From assembly GCA_030295235.1 (NCBI GenBank), contig AP026173.1, positions 1 through 64,000 of the forward strand: a stretch of DNA of 64,000 nucleotides, given 5' to 3'. A model generated the notes under the pieces. That model worked only from the letters and a program-made list of their open reading frames with translations. It ran no database searches and had not been told where the DNA came from. Made by a program: the position numbers and the translations under genes. Every line of letters starts with the position of its first letter. Position 1 is the stretch's first letter. This document shows, one piece after another, positions 1 through 64,000 of the stretch. The DNA comes from Fistulifera solaris. Taxonomy: Eukaryota.

Positions 1-446
1 CCCTAACCCTAACCCTAACCCTAACCCTAACCCTAACCCTAACCCCTAACCCTAACCCTCAACCCTAACCCTAACCCTAACCCTAACCTCCTAACCCTAA
101 CCTCCTAACCCTAACCCTAACCCTAACCCTAACCCTAACCCTAACCCCTAACCCTAACTCCTAACCCTAACCCTAACCCTAACCCTAACCCTAACCCTAA
201 CCCTAACCCTAACCCTAACCCTAACCCTAACCCTAACCCTAACCCTAACCCTAACCCTAACCCTAACCCTAACCCTAACCCTAACCCTAACCCTAACCCT
301 AACCCTAACCCTAACCCTAACCCTAACCCTAACCCTAACCCTAACCCTAACCCTAACCCTAACCCTAACCCTAACCCTAACCCTAACCCTAACCCTAACC
401 CTAACCCTAACCCTAACCCTAACCCTAACCCTAACCCTAACCCTAA
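1..446 (+). repeat. Telomeric (CCCTAA)n / (TTAGGG)n array, chromosome end
   Basis: Near-perfect CCCTAA tandem from base 1 to 446, with a few variant units (CCCCTAA, CCTCCTAA, CTCTAA) in the first ~160 bp. The C-rich strand on + at the window start is the expected orientation of a left chromosome end. Confidence 0.99.
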
Positions 447-509
447 TGTCAGTGGGTCTGCCAGACAGACCGTGCTGCAGCGAATTGTCTTACTGGTGCA
501 CAATGTCCA

Positions 510-680
510 ATATCTTTCCTATTTCCTATTTTCCCACCTATTCCTCTTTTTCCAATTATCTGCTTGTTCCTTCTACCTCATTTACCTCTTCCTAGTTACC
601 ATATTCCGCTTTACCTAGTTCTAAGTTCCCTTTTCCACATTCCAAGTTCCATATCCCAATTTCCAAATTCCTAACCCTGT
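510..680 (+). repeat. Degenerate pyrimidine-rich telomere-associated sequence (TTCCTA/TTCCAA-like units)
   Basis: Repeated TTCCTA, TTCCAA and TTCCCA words, ending in CCTAACCCT at ~670-678. Confidence 0.5.
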
Positions 681-917
681 AGAAAGAAAAGAGAGACAGT
701 AGCTCTTTCATGGTGCTGATATTGTCATCTTGACACGGATGCACGCTCATCGTCGTTGCGTTTGTTGCGCGTTTTCGCCTTTTGATAATCAAAAACAAAA
801 AACGCATCTAACCTACTCTAAAGAGAATGCAAGAACGACGGACATACCAATTCCAAAGATAATCAAGAACGAAAATTGTGGCATGACGCCAGCAAAACTT
901 CATTCCAAGAAATTCCA

Positions 918-965
918 AACGAACGAACGAACGAACTAACGAACGAACGAACGAACGAACGAACG
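918..965 (+). repeat. (GAAC)n microsatellite
   Basis: About 11 GAAC units with one interruption. Confidence 0.9.
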
Positions 966-1758
966 GTAACAAGACAGCCGCGATAGACAACTTCCAAAGA
1001 TTATCAAGCCGCATAAAAGCACAGGGCACGAAATTCAAGACTGTTCAAAGCACCTAAGTCGAAGTTGACCATGGCGCGCATGCCGCTGTACAGTGAAATA
1101 ACAAAAATCAATCTTTCGAACCCAAACTTCGTATACATCATATAAAAATGCAGGAAAGACGAATCTGAAAGAAGCAACCGCGAGATATCGATTCATTCAC
1201 GAAAACGCTGGTGAGCTTAAAAGTGCCACAGCAGCTCTTTCTGAATGAAAACGCGATTATTTGTTGTAAAAACGACTTTCGACCCATTCAAACAAGGAAC
1301 CTACTATATTGTCATAAAAAAAGGAAGAATCGGTACGAAGATACATCAAAAGAGCAACCGCGAGTAGCTGTAAAGCAGCTCGGAAGACACTTTGGATGAC
1401 ACCACAGCAGCGCTTCTACTTTGACGCGATTTACAGCTCTGTTGAATACTACACGAAAGCCTGCGGCGCCCTTGGACGATCTATTAGAACGAAATAAAGC
1501 TACTAGAAAAAGAATCAACGAAAAGTATAACAAATTGACTATTTTATTACTGTCGATAGCTTTGCATTGCAATGGTGATGCTTGTTTATTGTTGTTCGCG
1601 GTTCGCGCTGAGTGTTTGTGGTGGTTGGTCATTTGTCATTTCGATCACGTTTGTCTTTTGAAATTGCAGTACTGTTTCGGATGATATTCAAACTAATTCC
1701 AATAGAACGGTAAATTGATCGGAATCTTACACTTTACCCCACAGTAAAGGTTTTTTCC

Positions 1759-4700
1759 TTAGACCGCAAAGCTCGAACAAGTCCTCATAAAGCCATTTTG
1801 GTGTGTCTCCGATAGGATCCCCATTTGACAAAGAGACTGAAAGCTTTGTCCGTCAGATGTTTTGTTGCGCTCGCGGTTATCACTGTGATCCAGCAGTACC
1901 GAAATGATCCATCCGACGTTCTCTGAGACCTTCGCGATTCGATTGTAGGACTGAATCATGTTGCTCATACTAAAAATGTTGCCAGCCACAAGAACATGCA
2001 CGCATTTGCGATTCTCGTTTCCTACCAAGCCACAAGTTGTTGTAATGTAGATTTGGATTTCACCATTCGTCCATCGTCGAAAGGCGCTTTGATCTCTCTT
2101 CATCGTCAGAATGACCAGTAATAACGCATGGAGTGAATCCACGTTGCAAGAGCCATTCTTCTAGCTGTGCTGCCGAGTCCGATTGTATTGCAAATGATGT
2201 GCATTGACACTCCTGAGTTTAGTTCTTTGACTCAGCTAACGACAAGATTGCTCATGCTAGCCACTAGGTCGCCCACGACCTAGTAGTCCACAGTGAAGCC
2301 TTGATCTACTTCTCCCATTACCTCGTCACGAAGAATTTTACGAGGAGGCACTTTGTTGAGGTTAAAAATGCGAACACTGGATCAATGAGCGCAAAGTCCA
2401 GCGTCCCGGAAAGAGTTATCACTGGAATATCTAGCGCTCCGATCTCTTGAAGCTCTTTGTACTCATTGCGAAAAGAGACTTCGGACAAGCATGTATGTAC
2501 CTCATCCATAACAATCGCGTGCAAAAGTCCGCCTTGAGGCAGCTTTTGTGGTTCTTGAAGAGCTCCACAAACTCCCGACAGCAACAAAAACACAACGTCA
2601 AGCTTTCCTAGTTTGTGATCGCCTTTGATTTGAGCAGCGATCTGTGCCACTGAAACGTCAAGCCTGCATTTCCCTATCCGAACTGATGTGTTTGCCAAAC
2701 GGGCCTCAGCCGATGCAATGTGATGTTTGTTCAGTAACTTGTAGGGTGAAAGAGCAATGATTGTGTTCAACGGCTTGTTGGAGAACCACGCCGCCAAAAG
2801 TGGCCCAAGCCATGCAAGTGATTTACCACTTCCGCAGGGGGTACCGACATGGCCGTGGTACTTCCCGCTTAGAACCATCTCCACCATTTGTCGCTGTGTG
2901 ATGTCCAGGAACTGGAAACCTGGTCCGTATCGCTGCCGAAGTCCCCCTCAGATGTCGTCACTGTCGATGCGCGCTTTTGTAGCAGAGTGGTACTTCTCCA
3001 AGTGACATTTGAAAGATCCGAATCAGCTTGATGCCTGCGCCTTGCAACTTTGTATGATATCGTTCGACATGTGTTCTCTCTGAATGTCCATGCTGGTTCG
3101 CCACAGATTCAGTTGCTGTCAAAATGGTGTGATCGACTTCGCCAAACAAGACATTGTGCCACGTTGAAAACACCTGCCGAATTTCCGTCTTTCTGGGTGT
3201 GTTTACAAGATCAAAGAGTGTCCGAGCAGCTTGCCGCATGCTGTAATGCGAGTTTTCGTTATTTGGAAGAGCTAGTAGCAGATTGTTGCCAAAAGGATTC
3301 AACTGCTGAAGTGCCGCCCGATACAAGATAAACACACGACACATTTCAGTTGGCAGAACATGCATGACCTTTCGCTTCACTGCAGCCTGTTTTGACACAA
3401 GTTTTACAGTCTTGTTGACCACCAAACCATACTCGGCCGTCCCTAGCGCAAAGTGAACTTCAGACAACTTCAGATGTCTGACTTCGGTAAGGAGCCCAAC
3501 TCCAAAACCGAAACAGTCAAATGCCAAATCAAGGTATGCAGCCACTTGCTGAAGCATCTCTGTCCGTGTTTCAGCGTTATCGCCATTCATTTGTAGATCC
3601 TCCGATGATATTGTTTGCTCTCCATTCTGCATTGTAAACGACAATGTTGCCTCATCAACGTGATGGACCACAACCGGCTCAAGCAGTTCAGAAAAGAGGC
3701 CCAGCTTTCCCCGCGGAAGATGCTAGCAAATGCTTCTTTGCACTTCTCCAGAGCTGCAGGTAGGAGACCAGAAAAGAAGTCTCTGTGATAGGTATTGTTG
3801 CCGTAGTAGATGTTTGTGCCGTCCGTCTCCGCCGTCTTGCTGTAATTTTTGCGTGCCGACATGTCTCGTGTAGCACGAATCAATCCAGAAAGCATTGCGG
3901 GCACCCTTGCACCTCACACTCTCTCAGCAATAAACCGCATTGTCTTGTCTCTCATTGTGTCTTGCTGCACGGCAAAAGAGCTTATCCGTGCTGCTCGCAA
4001 CATGTGGAGGACACGAGAAACCATGGAGGCCACCTCTCCACAGTCTCGGAAGCGAAGTTTCTTCTTGGTCAGTACCATGGAGCCGAACAATGCAGTATAG
4101 TTCAACATCGGTTTGCGGTGGAAAAGCCCTATCTTCTTCAAGGTATGCCGCCAGCATTTCCAACACAAACAACTGTGGATCTTGGGCTTGGGACTCGGTT
4201 CGGATGAATTCGGGAGAAATGCGAGCGGATGATAAATGAGCCTGTTCGCCACATGAAGCATACGAAATGCTTTAACTCCCGTAGTAGATCAACAATGTTT
4301 TCATAGAGAACAAAGGTTGCACCGTAGGTCGTGGTCGCTCACATCTAGCCCAGGAAAAGTCATCAGGCTTGCACGTGTCTTTGGATCAATCATCTTGATA
4401 AGAAGCTCTGTGTGATTCTTTCTCATCCATTCTTCCAGCCATTTGTGAATGAGTTCAAGCTCGGGCTCCATAGTCTGATCAATCTCTTTTCGCGGCGCGG
4501 AACAATGAATTCTCGAAACTTAGTATCAAAATCCAAGCCCAAGCAATGGCAAAGATCCACAAGAGGCTGAAGATGGGTGACATACGGTGTGGTCTCCTCT
4601 CCTCCACAGCGATATTTCTCAATCATCTCGATCGTTCGTGCAAAGTCAAACGTCTTGCTGCGCCCGCGATTTGTGTGAGGGAACTCGCGGTAGAGCAGAC

Positions 4701-5684
4701 AGCTTCCGGTTCTCGCCAACGTAAAGCTTCATTTTCCTCTGCTTGCGGCTGGGGCACTGTTTCTTGCGTCGAGATCTTCCTGCATGACCGGTCAAGATTG
4801 GACGCATCAATGTTCGCCTTTCCACAGTGAAGACAGATGAAAGCGTCCCTCATATCAAACGCCTGTGTCTTCCAGATCTTCATTTCGTCTGCCAGTTCCG
4901 TTGCAGTAGCTTGATCAAAGGAGAAGCCGGTGTGGTTTGCACGAACATGTTCAAAGATATTGGCAGCGGTAGTTTCATTCAAAAGAGCATCTTCCTTGAC
5001 AAATGTTTTGCAAGCAAGGCACTTCAATTTACCTTCCGTGAAAGTAAAACATGTTGAATGGCTTGGGAGGCGAGTTGACAGTTTCGGGTGGAACTGATTG
5101 AGCCGTTGTTGTCCAAGTCCGTGGCAGTACGCTTATGAGATGCTGGAGGAAGTTCCAACTGAGTCGTCAGAGTCGTAGCCGTAACTGTAGCCATAGTTGG
5201 AAGTTCACTTGTCACCAGAGCTGGTCCACCAGAATGATCTCCACCACCCAGACTGGAGTTGCATCGATAAGAGCCACAGCATTGTTGGTTGCTGTCATCG
5301 TTGCAGATGCAGTTGCAGTTCTGATTGGAGGAGTTGGAATGAGCAAAGGAGTTTGATCAGTCGTAGGACCAACAAGAAGTTCTTCAAAGTCATCATTGCC
5401 ATCCGTCATGAGCATCGTAGGAGGAGCTGGGAACAACGAAGAAGCTGGAGTTGTCACGGGTGCAGTTCCAGTAGCAGTTGGCGACCACAAGAAGGAAGGA
5501 GCAGGTGCTGGGGCACCTATCTCAGCTGTTGGATGATCTCCACTGCCCAAGTCCATAGCGGTAGTAGTTGCAGTCGCCGGGCCAGACCAGCCGTCCCATC
5601 TGTCCCAGCCATCCCGTCAGTAACATTCTCGCGGTCAGGAGTTGGGTAGTCACCGTTGAAAAGGTCTTCAAAGCTGTAGTCCAT
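1759..5684 (-). pseudogene. Fragmented telomere-linked helicase-like gene: Zn-finger-like N-terminus + tyrosine-recombinase-like domain + RecQ-type SF2 helicase
   Basis: Collinear minus-strand ORF fragments. 4623-5027 has CLAC...HVRANH and CLHC. 2958-3671 has GVGLLTEV, KT, EIRQ and HGHS...Y. 2318-2887 has motif I PCGSGKS, Ia SPYKLL, II IVMDEVH and III LSGTL. 1759-2142 has motif V ITTTCGLVGNE and VI MIQSYNRI. Several frameshifts and stops; 5' boundary approximate. Confidence 0.75.
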
Positions 5685-7019
5685 CTTGAGATGAAGGAAA
5701 GCAAGGCGTAAAAGGTAGAAGCAACAAGCAGAAAGCAAGGAGCAAGAAAGCACTATTGTCGGAACGATTACAACCTGTGGTCAAGCACAAATTGTGGGAA
5801 GGAGTGCCTCATCACTTTTCAAAAGAATATCTGATATTCCGGTCAAAATGCGTGCTCACAGATCATGAATAGCCCTTCACCGAGGACCAGCAAGATTCTA
5901 ACACTTTATTTGTAGTAAATCACTAAGTGCTTTCTTGCTTATTACGACTAATATAATTCACACTTCAATCTTCTCAGCTAGTTCAAGTTGTCAAAGCGTT
6001 GAACTGTAGTAATTGTTGTACTTATTCCGAAAGATATCCACAGTTGTTGCAGTCAATCGGCCATTATCTGTGCAGAATTTGTTATTTCTGGTCTTGAGAA
6101 TTTACTATAGCAATTAACGTACCTAGACCCGTAGGATTGTACTGATTTTTGCACTGTCAAAAATCGTTTAATGTCGCAGGGTGGTGTTTGATTACACGCG
6201 TCAGTCGTGTCCGTTTCGGAATCCTTTTTCTCAAAACGACAACAATCAACCATGACATCGGAGGCCGTCATTTACTTCATTCGACATTTACTTTTCAATT
6301 ATATAAAGACACTGCTGTCAAATACTATTTATTCCTACGAGGCTCTACGAAGAAACGCGCGGATTTATTCAAAATGACTGTGCAGCGGGCTTTCAAAGTA
6401 CATGCCGCATTTTCCGTCGAAAAGAAGGGATGTTTGAGGCCCTTGCGAAGCCGTATCGAAAAACAATTCATATTCTCGGCTCATATGTAACTACTGCTAT
6501 TTAAGGTCGACTGCTGTCTTGTTATGATTGATCAAAATAGTGCGTTTGAAAGTCAAAGAAAGAGAATCAAAGGTACGTTCGTTGACCGACCGAAAATTTC
6601 GATTCTTCAAATGCAAGCATTAGAGACGCGATTTCGGCACAGAAATCGTACAATAACTTTAACATGAATTTTTAAAAAGCTTTGATTGGGTCTGTGCTTG
6701 TCAAATCGTAGCGCTTTCTTAGATTTCAATATTCGAACGTCGGTCGCCAAATTCGACAAAATTGATAAAGTCGAAAGCGTATCATTTTGCGCTCGCTTAT
6801 CGTTCTCATTGTATCAATAATCAAACGATTGTTCCAATACATTTGCGAAATAGTCGATTCACGTGTCGTAGCTACCGCTTTAGCTATTTGTAATTCGTCT
6901 TGTCGAAAACTATTCATCGCAAAATATCGACAAAATTTCATCCCACTTCTTCTACTTTCACTCCTAAGGCAATTACAATAGCCGACACCCAACTTAACCT
7001 TTTGCCTTGTCAAAGGACC

Positions 7020-7290
7020 GCCCTACCGGGCCGTCCCCTTAGCAGCGGACGTGCGTAAGAAGAGGTGTTCCCCCATCCTTGACCCTACCCAGGGGGGGGT
7101 GCGAAACCTAACGATTGCACCTTAGCCGCGTAGAACTAAGCCTAGTACTAAGTTGGGGTTTGGGGAGAGATCCCGCTCGCTGCGCGGTTTCCTTTCCCCC
7201 TCTCCGCAAACACCCAAGTTACTGTGGTTAGTACTTGCTCAAGGGGGTGAAAAGATGGAACCCGATGAAACAACACGCCCGGGTGATTCT
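7020..7290. other. GC-rich multi-hairpin non-coding element of unknown type
   Basis: Nested complementary segments: CCTTGA 7077/TCAAGG 7239, GGTGC 7098/GCACC 7117, CTTAG 7121/CTAAG 7136, AGTACTAA 7144/TTAGTACT 7228, TTGGGGTTTGGGGAGAG 7153/CTCTCCGCAAACACCCAA 7200. Confidence 0.55.
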
Positions 7291-7334
7291 TTTACTAAGC
7301 CAACAATACAAACGATATAGATTAGCTAAAGTGA

Positions 7335-7500
7335 AAGGGGGGAGAGACGGGGAATCGCTGCGATGAGAGGGGGAGAGAGGGGGAATCGCTGCGATAAGAG
7401 GGGGGAGAGAGGGGGAATTCCGGCGATGAGAGGGGATTCCGGCGATGAGAGGGGATAAACTAAAGAATTTAGGGATAAAAGGGGATAGAGGGGGATGTGC
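7335..7500 (+). repeat. G-rich ~30 bp minisatellite (GGGGAGAGA-GGGGAATCGCTGCGATGAGA-like)
   Basis: Three near-complete units plus two truncated or decayed units, with G4-G7 runs. Confidence 0.85.
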
Positions 7501-8189
7501 GGCGAAGTGAGGCATACTTAGCGATGATGACGTTTCGAAGGTGGTTTCGCCTTAAAGGATTTCTTCGCAACGTAGATCAACTTGAGTGATAGATAATTGA
7601 ATCATTACCGCTACGACGAAGTGAACATTTTTCTTTGACTAATGAAAACCCTTCGGGCCTTGATTATTGTCCTTTAACTTTACCGTAAGTCTCGTAGAGC
7701 GAAACGTGTTATACGAAAGGACTTGACGAGCCGTTGCGGCCACCGCGAAAGCGTAACCGCGAAAATTTTGCGGGTGTCCCGGTTAATCTACTACTACAGT
7801 ACCAGGGTACTTTCATCATTCATAACGCACGATGATCGATGATTGATGATTGATGATGTAGAATATTATTCTTTATGATTAATGATTGATTTTGATTTGA
7901 ATTATGAACCATGAGCCATGAGCAATCATAAGGTTCCTACGGTGTCTATTTTCATAAGTATTACTACGTATTTGATGGCCTGTAAACTGGGAAGCATCTT
8001 AGAGACTTCGAAAATAGCTTTGTAAGGTATTTTGGTACGTCTGGGCCTCGGCCTCGATTTCCTATTTTGCATTATTTTGTGGCCTTCTACTTGCTTTGCA
8101 TGTTTCATCTTGCCAGTCCGCTGATTGCCGTCGCTCATCCGTTCAAAGTTATCAACGCTGCCGATCATCATTCGTCCGAAAACTTATCA

Positions 8190-9237
8190 ATGTGTGACAT
8201 TGCGAAGGGGAAAATCACAGTCGCACTAGACTGGACGCCCAATACGAACCATGTTGGCATGTATGTTGCTTTGCAAGAAGGTTTTTACACCGCAGCAGGG
8301 CTTAATGTAACGCTCGTTCCTCCTAACGAGAATGAAGGAGCTGTTACGCCGCCCCGTCGGGTAGCCGCTGGCACAGCAACATTCGCAGTTGGGGCTTCTG
8401 AAACTGTCGTTTCGTTTGCCACAACTTCCACGCAACAAATGTCGCGCCTTGTGGCGGTTGCGGCTCTCCTGCAAGGCTCGACGTCTGCTATTTGCACTCT
8501 TCAAAGTTCTGGAATCGACACTCCGGCGAAATTACAAGGTCGACGTTTCGCTTCACATTGGGGCCGTTTTCTCGGATGCCATGGTTCGTACCATGGTAAA
8601 TAATGCAGGGGGCGACGGTAGCAAAGTAATTTTTCAGCCACTTCCAGGCCATGGCTACGCTGTGCCTGAAATCTTTGAAGCTGGAAGTGTTGTTGCTAGT
8701 TTTCTCGAACGCGGTCTTTCGGATTCAGCTTGGATCTTTTCTCATTGGGAGGGTCTCTTAGCGGCTCGTGCTGGACAGAAATTGAACGAGTTCAGCTGGG
8801 ATGATTATAATGTTGCGTACGGATATGCGCCGATCTTGTTTTGCCGCCCTGATACTATCTCGGACCACATGGACAAGGTCAAGGCCTTCTTGGCTGCTAC
8901 CGAGCGTGGATATAAAATTGCGGCGTCGGATCCGGTTCGGGGAGCAAAAGCGTTATGCGCCTGTGGACACCCATCGCTGAAAGACAAGGAATTTGTCATG
9001 GCGTCGGCGCAGGCTATTGCACCCGCTATTTTAAGCAAGACAGGAAGCTGGGGTACCATGACAATGGAGCGTTGGCGAGCTTTCGTAGACTTCTTGACGG
9101 ACAATAAGATTATTGTTGATCACGATGGCGTGGAATACGATCGATCCAAGATTATTGTCAGTGAGCTTTTCACTAACGATGCTTTGCCATGCGATTTGCG
9201 CGGCTTAGTTATAAAGAAGAATATAGTTGATAAATAA
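8190..9237 (+). CDS. NMT1/THI5-like (ThiY/SsuA-type) thiamine-pyrimidine binding/synthesis protein, one frameshift at ~8570
   Basis: N-terminal ITVALDWTPNTNHVGMYVALQEGFY, later KVKAFLAATERGY and WGTMTMERW...FTN. Two overlapping ORFs (8067-8603, 8389-9237). Alternative ATG at 8100. Confidence 0.85.
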
Positions 9238-9280
9238 TACAGATTATAATTTCGTCCCATAAAGCGAATTGTTGCATAGT

Positions 9281-11866
9281 TTACTTTCCCTGTACGGCTG
9301 CGACCGGATTCTTAATTGAATTTATAACTTCTTGCTCTTCTGCAGTCAGCGAAAAATCATCGTCGACGGATATCATGCACTCCTCATCCGGTGATCCATC
9401 TTCGTTGAGACAAGGTCGGAACAGGTAGCTTGCCGCTTTACCAAAATTGTGCACTTCCAAAGGATCACGACCGCTACCATCGTCAAGAAGCTTTACGCAT
9501 TTCGACTTGACATCGAAAATGATCGGAAGACCGTTCGGAATTTCTAGCTCAACAATCTTATCCTCCGGTATATCACAAAGATGCATCAACAAGCCCCGAA
9601 TAGCATTCTCGCTACTGGAAATTAAAACACGCTTTCCCTGGTCAACTGCTTGCGGCACGATGCACTCCGTGAAAAAGGGTATTGTCCGGTCCATGCAATC
9701 TTTCAGCGATTCCGATTTGGGAAGTTTGCGAGCAAGTGTCGGTCTTCCCTTCTCAATACTTCGGATGAGGGACTCGCGCACAGAATATCGCAGATCAGAC
9801 AAGTATTTCGAATAGCGAGGGTCGTTGCCAGGATAATGAGGAGAAAACGAAGAGACCTTTGGCGGTGGTGTTTTATAGCCTCGTCGCCATGCTTTGAACT
9901 GCGTTTCGCCATGACGCTGCTTTACCATTTGTTTCGAAAGTCCGGTGAGCTCTCCATACATTCGCTCATTCAGTCGCCAAGTTTTAATGATAGGGAGCCA
10001 TAAACAATCCATTTCCGAAAGCACATGCCACGCCGTTTCGATCGCTCGTGAAAGCCACGAAGTATAAACCACATCGAATTCAAATCCGTACTTTTTTAGC
10101 AGCCGACCAGCGTCTTTGGCTTCTTCGATTCCGTCTTGGGCAAGTCTATGCGGCAAATTGTGAGTTCAGTCGGATCCACGAACAAACGCACAACCGCATA
10201 CTTACGCGACATCGTCCCATCCCGTGAATAGTCCGAGCAAGTTGTGACCCGTCTTGCCATGTCGAATGATAACAATAACTGGATCGCGTCGAACGGGCGT
10301 CTTTCCCATTCCGGGCACCAACACTTGGCTGGGCACCGAAGTCACGCACGGCTTACTCGAGATAACGTATGGAGAAACAGGCGATTCGTCGTCGTCATCA
10401 TCATCACCTTGCGAAAATTCCATACTACCATCATCTTTGAACGTGGGAAGGTCTGGGTCAAATTGGTCTCCGCGCTCCAATGCCTGCAATCCGTCTGACC
10501 AGATTTGATCTTCGATAAATTGCATAGGCTTTCCGTTGTTGCCGTCACTCCCATCGTCTTCGGGAGCTGCGTTTGGATCAATAAACTGCCCTGCCCACTC
10601 ACCTAGCTCTCGCTCTGCACGCAACTTCAACAGACTTCGCTCGAGAGACGTCAAAGGTACCGACATTTGGCTTGAGCTCAGCGCCAGTGTATTGTTGTAT
10701 CCAGGGACTTGATTCGCCCACTCCTCTTCACGTTTGAGAGCTTCTTTCAGCAATCCGGGTTTTTCCAGAAATAAACCCTTCATATGCACTTGACTCACGG
10801 TCGACTTTTCGGCGGAAGGAGGAATTGGCTTTAAATCACGATCGAATTTGTAAATGATGGGAATGCCGGTCGGAATCGAAACCATTTGAATATCTTCATC
10901 CGAAATCCCATCAATTGTCTTTACTAAACCACGCAAGGTGTTTGCGTGTCCCACTACCATGACATTTCGCCCATGGCGCAATTCGTACTTGATTTTATCT
11001 TCCCAGACAGGCGCCGTTCGCTCCATACAATCCAAAAGCGATTCGGTCATGGGAATTTGCTCCAGCGACAAATCCGCATATTTCCGATCACGACCGGGCC
11101 AATACTCGTCGTTGGGTGTCAACGGAGGAGGTCGTGTACGCAAGGATCCTCGCCATTCTTGTACTAGATCTGCACCCAACCGTTCCGCCGTCTCGAATTT
11201 GCACAATCCAGTCAATGCTCCGTACATGCGTTCATTCAATCGCCACGTTTTAAAAACCGGCTTGTAGATTTGTTCCATTTCTTGTAGCATGATCCACGAC
11301 GACATGATTGCCCGTTTGAGTCGGGAAGTAAAGACAATATCGATTTCGTATCCACCTTCTAGTAATAAACGCGCCGCATGTTCGACTTCCCGACGACCTC
11401 GCTCTGACAGACCCGGATCAGCCCATCCAGTGAACGTAGCATTCGCATTCCACAGTGATTCTCCGTGACGAACGAGTATTAGTGTTCCCGGCTCGACTCT
11501 CGGTTTCGGAAAGATAACATTGTTGATGCTTTTTAGGACTGTAATCATTTTGGAAGATTCGCTGCGCATCGAGTTGTATCCGTCATCGTCGTCTAATTCC
11601 AAGGGCCGACGACCGAACAACTTTCTTAGTAGTTTCCCTTTCTCTTGCAGACTGTTTTGATAATTGCCTGACATCGACATGGAGTATCCGTTGGAAATAG
11701 GTCGAGAAAGATCGTCGCTTGCATTGCTTCGACTTTCTGTGTCTGTCGAAGCTTGACGCGCAACAGCGCGTGTTCGAGCGACCCCAAAGGGTCTTTGAAA
11801 GGCTACAGTGCCATATTTGCCCGTTGAGAGTACCAAGATACAGAAAATATCAATATAATGCCGCAT
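9281..11866 (-). CDS. PGAM: Cofactor-dependent phosphoglycerate mutase with two tandem dPGM domains, probably plastid-targeted; intron 10146-10205
   Basis: LILVRHGES..FTGW and IIRHGKT..FTGW; WRLNERMYG occurs twice. Splicing the GTAAG...AG intron restores DVALAQDGIEEA. Leader MRHYIDIFCILVLSTGKYGTVAF. Confidence 0.92.
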
Positions 11867-12286
11867 TTTGAAATAAAACAGTTTCTTCTTGATGATAAAG
11901 AAAACAGTGTTGTTGCGAGAACGAGAAGCGACGAGATCGAACGACATGGTGAGAAAAAAACGTCGCGGACGTCGGCTTTCTCGAAACGCGACGAACACGT
12001 TCGTTGCTTACGTCTTACGTCACAAGTAGAAATCATCGCACAGAAGATCCAGAAACACTCAAACTACACTTTTCCTCACAGTCGCACCAGATGGTCGGTT
12101 CGTTGTAGGTTCATCAGTGCGACATTTCCGCTTGACACCTTTTGATTGCGTCAAGTCAAACAGTCACGAATCATCTCGAAAACCCATCACTTTTGCAAAC
12201 AACACTTTCTCGCATCATCACTTTGTATCCCTATTATCCTTCAACCTCACTCTTTATCATACTTTACCCTTACAAAAGAAGAAAAT

Positions 12287-14756
12287 ATGAGAGGGTTTTG
12301 CTATGTGTGTTTTCTTTTCATGCTTTTCTGGCGTGTGCACGTCAACGGATGGACAATGCCGTCGACGACGTTCGTTTTCAGTGCTTCGCAGCGACAACAT
12401 TCTTTATGCGTATCTTCGCAAAAGATTCTAGCACTGTCGCCAGCAACAACAATAGTACACAAGAGAGCACGGCTGTGGAAACTTTAAATGATTGGGAATC
12501 GGTTGCGTCGGGTTCTTTCGGTAATCTGTTATTGCAGATGCAAAGAAGAGGTGATTTTCAAGGGGATGTGGTGGATCTGGACCGTCCTGCTATAAAAGCG
12601 AACGACACAACAAAAAGGGTACGTTACCAGAATCTGATTATGTTGAAGAAATACCTGTACTGGACTGGGAGACTGCGAAAGAACTGGATGGATCAGTCAA
12701 ATGGCTCGATGGCGCGGAGCAAATGCAGACACCGATCCAAGTGTTACCGATGAGTTCTCTTTATCGAAGTCATTACAAGACAGTCAAAGACATCCCGCTT
12801 TCCATTGCTGATACTCCTTCCGAAGGAGGACGTCTGAGTCGTGATATGCGTTTCTTGGCACTAAATATTTTAGCGAGTACCGAAACAGTCGAACAGTGGA
12901 AATTACTGGCTCGTGAAACAGACGGTCTGTTTCCTCTACTCGAAATCATTCGTCATGGAGCGATGGCCATTCAAAAGTATCGCCAGAACAAGCTGATTCT
13001 TCCACTGCTTACACATTGGAAAGTACGGAACAAGCGTATCGTGCAGCTTGCAGTGCGTGTCGTGTCATTCGAGACGTATCGGCGTTGTCGCCGGACTTGG
13101 CCGCCGTCATTACGGATACAACATTGCGTGCCAACGCCGCTTGGAAAGGAGGTCTTATGAGGGACTTCTCCGATATACTACAGCATGCCAATGAGTATAC
13201 AGATAATAAGTTTCGAAGAAATCAACGCGAGATCCGACTGCGATCCAAGCTCTACGTTTGTCAACTTTTGCTGGCGATGGTGGTATCTAGTGACAACGCG
13301 ATTGATGCGATACGATCTACGAATGGTCTTGCGGATGCTGTCCTGGGATGTTCATCATACGCTCGTAAAGAAAAGGCTAGACGCTGGGTTCGATATCCTG
13401 GTGAAATGGCAAAATGGTTGTGGCAACGAAAAGCACGCGGGCGTCGGACATTGCGAAGACCATTTCTAGAGGCAGCAACTCTTGGTAAAGATCTGAATGC
13501 AAACGTCAAACGAATAGCCAATCAAATATTAGCAGCTATTGGCTACAACCAGTGGACTCCAAAGACACCGGGTCAGCGCGGCCTTCGCATTCTCTCTTTG
13601 GATGGTGGTGGATCACGTGGGATGGTTGCCGTCACTGCGGTCCGAGATCTTATGGAAAAGATTGGAAACGGTGCAGAGGTCGCCGATTGCTTTGATATCG
13701 TGGCCGGCACGTCCACCGGTGGGATCATTGCGTTTCTCACCGCCATTCGACAAGAGACGTGTGCCGAGGCGGTGGAACGCTATAATCAACTCATCAAACA
13801 AATCTTCGTGAAATCGGCGCTGAGTACTCCACTCATGTTTTTTACTACAGCGAGTTACGATGAAGCTCATTTTATGAAAGTGCTAACGGATATTCTTCGA
13901 GATGAGATCATGTTGGATTCACGAGCAGATCCCACGGTCCCATTGGTGTTCTGCGTCACGTCCAAAATGTCCTCTACACCGACTCATGTGTCGTTGATGA
14001 GAAACTATAATTATGCGAATGGAGAATTAGCTGACTCTTTTGTTATCAATCCTGACAAAGCACGAGAAGAGTTGGGACTCGGACTTGAGTTGGAACACCC
14101 GATCATTCGAAATGCCGTTTATGCGCGTAAGCGCGTGTCTCTAAAGCGCCTGGAGCAGACACCACCACTGGCTCGCGATATCCAGGGTCGTTTCGTGTCC
14201 TACAACGTTTCGCGTTACGGGCATCCACTGCCGCACCGACAGTCTTCAAGCCGGTCATGATGGGAGGTGAGATATACGCGGACGGTGGAATCGTTTCAAG
14301 CAATCCTAGTGCAGTGGCAATCCATGAGGCCAGAACACTGTTCCCTGATATTCCGATTGAGCTTCTAGTGAGCGTCGGAACTGGCGCTTTCGTCGAACAG
14401 AAAAGTGCTCCTCGTATCGGCTGGGACGGGATAATAGGTCAAATAGTCAATAGCGCGTGTGATGGGGAGCAAACGCACCATATACTGGAAGATATCTTGG
14501 GCAATCCAGCAGCCGTAAGCCTAGGAAGTAAAACATCGTCCATGACTCGTTATTTTCGATTAAACCCGGTGCTGGGTTTACCCGATGAATTTCAATCGAC
14601 GTTACCGACCCAATCAAACTTGAAAAACTCAAGCGCATAACGCTGGATTACATGAACCAAGAAGAAAAACAGGTAGAAGAAATTCGCCGTATACTAGGCG
14701 GAGAACGGAAGCGACGACGAGGGTTTCTACGGAGGCTACTGCGAAAACGACAGTAG
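12287..14756 (+). CDS. Patatin-like phospholipase (iPLA2-gamma-like), several frameshifts
   Basis: LSLDGGGSRG, AGTSTGG, and DGG in EIYADGG; hydrophobic N-terminal leader. Spread over ORFs 12146-12487, 12142-12753, 12723-13160, 13016-14260 and 14257-14640. Confidence 0.88.
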
Positions 14757-14807
14757 CTCCCTACTTCAGAACTTCATAATAGTCCAAATGTCAATGCATA
14801 GAAACTT

Positions 14808-17205
14808 TTAATTGTCGCATAATTCCGGGAATTGCAAATGTTGTTGAACATCGGCTGCATAGCGACGACAAGCAGATACATCAGCAGTTATTGGAACCAC
14901 CATTGTGAGTGATATAATCAGTGAATTGTTGGTTCTCCCGTCCTTCTCGACAACAGCCACAATGGAAACTTCGGGACGAGCCGACACTACGGCATCAACT
15001 GTAACGAGACTTGTATCATGGGACGCAACTACCAAGCATTGACCAAGTTTAGGGTAGTGCGCAGAAACATAGCCACGATCTCTGTCGTTCTCAGCGTCAG
15101 CGAGCTCGTCTGCAATACTTTGTACAGTGCGCTCTTGCACATTTTTCAAATTGATAACGCTTCCACCATTTTCAGAGACTGAAACAGTAATGGGTTCTGA
15201 TGAAGTGTCTACCGCCGTATCAATCATCAGCCAGGGTACGTAGTGATGTCCCACGCATAGTTGCTTTTCTTTCGTTAGAGCCTTGGCAATTGCAGATATG
15301 AGGAGATGCACGTGCGTAATATCCTGATGAAAAAGCCGTCGCTCTTCATTGTCTTCTTTCGAATTAGTCAAGTAGCGACGAATGCCCTTAGCTGGTACCG
15401 ATATTCGACCGCGTGACAGTAGATGTCAAAGGGGGTTCCAAGCCGAGACCACTAGCGAAAGGACGGGCCCTTGTACCAAGTGCAAACAAACGGTTTGGCG
15501 TATTGCAAGAAAGACCGCGATACAAAAGCACCAAAAGGCTAAAATTTCTCGATGGACAAGAGACAACGATAAGTAAATCAAAAGTGGCAAAACGAGGATC
15601 AATGCCTCGGCTTGAAATGTTGGAGATGGACTAAGAACTTCTTTTGACGCTGATTTCTCGCTCAAGTCACTTAAGGACGTGATATCCGGCGACTCCGGGA
15701 CCGGGGGAATGAAATTGAGTTGTCGTCTGCGTGCCAGTATTCCCAATTCCCAAAATAGGACCGATGATCATTTCACGAATAGACTCGTTGGATAAAATTG
15801 TAGTAGCACTAGGCACTTTTGTTTGCTCAAAGTACTTCAGTAGTAGTTCTGGCATCGCGGATTGCTGCATAAGAACGACATTCGATAGGCTTTGGCTGAT
15901 ACCACCCATCAAGTCAAAAGATGCTATGCGCGTCCAACGACTCCCTGTATCGGTGGCCTCAATAATTCCAAAATTAATGATCAACTTTGCACGAACAGCT
16001 TTCGAGGTAGATTCAGGAGCAGCTTGCTCTGCCTCAGGACACGTAAAACTATACGCAATTATGGCTGGAGCGGACTTCCATTGCACAACTTGCCAATGCA
16101 CCACCACGGCGAACTCCCGAGACGCTACCGGCCAAACACCGCGAAACTGGTAGACATCCAAAAAGTATGAGGATTATAAACATGCAATCGTTTTGCATCA
16201 GAGAGAGTGGGTTCCATGCGCTTTCGACGCGACGGATCAATAGACGTGGAAAATAGTTGTGCTGGCGTAATGTTGCGAAATTCCGCAACCGTAAAAAATC
16301 ATACCATGGCCATCCGGATAGGTTCGAGATAGAGTTTCGTAAGAATGACCGCCTCTTAATCGTTTCTTTGGTTGTAGAATCGTCCAATTGTTAGTCTTGT
16401 CTTGTGCAGCTACCGAGAGATATTTCTCCATAGTTTGACGTAAACGATTCGTCAGTGCCTCTGGTACATTCAGCGAATACGGTCCTTCCTGTAAGACATC
16501 GTCCCAGTGAGCAATACGTCTACTTCCCGACCGTGGCGTTGCTCTATCCAAGCGAGATGGAGTACATACTTCGGGAGGAGGAGTCCGAGGTAAGGTCCTT
16601 GACAATGGTGATGATTGCCCACGACTCGCAGCTATGATCCGCTGCATCCAGTCGCTTCTTGCAGCGTCGCTCCGTGCGGCTAAATAATACTTTTCATTTC
16701 TAGATGACACGACCGTGAACATGAATAGATCATTCTTCACCGAAACCCCATTCTTGGAAACTGTACAATTCTCAAGCGACAAAGACCCCCGCGGTAAAAC
16801 ATCGTAGTCTAAGCTCTGCTCAGACGCCAAGCTATCAACTGATATTGTACGACTCCTAGCTGATACGTGTGAAGAAGGGGAGCGTTGTAAAGATGTGGGT
16901 GTTGCGTTTGCGGGGCGACTTTGAGAGGTCAAGAGATAATATGTCAAAAGCTTTTCCTCAGGCTGTATCACAAACCAGCGCGGTCGCCAACTTTGTTTGA
17001 ATACATCGCGGCGCTTCCACAACTCTCCTTGATAATGTTGATTCATTTCCGAAATAACACTGTAAATTTCAGCTGATGATTCACTTTCTTCGTCTTCTTC
17101 AAAATATTCTTCTAACTCGAATACGTCTCTGTGTTTTCGCTCCTCCGTCGGACACTTTATCCAGCCAAAAGTAACCGCCACAAAGGCTGCTGCGGGAATT
17201 ATCAA
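14808..17205 (-). CDS. PH domain + START lipid-binding domain + C-terminal 2-oxoacid-dehydrogenase-acyltransferase-like domain, frameshifted
   Basis: PH: GELWKRRDVFKQSWRPRWF...YYLAARSDAARSDW. START: VWPVASREF...VRA...FDLMGGI. C-terminal THVHLLISAIAKAL...NVQERTVQSIADEL. True start uncertain. Confidence 0.72.
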
Positions 17206-17642
17206 ACACAGCTTTTAACTTTGAATGAATAAGAAATGATGTGAAAATGCGATATTATAAGTAGTCGATTGAAAGCATCTTCGCATCAAATGAATGCTTG
17301 TTGTTGCTGTTGATTTTGATGTCTTCGCTCTTCGTTCGTTCGTTCGTTCGTTCGTTCGCTGTTTTTCGTCACGTTGGCGAAGGGGTCGTCCAATGCGTGT
17401 CGTACTGGATTTGCAACGACTCATGACTTGATCCAGTCGGGAAAAAACTTCGAAATATCTTTCGTCGAATATTTGGAAGACATACGAAGCTTTTTTTCGA
17501 AGTAAACAAAATCATTTCATTAACATATACACCTTGTATACGCATCATCGATTGAAAACAATGTAACTACGTAGAAGATCCTAATTAACATCTAAGATTC
17601 TTGCTTTGAGCGTCTCTCCTAACCCCTAACCTCTGTATTTCA

Positions 17643-18856
17643 TCACTGTTGTTTTTCGCCTATCACTTGACAGTACATCCTAATCTGATGTCTCCGCTCG
17701 GCGTCAACTAAAGATTCATCAATAGCGTACATGCCGTATCTGTTGCCACACCGTTCTCGGATATTCTTATTGGGCACAGAATTGCTTGCTTTCTTGTCCT
17801 CCATGTGGGACGCCAACCAACAAGAACATGCGTCGACTTGACAGTTGATACCGTTCTGTGTACAAGGACAATCGTGGGTACAGCATGGCTCTTCCGCTAC
17901 AATCGAGTGTAAAAGTAGCTCCAACTCTTCTCGACTTTTATTTTCTGTGGGCAATTTGTGGCGTTTGCGCAATTCCTCAATGACCTTGTGCACCGACAGA
18001 CGACGACTATGAGCTTTCTTACCGCCGCCACCCGGGGGCGGTATATAAACATGCAATTTGCGGCATGTACATCCGGTATGGCCCTCCATAGTGCGACTTG
18101 CCCGAATATTTTCCAATTCATTACGAACATGCAAGACATCAACTTGTGGAAAATCATCCGAGTACTCCTCTGTAACCGATTTCGAGCGTGCTCGGCGTTT
18201 GTGAACAGGCGCACTGGAGGAGTGGTGGACTTCATGCTCACCCGAGGCCAGAAGCACTTTCATTCGATTGTGCTCGGGGAGAGATCGAAACAAAAGATTG
18301 CTGACTCCACGTTTGTAGTCGAAAGGCCTTGTTTCCAGCGTCTCGGGTATTTTATCGCCACGATCTGGATAGCATTCCTTCCAGCGGCGCTGCAGTTTCT
18401 CAGCCTTGGCAGTTTCATAGTCTTCAATTTTCAGAGTTTGCGAGAAGCAAGCCTTCATCTCCATACCCAAAGGCCACCCACCGTCGCCAGGTACACCTTC
18501 GCCTAGACAGCGTTTGAATTCTCGTACGACAACTTGATTGAATGTTACACGTCTTTCCGAATATGCCGGTTTCTCTGTGACTGCTGGAGAAGCTGCGATA
18601 TGTTTGTTCTTCTTCTTATTCTTCTTTTCCGCTTATTCTTCTGGTTTCGTCTAGACTTGCTTGATTGCTGTTCTTCAAGTTTCGTGGCGGATGCGCCTGT
18701 AGAAGAAACATAATCGGAGTTTTTCGTCTCCTTAGACGGATGGTAATGAATGACATGAGGAGACGAAGGAGACGAGTCGTCGGTAGAAGAAGAAGCGGTT
18801 GATGAATCGTCATCAAACTTCCAAAGATAAGATTTCGAAGGCGGAGGCGGAGCCAT
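17643..18856 (-). CDS. Cysteine/serine-rich nuclear protein (CSRNP-like), frameshift at ~18545
   Basis: Ser-rich and basic N-terminus; IRASR...GCTCR, CCTHDCPCTQNGINCQVDACSC, CGNRYG. Confidence 0.75.
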
Positions 18857-19328
18857 ACGGCGTGGTCGCTGTAAATGTTGGTCGATGGGCTACCTTTGCA
18901 GGATGTTAATGATAAACAAAATGAAAAAGGATATCCTTTCGTATGACAGAAGTGGCATAAAAGAAGATGCCGAAAACACTCGTCCGCCCTTTTGCGATGA
19001 GTGGCAAAATAATTGTTTGACGTAGTCCCTTCGTACATTGTCTACTGATCTACTCTTGGCATCATAGTATTTCGAAAAGAACTTCGTCGGACGTCGGACT
19101 TCGAACCAACGACGGACGACGGACGATCAGTGAAACACAAAGCAAGGGGAACGATGAATAATGTAGTCTAGACCTTAGACTATGTCTAGACATGAATTTT
19201 CCCGAGCAGAAATGCTACATAGCCCTCAATCGTTTATTCGCAGTTCATACGCTGCATTAGCCTCACAACTAGTCAGTCCAAGCGGTCACCGAAAACATTG
19301 TCCCCAAGATATCGCTCAAATTCACTAG

Positions 19329-19368
19329 GCTAGACTAGACTAGACTAGACTAGACTAGACTAGACTAG
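19329..19368 (+). repeat. (CTAGA)n pentanucleotide microsatellite
   Basis: About 8 perfect units. Confidence 0.92.
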
Positions 19369-19436
19369 TTCGATTGGATGAGCCATAGTATTGGAATCGC
19401 TATTGTGTTTCTTCATTTTCGCCCGTCTAATCAATC

Positions 19437-20131
19437 GATAACTTTCCTACGGCGGTTACGTAAAATACGCGTAGACAAAGGAAGCGTTGTATCTTTCTAC
19501 TAATTCTTGTATCACAGATTAGTCTAGTTTTGATTACCGTCTAATTTCACGCATTAGCAATGTTGGGCAAAGTATGTTGATATTGGTGTCCGAGAAATGC
19601 GGATAACGGTGTGATCGAAATTACACAACATCCGGGTACCCCCTCTGTCGATAAATTTCCCCACGAGAGCTACGTGAAAATGAGTAGACATTCGAAGCGT
19701 TGGATTGTTCGTTCCGTCATCCTTTTGTCTTCAAATCGGTGGCGACTATTACTGACCGCTACGGTGCCCATACGTTGCGCAATATAAGGCTGACGTCTGT
19801 GCACCGTAAATCGAAAAAATTTGAATGATGGTGGAAAATGCAATCTCCGGGTACCCCTGCAGAGATAAATTTCCTACGGCGGTTACGTAAAATACGCGTA
19901 GACAAAGGAAGCGTTGTATCTTTCTACTAATTCTTGTATCACAGATTAGTCTAGTTTTGATTACTGTCTAATTTCACGCATTAGCAATGTTGGGCAAAGT
20001 ATGGTTGATATTGGTGTCCGAGAAATGCGGATAACGGTGTGATCGAAATTACTCAACATCCGGGTACCCCCTCTGTCGATAAATTTCCCTACGAGAGCTA
20101 TGTGAAATTGAGTAGACATTCGAAGCGTTGT
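19437..20131 (+). repeat. Direct duplication (~260 bp, offset 427 bp) with a ~214 bp sub-periodicity
   Basis: 19443-19702 is nearly identical to 19870-20131. The motif CCGGGTACCCC-N-GATAAATTTCC occurs at ~19632, ~19847 and ~20060. Confidence 0.9.
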
Positions 20132-20474
20132 ATTTTATTTAATTTCAACGAAAATGAAAGCTTTGATTGCCAAAACGAGATATCTGTCGTCCGCATCGGA
20201 TCATCATCACGACGGTTACACATTTTCGCCATACAGGCGTCAGTGACAATAAAGGTGTTAGTTTTCCCGTAAGTGGCGACTAAATTATATTTAGTCCCGC
20301 TTATTCTCCATTCGAAAAGGCGGGCAGCGCGCGTTCCAGTGGACGGCGTCGCTCGCATCTCAAACACAGCAACAATACAAGCGACTGCGAAATCTAGTCT
20401 ACCTGGTATTCTTGTGATTCCTTGCTGCTTTTCGATTTCACTGTATGCTTGAATAAAACGATACTATTTGTAGA

Positions 20475-23400
20475 ATGGAGTCGACGAATCACAATCCGAA
20501 AAAGCGCATGATTCAAGTCAAATTGGGAAATCAGGAGGCAAAGTCAATGCTTCCCAGTGAAGCGGCGGAGTACTTGCAGTCGGTGGCTAGTCTCGGAGCG
20601 AATGCAGGACGTGATTTACGTATTCAATTTGGTAACTTGATTCATGACAGCAGCAAGAGTTCGTTACCGAAAAAGCCGCCGGGTTTGCCTTGCACGGAGA
20701 AAGAAATGAAAGCACTAATGAGCATGTTTGTCGAGATCATGGGACTGCAAATGAACACGGAGCGACTCAATGAAACCAAGCCACCGCCGGTACTGAAAAA
20801 CAAAAACCGAAGTCATTTGTTTCAGTTTCCGGCTGATATTCCTCCTCCTCCCGGCGGATGGCCAGATGATTTGACCTGGCCGAATACGGAAACGTTGCCT
20901 CCTTTGTCAAACACGGTCGATGAGGACAACTCTTTGGAAGGTCTACCGGCGCTGGAAGATATACCGGCGGAAGATAAACAGGCGCCTCCGACACAGTATG
21001 TATCATCTCTGGAGGGGAGACGATGAAAAGGTTACAGGATCGAAAGGAATCGCTCCTTTCGAATGGGATGCGCTCGAACGTGTCGCCGTAGAAGAGGCGC
21101 TCGAACACGAAGAACGAACACGCAAGAACTTTCGAAGGAACAAGAAAGAAAGAGCTGTCGCGATTCCAAATAACGAAGCCGCTAAAAAGGTCGAAGAATT
21201 GAATCAGGCCGCGCTTCAAAAGGCGGAGCAGCTATTTCTTGCCAGAAAGAAAGCAATCGTTTCGTGGCGCACAGCAGTTATCGCCACCTTTCAACAAGTT
21301 TGTCAAAATTCCTCTGCATCTGTGTCGCTTTTGGAAGATATTTTGGAACACTCGCCCTTATTACAGGATTATGAGAAGGCGAATCCTTTGGAACCGCATC
21401 TGGAAGAATTACTTCCTTTGTTTGTGAAACATCGGCAGAAGGGACAGGCTGCACGATTGTGTCTGGCTCGGTTCATTCTCAGACTACGTCCTCTCCTCTT
21501 ATTGACACCTATTTCGACCATCGGAAGAAGCGTGCTTCATATTGCTTCATGGTGGGGTGAAAGTGAACTTGTCGATCGAATTTGCCATGTCAACAAGGAA
21601 TTGACTGAATACGTGCAGAAGGCTGGAGCGAAGAAGTCTGGGCGAGCCGCAAGCGACACTTTGTGGCCTCCTGATATGAAATTAAAAGTGACACTGAATG
21701 ATACTTGCCAAGAATCGGGATGGAACGCAGTTCACTATTCTGCTATATCGGGAAATCTGGTTGTGCTTGAAATCCTTTTACGTGCAGGCTGCAAAGTGGA
21801 TACTCCGACCAAATCTTCGCACACATGGTCAAAATCGACCGGAAACGGAATTACAGCCCGTGAGTTGGTGCAAGATGCTCTCTCGAAAGCCAACGACGTG
21901 GAGACACTGGGTACGGCGTGGCTTGAGCTTTCCAAAGAAGCACAAAAGTAATCAAAAGCTTTACATGGCTTTGTTGAGTAAAGCAATGATAAGACTCGAA
22001 GATGTTGCAAGAGGACTACTTGACAAAACAACTGTTGCCAAAGTTGAACGTGAAGTCGAGACGATTAAAAGGGAATGCGAGAAGGATGAAAGCATGGCAA
22101 AGAAAGACGATGTCTCCACAAACAATAGTACTTCTAATGATACGAGCAGCAAGTCGAGCATTCCCGGCGCTAAAATAGACGAGACTAACGAAATGGGTGC
22201 GGCTCCGAGTAAGCGAATTCGGAAGAAGAAAAAGAAGCCCCAAGATGAGCCGCAAGTAGTGGAAGACAGTAAACCACCCGAGATTCGATCGACGACTTCC
22301 TCGGTGGTGCCTCGGGAGGAACCCGGTAGTGACTGCCTTGTTGGGCATGGGTTTTCAACAAGAAGATGTCAAGGCTGCTATTAACGCTTGCGGTGGTCAT
22401 AGTCGTGCAACCGTTGACAATGCTGTCGCGTGGATTTTTGGTCAGCAAGAGAGCGCAGAAGAGATCCATCAGGTCTCGCGGCGTGAGACGGAGACTGAAG
22501 TGAAGGCGGAGGGGTCTTGGAGCTCCAAACAGCCTAAGAAGAAGGATACGAAACAGACAGCGAGCCTCAGCAGCAATGAAAAGCCGATTTTTCAAAAGAC
22601 GAGCAGCTTTCTCGAAATCGTGAATGGCCCAATCGAATGGCGGGTCTCCCGAGAGCGCCCGAGTCTAAGCCACCTAAGTCAACGAGGCCCGCAGTGCCTG
22701 TTAGTTCAGAGAAAGAGAAGCATTTGGAATTGCGAAAGTCTGCTCCGCCTTTGCAACGGGTTCGCGAAGAAGAGGTGCCTGACATGCAAGCTGCAAACAG
22801 CGGGACTGCTCAAGGATCGTCAACGGCTACGTCTTCCATTGAGCATCGCACAATTGAGATTTTTAATGACGATGCTACGGTTTCAACGCTCGGTAGCATT
22901 GCCACTCGATCTACGATTGTGCCACACAGCAACGCCCCGCCAGGATTTCAGGTTCCACCCACTATGTACGAAGAGCCGGTTTCCTCGAACTGGAATCATA
23001 ATAATGCGTTCGGAACTAGTTTTGGTGCGCCTCCTGGTCCGCCGGCCATTTCGGAATCGATGGCAATGCAAGGCCTCGGTACACCCAAGTCCCCTGCGAC
23101 AATTGGGCATCCAACCGTACAAATGAACCCTATCGGGCATCAGTCTTCACTGGATCCCCATCAACATCATCAGCTGTTTGGAGGGTATAATCCCCATAAC
23201 GTGGTAGGCTCTGGTAATATGAATCGACACGTTTCTCACTTCGGAGCTGGACATCGTGTCGATCCTATGCCGCATTTCCCCACTTTTCACGAGCCCCATC
23301 AGCATCATCAATACGGCGCGAGTCTTTCAGCTCAACATGCGTTCTTAGGAAGCAGCAACAACTTTAGGAGCGATAACGAAAGACTCGGTTCGTCGTTGTT

Positions 23401-23668
23401 TGCGTCCTCGAATGCCCCTGATCCCTTGCTTGCTTTAAGCGGTCTTGGAACTTCCGAACCGCATGATTTTCCGATCCCTATAGGACTTGGCTTAGAATCG
23501 CTGAATCGTGAAAACGAAGGCACGTCTCTATGGGACAACCAGCCGCTGCCTTTGACTGCAGATCATGGTGACAACGGCCTCGGTGTTCATTTATTTGGCT
23601 TTTCGGATGACGACAAGAAGCAGACACCCAAGTGGGGCAGTGACGGCCTCGGTGGGTCCATTTGGTGA
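20475..23668 (+). CDS. Ankyrin-repeat + UBA-domain protein with a low-complexity C-terminus, frameshifted
   Basis: Ankyrin: GRSVLHIASWWG and GWNAVHYSAISGNLVVLEILLRAG. UBA: ALLGMGFQQEDVKAAINACGG...NAVAWI. Five overlapping ORFs. Confidence 0.7.
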
Positions 23669-23801
23669 TGACTTATCATGAAGCTATGAGTAAGAGTGAA
23701 GCCATTGCTAATCTAAAGATCCAGCTTGAAATTGAGCGTAATTCTTAGTCAAATCGTGTGGTATTTATCGCTAGGTAGATTTGCAGGTGATAAACTAATG
23801 C

Positions 23802-24248
23802 TTACTGAGCCAAGAGCTTCTTCATTTCTCCGGAAGCAATCGCCTTTTGAGTGTCATCGTTTCCTCCAATGTGCTTTCCATTAACGAATACATTCGGAAC
23901 TGTCTTTTGTCCGGTCATTTCAAACAATGTATCTTGAATATCGGCTCCATCGTCCATTTGATTGAGTTCAAAAATCTTGGCGTCAACACCGAGCTCCGCG
24001 AACGAAGCCTTTGTTTTGCTGCAAAAAGGACAGTAGGATTTCGAGAAGATGGTAACTTGATTTGAGTTGATTTCCGAAGTGATGAAATCTGTTTTCGAAG
24101 CCATGTGTCGGACCGTCAAGTAATTGCTGCTAGGTTGAGTGACGATGGCGTTCGCAGCGGCCAACGGACGACTCTTGATGCTAGGCGCAAAGGCTTTCGT
24201 CGAAGTTGCAGCAAATGCGAGAAAGCAAGAAAGGGAAGCGACTCTCAT
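23802..24248 (-). CDS. GRX: Dithiol glutaredoxin, probably plastid-targeted
   Basis: SKSYCPFC, TVPNVF, IGGND; signal peptide ending TKAF-AP. Confidence 0.95.
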   Translation of the reverse strand: MRVASLSCFLAFAATSTKAFAPSIKSRPLAAANAIVTQPSSNYLTVRHMASKTDFITSEINSNQVTIFSKSYCPFCSKTKASFAELGVDAKIFELNQMDDGADIQDTLFEMTGQKTVPNVFVNGKHIGGNDDTQKAIASGEMKKLLAQ

Positions 24249-24550
24249 GTTTGTTGATTGTAGGTCTAGTAATAAAAAGCAAGTACGGAGTAAGTTGTAA
24301 TGCGAAATGTTGTCGTTGTCGTGTTGTCGTATCGTGTGCTCTGTGCTCCTTTCTCGTTTCTCTTTCTATCGTGTTCCAGCGACTGACGTAGCCATTCTGA
24401 TCGGCAGGTATCCCGTAAGGTTAAGGTTCAGAAGAAGTGTTTACTACGTACAATGACACCTACTGTACAAGGTACTCACTCTAGAAAAGTCCTTTTATCG
24501 TGACTTGACTTTAGTCGTGAGGAAGTCGTCACGATGAAAAAAGAAAAATA

Positions 24551-25725
24551 CCTGGGACGAAGTTAACTATGTCTCCCATTGTACTTAAAATCCACAGTCA
24601 CATTATTACTTCGGACAAGGGTCAAAGAAACGGGAATCAAAGATAGTACATTTTTGTAGCATTTGTCAATGTAATGACTTTTCGATATTTAAGCCTATAC
24701 AATACTATATCGAAGCTAAATAAGTAAATATATTTTTTAGTACTAGCGGAGACATCGTCTCCGAACGAAGACTTCGTCTCCCAATGGGAGACTTCGTCTT
24801 CGCTACTGGAGACTTCGTCTTCGCTATGGGAGACTTCGTCTTCCAATGGGAGACTTCGTCTTCGTCTTCGTCTTCGTCTACACAAAATCGAAGACATTTC
24901 GTTCATACACGATGTCTTCTTTCGAAGACATATTGCTTTTCTTCGCGAAAAACGTTGTTTCTCTCATACAAAAGAGTAGCGAAAGGTATTGGTATTTTGC
25001 GCGCTTATTATTTCCGAAAAAATCATCAAGGACAAACGACGATGACGAATGACGACTCCTCCTCGACTTGAGGGCACATGCCGCATTATTCATACCTTCC
25101 TTCGGCTCCGCCCCTCTAAATGAACCAGATTGGAACAAGAGCTGTTTTTACCATTATTCGTGCGCTTTGGTTACGTCAAAACAGTATTCTCCATGAAATC
25201 GACGCGGCAGGCAGGAAAAGGCCGAGGTCGCAACGTTAGGCGACGAATTACGTACCCAATATCTCCTCGGCCCAAACGGCCTCTTACCGGAGGACCGCCC
25301 GTTGCTCGACGTTTCTCTCAAAGCAGCTCTCTCTCTCTCTCTCTCTACCGGATCAACGTGCTCTGTTGATTCAATTGAGGCATTTTCGTCTCCCAACTCC
25401 CAACTCTCCCAACGAAGACTTCGTCTCCCAATGGGAGACTTCGTCTCTAAATGGGAGACTTCGTCTCCTAAACGGGAGACTTCGTCTCCTAAACGGGAAA
25501 CTTCGTCTCCTTTTTATGGGAGACATTTTTTCGATACAAGACAGTACATGCTGAGTCGTGGAAAACACATGGGGCATATATTTTAAAACGTTTAAGTAAG
25601 TAGAGTCACTGGACAACCGAAGTATAATGCCCGATAGTAAAAATACTACTTAAGTACACTATAAGTGCCTGTCAAGTACCGTCACGTTGAGTACTATGGA
25701 GATACATTTAACTTCGTCCCTGCGG
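24551..25725. mobile_element. Non-autonomous TIR element flanked by TA, with internal palindromic repeat clusters
   Basis: Left end GGGACGAAGTTAACTATGTCTCCCATTGTACTTAA (24554) vs reverse complement of right end GGGACGAAGTTAAATGTATCTCCATAGTACTCAA (ending 25720). TA at 24549-50 and 25726-27. No transposase ORF. Confidence 0.75.
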
Positions 25726-26376
25726 TAAATGCCTCGCGCTCGCGTCTCGCGTGCCTCGTCGCGAAACCGGCGAACCGCGAGATGCAATCGTCGCCTTTTG
25801 TGTCAATGCTATTATCATCAAACTATAATTCAATGCAGATCAAGAATTTCACCGTATTGTGCTCCTTACCTCATGACCTTGCTAAAAAATGAGTAAGCAA
25901 TGCGACGAGAACTTGGAATCAAACGGCGAAGCTAAAGGATCAAGGCGTCGAGGAACGACAGCTGGTTTCGCTCCTGACAGCGTTGAAGAACTATCATAAA
26001 ACGATTTGACTAATATGACTCTTACCGGATGATATCTGGCGCTTTCAAGATTCACAATTGGATGACAGGAAGACAGGAAATACATGAGCGATCTATTCTG
26101 CTGGTAATCGAAAAGGGAAAGTCTACAATCTTGCAACGTCTCGAATAGAATTGCTTTTGGAGGTACGAACGATTTCATTTAATATAGCTTACTGGTAATA
26201 ATTGTCAGTACGCAATGCTGATGTATTTTAATATGAATTGAGCTTTATTTCTTGTCTTGCGCTCACACTTCTCTCGTTTCTTAACTAATCTTTGTTGTCC
26301 TAAAGTTGAATGTAACATGCAACATGCAACATGTATTTCGATGGAGTGATCACCCAATGCATGATTGCCGAGCCTT

Positions 26377-27419
26377 TTACCAAGATCCGGGTCCACCAAG
26401 ACGGCGGAATCGGGTGGGCTCATCCTCAACAATACACTGCTCCGGATTCGTCACGACGGGAAAGGTCACAGGATATCTGGTTCCGCCGTTCGTAGTTCCT
26501 TTTGCACCACACGTCCAGACTTGCGCTCCATTGACGTCAGTGCAGACACCAGTAGCCCATCCACTCAGGTCTCTTCCGTTGGGGCAACGCTTGACAAGTT
26601 CCACCGTTCCATCGTCAAGGCAGCTGGGGTAAGGCAGCTGCACGACCGAGTTCACTCCTCCGTTACCGATATTGCACTGGAACATACTCAAATTGGAAGG
26701 GCCACACAAATAGGCGGTGGTGGAACACTTGTAACCGTAACCACCAGTGTACTTATTGTCGCACGCACGGCAGGAGTCATCGCCTTCGATGCAGCGCTCG
26801 GCAACATCGCAGGCATCCGCGGGCTCGCGGCACACTTCTCCAGGACGGTTGAAGCAGAAACCCGTGGGAGATGCCGAAGGCGATAGAGTTGGAGATGCGG
26901 ATGGGTTAGCGGACGGCATAGCAGTTGGCGTCGAACTGGGAGGCGCGGATGGTGTCGTCGTGGGACGTTCCGAAGGCTCGGACGACGGCGTCATCGTGGG
27001 ACCTTCCGAAGGCTCTGACGATGGCGTCATACTGGGAGGCGCGGATCGCGGATGGTGTCGTCGTGGGACGTTCCGAGGGCTCAGACGATGGCTTCATACT
27101 GGGAGGCACGGATGGTGTCGTCGTGGGACGTTCCGAAGGCTCTGACGACTGGCGCAATGTAGGAGGTGGTGTTGGGGTTGGGACGGGGACCGGAGCCGGT
27201 ACTGGGACCGGCACTGGGACGGGAACCGACTCTGGGCAAACGGAGAGATTGCTGAGTGGGACCGCAATTCCCTCCGTTATTCTGATTACCGTTGCCGCCA
27301 CAAACTGCATTGTTCATGTTGGCTGTTCCTGAGGTTCTGCCATCATGTGTGTTTATAGTGACGGATGAGGCACCACTTGGTGCGATTTGTAAATAGATAA
27401 CATTTCTACCATGTATCAA
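26377..27419 (-). CDS. Pro/Thr/Ser-rich mucin-like protein with a disintegrin-like Cys domain; 5' end unclear, frameshifted
   Basis: PSSEPSERPTTTPS repeats and a (PV)n tract, then CFNRPGEVCREPADACDVAERCIEGDDSC and further Cys-rich sequence. Confidence 0.6.
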
Positions 27420-27449
27420 ATAGCATTTACATCATTGGACTGTAATCAA

Positions 27450-28741
27450 TTAACGCTGCATGTAGGCGATGAATGCATCGAGATTTGTAGTGAGCAGCAA
27501 TTGTGAGAGTGCGGGAGGCTGGCACCCTGTGGTCTCGGCTAGAGCCGAACTCAATATAGCCATACGATAGCACTGGTCGCTTGTTTGCTGACATTGTTTC
27601 GCGAAGCAGTGGAAGCGATTGTACAACAATTGTGGCTCGATCTTTTCTTTTTGAATTCGATTCCAATATTCGCCCTTCCCTTGCAACTGAATATGAAAGC
27701 TCCGATTGTGAGTCAACGCATCGATACTGTGTTTTATGAGCTGATCAGCGTGTTCTTTGCGACACTCTAGTAGATCAAGGCGTTGCAGCGACGTATGAAG
27801 CGAAAGCGTTTGCAAGGCTTCTGACCAATCTTGAAGATGCTGAGCATTTCGTAGAATGATACGCTTTATTTGCTTGTTGCCTCGTAGAGACTGCACGACG
27901 AGAGGAAGATGATTGGTGACATTCCATGTGCTTGGAATATAAATGCCGAGTGTTCGCACATTCGCGCAAATATGAACGGAGCATGATAGCAAGTTCCTCC
28001 ACCAGTTCTGCGCTTGTATGTTCGGCCCGTCTTCCAAAACAAAGGTGTGCGGACCTCCAGTTTGTGCAAGCGATTGACAAAAACTTTGTGCTTGATCCGT
28101 GAAATTACAACGTAACAGCGAAAGTTGGGAGGGAACTCTGCTAAGGAAAGCCGAATCTTCCGGGTCAATCGTAATATTCTCCAAGCTCATCTCATCGACG
28201 CGCAACAGCGGCAACAAACGTTTCAAACCATCGGCTCCCACGGTAATCGATTCATTGTTAGCGCGTGCAAGGTAGCTGCACCATTCAGCTCAATTTCTCG
28301 CAGAAAACCATGCCCACCGTCGGCGAAGGAACAGCAGTGTAGCGCAATTCTCACGCCGTGACGAGCAACTGCAACAGATTGCTCCGTCGAAAAAATAAAG
28401 TAGTGAAAGCCAACGGTTCGTTCCAATGAGCTCGTCAAAATCGTTTGCAGTTGCTCCGTCGAAAAGGCGCTGCACCACAAATTACCGTTGTCGTCTTCTG
28501 CAGTTTCCTCTTTGCTCCAATCGCGATAACGCCGTATATTTATTGGGTCGTTACTTGAATGGGGAAGTTGCAAGAGATATGTAACGCCTTCTACTGCTTG
28601 TTGGACTGTAAGAGCCGCAATCAGAACTCGTGTGTGAGCTGCTTTGACTTCAAACTGCACGGGAAGAACTGCGTCGTGGTGTTTGTTGAGAATAAAGAAC
28701 ATTCCTTCCATCGGAAGGTACCGTGTTCTCGCAGGCAACAA
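27450..28741 (-). CDS. Orphan LRR/RNI-like family protein, copy 1 (frameshift at ~28230)
   Basis: LxxLxL-type repeats; C-terminal NRF...RMAILSSAL...LLLTTNLD motif shared with the genes at 61742 and 63271. Confidence 0.6.
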
Positions 28742-29258
28742 AGAAGAGTATCAAGATTGATAATCGATTCTTGCATTTTTTCTGTTCTAGCTGAATATAC
28801 ATTACATTGAAGAGGAAGAAGGCAATAATGATCAATGAGAGAAGGGATGAAAGGCTGAGGACGAGAACAAGATCATCGTCTAATCGTTATTCTGTGGTGA
28901 TGTGGTGAAAAGAACAAAATTGTGAGAGGTTTCGCGTGGCTTTTTGTCTGACGCAGCAAGCGAAAACAGTACAAACCGAATTCTGTAGGTATCTCAAACA
29001 GCGTCTATTTGCAGAATGTCTTCAGTACCGGTCTATTCACTTCGCGGTTAATTTTGAAATAATGGATGAGGGCAATTTCCGAAAAATTGGGCCACGTCGT
29101 TACGCAAAGATGTCAATGATCTTCCAAACAGCATAACAAGAGATATTCGTTCAATTAGATGCATGCGATCGAAGATTCAATGACAAACTCAAGAAAGAGA
29201 AGTTGAAAAGATAATCAGGAGAGAACGGTTCGCTTAAAAGTGATTTTCGTTTTATTTA

Positions 29259-29773
29259 TTATTCTGAAGGACAACCGGCTTCCTGCTCTAGCCATGTGAT
29301 AAAGGCTCCCGTTCTTTCAAGAGAAATAGAAATGCGTGCTTTACTTTCCATCTCTGCACGATTAGCTGAAGGTTCGAATGTGACCATGGAAGTCGTTACA
29401 CTGTTACGATATCAAGACGAGAATTTGCATTGAAATATGTGAGGCGAAGAGCGAATACGGACGAACATGAGATGTAAACGAAGAATCGCAAGAACAACGA
29501 CACATACCGCTCTATCCTGGCAATTTGATTGCGCTCCAGTAACAAGGCTGCATCAATCGATACGAGAATAGCTGCCTCCATGGCCACGAAAAGAACACGT
29601 TGATTGTTTTGCAGATACTGTTTTGCCAGGCTGTGATAATGAGTTGGTCGTCGACTAGCGGATACATTTATAGTGGGTCGGTCGGAAGGTGCTGGCTGAC
29701 TCGCCTCGTTCGTCTCTTCTTCTTCGAAAGCTTCGGAATGTAATGATTCCTCTTCCTCTTCTTGCAAAGACAT
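29259..29773 (-). CDS. Alba-domain DNA/RNA-binding protein, paralog 1; intron 29401-29507
   Basis: TINVSASRRPTHYHSLAKQYLQNNQRVLFVAMEAAILVSIDAALLLERNQIA, spliced to RVTTS...KARISISLER..F..WL; resembles plant-type small Alba proteins. Confidence 0.78.
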
Positions 29774-30154
29774 GGATCTTCCGCTGCAAACAATTCAATC
29801 CTTGCGCCAAGTTGATGGAGTCACTATTCATTGTCATGACAAACATTCAAATTTAATTATATCATCGAAGTCCTTGGTAGATATGGAGTTGATCTTTGAG
29901 AATAGCTTGTTCGTTCTATAGTATTTCCAAAAGAAAGTAGGAGTCTCCCAATCCCACGGCCATAACACTCATTCGTCGGAATTAAGAAGTGCCGGTGTGA
30001 TTGTTTTATAGTTTCGTATTATCAGGTCCATATTTTAGAGTTCGGTCAACTAAGTTCACTTCATAAATTGGTCTAAGAGAAGATTTTACCAAAAAAAAAG
30101 AAGAATTTTTGTATGCAAATTCTATAGGTACAACCTTACTGAGCTTGATAATGC

Positions 30155-33100
30155 TTATGCCGCCTCTATACACTCCGAACAACATGTTTCTAATTCACAA
30201 ACCACCGCGCAGTCGACAACTAGTGTGTCCAGCAAAAGTGAAGGATCAGCTGCAACAGCGCATATTTGTTCTGGAACGTCTCCGGTTAACTGGTTGTTGC
30301 CAAGTTGTACTTCTACCACAGTAGTTATTTGGCCGAGCTGGGTAGGAATCGGTCCGGTGAGAGCGTTTTCATTTAGCAAGAGATTCTCGAGTACCGTCAG
30401 TTGACCCAGTTCCGTGGGTATTAGACCCGTTAAAGGAGCATTGCGTCCCAAGTTCAAGTACTTCAAATTTGTGAGTGATCCAAACTCTAATGGAATAGTT
30501 CCAGAAAACAAACAAGCTCGAGCGTTAAATCGCTCTAGATTCGTCAGCAATCCGAGCTCAGGCGGCAAAGGCCCAAATAGCAATGTTGAATCAAACGCGA
30601 TGTCTTTAAGGGTAAACATGGTGAAAAAATCCAATGGAATCGCTCCGCTCAGTGCACTATTTCCAGATAAATGAAGTGTTTCTGATGTAGCGAGAGCAAG
30701 CGGTGTTAGTCATCGTGTTTAGACAGTGCATACGGCATCGATGCGTGTGGCGACTTACCTAACGACAAAGCTGTCGCTATCTCCGCTGGTATTGTCCCTG
30801 TGATATTGTTTCTGGATAACCGAAACTCGGTCAGATTGGGCGAAGTTTCCCAGCCTGTGGCTGGAAGGGAACCCGAGAACAGATTGTCATCCAAAATCAA
30901 GACCTCAATGCTTGGTAGACTGAGCAATTCGGCAGGGAAGGGTCCCGTCACACCCGTCCCATTGAGATTGAGCTTCTTGAGGGCAGTTAACGCAGTATAG
31001 TCAGTGCCTAATGTGCTGCCCAGAACGTTCCCCGCTAACGACAGAATTTCTAGCCCCGTCAAAGCCGCCAGATTCGGCAGCGGACCAACAAGTCCATTCG
31101 ATTCCAAGTAGAGCTCACGCAGCGTCACTATTTCGCCGAGCTCTGCCGGTATCGGACCGGTGAGAAAGTTGAGATTTAAATTTAACACTTCAAGTGCCTG
31201 TAACTTTGTCAACACCGCTGACTGTACTGGGCCAGTTAATTGGTTCGTGTTCATGTCAAGAACCCTCAATCCTGTAAGCGACCCGAGATTTTCGGGAAGT
31301 TCACCTGAAATCGCATTATCGAACAAGACTAGTTCCTGGAGGCTCACCATATTCCCGACTTGTTCAGGGAGGGGGCCAAACAATGAGTTTGATGACAAGT
31401 CGAGAACTTCTAAGACACCGTCAGCCGCTCCGTCAAGTGCAATCCCTGTGAACGTATTTCGGGCCAGTTTCAGAGTTTTCAGGGTTGAGCTTGACAAAAG
31501 CTCCGACGGAATTTGACCAAATAACAGATTTTCGCTTAAATCAAGCTCAACCAAAGACGGAATCGAGAAAAGCACAGTCGGTGGGGAACCTTCAAAGAAA
31601 TTCAAGTATGCACGAACTATCTCGAGACTGCCTAGTTCACCGATTTCTTCTGGTATCGCAGTGAAACCATTTTCGAAGATAATCATTTCTTTCAGACTGG
31701 TGAGCAGTCCAATCTCCGTCGGAAGCGCTCCGGTAAAGACATTGCTGGCAAGATTAAGTGTAGCTACGTTTGGAAAACAGTGAGATGTGTTTCGTGCATA
31801 ATTAACAACTGATCCATTGAATGCTTCTTCGTACCTAATGCACCGAGGTTACCGAGACTGGTAGGGAGCTGCTGCGACAGCTCATTTCCCTCTATTTCCA
31901 AAGAGACTAAACTGGTTAGTCTGCCGATTTCGGAGGGCAATGTCCCAGTATGAAAGTTCAGATTCGCCCTGAAGCCGATCAAACTAGAAAGGCTGCCGAT
32001 CTCGGTTGGCAATGTGCCATTGAAAAAGTTATTCGAGTAATCCAGTACTTGCAAGAGTGACAAGCTACTTATGCCAGATGGAATCGTCCCGTATAAGTCA
32101 TTACCGGAAACGTCAAGAATTCCTATGTTTTGAAATGATGAGAACGTGAGATATTTGCAAATCAAAAAGTACAAAGAGATGATAGGACGAGGCCTCTCAC
32201 ACACCTAAGGAATTCAGACCACGAATTTCAGAAGGAAGCTCCCCAAAGAGATCGTTTTCACTCAAACTAATTTGAATAACTTTGCCATCATCGTCACACG
32301 TCACTCCATACCACGGTGTACAAACAGGATCCGGACCCGTCCAACCATCCCGAACGCGCCACGAACTCCCATTCGTGGCATAAAAGAGTGTATTCAAAGC
32401 GTAAATCGTTCGAATTTCTTCTTCGTCACCGGGAACAGCCAAGTCGGGAAATGACTCAGTCACTTTTTTTGTACGCAAGATTCTGGGCTGTGCCTTCAAC
32501 ATTTATTGATTCGTCATCGGTTAAAGCAAACACAAGGAAAGCATCGATTGAGTCGAACACCGGAAGGGAGGTTGGAGCACCTATCAGAGCGGCGGGTGCC
32601 GGACTGATTGTCGGTGCAGCTTCAATTAACGTCGAAGGTTGTGTACTTTCCGCACTTCCAGCCACCGGTGCAGGACTGACTGTAGGTCCAGTGGCGGCTT
32701 GCGTGGCAGGCTGCGAGCTCTCGCCTGTACCATCGTCAGGAGCCGGGCTCGACGATGACTCTCCTGACGCAGGCTGTGAGCTTCCTCCGGCAGCAGCTGA
32801 AGGCGCTGGGCTTACAGAAGGCGCGGCGGCAACAGGCTGAGAGCTTTCTGCAGTACCTGCTGGGCTCTCGGTTGTTCCGGACAAAACAGGAGAGCCTGAA
32901 CCACCCGATCCAATTACAGAAGGTGTATTAGTTCCCGACGAAGCTGCTGTTGGCAATCCTGTTTGAAAAGATGGCAATGTAGGTGATCCCAAGACTGGTG
33001 CGTCTGACCCAGTAGATGGCGATGTCGGCAGTACAGTCTGAGAAGCTGGTGTCGGCACTATCGTTAGAGGCAAAGAAGGTGTGGGAACCAATGTTAACGG

Positions 33101-33938
33101 GGAAGCTGGCGTCGGCACAATAGTCAGCCGCGATGAAGGTGTCGGAACCAGTGTTAAAGGGGAAGCAGGCGTGGGTACTATCGTCAGCGGCGATGAAGGC
33201 GTCGGAACCAGTGTTAAAGGGGATGCTGGAGTCGGTACTATCGTCAGCGGTGATGAAGGAGTTGGAACCAGTGTTAATGGGGAAGATGGTGTAGGTACTA
33301 TCGTCAGCGGTGATGAGGGTGTCGGCACTATCGTCAAAGGCGTTGAAGGCGTCGGCACCAGTGTCAAAGGTGATGCAGGTGTCGGCACTATCGTCAAAGG
33401 CGTTGAAGGTGTTGGAACCAGTGTTAACGGGGACGCTGGTGTTGGTACTATCGTCAAAGGAGATGATGGTGTTGGTACCAGAGTGAGAGGCGAAGCAGGC
33501 GTCGGAGCCGGAGTTTCCGACGACGACGATGCTGCAGTAGGCTCTCCGGTTTGAGAAGACGGCAATGTAGGCACTCCTGTTTGAGACGTTGAAGTCGGAC
33601 TCGCTGTCTGAGACAATGTTGTTGGTACATCTGTTTCAATTACTGGTAATGTAGGAATATCGATAGGTCTATCTCCCGCTGGTGCAGGTGTATCATCCGT
33701 CGGTGTTCCTATCGGCGCCGGATTTCCCCCCTGCAGGCGATGGTGCTGGAGATATCGTCGCATCAATTTCCGGTGGCGGCTGCCCATGTCGTGCGAATAT
33801 CAGTTGTTGAGTTTCTTCCACAGATAAGCCATTGAATAATCTTCTCCATGACTGCCATGAATTATCGGAAGACGAAAGCAACGCCGCCACAACGAATCCG
33901 GAAGCAAGCAAATAGGCTTTCCTCCGTATTTCCAGCAT
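30155..33938 (-). CDS. Large LRR (plant-type LxxLxLxxNxLxGxIP) protein with an N-terminal Pro/Thr mucin stalk; at least three introns
   Basis: More than 20 LRRs across ORFs 30155-30634, 30706-31686 and 31764-32204; N-cap ALNTLFYATNGSSW...C..WYGVTC; hydrophobic N-terminal segment. Confidence 0.88.
33046..33500 (-). repeat. Coding 30-bp (10-aa) tandem repeat PTP(A/S)SPLT(L/I)V
   Basis: About 15 units; protein sequence conserved while codons are diverged. Confidence 0.9.
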
Positions 33939-34963
33939 CTGTATTGTTGCGTCTTTCGCTTCAATAAACTGATTTTGCCAGATGAAAGGCGCCCGGTCGA
34001 TTAGCTGTCTGATTGAGATGGCTTTGCCATGGAGGTAACTGCTTATTTGGCTTTCCGAAGTCGTTTTATCAAAAGACCGATGAAGTCGAAAAATTTGGAC
34101 CCGAAAATTGTGGCCCGAGGTCACAAAATCGGCCATCGAGAAAAGGCTTTGAACGGGGTCTTTGAGTCATTTTCGAAGTATCCTGAGTACACATTTAAAA
34201 TATATAGTCAGTTTTATCACTTAAAGACAACGGAAAAGTCAACGGACAGCGAGAAGTCCCAACGAGGACTGAACATGACGTTTCTCCAGGACTGCATTTA
34301 GCCATAAGCGAAATTTCTTTGAATCCGCAGTCTTCCTTCTTATCCGTTTGTTGGGTTGCCTTGATAAGCTATAAATGTCTCTTCACCAGCAAGAGCATCT
34401 CCAACCGCTTTGAAGTACGCTCATGACTCATGATTCTTTTCATCAATTTCCTTGCGGATCATTGTCATCCCAAATGACTATAGCCCAGAGTGTTGGTTTA
34501 AGTGGCACGAGACACGACTGGATTCCAGTCTCGAGACGAGCATCCCTTTTCGTACGTCAAGTCTGTGATTCTCCTTCTGTCCTTCTGAGCATTTTTAACC
34601 GAGTTTCGACGTCGTACGTTACTTAACGTGTGTCAGCTGAAATGAGTGCGCAGAATGAACAGGTGCCTAGACTATCTATTCGCAATCGCAAAAGCTGATT
34701 TTGCTGTCTGTCAGGCGTCCGCCACAGTTGACTGCATTATGGAATGAAGTGTAGGCGACCTTTCATCCGACTGGATTCACGGGGTGGAGTCACGGGTTCT
34801 GTCATGTGGCCGGACGCGCTGCTGAATGCGAGAGAGACGCGCCTTTTGACATGCATCGCAGATCGCAGCCTGCATCATCTTTCGCAGTCTCTTTCTATTA
34901 TAGGCAAGCACAACTAACAGCTATTCCTTCTCATTCTTTCTTATTGATATCCAGCAAGGAAGA

Positions 34964-37900
34964 ATGTCAGACTATAAGGAAATAGTCTCCTCGAGTAAAA
35001 TGATAGCGTCGCTTATTACGGAACTCGATAAGCCGAACGGACTATACACGTGGTTGGTGCTTCACGGCGAGACTAACTCTTTGACGCGTTATGTTGCGTT
35101 GTCGAGAACGTTTTGTCAAGAAAAACGACCTTTACCCAATTTAATGCCGGATGTGTTAGAGAAACTGGTGACGACGCAAGAAAATTTAATTTCTCTGTAT
35201 GATTTGTGGTGCTGTTTCTGGAATACCTACGAACGTATTCAAGATAATGAGCTGTGGTTGAATTCTGTCGAGCGCCACCCATTTGTCATTCTGTTTAATA
35301 GCTCAATGCGACCTGGCTTGAGGTTTACAAGTGTTGCTTGGAAGGTTGTCGTCAAGATCCGTAGCAAGCATCCGACTTTGGATCCTTGGATGTTGAGTTT
35401 GGCGGCGTTTTCGTTGCTCTTGAGAGCCATGAAGAGTCATTCTGCAAGCTATGAACAGTGGAATCGACTCTGCGAAACTCGATTTGAAAATTCGGTCGAT
35501 GATTATCTAGTAAAGAAACTGTATGAAAGCGAATGTCGATGCTGGGAGGCTCCTCTCGATCCTCCGCAAGGATTCACCCCGGAAAGCATTACATCTTTCG
35601 TGGCGGAATTCATTACACATGTTTTTCCAGCGAAAAAGGGAAAAATGATAAAGGCGAACCGTCTCTCGCAAACAATATCACCCAGTGGCTTGACAAGTAT
35701 GAGAATAACACGGAGAACCTGAATCCCATGATACTCATGGCGGAATACGTCAAATATATGAAAAATCGCAAAGGTTTAAATCCATTTGTTTTTCTTGCGA
35801 AACCCTCGGACGATCTCATACAAGAAGCAACGAGTTCTTTCGACGCAAATGCGTCTCAAGCGCCAGAGAAAGAAACGCCGGCATTACAAGGAACCGATGT
35901 CAGAGAAAGTTTGAAGGAGTTAGATACGTCCACATCGCCGCAACCACACGAAGAGGAAGGTTCAGACGATGACGCTAATGGCATTGGGTTTGATGAAGAA
36001 TCTGGAGGTGATATTTCTATGCGGCACGAGGATGATGACGTGGATGAAATGTCGACGACCTCACAGCCCACGCCGCAGAATGATGATCAAGTAGAAGGAG
36101 CTAGTCGACTGATAGCGATGTTGATTACCGAAGTTGACAAACCGAACGGCTTGTACACGTGGCTATTGCAGTTCGGCGAGCAGTACAGTTTGACAGATTT
36201 TGTTGCGTTATCTACTACATTCTGTCAAGAAAAGAGTCCTTTACAAGATAGCACACCAGTCTTGTTGCAATCGCTAGTCGCAACTAAGGAAAACCTTGAT
36301 TCCCTGCATCGTTTGTGGTGTTGTTTTTGGAACACCTACGATCGTATTCGAGATGACCCTTTGTGGAAAGAAGCCATCGAGCCTCACCCTTTGTTGACAG
36401 ATCTCGATAAGACTTCATCACCTGGCATGAAGTTTTTAACGGTTGCTTGGAAGATTGCAGTTAAATTACGGGAGAGAAATTCGAAACTGGATCCTTGGAT
36501 TTTGAGTTTGGCAGCAATGTCCCTTCTTTTAGAAGGGATGAACAGCCATCTTGCAAGCTATCAAGAATGGGTAGAATTTCGCTCGGCGCGGTTTAGCGAC
36601 TCACACGATGCATATTTACTCAGCAAACTTTATCAAAGTAATCGCCGTTGCAAGGACTATCCTCTCGATCCTCCGCCTGGTTTTATACCTGACCTTGTCT
36701 CGTCCCTCGTGAAGACCGTTATCAATACCCAAGTCTTTGACGGACTTACATCGAAAACGACACTAGCGGAAGCTATTATAATTTGGTTTGAACGGCTGGG
36801 GAATAGATGGGAAAATCTAGACCCCACTACATTGATGACCGAATACGTGAAGTTCATTGAAAACGGAAAAGGGCTCAATCCGTTTGTTTTTCTTGCAAAA
36901 TCTTCCGACATGTTTTTGTCACAAAGAAAAAAGACTGGCAGTCAGGTACTTCTCCCAGTAGTGGGAACTGGACCATTAGCATCACAAGGGTTAGCTTCGA
37001 AAGAACACCGCACCGAAGGTCGAGCATTCGATGCATCACCCTCTCGGAATGAAGAAGACATTTCTGATGAGGGTATGGGTAACGCGCTCAATGACGAAGC
37101 TGACGATGACGCTTCTGTACAGCAAAACGACGAAAATGACAACACGAATGGTAATAGTGACAAGCACCCCGCCAATGACGGCGAAGATAATGCAGATGGA
37201 GCAAAGAAGCGAAAGTTATACCAAGATGCTTCGCGAAGTCAACGTTTATCTACCGCTATGGCACTGGTTGTGCAAGAACTTTCCAAAATGAATCAGGGTT
37301 TGCCAGACTCGGCCGCCCAGGTCCACTCTATATCCGATTCCATGGAATTGAACGAATGGACTGTGTCCTTGCTGGTTGTGGATCATGTAGCGCCAAGTAG
37401 CAGGTTGGTTCGATACTTGGACGAAGCGTCGCCGAAACAATGGACGAAAGAACTTATTCCAACACTCAATCGTGCTTTGCTGCGGTTCTCACAAGAGAAT
37501 TTAGTTGAAAAGGCCACTCGGACGGCACCTGTATCTGTGTCAAAGTCGGATGGAGTAGTGCAGATTCATGGGAGTGTGACGGATGATAAGATCATGAGCA
37601 AAGCTGTGATTCTGCTTTATTATCACGCGCTTGAAGCAATTCTGACATCGGAGTCGGAACGACTGAAAATAACATCACATCCACAGATCGTGATGTACTC
37701 TGTTTTCACAAGGCTCTGTTGGCATGCTGCATGTGGTGCGTGACGAAGGCTATCGGTGCTACGCAAAAACTGCGGTCTTCCCCTTGCCTACAAGCTTTGT
37801 CGATACAATCGACACTACGAGTTTGCGACAGCAACCCTTACGATTTCCTGAAGGTCTCTGAATCTTTTTTACGTGTTTTGTGCCTTGGAACATCAAATCT

Positions 37901-38686
37901 TAAGTTGGGATCACCGTTACCACAAAAATTACCGCGTTTGCTACACCGCGATCTCCAGTCGATGGAAGTGACCATTTTGGATTCCTTGTTGTGGTCCACT
38001 TCTATTTTGAATGGCACGGCTGGTTCTTTACCTGAGCAAATTGAAGATTTTGTGAGCAAGTCGAATGAGAATGTCACCCTCTGGCCTCCGGAAATACTGG
38101 CACCAACCTTGCGAGAGGAATCATCGGAGTCTGGTAATAATATTGCCTATCCTACACCGGAGCACGAGGACTTTGCCGAATACCGGTGTGTGAACTTTTG
38201 ATCCGATCCGTGGTGAAGCTCTCCTTTTCGCGTTTCGAAGACATCTGCGGTTTGCTGAAAGTTCCTGCCCAGTATCCTCTGGTGACACATGCTTGGGTGG
38301 CTTTTCGTCATTTGCTGCGTCATCATGTAGAGATGTTGTTCGATCGACACGTAGATCAGTGGATTTTATGCTGTCTTTACGGTGTGGCTAAGGTTCTGTC
38401 GTATCCGCTGACCTTTGCGGAAATCATTGAAGCTTACATCAAGTCGCGTGGTCCGATAGTGGGAGATGTGACTTGCCAACACATCTTGCGCTACATTCGT
38501 ATGGATAATACCAGTCACGATTTAACGACCGGTGATGTAATTGCGCTGTACAACCATGTTTGGGTCCCGAGTATGAAATCATACTTGATGGAGAGTGCTT
38601 CGCTCCGCGAGAGTGCCAAAAAAGTTAAAGAGTTGCTTCGTGCGAAAGAAGTCGCGATGGCGGACGAACCCGTAGATGAACAATAA
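34964..38686 (+). CDS. RBR: Retinoblastoma-related pocket protein with a duplicated N-terminal domain, frameshifted
   Basis: Pocket A: LLYYHALEAILTSESERL...ACCMWCV...PYDFLKVSESF...ILDSLLW. Pocket B: LFDRHVDQWILCCLYGVAKV...TFAEIIEAY...GDVIALYNHVWVPSMK. Confidence 0.85.
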
Positions 38687-39218
38687 GAACGAAAGTAAAT
38701 AGTTAATCACTTTACAAAGAACACTCCTTATTAATGTGTTTAATTCCATATGTCTAAGGTTAGTGGTCTCGCCAACCTTTGCGATGCGTGATGCGTCTCG
38801 AGATCGAGATGGGGGAAAGAACGCAATCGACAAATTTCGGGACTGAAATAAGTTGAGTCGTCAGGTTACCGGTACCTAAAACCTACACTTTGCACCACAG
38901 TACAGCAGCCAAGAAAAAGGAAGCGAGGAAAACGAGAAAGAGGCTCGATCCTTTTTGTCGTCAGAAATAACAGAGAAAGAAGCGCAAGATTCAATTCATT
39001 CTATTACCTTTGATCAATTGCGACGTACAATAATAATGAATGATTTAGTTGTGTGAATCGAACATTCATTATTTGTTAATACTGATTCCGGTGTGAGGCG
39101 ATTTGTACTTTGCATGAACTAGAACTAATTGAAGTGGAAACGTCTCTTGATACTCGACAAACACGCATCCTAATCTTATCGCACCTTTCGTCAATCTCGC
39201 GAGTGAGAAAGAACGACA

Positions 39219-41676
39219 ATGAACAGTCGTGACGAACCTTTACACGATACGAGTCACGTACATGCTCCTCTACATAATTCCGACGACAGTGTCGGAAGCT
39301 ATCCGGTCGACACAGAAATGAATATTGATGATTTATTGAGTTTAGGATCCTCATCGTTCGATATGCGATTAACCAATCCAGTACAAATGGAGTTACAAGA
39401 GAATGCACGGTTACCGACCTTTTATGGAACGGTCGATCGTTCCGGTAGCAGTTCGATTGGTATTTCGCGACGCGTCCCCGAAGCAGCTTTGCACAGTCCC
39501 ACACGGCTACAGCAGCAACAACGACACCACAGTGATAGTACTGACGATATTCCGGCTATTAATTGGGGTGAATTGTTCTTGAATGATCGACAACGTGTCA
39601 GCTATCATGGAAATTACAAAGAAGCGGGTGTTTTGAAAGAAAATGTGGATACGTTTCCGATGATCGTACCCACCGGAGTTGATAGAACGGCGGCTCCGTC
39701 GGGAACAATAGACAACAATCAAAACACCAACAACGACCCGAATGACTTTATCATTGAAGTGGAACCGACGCCCTTGTCGGAGATCAAACGCCGCGTCGAA
39801 GAGCGGCATCATCGAGAACAAAATCGCAATATTGCAGTCAACGAAGGGCCGCGACATCATCCTTTCAGTCGAAGTACTCCTCTGCTGGCTTACGATCACG
39901 GCAACAACGATGCGGTCAGTATGGCACACGCGATTGCTACTGCAGCGGCTTTGGCGTCGACAACGATGCAACACAGGCCATCAACAAGTACAGGCATGTC
40001 GAAGTTACCTCCGGCGACAGCCGGTGTTCTAAAAGATATTTCTACCAAGAAAAAGAAACACGGCTTCGGTCCTAATCATATTGTGCCATCGGTTCCTGAA
40101 ACCGATGCACGTCGTATGTCACGGAAGCGACCGCCTCCCGTCATTACGACCAATACAAATACAAACAGTCACCATAATTCGTTCCTTCCCATGGCACCAC
40201 CATTTGCTTCTGCGGCGACTACAAATCATCACAATTCCGCGAGTTACCATGTAGACGACTCCGAAATGAATGACGCGGATCGAGGATCTCCGACAAATCC
40301 AGGCGATGCGTACGAGCGGAAAAAGCAACGAGCGAAGGATGCACGAGTCAAGCTAAATGAATCAATCGATCGAATGCACATTTCGATACGCCTGGCATTA
40401 ACACAGTCACAGCAAAGACTGAAGCAAACTCAAGAGAGCGACACTTTAACCACCGCACAAAAGGAAAAGATTGGCCCTTTAATGCAGCAAACAATACGCA
40501 TCGCCGAGACGGCGAAGAAGTGGGATCGGCCTAGTTTTGTGGGTTCTGCGGCTGATTTGATCCAAATGTTAAATGCGCAATGTGAAGCGTTGATGTTTTT
40601 GGCAATGAATTCATCTAATCATGAAGATGAAAAGCCAGGGAACTGGAATGCGAATGCTACCAATGCTTTTCCAGCTTCGTCAGCCATCTCTCCTTCCAAT
40701 AATGGGCAGAATAAGCGTCACCTCTTGGACGAAACATCCAGCACGTTAAACAGCATTGTTGCAGGAGAAGGCATGGCAAATAGCAACAGCAACAATAAAC
40801 GTGTACGAACTACTCCAACGAATGAGTCGTCTCAAATTAATTTGGACGTTAAAGATGATGGAACCTGGATGACAAACGGTCGGATATTGCAGTGTCTCGC
40901 ATCCTTCTTGGATCCTTCTTCACTGCATCGCTGTCACTTTCGCATCTGCAAAGCTTGGATGACTTTGGGAATTTTCAATTCGGATGCTATATGGGAAAGG
41001 TTGGTGTTGCAGCGCTTTGGCTACTATTGTGTGCGACAATGGCGTGACAAACTTCAACTCGAAGATACCTCCGACTACCCTTCCTTTGCTACTTTGTACA
41101 AAAGTATGGACATGGCCAACGCAATGCCCCACATTGCTTCCAGTCCATCAAAATGAAGGATGGTTTTTACTGGGCGAAACTCGTTTGCCGGGATCAATCA
41201 GTGCGTGGGTGTATTTAATCGAACGTAGCAACGGCGAAACATTACGGAGCGTCCATAATGCCTCGACGAACAAGTTTCAAAGTCTACCCATTGTAGAATT
41301 ACGGACTGTGTTGCAGAATACTGGTGGCAAAGAAATAGTTTGGAAGCTGGATCAAAGTCAAAGTGTCGATACGTCTACGCGACGTCGTGCGGAAGAAATG
41401 AAAGAATTGCAGGGTGACGATAGTCGATTTGCCAAGCGCGTGTTCCGTTTAGAGGATGGGGCACTCATTCCCGTATCAACCCATACGAATGGTTCCCTTT
41501 GCTTAGGATTGTTCGAAACGGTGATTGTGGTCTCGTACATTCATGCCACGCATTGCAGCACAATCTCTAAATTTGTGCAAAAAAGCAACTTTACTCGATG
41601 GCTCGTGCAAGTCAACGGAACGACGGTGCCTTTGGTAATTCCCTTTCCCAGGGATGCGTTGAGTTTGCAGCATTAG
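39219..41676 (+). CDS. bHLH transcription factor fused to an F-box-like motif and an unknown C-terminal domain (frameshift at ~41150)
   Basis: YERKKQRAKDARVKLNESIDRM...KKWDRPSFVGSAADLIQML; ILQCLASFLDPSSLHRCHFRICKAW...SDAIWERL. Confidence 0.68.
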
Positions 41677-42034
41677 CAGAGTTTGTTATGATTTGTTAAT
41701 TTTCAGGTTTCAAATTGGATTATTTTGCATAAAGAATGAATGTGCAAGGCTTTAGCAAAATTTATGCCTCGTGACTCTTGACTGATAGCCAGTCATGAAT
41801 AAAAGTAATCTACATTGTATTCCACAGTCAGCCATTTTTAATAAAAGAAACGAGAATGAATGACTGGGAGCTTGGCGGAAACTGCTACCTCCGACTGGTT
41901 TCCAAAATGAAGGGCATTCATGTCGTATTGGTATAATTGATTGTAACAGTAAAAATAGCTATCGGCAATAAATGTTTACTCTGAGCGTTCGAAACGGTTA
42001 AATTACTTAGCCATCAATACGTGTTGCTATTTTA

Positions 42035-43526
42035 TTAGCTACAGAGAAATTTCTCTCTATAGAGAGAAAATGCTCTCTTTAGAGAAAAATCTCTCTATAG
42101 TGAGAAAAATCTCTCTTTCAAAATTTTAACCGTGTCTTACTTGTGGTTTCAATTAAGGTTATGATTTTTCCAAAAGTGAAACATCACACATCACCGAAAA
42201 TTCTCATCGCGACCGCAACATCGACGCAACACAGAAACAAGGCTTCGGAGTTACGCAAACACTTCTAATTACTTATTATCAATCTACCTCTTCAACAGGT
42301 TTGTTAGGGCTTAGCTCTGGAAAGAAGGATGGCGCGTTTGCAGGGCGAGTGCCATTCTTGGCTTCATGTGCTGGTTACGACGAGCCAATTTCACCACCAC
42401 CATTGTTTTATTGTGACAAGCGCACTTTTGATCCGAGGCTCATCTTTGAACAAAGCGTGTTGTTTCCATGCTGACTGAAGTCTGGAAAATTTACGCGGTC
42501 CGGGGCTGCTTCGTTTACCAGCAGCAATACTTGATTCTTTCTCGAAAAAATGCAGCTTTAGAGCCAGAAGATTCTTTGACCGAAGGAGTGGGAGGAAGAA
42601 CGTTACGCTGCTGCAAAGAAGAAAGGAAAGGACCAACAAGAGGTCTATCCTGTTGGCTTTGGATGTTGGGTCGATAGAACTCACGGTCGTATCCACGAGC
42701 CGTCGGTGGGAGAGCCAGTCAAAGAATTCAATCTTCGCATGATTTCATGAACCATCATTTGCCTACGAATTCCCAATCGATATTTTTCAAGATTTTCTTG
42801 TTTGGATAGTCTAAATGGGCCTTTTCCTAAATCTATTTATAATAGCGCGCTGTGTCCGTGTGTGTGTGTGTGTGTCACGTAACGTAACGCGCTCCCGGGT
42901 GTCTGAATCACGGGTTTGACGCTATCCCCGGGGATCGAGCCCCCCGCTTGCGGGAAGGGCGAGAACGAAAAAAGCCCTGCAGGGGCTAGACGCCGAAGGC
43001 GGCTAGTAATAGATAAAACGAGTCTCTCGTTGGTTCGATCGGTGAGCATGCTATTGCGAAATCCGAGAGATGGCGCGCCACAGCGCAATCCTCCGCACTG
43101 GGAAACCGGCGCAGGTTTGTCGCTTTACTACTAACTGTGGTACAGTGATTCAGAAATCGGAGTTTCTGAAAGAAAGAAAAAAATATTTGTGCCAAAAGAG
43201 AAAAACCAGTGGAAAATTCAGTCAAATGTCGAAAAAGCATCCGCATTTCAGGAAAATTAGGAATAAATATGATGGTTTCTTGTGAGAGTTGCGAGTGTTG
43301 TGAATTACTACGTAGTATGTGAACGCGATGAGAGTTTGAGTCGGATTCCGTTGAAACGCAGAGACCTTAATTGAAAAGCGTGTTCTTGCTGTTGAGTTTA
43401 GTTACCTACTCAATCGAGCTAGAGAGATATTTCTCTTTATAGAGAGCAATTTCTCTCTATAGGGAGAAAAATACGCTTTTGAGAGAGCAATTTCTCTCTA
43501 TAGTGAGAAATTTCTCTCTACACTAA
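42035..43526. mobile_element. Non-autonomous element with repetitive, palindromic terminal inverted repeats
   Basis: Left TTAGCTACAGAGAAATTTCTCTCTATAGAGAGAAAATGCTCTCT vs reverse complement of right TTAGTGTAGAGAGAAATTTCTCACTATAGAGAGAAATTGCTCTCT. Each end is an ~80-100 bp array of GAGAAATTTCTCTCTATA units. No TSD identified. Confidence 0.65.
42832..43006 (+). mobile_element. Non-autonomous Helitron (~175 bp)
   Basis: A|TCTATTTATAATA 5' end, (TG)n tract, GC hairpins (AGCCC..GGGCT, CGCCGAAGGCG) and CTAG|T 3' end at 43003-43007. Confidence 0.75.
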
Positions 43527-43903
43527 CAAGGATAATTACATAGGATTGAACCAAATTTATATTTAGGAGATAAAACGTGATTGAAAACCGGATGTTTGTT
43601 GATACAGTCCTGTAGGAGTTCAACGTTATCGGTAAAAATCATGTCATATAAGCTTTAAGTGTAAATATTCTGTCACGGAGAGACTTTCGACAAGCACCCT
43701 GACACGAAAGAAGAATGACCGCTTGCTTCGCCTACGTTATGACCTATAGTCGCAATAAGAAATGACCCTTCACGACACCGAGGACAAGAAAACCCAAGAT
43801 ACTTGTACACGCTCACAATTATTCAATCGACTGATTAGCATCCTCTTCTTTGTTGTTGCTTTCCTCTGCTTCACATTTACCTCTTCTCTCATTAATAGAC
43901 AGC

Positions 43904-46900
43904 ATGACTGAGGCGAATAACGCAAACGCAACGACAGCCGTTAATCCGTTGAAAACAGATGCAGATCTCTTGTCGCTCTTGAAACGACTGGATGGCATTC
44001 ACAAATACAAAACCTTTCAACGATGGAAAGCGCGATTCTTGGATCGTCTGGAATCTTTCTTGTACGAGGCGGGCATGGGACCAGCAGATGAATCCTGTCA
44101 AGCGTTTTCGACTTTGTTGCAGAAACAAATTCGGCGGGGGCAAGCCGTACAAGCGCATGTTGCCCACGGCGAATTGACTGCCGAGAAAAAGACCGTCAAA
44201 GCGGCGTTGGCGCTGAATGAAATGTGCACTTTGTTAACGAATGCTGTACAAGAAACGGAATTGTTGATTCCTGCGAATACAAAGGAAGAGAAGCAACGAG
44301 GTTACACAAAGTTCCATCTAGGAGCCGTATTGATTCGACAAGGATTTCATCAATATCAAGCGATGCAAGCCATTGAGGCGGATTTGCAGCAACTGTCGCG
44401 CGATTTAGAACAAGTGGCCGATAAGCAACAGCAAGAACTCTTTCATATGTATCACACACAGGTACAGCGATTTTGTGATGTCATGGCCGATTTGAATTTG
44501 TATGAAGTCATGAAGAAGTGTTTGCAATTTGCGCAAGCTCCCGAAGAAGAAGAAAGCAGTGATGAAGAACCCATTGTCATTCAAATTGTTATTCATACAC
44601 ACGACGGGAAGAAATTGACATTGACGCTGGATCAGACAGAGACGATTGGGAACATTAAGGAGAGTATCGTGGCAGCATGTGGTATTCCGGTCGAACGACA
44701 GGTGCTGACCTTTCAAGATACTCTTCTGAACGATCCCGACGCTACTTTGGTGGGTTGCGGTATTTCAGATCAGTCGGAATTGAAAGTCGAACCATTCCGT
44801 ATACCCATTACAGTCAAGACAATGGATGGAGTAATTCATTCCATGCAAGTCGACCCGACGGATTATTTGACGAGTATTAAACAGCAACTGACGGAACGAA
44901 CTGGCATTGCACCCAACAACCAAAACCTCACTTTGCAGAACACACCACTAGATGATTTGAAAACTGTATCCGAGAATGGTATTGCAGCAGAGAGTCAGTT
45001 AGAAATGGAACCCAAGATGTTGAACTTAAACGTCACGCTGCCCGGTGGGAAATTTGTGGTAGTATCAGTTCCCCCTTCGGATACGGTAGAGGATTTAAAA
45101 GAAAAAGTTGCCCATCAAACGGGGCTCGCGGCACCAAGACAAGTCATAAAGGTCGCGGAACAGGCACTGCCTGTTGATCAACCGCTGCGCGATTTGGGTT
45201 TGAATGATGGTTCAAATATCGTCGTCGACCTCTTTCAAATACCGATTCAAGTCAAAACTATGGACGGGAAGTCGATATCGTTGATGATCGAACCGACCAA
45301 GTATTTAAGTGACGTGAAACGGCAATTGGAAGCGGATTCGGGTTTGCACGCCGCCAACATGCAATTGAGTAGAGACGACGAGGATGGGAACTCTGAAGTG
45401 CTGGACAACGATATGAAGACAGCGCAAGATTATGATATCCGGGCGGATGCGGTTTTGGACTTGGCACCCAAGAAGATGCCGATCCGGGTTCAACTTCCGG
45501 ATGGAAAAGAAATAGAAGTCGAAATTAGTCCTAGCGATACGGCAGATGTTATCAAACAAGCGGTTTATGACAAAAGTGGTTTGGCCCCTTCGCGACAAAA
45601 GTTAATGTATCAAGAAGAAGAAATGCCGCTGGATGAAACGGTTCGAAAGATGGGCCTACAACCTGGGGATTTACTTCAGGTGGATTTTAATAAGGTGCCT
45701 ATTATAGTTAACACGATGGACGGACGACAAATTAAAGTCGATATCGATCTTGCGGACAGCCTTGGTGATATCAGAAAGCACTTGGAAGTAGAGACGGGCC
45801 TTCCTGCGAACAACATTCAATTGTTCTTGGACGGGAATGCACTAGATGACGACCAAAGGACTGCCGAAGACTATGGTGTTGAGGCTGGCAGTGAGCTCGA
45901 CTTAGAGCCTAAATCAATTACCCTAACAATTGAGTTACCCGATGGAAAAACGATTGCGCTGGTTGTTTCACCGCAGGATACGACTCATGATATAAAGGCA
46001 AAAATTCAGGCCAAGTGCGGCTTGGCCCCGGAACGCCAAGTGGTTTGTCATAATGGAAAAGAATTGCCGCCAGATGGAACAAAAGTACGAGAGATGGGTA
46101 TTCCAGCTGATGCAACGTTACAAGTGGGTTTACATAAAATCCCAATCGTCGCAAAGACTATGGATGGACGCAAGATCCAAGTGGACGTTGAACCTGCTAC
46201 GACTCTTGCTGACCTAAAGAAGCAAGTCCAAGACGAGGCAGGGATTACAGCGGACAACATCGCGATGAGCATGGGCGGCCATCCTTTAGATGATGATGGT
46301 AAATCTCTCAACGATTATGGAATACGAGCGGGTAGTGAGTTGGATTTGGAGCCTAAATCTATTGCTGTGACAGTCGAGTTGCCTGACGGTACGAAACATC
46401 CTATCACGATTCGCCCCAGCGATACGATAGGCAATCTCAAGCAAGCAATCGAGGACGCAACTGGGATCCAAGCTCCTCGCCAAGTTGTTCATTATCAAGG
46501 TAACGAAATTAAGCCTGACCAGACAGTTCGGTCCATTGGTATTCCCGACGGTGCGACGCTGCAAGTTGGCTACTTTAAAATACCCATTGCTGTCAATTGC
46601 GTTGATGGTTCCCAATTGCATGTAAACATTGAATTGACTGCTACGTTAAGCGATATCAAGAAAGTCATTGAGCAAGAATCAGGAGTACCCGCAAACAATC
46701 AGAGCTTGAGTTTCGACGGCAGTCCGCTGGAGGACGATAGTAGCAAAACAGCTGTCGATTATGGCATTCAGGCAGGTAGTGAAATCGATATGGAACCCAA
46801 CACGATGCGATTACAGGTTGAACTTCCGGACGGGTCAACTATACCATTGTTTGTCAGACCGGCGGATTCTACCGATGCAATCAAAGATTTGATTCATAAA

Positions 46901-48187
46901 GAAACGGGTATAGCTCCTCCACGGCAGTCCTTGCATCACACAAACGGTCAGCCTCTTTCTGTAAACAAGACGGTACGAGAACTGAATCTGAAAGACGGAT
47001 CGACGATTCAGGTCGCGCTTTCTAAAGTACCTGTGACAGTAAAAAGTGCCGATGGAAGAGAAACTGAGCTCATGGCAGATCTGCACGATAATCTGATTGC
47101 CATTAAAGAGCAAGTTGAAAAAGAATTTGGTTTGCCGGTGAGCAATCAAAACCTACTGATTTTGGATCGTATCCTCAAAGACAATGACAGGCCTGCTAAA
47201 GATCAGGGTGTCGTTTCCGGATCGATTCTTTACATGGAACCGAAGCTTATGAATATTACAGCTATCTTACCGGACGGTACGCATCATGAATTGCAAGTCC
47301 AGCCTGGCGACTTGGTCGATTCGGTATCGGATCAAATTGCTCATGTCTCCGATTTGGCGAGTCATCGACAAGTGCTCAAACTAGATTCCCGCACTTTGAA
47401 TAAGGTCGAGACACTACGTGATGCGCGAGTCCTACCCAATTCTACAATCCATGTGAGTATCTATACTATTCCCATCACTGTGCAAACAGCCGACAATAAA
47501 AGCTACGATTTGAACGTCGAGCCAACGTCGATGATTAGTGAACTGAGGAAAACACTTGAACAGGAAACGGGCATTGACGAAAAGAAGCAAATATTGATGT
47601 ACAATGAAACAGAACTGAAAATGGGAACCATTAAAGCCGGCGGTCTACTACCCAAATCTGTTGTGCACTTGAGTGTTCGCAAAGACTCTATTATCTTCGT
47701 GGATGTGAAATGCGGTACCCTCTTTGCCGTCGATCGCGATGAAGTGATTGAACGGAAAATCTTGACAGCCAATCAAGGCAATCGTCTCGACTTTTTAGAA
47801 GCGACTCAAGACAGCAAAGTTAAAGAGAACATGAAGAAAGCCATGCTGAGTTCCCCATCTCTCGGTGTAGCGCCACAAGTCGTCGTCGTGTCAACCCAAG
47901 TGGATGACTACGAGTTGGAAGAAGCGGCCAAAGTCGCGAGTATGTGGGGCGTAAGTTTGAAGAAGCGTGAAAAGAACAAGAAAGGTGAAGAGTTCATTTT
48001 TGTGGATCCGAAAACGGGCGCGTGTGGCGAATTGTCTCGCAAAAGGTATCTCGACATGACCTTTATTACATTGGAAACATTATCAAACGGCGAAGAAACG
48101 GTGGCCGAACGAGAGACGGATACAATGACTTACGACAAGTACGTGATGGACATTCGTCGCGTTTTTGACATCAAATCGGCGACTTAA
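43904..48187 (+). CDS. Protein with 14 tandem ubiquitin-like domains between an N-terminal helical domain and an unknown C-terminal domain
   Basis: Uninterrupted ORF; ~73-aa units with I.V.T.DG...V.P.DT...LK..I....G.....Q.L...G..L.D..T...GI..GS.L.L. Confidence 0.9.
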   Translation: MTEANNANATTAVNPLKTDADLLSLLKRLDGIHKYKTFQRWKARFLDRLESFLYEAGMGPADESCQAFSTLLQKQIRRGQAVQAHVAHGELTAEKKTVKAALALNEMCTLLTNAVQETELLIPANTKEEKQRGYTKFHLGAVLIRQGFHQYQAMQAIEADLQQLSRDLEQVADKQQQELFHMYHTQVQRFCDVMADLNLYEVMKKCLQFAQAPEEEESSDEEPIVIQIVIHTHDGKKLTLTLDQTETIGNIKESIVAACGIPVERQVLTFQDTLLNDPDATLVGCGISDQSELKVEPFRIPITVKTMDGVIHSMQVDPTDYLTSIKQQLTERTGIAPNNQNLTLQNTPLDDLKTVSENGIAAESQLEMEPKMLNLNVTLPGGKFVVVSVPPSDTVEDLKEKVAHQTGLAAPRQVIKVAEQALPVDQPLRDLGLNDGSNIVVDLFQIPIQVKTMDGKSISLMIEPTKYLSDVKRQLEADSGLHAANMQLSRDDEDGNSEVLDNDMKTAQDYDIRADAVLDLAPKKMPIRVQLPDGKEIEVEISPSDTADVIKQAVYDKSGLAPSRQKLMYQEEEMPLDETVRKMGLQPGDLLQVDFNKVPIIVNTMDGRQIKVDIDLADSLGDIRKHLEVETGLPANNIQLFLDGNALDDDQRTAEDYGVEAGSELDLEPKSITLTIELPDGKTIALVVSPQDTTHDIKAKIQAKCGLAPERQVVCHNGKELPPDGTKVREMGIPADATLQVGLHKIPIVAKTMDGRKIQVDVEPATTLADLKKQVQDEAGITADNIAMSMGGHPLDDDGKSLNDYGIRAGSELDLEPKSIAVTVELPDGTKHPITIRPSDTIGNLKQAIEDATGIQAPRQVVHYQGNEIKPDQTVRSIGIPDGATLQVGYFKIPIAVNCVDGSQLHVNIELTATLSDIKKVIEQESGVPANNQSLSFDGSPLEDDSSKTAVDYGIQAGSEIDMEPNTMRLQVELPDGSTIPLFVRPADSTDAIKDLIHKETGIAPPRQSLHHTNGQPLSVNKTVRELNLKDGSTIQVALSKVPVTVKSADGRETELMADLHDNLIAIKEQVEKEFGLPVSNQNLLILDRILKDNDRPAKDQGVVSGSILYMEPKLMNITAILPDGTHHELQVQPGDLVDSVSDQIAHVSDLASHRQVLKLDSRTLNKVETLRDARVLPNSTIHVSIYTIPITVQTADNKSYDLNVEPTSMISELRKTLEQETGIDEKKQILMYNETELKMGTIKAGGLLPKSVVHLSVRKDSIIFVDVKCGTLFAVDRDEVIERKILTANQGNRLDFLEATQDSKVKENMKKAMLSSPSLGVAPQVVVVSTQVDDYELEEAAKVASMWGVSLKKREKNKKGEEFIFVDPKTGACGELSRKRYLDMTFITLETLSNGEETVAERETDTMTYDKYVMDIRRVFDIKSAT

Positions 48188-48255
48188 CGTGAAGTTAATA
48201 AAGATAGTCACATAATGAAACATGAATTGTTTCCAGTATGTTACTACAACTTAAG

Positions 48256-49264
48256 TTATTCCTTGTTCGCCGTCGAGGCCGCCGAAGCCTGAGTCATTTC
48301 CACAATGAGTTTCTTGACATCACCACGATCTTGTGCCGGACGGGGAAACGGCACACGCACTTTGAATTGCTGCGGCAAAAGGCGACGGCTTCTTCTCGGG
48401 TAACTTTGACAAACATCCCCAACGAATCGACGGAAGTAATTTCGGCCGCGGTTATGGTGGGTCCCTCTTTCATGCCGGGTACCGCATTCTGTACAATCGC
48501 AATGGTCGCCGACTGATGATCGTCATTCATGTGTTCGGCAATGTGCGGACCAAAGGCCGAAATTGCATCGGGCTGCGCTTGCGCATACTCGTCAGCCGTG
48601 ACCGTTCCGGCCCTGGCAAAGCCACCGACAAAGCGCACATGTTCGACGGACATTCGGAACCAATTGAAATCCCCAAAAGCCGTCCAGAAGGCTCCCGGAT
48701 GCTTCTGATTGTAAAGTTGTTGCGCTTGTTCAATTTCTTCTTTCGATTTAATCAATGTCGCTGTTCCCATGAGATTGACACGTCCATCGGCGGCACCTTT
48801 GAACTGCTTGCTGGCAATCGTCAAACTACAGTGGGGGTTCGCGAGAATGTCTTGCGTATGCGAAGACATGCCCGAAAAAACAAAAGAGCGGCCGCCCTTG
48901 CTCATCGACGGAAAATCCGACTACGGAACCGCCGGGAAAATCGGGATGCGCTTTACTAAACGTACTCATCACCGCAAAGCCGTGACTGTTTTGCACTAAC
49001 GTACGAACATCCGTCGCAAAAATCCAATTTGGGGGCATTTTGTTGATGTTGTTGATACTCCATTAACTGTTTTTGAAGTTCGGGCGATAATTGCGACATT
49101 GGATCGCCTCCGACGTCATGACGGGGAGCACTGTTGCGGAGAATCGAAGGAGAAGACACACATGAAGTCGACTGTGCGAAAAATTGTTGCGGATCATGGT
49201 GATTCGCAACAAATGCGTGCGCCGTATTCACAAGCAGCAGTGACAGAACAAGCAAAGAGATCAT
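48256..49264 (-). CDS. PNP-oxidase-like split-barrel + DUF2470-type protein (HugZ/GluTR-binding-protein-like), probably plastid, frameshifted
   Basis: FPGGSVVGF, MSSHTQDILANPHCSL, VRFVGGFARA, IAEHMNDDH, VDSLG; leader ending AHAF-VA. Confidence 0.78.
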
Positions 49265-49908
49265 GTTACAGTTGATTGAGACGATATTAGAGGAAAATGA
49301 ATGTGTTTGCGACCTAGAGAGTCAATACGAAGGGAATGAATGATGAGAATGAAAAGGCGCCTGCGTATCGATTTTGGCGTCATTGACGTGGAATGAGAGT
49401 TGTGCGGAGTCCTGCCAAAGAATCGGGTCCCGGAATTATGTCGCAGACTTGCGTCATTCGAGGGAACGCCAAAACGACGTGTAATTCCGGGGAGTAATTC
49501 AAGCCAGAGAAATCCAATTATGTTCACTGTAGATATGCAAAATGCACAAGCTCCCCGTGGAGTGCAAAATGAAACAATACTACACTACAGCGTATAGTAG
49601 CTCGCGGAGTATCTCTTTCTCGTTCCAATCTGGTTTTTGGCGTTATTTCCCTCACACCTTGCCTCACACTCACAGCTTGTATGCGAGAAACAGAACGTGA
49701 TGGATACAAACAAAGCGCAAGCGGGCATCATTCATTGCGTTGCAATAAGACTGCAATAGACTTATTTGCCGAGTGATCTCGTTTACCTGCTTTCAGTTAT
49801 ATTCGATTCTCTTGTTTGCCTAGCGCAAAGTTAGAAGATTCAAACAGTTCCTCATCATTGCAAAGCAGTTTATCGTCGCGTTGTAATCAATCATTCATCC
49901 TATCATGA

Positions 49909-51123
49909 GTGCACCCAACAATCACGTTCATGCTTCCTCCGCGAACGAAGAAACGAAATCTTTCTTGCCTAGCTTTTTCTTCCTCTTCCACAGTAGCGGC
50001 AGTTCCTTCGGTACTGCCGACAACCGAGGAAGATTTCCGCAAAGCACTGCAGGAAGCATTTCTGCAAGGCACACAAGCTGCAACATTGCCCAAATCACCG
50101 GAAGAATTTGCGCAAGCTTTGCAAGAAGCATTTGCTCGAGGTGCACAAGCCGCTGTCGGAAGAAAACCGGCACCGGGGTTGTTGAGTTCAGTTGTATCGT
50201 GTCCCGATTTGTATCGTGCGGCGTCTCCGGTCCTTCCCTTTGCTGCGGCGGCGCCTCCTCCGGAGGCACTTGCGGCGGCTACCATTCCGCACAATGAACA
50301 TCCACAACATCGCGTCGTTTTACCTGCACCCGTCGAAACACGCAGTTACTCCATGCCCGACATGACGGCTCTGCAGCAAGAAGACTTGAAACGACAGAAT
50401 CGTCTCGCCCGCAATCGAGCTTCGGCACGTCAACGACGATTGCGCAAAAAGCATCTCGTCGAATCCTACGAGGCACAAGTCATTGCTTTAGAACAGCGAC
50501 TACAGAAATTGCACAATTTGCAGTGGGGAGAGACGTCTACCGAGCTGTTGAATGCTTTGAGTTTGGATCGAGGACAGGATGAACTCAAGTCCACCGAACG
50601 GCAACAAGCTGCGGCGCAAGCGTTAGCGCAACAATTGCAAGCGGTGTTGCAGTTAGAGCAAGTCATGGAAGAACAGTTTGCCGTGTATCAAGTCGCAATG
50701 GGGAATACTCATTTTCTTGGCGAGGGCGACGAGGAGTTGGCGTTGGAATTGACGGACGAACAGAGGCTAGTGTTGCAGGAACAAGCCAAGACGTGGCAAG
50801 AGGAGTGGGATGCTCTGCAAACGACCAAAGAAATGCTACAGGCGTTGCAAGAACACGAATGGTTGTGGAAAAATGGTATACACGAAGCGGCAGAACCTTT
50901 CAAGAGTCTTTTGTCGAAGCAGCAGCGCACCAAATGGTATATCTGGGCCGATGCCAATGGGGAAGCTCTGGATGAACTTTACGTTGTGGAGCCCCAGTAT
51001 GCGGATGGTCCGCTATTTCAGTTTGGGACCGAGGATCTCATGCCAGAGGACGCCGCAAAATTGAAGCAAGCGACCAACGGGGGTAGTGTTGGTGGAGAGG
51101 GACAATTTGACTGGACGTTTTGA
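49909..51123 (+). CDS. bZIP transcription factor, paralog 1
   Basis: KRQNRLARNRASARQRRLRKKHLVESYEAQVIALEQRLQKL. Confidence 0.9.
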   Translation: MHPTITFMLPPRTKKRNLSCLAFSSSSTVAAVPSVLPTTEEDFRKALQEAFLQGTQAATLPKSPEEFAQALQEAFARGAQAAVGRKPAPGLLSSVVSCPDLYRAASPVLPFAAAAPPPEALAAATIPHNEHPQHRVVLPAPVETRSYSMPDMTALQQEDLKRQNRLARNRASARQRRLRKKHLVESYEAQVIALEQRLQKLHNLQWGETSTELLNALSLDRGQDELKSTERQQAAAQALAQQLQAVLQLEQVMEEQFAVYQVAMGNTHFLGEGDEELALELTDEQRLVLQEQAKTWQEEWDALQTTKEMLQALQEHEWLWKNGIHEAAEPFKSLLSKQQRTKWYIWADANGEALDELYVVEPQYADGPLFQFGTEDLMPEDAAKLKQATNGGSVGGEGQFDWTF

Positions 51124-51515
51124 TGCTATCCATATCGATAAGAATGGTAGACCAATCATTTTGCTTATTCTACTTTTCGAAGAGATCCAAATTCTGTAGC
51201 GGAATGAATTAGCCCTTGAGGCCCAGCAGTTCCTGTGACATTTCATGGAAGTGAGTTTTGATTACAGTAGAAACAGTATACACGTGGTCCTTGAGTTGAA
51301 AAGTATTTCTGTATAGATTTGTGAAGTAAAGAATCGAGGCATGTGTTCCAAATGATACTGATGCTGCTTTATCGTGTTCAAGGCAAATAAAAGCTTTCCG
51401 CGATGAGAGAACACAAGGAGGGTAGGCATAGCAGTCTCTAGAGCTCAAAAATTGATTCATGACTGGAATGCAGTCGTGGTAAAAACGGACAACACAAACA
51501 CATTGGGTCTATACC

Positions 51516-51637
51516 GGGAAAGTTTCCAAATCCCCCCTTTACTATATTTTTGGCCCACCCTCCGTTATGAATTCACTGCATGAGGGGGGGATTTGGCGCC
51601 CTGTTTTTACATGAAGGGGGGATTCGGAAACCAACCC
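51516..51637. mobile_element. Mutator-type MITE, ~122 bp, with a 9-bp TSD
   Basis: TIR GGGAAAGTTTCCAAATCCCCCCTT vs reverse complement GGGTTGGTTTCCGAATCCCCCCTT; perfect direct repeat GTCTATACC on both sides (~51507-15 and 51638-46). Confidence 0.88.
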
Positions 51638-52023
51638 GTCTATACCTGGTACCTGGTAGTGAATACGGAAATAGCGGTCAAGAGGAGCTTCGCCGTCATT
51701 AAAACGAAAATTGTAAATTACAAATGCCACTAACGGTAGTTGCATCATGATAGACATATTTATATTATTTATCAAGCTAGGGAATAAGGCTGAATTCTGT
51801 CTCGAGAACGTAAGGATTGAGTCCCGGGTAGAAAGCTCCGTGTATTCCACACGACGACCACACGCACAACGCGTGCGGTTCGCACTCTTCAACCTCGTGC
51901 CGATGGGGCGACTTGTTTCTCATCACTTTTTAAAACTTCAAGACCTATTATCATGACGAACAACACACAATATTCATATCATTCAACAAAAGAAAGCATT
52001 TTCCAAGTCTGTTAACTTTTAAA

Positions 52024-52665
52024 ATGGAGGACTCGCTAATACACCACGCAACTATTCATCGTACCACAGAAAAGAAACTCAATCAATGGAAATCAATCAA
52101 AATATTCTCCAAAGGGGATGCACACTCCAGCACACCAACGTCAAAGTCATCCTCATCATCAAACAGTCTCGCCCTGCTTCCGGATCAACATCCCGCTTGC
52201 CTCATACCAACCATCGAACTTCCAGCTTCCGGGCAAGTTATCCATGTTTCATCGACACAAACCGCTACCTTCTATGCTGATCTCGCGCAAAAATTTCTCG
52301 CCAATCATCCGAAAGTCAACATGACGGGCTTGGAAAACGCCATTGTGATTGCACTTGACGCAGCAAATCTGCTGCAACGAAGAAAAAACTGCCCGCGTTG
52401 TCCTGTAAGCTAATTCTTGTTTTCTTACCCCTATCGTACCCGGCACACACTGCGTCTTCTCATGCAACATCTCGTCTCCTTCCTTTGACTTCTCAGCTTA
52501 CACTCAACCTACGACAAAGTTGCTACTCAGAGCCGTCGGCCGTCCTATAAAGCGCGAATTATGCTGACTTTCGAGCGCAGCGACGAATACAGAACTTGGC
52601 TTTTACAAAACGATCGAGCGTGTTGTTTCGTTTTTGTTACAGACGATGCAGAAAGTGAGGACTGA
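52024..52665 (+). CDS. Alba-domain protein, paralog 2; intron 52405-52496; apparent 1-nt frameshift in an A-run at ~52385
   Basis: VIHVSSTQTATFYADLAQKFLANHPKVNMTGLENAIVIALDAANLLQR; exon 2 HSTYDKV...KARIMLTFERSDEYRTWL. Confidence 0.75.
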
Positions 52666-53109
52666 ACCCGATTTCATGAGCCATAACCGCCTATGCTCGC
52701 GTGTCGATGAAAAATGCTTTCGACGAATATACTCCGGTGGCCTTTCAAGATTGCACCGCTGCCGCTTCAGTTTCTCGTTTGTAGTACACGGTATACATCT
52801 TCTGATTTTCCAGACAGTCCCTCATTTCGTTAATCACAGTCAACAACACGTCAAAACTGGTGAAACACGATTTTCGAAATCCCAGCATGTTTTTCGATTC
52901 GTCCAAGAATAGCCATGTTTCTTCGTCGCGGTACGACCATCGCGCGTAGCCTTACTGTGAACTAAAGTGTAGATGGACAAATGCTTCTCGAAATTCGTAG
53001 AAAACTCCACGAATCTCATCGGCGTTCAGCATCGGAGTATCTCCAACACTAACGATTTCCCCTCAAGCTGACACCAATTCTCACTTTTTGAAAACTTCAA
53101 ACTGCAACC

Positions 53110-53921
53110 ATGCCGCGAAGAAACACTCCTTCCTTGCTCAAGCGGCGAACCGGGAAAAGTGACCGAGATAAAAGGTCTAGTTGCAGCGAAAAAGACAAGC
53201 AACAGCCGAATAAAAACGAAACTTCGTCGCTTCAGAAGGACTTGCATCAAGTATTGGAAGTTGCTACACAACAACTGTCCCTCGCTAATGAACAAAACCC
53301 AAGCGGCGATACAACTCTGTCATTGAATAGTACTTTCTTGCTTTCGAAGAGCCATCTCCCTCCTGAAGCAAGCTCGCGGCCAGCTGAAAATTTCAGCTCG
53401 TCAAACGATAGTGTCGAAGTGAACGAAACTAATCAGCAACCGGACAGCGGGACCTCTGAAACAAGCCAAGTTACAACTGATGATGCAAAAATAGAAACCG
53501 ACCATGATCGGAATAGCCATGAACAAGTATCCACCGCAGTCGATAGGGTGTGCCTATTCATCAAGTCGAACAGAATACCTTCTGATTTCTTCAACCTGGC
53601 TCGAAAATTCTTAGCCAAGTCGGTGGAGATTGATCTCATTGCGATGGAAACGGCCATCATTGTCGCTGTGGATACAGCCAATTTGTTGGAGCGATCGAAG
53701 TATGCAACCATATGTCGGTAAGTAAAAAAAGAGCTTTATGTCGCTCGTTTCCCTTACGAAATACCAACATCTTCTTCCTCACGTGCAGGGTGATGACAGA
53801 TAATGTGGATACTACGATGGAGTTTCGTATCGATACAGGCGCCCCGATCCGACGATCACGCATTTGTATAACAATACGAAGAACCGAGGATTACACCAAC
53901 TGGTTGAAGGACAACATTTAA
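53110..53921 (+). CDS. Alba-domain protein, paralog 3; intron 53718-53788
   Basis: LFIKSNRIPSDFFNLARKFLAKSVEIDLIAMETAIIVAVDTANLLERSKYATIC, spliced to RVMTD...RSRICITIRRTEDYTNWL. Confidence 0.78.
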
Positions 53922-54239
53922 AGCAAGCTGGAGATCATCAACAGCCGGAAAAATAAATAGAAGAATTAACGCAACTTCAAGTTGTATTACTACATCATGA
54001 GAATGCTTGAAGTGTGTTTTGCCGAGAAGGAGAGATCGTCGGCTGCCGCGTTCAAGCTTGTCGAAGTGCTTCTCAGTAAATTTTCTACGTGCTGCTACGT
54101 ACGTGATAGCCCGTACAGTATTGTAATCAGATGTATCCGGGTTATTTAGGCAGGTATAATCTGTACAAAATAATGATGTCGGTAATGAAACCGCAAGAAA
54201 AATAGACTAAAACGTGGTGAGATTGTAGACTAGAGGCTA

Positions 54240-55480
54240 ATTCAGAAGGCTCCACGCTCTTGACAGAATTTGGAAAATAAGCAGATTTTCTGTAAGAAAA
54301 AAAATACCTATTCATTCCAGGATTTCAGAAAAAAAAACACACACAGTCCAGAAATACTGGAACATGCATGCACAAAAGCGTGTGTAAACAGGCATGAATC
54401 TAAACGGTAAACCCGTTTAGATTCACGGAACAAGAATCACCGATTCCAGAGTATCTGGACCCAAAACAGATTTTCTGTAAGTCCCAAACGAACAATTCCA
54501 GAAAATCTGGAACATGCAAAAAAGTGTTTGTCTGACGAAAACGCCCATTCCAGAATTTCTGGAACTCCCACAGATTGTCCGCGAGACAGAATGAGCGGTT
54601 GCAGATTTTCTGCAACGTGCACTATATCTTTGTGTGAACTTGAATCACCGATTCCAGAATATCTGGACCCAAAACAGATTTTCTGTAAGTCCCAAAAAAC
54701 ATTTCCAGAAAATCTGGAACATGCAAAAAAGTGTTTGTCTGACGAAAACGCCCATTCCAGAATTTCTGGAACTCCCACAGATTGTCCGCGAGACAGAATG
54801 AGCGATTCCAGATTTTCTGCAACGTGCACTATATCTTTGTGTGAACTAGAATCACCGATTCCAGAATATCTGGACCCAAAACAGATTTTCTGTAAGTCCC
54901 AAACGAACAATTCTAGAAAATCTGGAAAATACAAAAAGTGTTTGTCTGACGAAAACGCCCATTCCAGAATTTCTGGAACTCCCACAGATTGTCCGCGAGA
55001 CAGAATGAGCGATTCCAGATTTTCTGCAACGTGCACTATATCTTTGTGTGAACTAGAATCACCGATTCCAGAATATCTGGACCCAAAACAGATTTTCTGT
55101 AAGTCCCAAACAAACATTTCCAGAAAATCTGGAAAATGCAAAAAAGTGTCTGTCTGACGAAAACGCCTATTCCAGAATTTCTGGAACTCCCACAGATTGT
55201 CCGCGAGACAGAATGAGCGATTCCAGATTTTCTGCATCAAGAATCACCGATTCCAGAATATCTGGACCCAAAACAGATTTTCTGTAAGACTTAAACAGAC
55301 GATTCCAGATAATCTGGAAAATGCCAAAAATTGCATTTTTGACGAAAACACCCATTCCAGAATCTCTGGAACTCCCACAGATTGTTTGTAACACAGAAAA
55401 GCAATTCCAGATATCTGTAACGTGCACTTTATCTTTGTGTGAACAAGAATCACCGATTCCAGAATTTCTGGAACGGTGCA
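54240..55480. repeat. Satellite with a ~207-bp unit built from four ~52-bp palindrome-headed sub-monomers
   Basis: AATCACCGATTCCAGA recurs at 54435, 54643, 54850, 55057, 55242 and 55448; decayed copies at both edges. Confidence 0.95.
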
Positions 55481-56051
55481 AAACATCTGTGTGACGCAAA
55501 ACAACGATATCAGATTTGTCGACAGCCTTTCAGCAACCTACATCTATGGATGATGGATGTCCTTCTAGTTAGGAGTTAGGGCCCCTTTCCCTTTATCTCC
55601 ATTCTACCGGGCAAGTCAAAGCGACGGCACTACAAACTAGCTTATAGTCAGCGTGTGCCTTTTTTGATTGGTTATCATACCTTGAAGTAGCAACGGTTTT
55701 TCTGGATCGCAGAAAGCGGAGGTCGGACAGTCGTCGTTTGTTTCTGTTGACGGATGAGGTTTCATAAAGTCAAGTGAACACGCATGTCACGCGTGGGACG
55801 TAACGTCAACAGTTGAACGAAAAACGACGCGTCATGAAGGGCGCTATGAAAGAAACAGTGCGATTGGCTCGTTTGAAATTTCGACTTTCTGATCACGTCG
55901 TGAGAATGCTTTCGTCAACGACTTATTTGGGTCGCAAGAAATCGAGTGATGACAAGTAGTAGTTTGAAAACGACGATTAAGTCTGACGAAGCGTCATTTT
56001 TTCTTTCGTTGAACGCATCATCGCCTTTCTTCGAAACAAATCATCGCAAGT

Positions 56052-57147
56052 ATGTCATATCCTGCAACGAATGAGGACTATTTGAAGGCTCTCGAAGAAG
56101 CGTATCGACAAGGGGCGGCAGCGGCGGCGCAAATGGCTTTGCAAGAACAACAGTCGATCAACAGTAATCGAGGAGCGTCGTGTCCGGACTTTAGCGGGCA
56201 GCCGATGGCTCTAAACAGCAATCAGCATGCTGCTGTACTGCCATTCTCGGTCCCTGATCCGCTCTTTCATCATGTCGCAAGTCAACCGCAACAGCAGCAA
56301 CAAACCGAGTTCATCATGCCCCTCCGCCGCCCCCCTTCTTCGATGCTACAACACGACATTGCACCCGCTTTTCCTACACAGCATCGTAGCTTTTCTATGC
56401 CGGATATGAGTGTTTACGCGTCACAGAAACAAGAAGATATTAAGCGTTACAAGCGTTTGGCGAGAAACCGTGCTTCGGCGCGCATTCGCCGTTTGCGAAA
56501 GAAACAGTTAGTCGATGAATACGAATCTGAAGTCAAGTCGTTAGGCAGTAATTTACAGCGTTTAAAAAGAGCACGAGTGGGGAAATAGTGACGATCCTCC
56601 AAGTCTTTTACAGTTGTTGAGCATGGAACGGGGACAAGATGATCTCGATCCCGCGCAACGACAAGAAGTAATCGCTTCGCTGCTTTCACAGCAACTTCAA
56701 GTCGTTCAACAATTACAAGAACTTATGCAAGAACAGTATGCGCTGTATGAGGTAGCAACCAGTGACAGCACAGAATTCGAAGAACTAGCCTCAATTTTGG
56801 AACTAACATCGAGTCAACGGAATGAAATTCGTGCGCAAGCGACAGGGTGGATGCAAGAGTGGCAGGCACTGCAAACAGTTGAAGACTCGTTAATTAACAT
56901 GCAAGAGAACGAGTGGCTTTCAAAGAACGGTGTGCCCGAGATGGTGGAGGAGCTGTATGCGTTGTTTAATAAGAATCAGCTCACCAAGTTTTTGATATGG
57001 ACCGACGTTAATCGAGAGGCTATCGATCTTGTGAATATAGTGAACGCAGTGTCGAACATGGGTATCGAGCATGACGGACCTGTGTTTCAGTTTGGTGTTG
57101 AGAACAACTGCGACGAGGGTTTTCATCAGAGCGATCTCAATTTTTAA
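56052..57147 (+). CDS. bZIP transcription factor, paralog 2 (frameshift at ~56580)
   Basis: KRYKRLARNRASARIRRLRKKQLVDEYESEVKSL; downstream domain alignable to paralog 1 (LSMERGQD, DGPVFQFG). Confidence 0.88.
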
Positions 57148-57761
57148 TGCCTATACGCTGCTGAAGTCTAGAAACATAATGTCCTTATTGACCTAACCTT
57201 CGATCGCTAGCTGTTTTTGTAATCTAGTTTAGATGACAAAAGGTAGAAATAAAATCTTCGAACTTCGAAAACAATAGACACAAGAAGGGCGGATCTCTTA
57301 CGGTAACATGGTATGGGTAAGAGTTAAGACACGATGAAATTACACGATACGGGACTGCATCCTATAAGACACGGTTGAACTTGAAAAACACAATGTCGGA
57401 CGTGGAAGTATTGGCTTGCAGTACATCACACGTATACTGTAAACAGAAAAGTACTTTCCGTCAGAAGTCGTGCGTTCCAATCCAAGTTGTAAATTGTCGA
57501 TGTCATCTTGAACTGGACCACGAGCACGGACGAAACTCCTCCAAAGTGTGCGGGCCAAATCAGTGGAAAAGAATCGTATCCGATGGCCATCTGGCCATCG
57601 TCTTTGTCAACAACGACGACATCAATAAGCAACGAAAGCAACAACACAGCAGTTGAAGGAGGCCAGAGTCTTTCAACAACCACAAGTTTATTGTGGCAAT
57701 CAATTCAAGGGGATCCACGCCGGTCGTAGTAGTATGGTGACAATTTTTCTGGTAAGCAAAG

Positions 57762-58767
57762 ATGGAGGAGGGAAATAAGAGTCAACAAAAATTGAAAACA
57801 TCATCAAATTTATCAACGGATGCAACAGTATCGGAAGACAAAAAGCCGGCAAGCGGAGAAAGAGCACTAGATGAGCAAAGTTCGGTTGCCTATAGTTTTC
57901 CGTACAGCTGGGAAGCCATGTCAGTCTCTTCTCTTTTCAGTCAACAACAACATCAGCAGCAACATCAACAGTTTCATCCATCGTTCCACTCATTCCACAC
58001 CAGCGGCTATGAGACCCAGCCTCACCATTACTATGCGCAAGGTGAACCACAATTACAGTACTTTCAATCGCATCAAGGAAATATCCAATCTTCCTTCCAA
58101 GACGACCCGCAATCGCTAGATCACTCGCAGCAACTTTACTTTCAACATCCCCAGCAAGACCTTTTAGAAGCACAAAATAGTCCTCTTCGATCCAATTACT
58201 TTTCCACTCCTCGAAATGACTCTACCATTCACGTGGCAGCGGGTAAGAGTCCCACTGAAAATGTAAGTTGTTTGTTGCCAATATCAAGCATTCTTCTCGC
58301 CTATCCCATACACATAAAACCTCACAGGAATATTTGTGATCTTTGAATCGATCGATCATTAACAAAGATGAACTTGGCGAGAAAGTTCTTGGTGCATCAT
58401 GAGATCGTCTATTTGAGTGCATTCGACGCTGCAATTGTGATTGCTATCGATGCCGCGCTGTTATTGCAGCGATCAAAATATGCTACCATCGTTCGGTACG
58501 TCATCTGTTGCGGGTGTTAATGATATCTCGCTGATTGCTTAGGTCACATTCCATACTTATCTTTGTTTCCGTTATATCACGCGTATCACGCAAAGAGTCG
58601 AGACCGATACCGAGGATCGCGTCGAAATGCAACAACGCAATCGTAATGATTCGTCTCCTTCGTTCGCACCTATTGTCAAGCGACCCCAGATTCGTATAAC
58701 GCTACAACGCAATGAAGAATTTGTGCATTGGCTTACTGAAAACAAGAATGATGCTGGGGCGATTTAA
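57762..58767 (+). CDS. Alba-domain protein, paralog 4, with a Gln/His-rich N-terminus; introns ~58263-58367 and 58496-58595
   Basis: TIHVAAGKSPTEN | MNLARKFLVHHEIVYLSAFDAAIVIAIDAALLLQRSKYATIV | RVETD...KRPQIRITLQRNEEFVHWL. The internal and last exons are absent from the ORF track. Confidence 0.75.
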
Positions 58768-59723
58768 CGGAAGGATGCTCGATCCAATATCAGGACGCTC
58801 TATGTAATTGAAACGGACGTTGTGCTGTGTCTAATTTCGTGTGAGTTACAACTATGAACAACGTTACATAAAGAATGAAGTCAACATAGAAACGCCAAGC
58901 TCATCGTGTTTACTAGAGACCCCTCCGTCGCTTTCCTGTTGTGTCGTTTTATGTGTTGCTCGAGAAAGAATAATGATTCATGACTGAAGTGCAGTCGTGG
59001 CGAAAGCGGACAACATTTTGGTTCATAGTAAATGCAAACGACATCATTTGGAAGGCTTTTTGACGCAAAATAGAAAGTCGTACAAAAGAAAACAATGCAA
59101 AGGACTATTTCATGGCAACAAAGACAAATGGAGCTCAAAAAAAACCAACAAATAAATTGTAGGTAAAATTGCCACTCGAGAGCATATCGATTCATTCATG
59201 ACTGAAAAGCAGGAAAAGCTGAACCAACACTGTGGCCTATAGTAAATAACCTTACTGTTTTTTGACTCAGACGGAGATTCTGAGGTGCTCTATTCTTTCT
59301 CATTTACCGACCCTCATCATTTCTTTACACTAGATCCTTTCTCAGCATCTCGCCTTTGCGGCTGGGGAGCTTTTTAAGACTCCCAGGCATTAGATTCATA
59401 GATTTTTTTATTGCCTCGGCGTCTCTCTGGTATTTTGTGCGATGTCGTGACTAGATTTAGTCACGCTGTAGCGCGCGATAAAATGCGCGCGAAAAATGCT
59501 GACTCACAAAACATGCAGTCTCAAAAAGTGACATCCATCCAAGCATCACAATCGTTCTTTCTCACACAATTCAAGTGTTTTCATAATCGCCTTGATGTTA
59601 TCTTTCTACCAGCTCATCCCTATCAAATACTAACATCCGACTGTCGTCTCCCTTTACCGTTATTACATGTACTTTCGGTTGTTTGTATTGTCAACATTGC
59701 TTTGTTTTACATTAACTATCAGC

Positions 59724-61351
59724 ATGTCGACCGTTGCCAAGAAAGCCTCTTGTCAAGCCGTCTATTACTGGTTTCGCAACGATCTACGCTTACATGATCA
59801 TCCCGCACTGACCGCCGCCATCCAACGAGCGTCGCAATTGCAAGTTCCTCTCATTCCAGTCTACTGCTTTGATCCGCGTTACTTCGGCTCCGAAGCTTAT
59901 TCGGAATACGGAAGTTGGAAGTGCAGTCCTCGCCGTGCGCAATTTGTGTTGGAATCTGTCAGTGATTTACAACAGCGTCTTATGAATGCGGGCTCGAATT
60001 TGGTTGTCGTCACGCGACAAACTCCGGAAGACTACTTTATGACATGCAAAACGACCCATCACCCAAAGGCGTTTCTCTTTTATCAGGAAGAAGTATGTCG
60101 GGAGGAAACGACGATTGCCAAGAAAGTGACTCAACACTTTGATCGACAAAATGTACAGGCTATTTGGGGTTCCACACTCTACGAATTATCGGAATTGCCG
60201 TATTACGATGCTCCCGAGTCCATGCCCGATACTTTTACTCCGTTCCGTAACAAGGTCGAAAAGAAATGTGTCATCCCCAAGCCATTACCCGCACCCACGA
60301 AATTACCACCGTTTCCAGCCGATTTGACAACACAGCCCGCATCGAAATTGACCTTGGCGGACATTGGATACGAGGGAATGTTGGAGAAGTTGTCACACGA
60401 TCCACGTGGTGTCATGGAATTTGTGGGAGGTGAAACGGCCGGTTTGGCACGGGTCAAAGATTACATTTGGACCAAAGATTTATTGCGTCACTATTTTGAT
60501 ACCCGCAATGGTATGCTGGGTGCCGACTATTCGTCCAGAATTTGCACCGTGGCTGGCCCACGGATGCATTTCACCCCGCTTTGTCGCACAACAGTGTCAA
60601 CGGTATGAACAAGAACGCGTCGAAAACAAATCGACTTACTGGTTGATCTTTGAATTATTGTGGAGGGACTTTTTCAAATTCTTTGCTTGGAAACATGGGG
60701 ATACCTTGTTTCCAGCCCGGTGGTACGATTCAAAGCACGAAGCGTTGGAAAACGTTTGAGAAATCCTTGCAAGCGTGGAAGGAAGGAAAGACCGGGTATC
60801 CCTTGGTCGATGCGAATATGCGCGAACTAAACGCCACGGGGTTTATGAGCAATCGAGGCCGTCAGAATGTTTGCTCCTTCTTGTGCTTGGAATTAATGCA
60901 AGATTGGCGCTTGGGAGCTGATTACTTTGAGAGCACATTGTTGGACTACGACGTCTATTCCAACTGGGGTAACTGGTGCTCGGGAGCTGGTATGACTGGC
61001 GGACGTATCAATCGTTTTAATATTGTGAAACAATCCAAGGACTACGATCAGCACGGAGAATATGTCAAGCACTGGTTGCCCGAGTTAAAAAACGTTCCAG
61101 CGAATCTTGTGCATGAACCGTGGAAAATGACGCAGTTTCAACAAACGGAATACAATTGTCGACTAGGTGTCGACTATCCTCATCCCATTGTGAAACCGTT
61201 TGATGCAACGCCCAAGCAGGGACCCGACACTAAAGGAGGACGCGCGAACGGACAAAAGGGTAAGCTGGATACTAACAATCCGAACCGCAGTCGAGGACAA
61301 CGAAGGGATATGAAAAGTCTCAACAAAGGATCCTATAGAGTCGAAGGCTAA
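59724..61351 (+). CDS. CRYD: Cryptochrome DASH (photolyase family), two frameshifts
   Basis: [77 protein letters not shown]. Confidence 0.93.
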
Positions 61352-61741
61352 GTAATTAATAACTCATGATTACGATGCACCTAGCTTCCAAGGACGCCCT
61401 AGTTTACGGAAAACTTAGATTGAATATGCCATGCAAGAGACTCTAGCTAGAGTATGACAGACAAGGCATTATGACTCAGGAGTCGGGAGCAGGCTATTGA
61501 ACTGCTCCTATCTTTGGTAGGCCTCGTAGACTAGTCTAAGTCGTTAGCCTAACGGCAACAAAAGGGCTAGATCGACATGAAGCCTTGAGCCTAAAAAACA
61601 GCCTTAGGCTGTTTCAAACGTGTTTCTCACGCGCTTTTCGCTTTCGCCCATTATTTTCGAAAACAACGCCCTTGAACAAATTACTTCACATGCGTTGCAT
61701 CGGATAACATTGACTAGCATTCGAGTAGACGCGATTTAAAG

Positions 61742-63138
61742 ATGCAAGATTGCTGGTACCGACAAGTTCCGGACGATGAACTCACTGAAACGCAACGACA
61801 GATCGGCGACAGCAGTGAATCGGCAAACCATCTTTGTATGATCCGATCACCGACGTGTCTTCAAGATGTTTTGCAGATTATGGACAAGAAGACCATTCTA
61901 TGGGGACTGGAAGGATCTATTACATTGGCAGACAGCGACTTCATTGACGAGTGTTGTAGCTCGTTACGAGTCGGGCGAGTCGGCGGAGTACGATTTGTGA
62001 TATACGGATCATCCGATCACGTGGTGGCGCAAATCGCATCTTTCCTTTGGAGTCTACATGACCGCGATGACGAATCGGACTTTATTGTCATTAATTATGG
62101 CTTTCGCAATATGTTTGATTTTTCGGTCGTTACCCCGCAGCAATTGGCTTCTCTTTTGAGAACAACCCAAGCAGAAAAACGCATTTGCACAGATTGTCAG
62201 TGAATCCCAATCAGGCGTCGGTTCTTGCCTCGCAGCCCTTCCAGATATATCTGAGGCTAGCGGATTGTGTCTTTCTATCGGAAGATCAAACATTTCTGGA
62301 AGTCTTAGAACGTCGAACTTCGCCTTTCGGCAATTTAAGACTGCCTGGTGATAATCCGTTTGCACCGGGCACACAGAGTCGGCTGTTCGAACTGCCAACT
62401 CTCGACTTCCTCTCTATTTGTCCAGCTGCCCTCGAAAGCAAAAACATGTTGCTGTCGCCTTTTTCTTCCAAAGTAGACAAACTCAAATTTTGCTTGGACG
62501 AAACAGACGATCAATGGCGCCATGTGAAATCGGTCAACATCGTTCCCAAGAAGTGTGTCTTAAAAGTCCAGTGCAAGTGCTACGGCTTTCCATCGGTCTT
62601 TTTACAAGCCACGGGCCATCTGTCCGAACTAGGACTGATCTATTCTTGTGTTACTCCCTCAAAGCAAGAACTTGCCGATTTAGCAACGGCCGTCGACACG
62701 AATCAAAATCTGCAAGGTCTCGAGATTGGAACTGTGGATCGACACTGGGTATCCTCTTGGCAAAATCTCATGACTGTCCTCGCACGCCATAACAGCCTTC
62801 ATACTTTGAAACTGAAAGTTTCCATTGATGCCACCAGGACTCACCGATTCGCCAAGCTTTGCCGCGGTCTTCTTTGGATGCTGACGGAAAATCACAAAAT
62901 CGACGTCATTATCGTTTCGCCAAGCAAAGGTGTCAACATTATTTGGAATGAGGCATTGCATGAAAGATTGACACTCAATCGATTCTTGCGTGGCTGCAAG
63001 GCACTCACAAGGGAGGTAGAACTGAATCGCTTGGCACTCTTGGGTTCAGCATTGATGGAATATATGAAACACGATACTCGCCGCACCGCCGCCTTGCTCG
63101 CCGACAATATTGATGCGATTTGTGTATTGTTGCAATAA
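61742..63138 (+). CDS. Orphan LRR/RNI-like family protein, copy 2 (frameshift at ~62185)
   Basis: C-terminal LNRFLRG...RLALLGSAL...LLADNIDAICVLLQ. Confidence 0.65.
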
Positions 63139-63270
63139 ATATCATGGTGCGCAGAATGAAGTTTTAGAACTAAGAATTCATGCTTCATGCATGACAGAAT
63201 ACAATCTATGTAGATTTCACAAGTATCACCGTCATCCGCAATGGGTCTCTCTGCAATCGACTTATTTCGT

Positions 63271-64000
63271 TTATTGTCCATATTCAGCTTGAAGTAAAAC
63301 GCATATTACATCCACATGCTCCGACAGAAGCAACGACAAGCTTTTATGATCATCATGCATTACTTTCGTGATAGCTCTACTAAGCAACAAAATTCGATGA
63401 TGTTCGTTTTCACGTGTTATCGATCGACTCCCTTGGCGAAAGCGATTAAATTGAACCAATTTCTCTAGATCATCCATCCACTTCTCTCTTTGTTCGCTGA
63501 CCACGTTAACATCAATTAAAATACAATTCATCTTTACCATGGACAAAAGTGCGTCGATCCGTCTCCAATCGTCAACAACTAGATTGCCACCATCAAATGA
63601 AGAACGAAAATAAAGTTTGAGCCTGGTGAGACTACCATGACATTGAATGGCATCCATAAGATCTTGCCACAACCACAGTGACCAATGCCAATCGACTGGC
63701 CCTGCTTCCAATGTTTCCAAAACGGGATTGCGCTGTACGGCTTCGATTAAATGAAGCTGTGTTTCTTCGGTCATTGCGTACGTTGTCACTATTCCCAATT
63801 CGATCAAGTTGATGCTTGCACGGAGAAAGCAGGAAGCAAAACCGAAACAATCCTTGGTCAGCTTCAAAACAAATCGACGTGGAACGATGGTAATTGAATC
63901 AACTTCTTTCCATTCGTCACCCAATACCACCATTTCATACTCTACTTTTTCAGCATGTGCCGTGAATGGTAGTAAGTTGCTTGTACAAGCGGTCCGCGCG
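63271..64000 (-). CDS. Orphan LRR/RNI-like family protein, copy 3 (5' end probably outside the window)
   Basis: Alignable to copy 2: IVPRRFVLK/IVPKKCVLK, VDWHW/VDRHW, NRF..G...RE, DVICVLLQ. Confidence 0.65.
   Translation of the reverse strand, partial: ARTACTSNLLPFTAHAEKVEYEMVVLGDEWKEVDSITIVPRRFVLKLTKDCFGFASCFLRASINLIELGIVTTYAMTEETQLHLIEAVQRNPVLETLEAGPVDWHWSLWLWQDLMDAIQCHGSLTRLKLYFRSSFDGGNLVVDDWRRIDALLSMVKMNCILIDVNVVSEQREKWMDDLEKLVQFNRFRQGSRSITRENEHHRILLLSRAITKVMHDDHKSLSLLLSEHVDVICVLLQAEYGQ

Follow-up and report, generated by a model that had tools for sequence, protein, structure and literature searches.

Telomere-linked helicase (TLH) genes were first recognised in the 1990s and occur at chromosome ends in many fungi. 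In the available text of two reports, they encode C2H2-type motifs, a 'TLH domain' of about 250 residues and a RecQ-type helicase, in that order; the TLH domain is given no assigned fold or function, and the hosts named are fungi and one choanoflagellate only (10.1101/2024.02.27.582403, 10.1101/2022.03.07.483234). The word 'recombinase' has no occurrence in the accessible text of the first of these (10.1101/2024.02.27.582403), and our search of openly accessible main texts, among the papers listed, found none that links the TLH domain or family to tyrosine recombinases. Here, we describe a TLH-like gene at a chromosome end of the diatom Fistulifera solaris, in the first 64,000 nucleotides of contig AP026173.1 (the whole stretch analysed, hereafter the window). 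We think it probable that the open reading frame (ORF) at 3671..2958 on the minus strand is a divergent catalytic domain of the tyrosine-recombinase/type IB topoisomerase superfamily within an F. solaris TLH-type gene, and that a leucine at one of its active-site positions, together with most of the frameshifts in the window copy, reflects errors.

Position and layout of the gene

The telomere tract at the end of the window extends to base 1, and all 66 matches to its repeat unit lie in 1-446, against a chance expectation of 0.08. Scanning the whole window revealed no interstitial telomere repeat outside 1-446, and the window contains no inverted repeat of at least 60 nt. The gene is transcribed toward the telomere; its 3' end, near 1760, is 1.3 kb away from the (TTAGGG)n tract, and the ORF at 3671..2958 lies 2.5 kb from that tract. 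A zinc-finger-like N-terminus is followed by a domain of about 230 amino acids and then by a RecQ-like helicase. The features below draw in part on P0001, a Fistulifera solaris protein and the only recorded one that is nearly identical (99%).

1..446, minus strand: terminal telomere tract, (TTAGGG)n, with 66 matches to TTAGGGTTAGGG at no more than one mismatch
1760..2282, minus strand: helicase C-terminal half, from a three-frame translation in which several frame changes are needed
2318..2887, minus strand: helicase ATP-binding domain (DEAD/RecQ-like) with GSGKS and DEVH motifs (PF00270, E 3e-12)
2948..2975, minus strand: interruption separating the recombinase-like domain from the helicase in the window copy, made up of a frame change near 2972-2975 and a TGA at 2950..2948
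2958..3671, minus strand: recombinase-like ('TLH') domain, predicted to have a tyrosine-recombinase/topoisomerase-IB-type catalytic fold (conservation, models, profile alignment)
3680..4310, minus strand: conserved region before the catalytic domain, modelled as a bundle of helices with a small beta unit, broken in the window copy by frame changes
3840..3917, minus strand: intron of 78 nt, GT...AG, with an in-frame TGA; P0001 joins ...AERV to KTAETDG...
4932..5021, minus strand: N-terminal CxxC...HxxxxH zinc-finger-like motif (weak Pfam match to zf-C2H2_2, E 0.045)
5682..5684, minus strand: start codon of the P0001 gene model (MDYSFEDLF...)

The family consensus for the N-terminal motif is GxxCxxC...HxxxxH, and relatives P0003 and P0005 have zf-C2H2 matches in Pfam; a second candidate motif of the window gene is without clear His residues. 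Look-alikes of P0003 in the protein atlas include Basidiomycota and Mucoromycota, which we note as a lead only. The P0001 junction falls exactly across GTGAGG...TTACAG, the intron at 3840..3917. The interruption at 2948..2975 is absent from P0001 and from a contig of 2015 (X1), both of which read through this stretch, with TAC (Tyr) in place of the window TGA. In the helicase C-terminal half, GHSDDEERSKRL, TTTCGLVGNENRKCVHVLVAG and QSYNRI were assigned by visual comparison with the family consensus STxxxxVGNExxxC...QAxxRLR; Pfam returned no Helicase_C match in the ORF at 1759-2142. Among 40 relatives scanned, 29 have PF00270, which in 28 of the 29 begins 28-90 residues past the recombinase-like domain; the helicase domains of relatives comprise PF00270 and PF00271, with RecQ_Zn_bind in one.

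The gene thus has the telomere adjacency, the RecQ-type helicase and, directly upstream of the helicase, the domain of about 250 residues that mark the TLH type. It is built like a TLH gene, a link to the named fungal genes that is one of shared architecture and not of alignment. Subtelomeric position and domain order are common to the window gene and to M. oryzae TLH1, S. pombe Tlh1/2 and the TLH genes of U. maydis, F. oxysporum and B. cinerea, whereas its diatom host sets it apart from the fungal and choanoflagellate members.

Conservation and predicted fold of the recombinase-like domain

The ORF at 3671..2958 encodes 237 amino acids, including GFGVGLLTEVRHLKLSEV. The initial annotation had read it as a recombinase-like active site, nearly complete but for a Leu in place of the box I Arg. 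Its residues, numbered along the ORF, are as follows.

3492..3494, minus strand: Leu60, in the box I Arg position; CTC, one base from CGC
3411..3413, minus strand: Lys87, candidate catalytic Lys in a predicted beta-hairpin (VVNKTVK); 70/70 relatives
3186-3188, minus strand: Thr162, in the first His position of HxxR
3177..3179, minus strand: Arg165, the Arg of HxxR (TEIRQVF); 69/71 relatives, aligned on the Arg of XerD HVLRH
3084..3086, minus strand: His196, the second His (GHS), in ANQHGHSERTHVERY; 68/69 relatives, aligned on the His of XerD LGHS
3057..3059, minus strand: Tyr205, candidate nucleophile, also in ANQHGHSERTHVERY; 66/69 relatives, aligned on the Tyr of XerD TTQIY

The ORF translation bears out most of that reading: the box I motif with CTC at 3494..3492, the Lys segment, the His of ANQHGHS and a Tyr nine residues past His196 are all present. 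The proposal that T-E-I-R-Q occupies the HxxR position holds for Arg165 but not for the first His, which is replaced by Thr162. The five Arg, Lys, Arg, His and Tyr positions are real, and Leu60 is not the only departure from the canonical active site.

A search of 1.8 billion representative proteins yielded 73 matches at E<=0.001, and the resulting alignment holds 71-72 relatives, with column counts that vary with gaps. As the initial annotation had anticipated for true homologues, relatives keep Arg, Arg, His and Tyr at the claimed positions, in column counts from 66/69 to 69/71. The Arg60 column is Arg in 67/68 relatives, the adjoining box I Glu (Glu63 of RxxE) is Glu in 65/68, and the Lys87 column is invariant. 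Of the 73 aligned rows, 64 have the full R-K-R-H-Y set, with pairwise identity at a median of 26%. These five columns are the best conserved of the whole domain alignment, and the motif is therefore more than a chance resemblance. The column of the first His of HxxR is instead Leu in 25, Thr in 25, Val in 6 and Arg in 4 of 71 relatives. This His is missing family-wide, and Thr162 is therefore no defect of the window copy.

An AlphaFold model of the window domain (pLDDT 90.1, pTM 0.84) places strands E78-85 and E100-106 on either side of Lys87. In a VIA-align search against 48,161 chains, rows 1-29 were recombinases, integrases, type IB topoisomerases, Ndc10 and similar proteins, the next unrelated row having a Z of 3.4. 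The best match was XerA (Z 9.0, rmsd 3.3, 131 residues aligned), in a Z range of 8-9 that the search tool itself rates as middling. The initial annotation had proposed comparing such a model with Cre and XerD, and both match, with Z of 7.4 and 7.7. Foldseek likewise placed Cre, XerH and XerA in its best rows, weakly (best E 9.3e-3, none <=0.001, TM 0.2-0.4). A second AlphaFold model, of relative P0008 (pLDDT 91.4), matched XerH (Z 8.9), XerA (8.8), Cre (8.8) and Flp (6.7), and its helicase part matched the N-lobes of RECQL5, RECQ1, WRN and BLM (Z 7.3-6.0, identity up to 25%). Over both models, type IB topoisomerases matched with Z of 5.7-6.5; hairpin telomere resolvases were absent from the structural matches listed. 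Integrase clusters were also found among protein-language-model look-alikes of the domain. By these models, the domain has the tyrosine-recombinase/topoisomerase IB catalytic fold. The region at 3680..4310 is possibly the counterpart, on the model, of a recombinase core-binding domain. The Cre match in the P0008 model spans residues 1-389 with 223 aligned, and is weak support for such a counterpart because its rmsd is 12.4.

Could the motif be a coincidence in an unrelated helical domain? Sequence searches give this idea some room: Pfam returned no match to PF00589 or any other recombinase family for the ORF at E<=1 or for P0001 at E<=10, and neither phmmer with the ORF nor a 15-sequence profile found a recombinase structure in the PDB, where the sole match was centrin (E 1.5). 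However, two independent models match one and the same fold family, and the residues agree in register with XerD. An hhalign comparison of the family profile with 13 E. coli PF00589 integrases (score 31.0, P 0.0016, 125 columns, probability only 16%) placed all five residues, Arg, Lys, Arg, His and Tyr, on the XerD catalytic residues, whereas controls scored far lower (16.8 for the reversed alignment and 11.5-18.9 for 20 block shuffles); against 4 sequences, the Lys lay 3 columns out of register. We regard coincidence as very improbable. A recombinase fold that binds DNA without cutting it, as in Ndc10, and that loads the helicase on chromosome ends is a better candidate, one that we nonetheless judge unlikely. 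Ndc10 itself appears in the structural search (Z 5.3-4.5), the family as a whole lacks the first His of HxxR, and catalysis is a prediction from sequence and models, all of which fit binding alone. Yet the five residues that carry the chemistry are the best conserved at so low a median identity, a pattern not readily accounted for unless catalysis is under selection. We therefore retain the recombinase-like reading of the initial annotation, which is supported by conservation of the five residues, by the fold of two models and by the XerD register.

Leucine or arginine at the box I position

The initial annotation had inferred that this copy is inactivated or mis-sequenced and that intact siblings may exist at other telomeres. 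An Arg-bearing version is on record: P0001 reads GVGRLTEV with CGC (Arg), and contig X1 has a C at 3493 where the plus strand of the window has A, again giving CGC. P0001 and X1 count as one witness because they probably stem from the same 2015 data. The Arg-bearing version may be the window locus in an older assembly, or P0001 and X1 may represent a different copy. P0001 maintains a single open frame with one intron across the 19 places at which the window copy shifts frame or drops a base; frame changes lie, for example, at 2574, 2972, 3682, 4083 and 4212. Judged on the X1 version, each of the 24 listed differences falls no more than 3 nt from a CpG; on the window version 17 of the 24 do, compared with 8.4 +/- 2.3 for random placement. 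Because all 24 listed differences lie near CpG, the Leu and the frameshifts are more likely to be base-calling errors than decay.

It is also conceivable, and in our view fairly unlikely, that the window holds a truly decayed paralogue, with Arg changed to Leu, a stop codon and about 20 frameshifts, and that the intact P0001 gene sits at another chromosome end. Compared with X1, the window shows 32 differing letters and 24 gaps in 4 kb, and X1 contains none of the words specific to the window version (share of words 0.72). Errors do not pervade the whole assembly, since other parts of the window have intact long ORFs, such as 43835-48184, and many broken copies occur in fungal TLH families according to the available text of one report (10.1101/2024.02.27.582403). 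Several observations are nevertheless at odds with natural decay. Gaps are about as many as substitutions, and the listed gaps are single-base. The CpG-linked events lack the C-to-T or G-to-A signature of methyl-C deamination, and the sole sequencing run that contains the stretch has one version only; two further runs, X2 and X3, yielded no sequence for it, and no RNA run was listed as containing it. Moreover, an ordinary NMT1/THI5-like gene in the window also shifts frame next to a CpG cluster, at 8552-8566. The comparison of these sequences leads us to conclude that errors of base calling or assembly at CpG sites are the most likely source of Leu60 and of most window frameshifts; of the two fates first proposed for this copy, mis-sequencing fits better, and inactivation sits poorly with the CpG-linked differences and the open frame of P0001. 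Features that make a subtelomeric gene look like a 'pseudogene' can be CpG-linked sequencing errors.

Possible function and relation to known systems

If the domain is catalytic, we envision a scenario in which the protein binds DNA near chromosome ends and, with the help of Arg60, Lys87, Arg165 and His196, uses Tyr205 as the nucleophile against a phosphodiester, so that a covalent 3'-phosphotyrosyl bond joins it to the DNA. From this nick the helicase portion would then unwind the DNA, leading to strand exchange or copying between chromosome ends, which would account for the spread of TLH genes among subtelomeres. More broadly, we raise the tentative possibility that the TLH domain, whether from fungi, choanoflagellates or diatoms, acts as a catalytically competent tyrosine recombinase or topoisomerase-like nuclease and that TLH genes encode helicase-recombinase fusion enzymes. 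Were this so, TLH genes could be selfish elements capable of inserting into or being copied to chromosome ends, or they could serve the host as machinery that recombines telomeres with each other, and their telomere linkage and their role upon telomerase failure would have a direct enzymatic explanation. The identity of the domain bears on how TLH genes stay at or spread among chromosome ends and on telomerase-independent telomere maintenance; if it is of the tyrosine-recombinase type, the conserved Tyr and Arg are concrete test points for covalent DNA complexes. The gene described here would also extend the TLH family to diatoms.

Among eukaryotic genes, a parallel may be drawn with Cryptons and their domesticated relatives, tyrosine-recombinase genes that resemble the TLH-type family in being multi-copy and selfish-element-like, a comparison in which the sequence check consisted of a Pfam scan only. 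Goodwin in 2003 and Kojima and Jurka in 2011 are said to have described Cryptons as eukaryotic tyrosine-recombinase DNA transposons with a multi-copy, selfish-element-like distribution, and we know of no helicase described in them. Type IB topoisomerases and some resolvases of the ResT and TelK type are likewise not known to carry the canonical first His. The window domain has the superfamily fold in common with type IB topoisomerases and with the hairpin telomere resolvases ResT and TelK, bacterial and viral enzymes for making or relaxing DNA that, unlike the window gene, are not known to rely on a fused SF2 helicase for unwinding. According to the available text of one report, ResT joins such chemistry with ATP-dependent DNA unwinding at telomeres (PMC5388405). 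With the tyrosine recombinases proper (Xer, Cre and lambda-type integrases; PF00589), the window domain shares the catalytic-domain fold and the same order and register of Arg, Lys, Arg, His and Tyr, including RxxE, xxxRH and GHSxxTxxxY. It differs from them in lacking a PF00589 profile match, in carrying Leu, Thr or Val for the first His of HxxR across its family, and in being encoded at eukaryotic chromosome ends as part of a fusion with zinc-finger motifs and a RecQ-like helicase.

A helicase gene at the chromosome end

Minus-strand (TTAGGG)n fills bases 1-446, up to the end of the window, and since all 66 of 66 telomere-repeat matches fall inside this interval we take the window's start to be a chromosome end. 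The repeats at 160-446 are perfect; those at 1-180 (minus strand) include TTAGGGG, TTAGGAG and TGAGGG, which could be either real variants or read errors close to the assembly end. The 1.3-kb spacer between helicase gene and telomere holds a short GTTC/GTTCGTTC repeat run (930-965, minus strand), and tandem arrays lie at 32988-33587 (12 copies, 30-nt spacing) and 54431-55398 (4-5 copies, about 207 nt each).

The recombinase-like ORF (237 aa) belongs to a large gene on the minus strand, transcribed toward the telomere, which starts with an ATG at 5684 and ends near 1760. In the window this gene, of telomere-linked helicase (TLH) type, is traceable solely with many frame changes.

Parts of the gene, in gene order
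5021..4932, minus: CxxC...HxxxxH motif, first in order
between this motif and the recombinase-like domain, minus: conserved region
3917..3840, minus: 78-nt intron, clean GT...AG with an in-frame stop, from the gene model of P0001 (a Fistulifera solaris protein)
3671..2958, minus: recombinase-like domain, third in order, ahead of the helicase
2887..2318, minus: DEAD/RecQ-like ATP-binding domain (PF00270, E 3e-12)
nearest the telomere, minus: remains of the helicase C-terminal half, last in order

Conserved residues, predicted fold and register with XerD

A search of 1.8 billion representative proteins returned 73 matches to the ORF at E<=0.001; P0042 was rejected as a relative, being an unrelated repeat protein. 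Pfam scans of 40 matches placed a DEAD domain in 29, beginning 28-90 residues past the recombinase-like domain in 28 of these 29, and zf-C2H2 matches close to the N-terminus in two; the 10 without a family hit are fragments. One relative, P0028 (1607 aa), has a C-terminal match to a Tet-like 2OG-Fe(II) dioxygenase (residues 1431-1587, PF20515, E 2.6e-4) that lies below the cut-off.

The initial annotation had described a recombinase-like active site with Leu in place of the first Arg, and every sequence element it listed is present in the ORF, including the CTC Leu codon.

Catalytic-type segments in the translated ORF (minus strand), with counts from domain segments of 71 relatives (window and P0001 excluded)
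GFGVGLLTEVRHLKLSEV: box I, Leu60 = CTC at 3494..3492; Arg at position 60 in 67/68, Glu63 in 65/68
VVNKTVK: Lys87, in 70/70
TEIRQVF: Arg165, in 69/71; Thr162 at the place of the recombinase first His
ANQHGHSERTHVERY: His196, in 68/69; Thr200, in 66/69; Tyr205 (3059..3057, nine residues past the His), in 66/69

The columns singled out in the initial annotation (Arg, Lys, Arg, His and Tyr) are the best conserved in the alignment of relatives. The proposed HxxR element held in part: its Arg is conserved, but the first His is absent, with Thr in the ORF and a variable position in the family (Leu 25, Thr 25, Val 6 and Arg 4 among the 71). Lacking the first His, the family's site is closer in appearance to that of type IB topoisomerases or resolvases. 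Conservation is the same in the full-length family alignments A1 (69 rows, omitting P0030, P0035, P0042, P0059 and P0060) and A3 (60 rows), and median pairwise identity in the family is 26%. R-K-R-H-Y is complete in 64 of 73 aligned rows, and five are truncated. Four deviate: in P0018 and P0051 the Tyr is replaced by Cys, and the other two are P0040 and the window itself. The poorly aligned P0030 likewise departs from the pattern.

An AlphaFold2 model of the ORF built with A1 reached pLDDT 90.1 and pTM 0.84. Foldseek against the PDB gave zero matches at E<=0.001; its top rows were Cre, XerH, XerA, XerD and integrases (best E 9.3e-3; TM 0.2-0.4). Against a VIA-align library of 48,161 representative chains the best match was XerA (Z 9.0, rmsd 3.3, 131 aligned, model residues 41-226), followed by XerD (7.7), Cre (7.4), XerH (7.4), topoisomerases IB (5.7-3.8), Flp (5.5) and Ndc10 (5.3). 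Rows 1-29 are all of recombinase or topoisomerase IB kind, including 9hjt_H, 9rd5_H and 8a0a_A, which we take to be recombinase-like, and Z drops to 3.4 at the first unrelated row. By the tool's own note Z near 8-9 is middling, and the weight of this model-based match lies in its clean separation from unrelated rows and in how much of the domain it covers. When the intact relative P0008 (534 aa) was modelled as well (pLDDT 91.4), it matched XerH (Z 8.9), XerA (8.8) and Flp (6.7), and also Cre (Z 8.8, 223 aligned over model residues 1-389), yet with an rmsd of 12.4; in this second model, residues 423-534 resemble the N-lobes of RecQ-family helicases (RECQL5, Z 7.3, 25% identity). Both models thus bear out the recombinase-like reading through the Xer/Cre fold.

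Profile alignment by hhalign against 13 PF00589 integrases of E. coli K-12 scored 31.0 (P 0.0016, 125 columns; the tool's own probability is low, 16%), compared with 16.8 for a reversed alignment and 11.5-18.9 for 20 block shuffles. It sets the family Arg (position 60) on the Arg of XerD GLRVSEL, the Lys on the hairpin Lys, the second Arg on that of HVLRH, the His on that of LGHS and the Tyr on that of TTQIY. With XerC, XerD, FimB and FimE alone the result was similar (P 0.0021), the Lys falling three columns off.

The leucine at position 60

The initial annotation considered this copy inactivated or mis-sequenced, and our data favor the latter over decay. P0001, the sole near-identical protein on record (hypothetical protein, 1109 aa, 99% identity), reads GVGRLTEV, with Arg where the window has Leu, and keeps one frame across the junction of domain and helicase, which in the window is interrupted by a frame change and a TGA. 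X1, a 2015 sequencing run and the only one with this stretch, covers 1712-5700 in a single contig that has C for A at 3493, giving CGC (Arg), and TAC for TGA at 2950..2948; in total it differs from the window by 32 letters and 24 gaps. Since X1 matches P0001 and the two probably derive from the same data, we count them as a single witness. Aligned to the window, P0001 falls into 20 blocks with 19 boundaries; one of these is the intron, and the others are changes of frame or offsets of a single base. The other version is therefore one long open frame.

We grouped the 31 substitutions and 12 gaps listed, a set that leaves out 9 further gaps, into 24 events. In the window version, 17 of these are no more than 3 nt away from a CG, compared with 8.4 +/- 2.3 under random placement (17 was reached in 1 of 2000 trials); in the X1 version all 24 are. 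The changes (single-base gaps, CGT versus CGC, small complex swaps) differ from the transitions expected of methyl-C deamination, and CpG-adjacent errors are typical output of long-read base-callers at methylated CpG. The window copy could be a real decayed paralogue; given the clustering at CpG, the non-deamination type of change and the base-caller-like pattern, we consider it rather likely that errors of the window sequence in a methylated subtelomere account for the Leu, the stop codon and the majority of the frameshifts.

Elsewhere in the window, an NMT1/THI5-like gene is split at 8552-8566 (plus strand) into two overlapping frames, with three adjoining CpGs. One frame carries Pfam profile positions 1-97 and the other 102-214, and the 13 nt between them are too few for an intron. 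The gene is interrupted here by an indel in the assembly or by a genuine frameshift. By contrast, the 4.3-kb ORF at 43835-48184 (plus strand) is unbroken, a single 1450-aa frame with at least 12 ubiquitin-family repeats (PF00240, E 2.9e-163), forming a very long polyubiquitin-like gene. A retinoblastoma-family gene (RB_A, RB_B; 37635-38683, plus strand) and a photolyase/cryptochrome gene (DNA_photolyase, FAD_binding_7; 59634-61348, plus strand) are each divided among adjacent ORFs, by either introns or frame changes.

A proposed activity and known systems

The analysis shows the fold, the conservation and register of the residues, the fusion with a RecQ-like helicase and the location at the telomere. 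We envision a scenario in which Tyr205 would form a covalent 3'-phosphotyrosyl link to DNA while Arg60, Lys87, Arg165 and His196 act on the phosphate; the fused helicase could then unwind DNA starting at the nick, allowing strand transfer or copying from chromosome end to chromosome end. The main rival is that the recombinase fold serves DNA binding without catalysis, as in Ndc10; the conserved catalytic residues speak against this.

TLH genes are described, in the portions of the sources available, from fungi and one choanoflagellate. Their products carry two C2H2 motifs and RecQ helicase domains, with a ~250-residue "TLH domain" immediately ahead of the helicase; the proteins' function is given there as undetermined (10.1101/2024.02.27.582403; 10.1101/2022.03.07.483234). 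The window's gene shares this architecture and position, and we assign it to the family on architecture, the named fungal proteins being compared by description alone. Atlas look-alikes of the relative P0003 include Basidiomycota and Mucoromycota, a mere lead. Our literature search found no link between TLH and tyrosine recombinases, although one may exist in subscription papers or structure-database annotations outside its scope, and the word "recombinase" is absent from the available portion of the 2024 preprint (10.1101/2024.02.27.582403). As far as the literature searched goes, a known gene family is thus found in a new lineage and its signature domain gains a new, testable reading. A functional parallel to the predicted recombinase-helicase protein is ResT of Borrelia, a telomere resolvase that, in the part of the source available, is described as having tyrosine-recombinase-type chemistry and as also unwinding DNA (PMC5388405).
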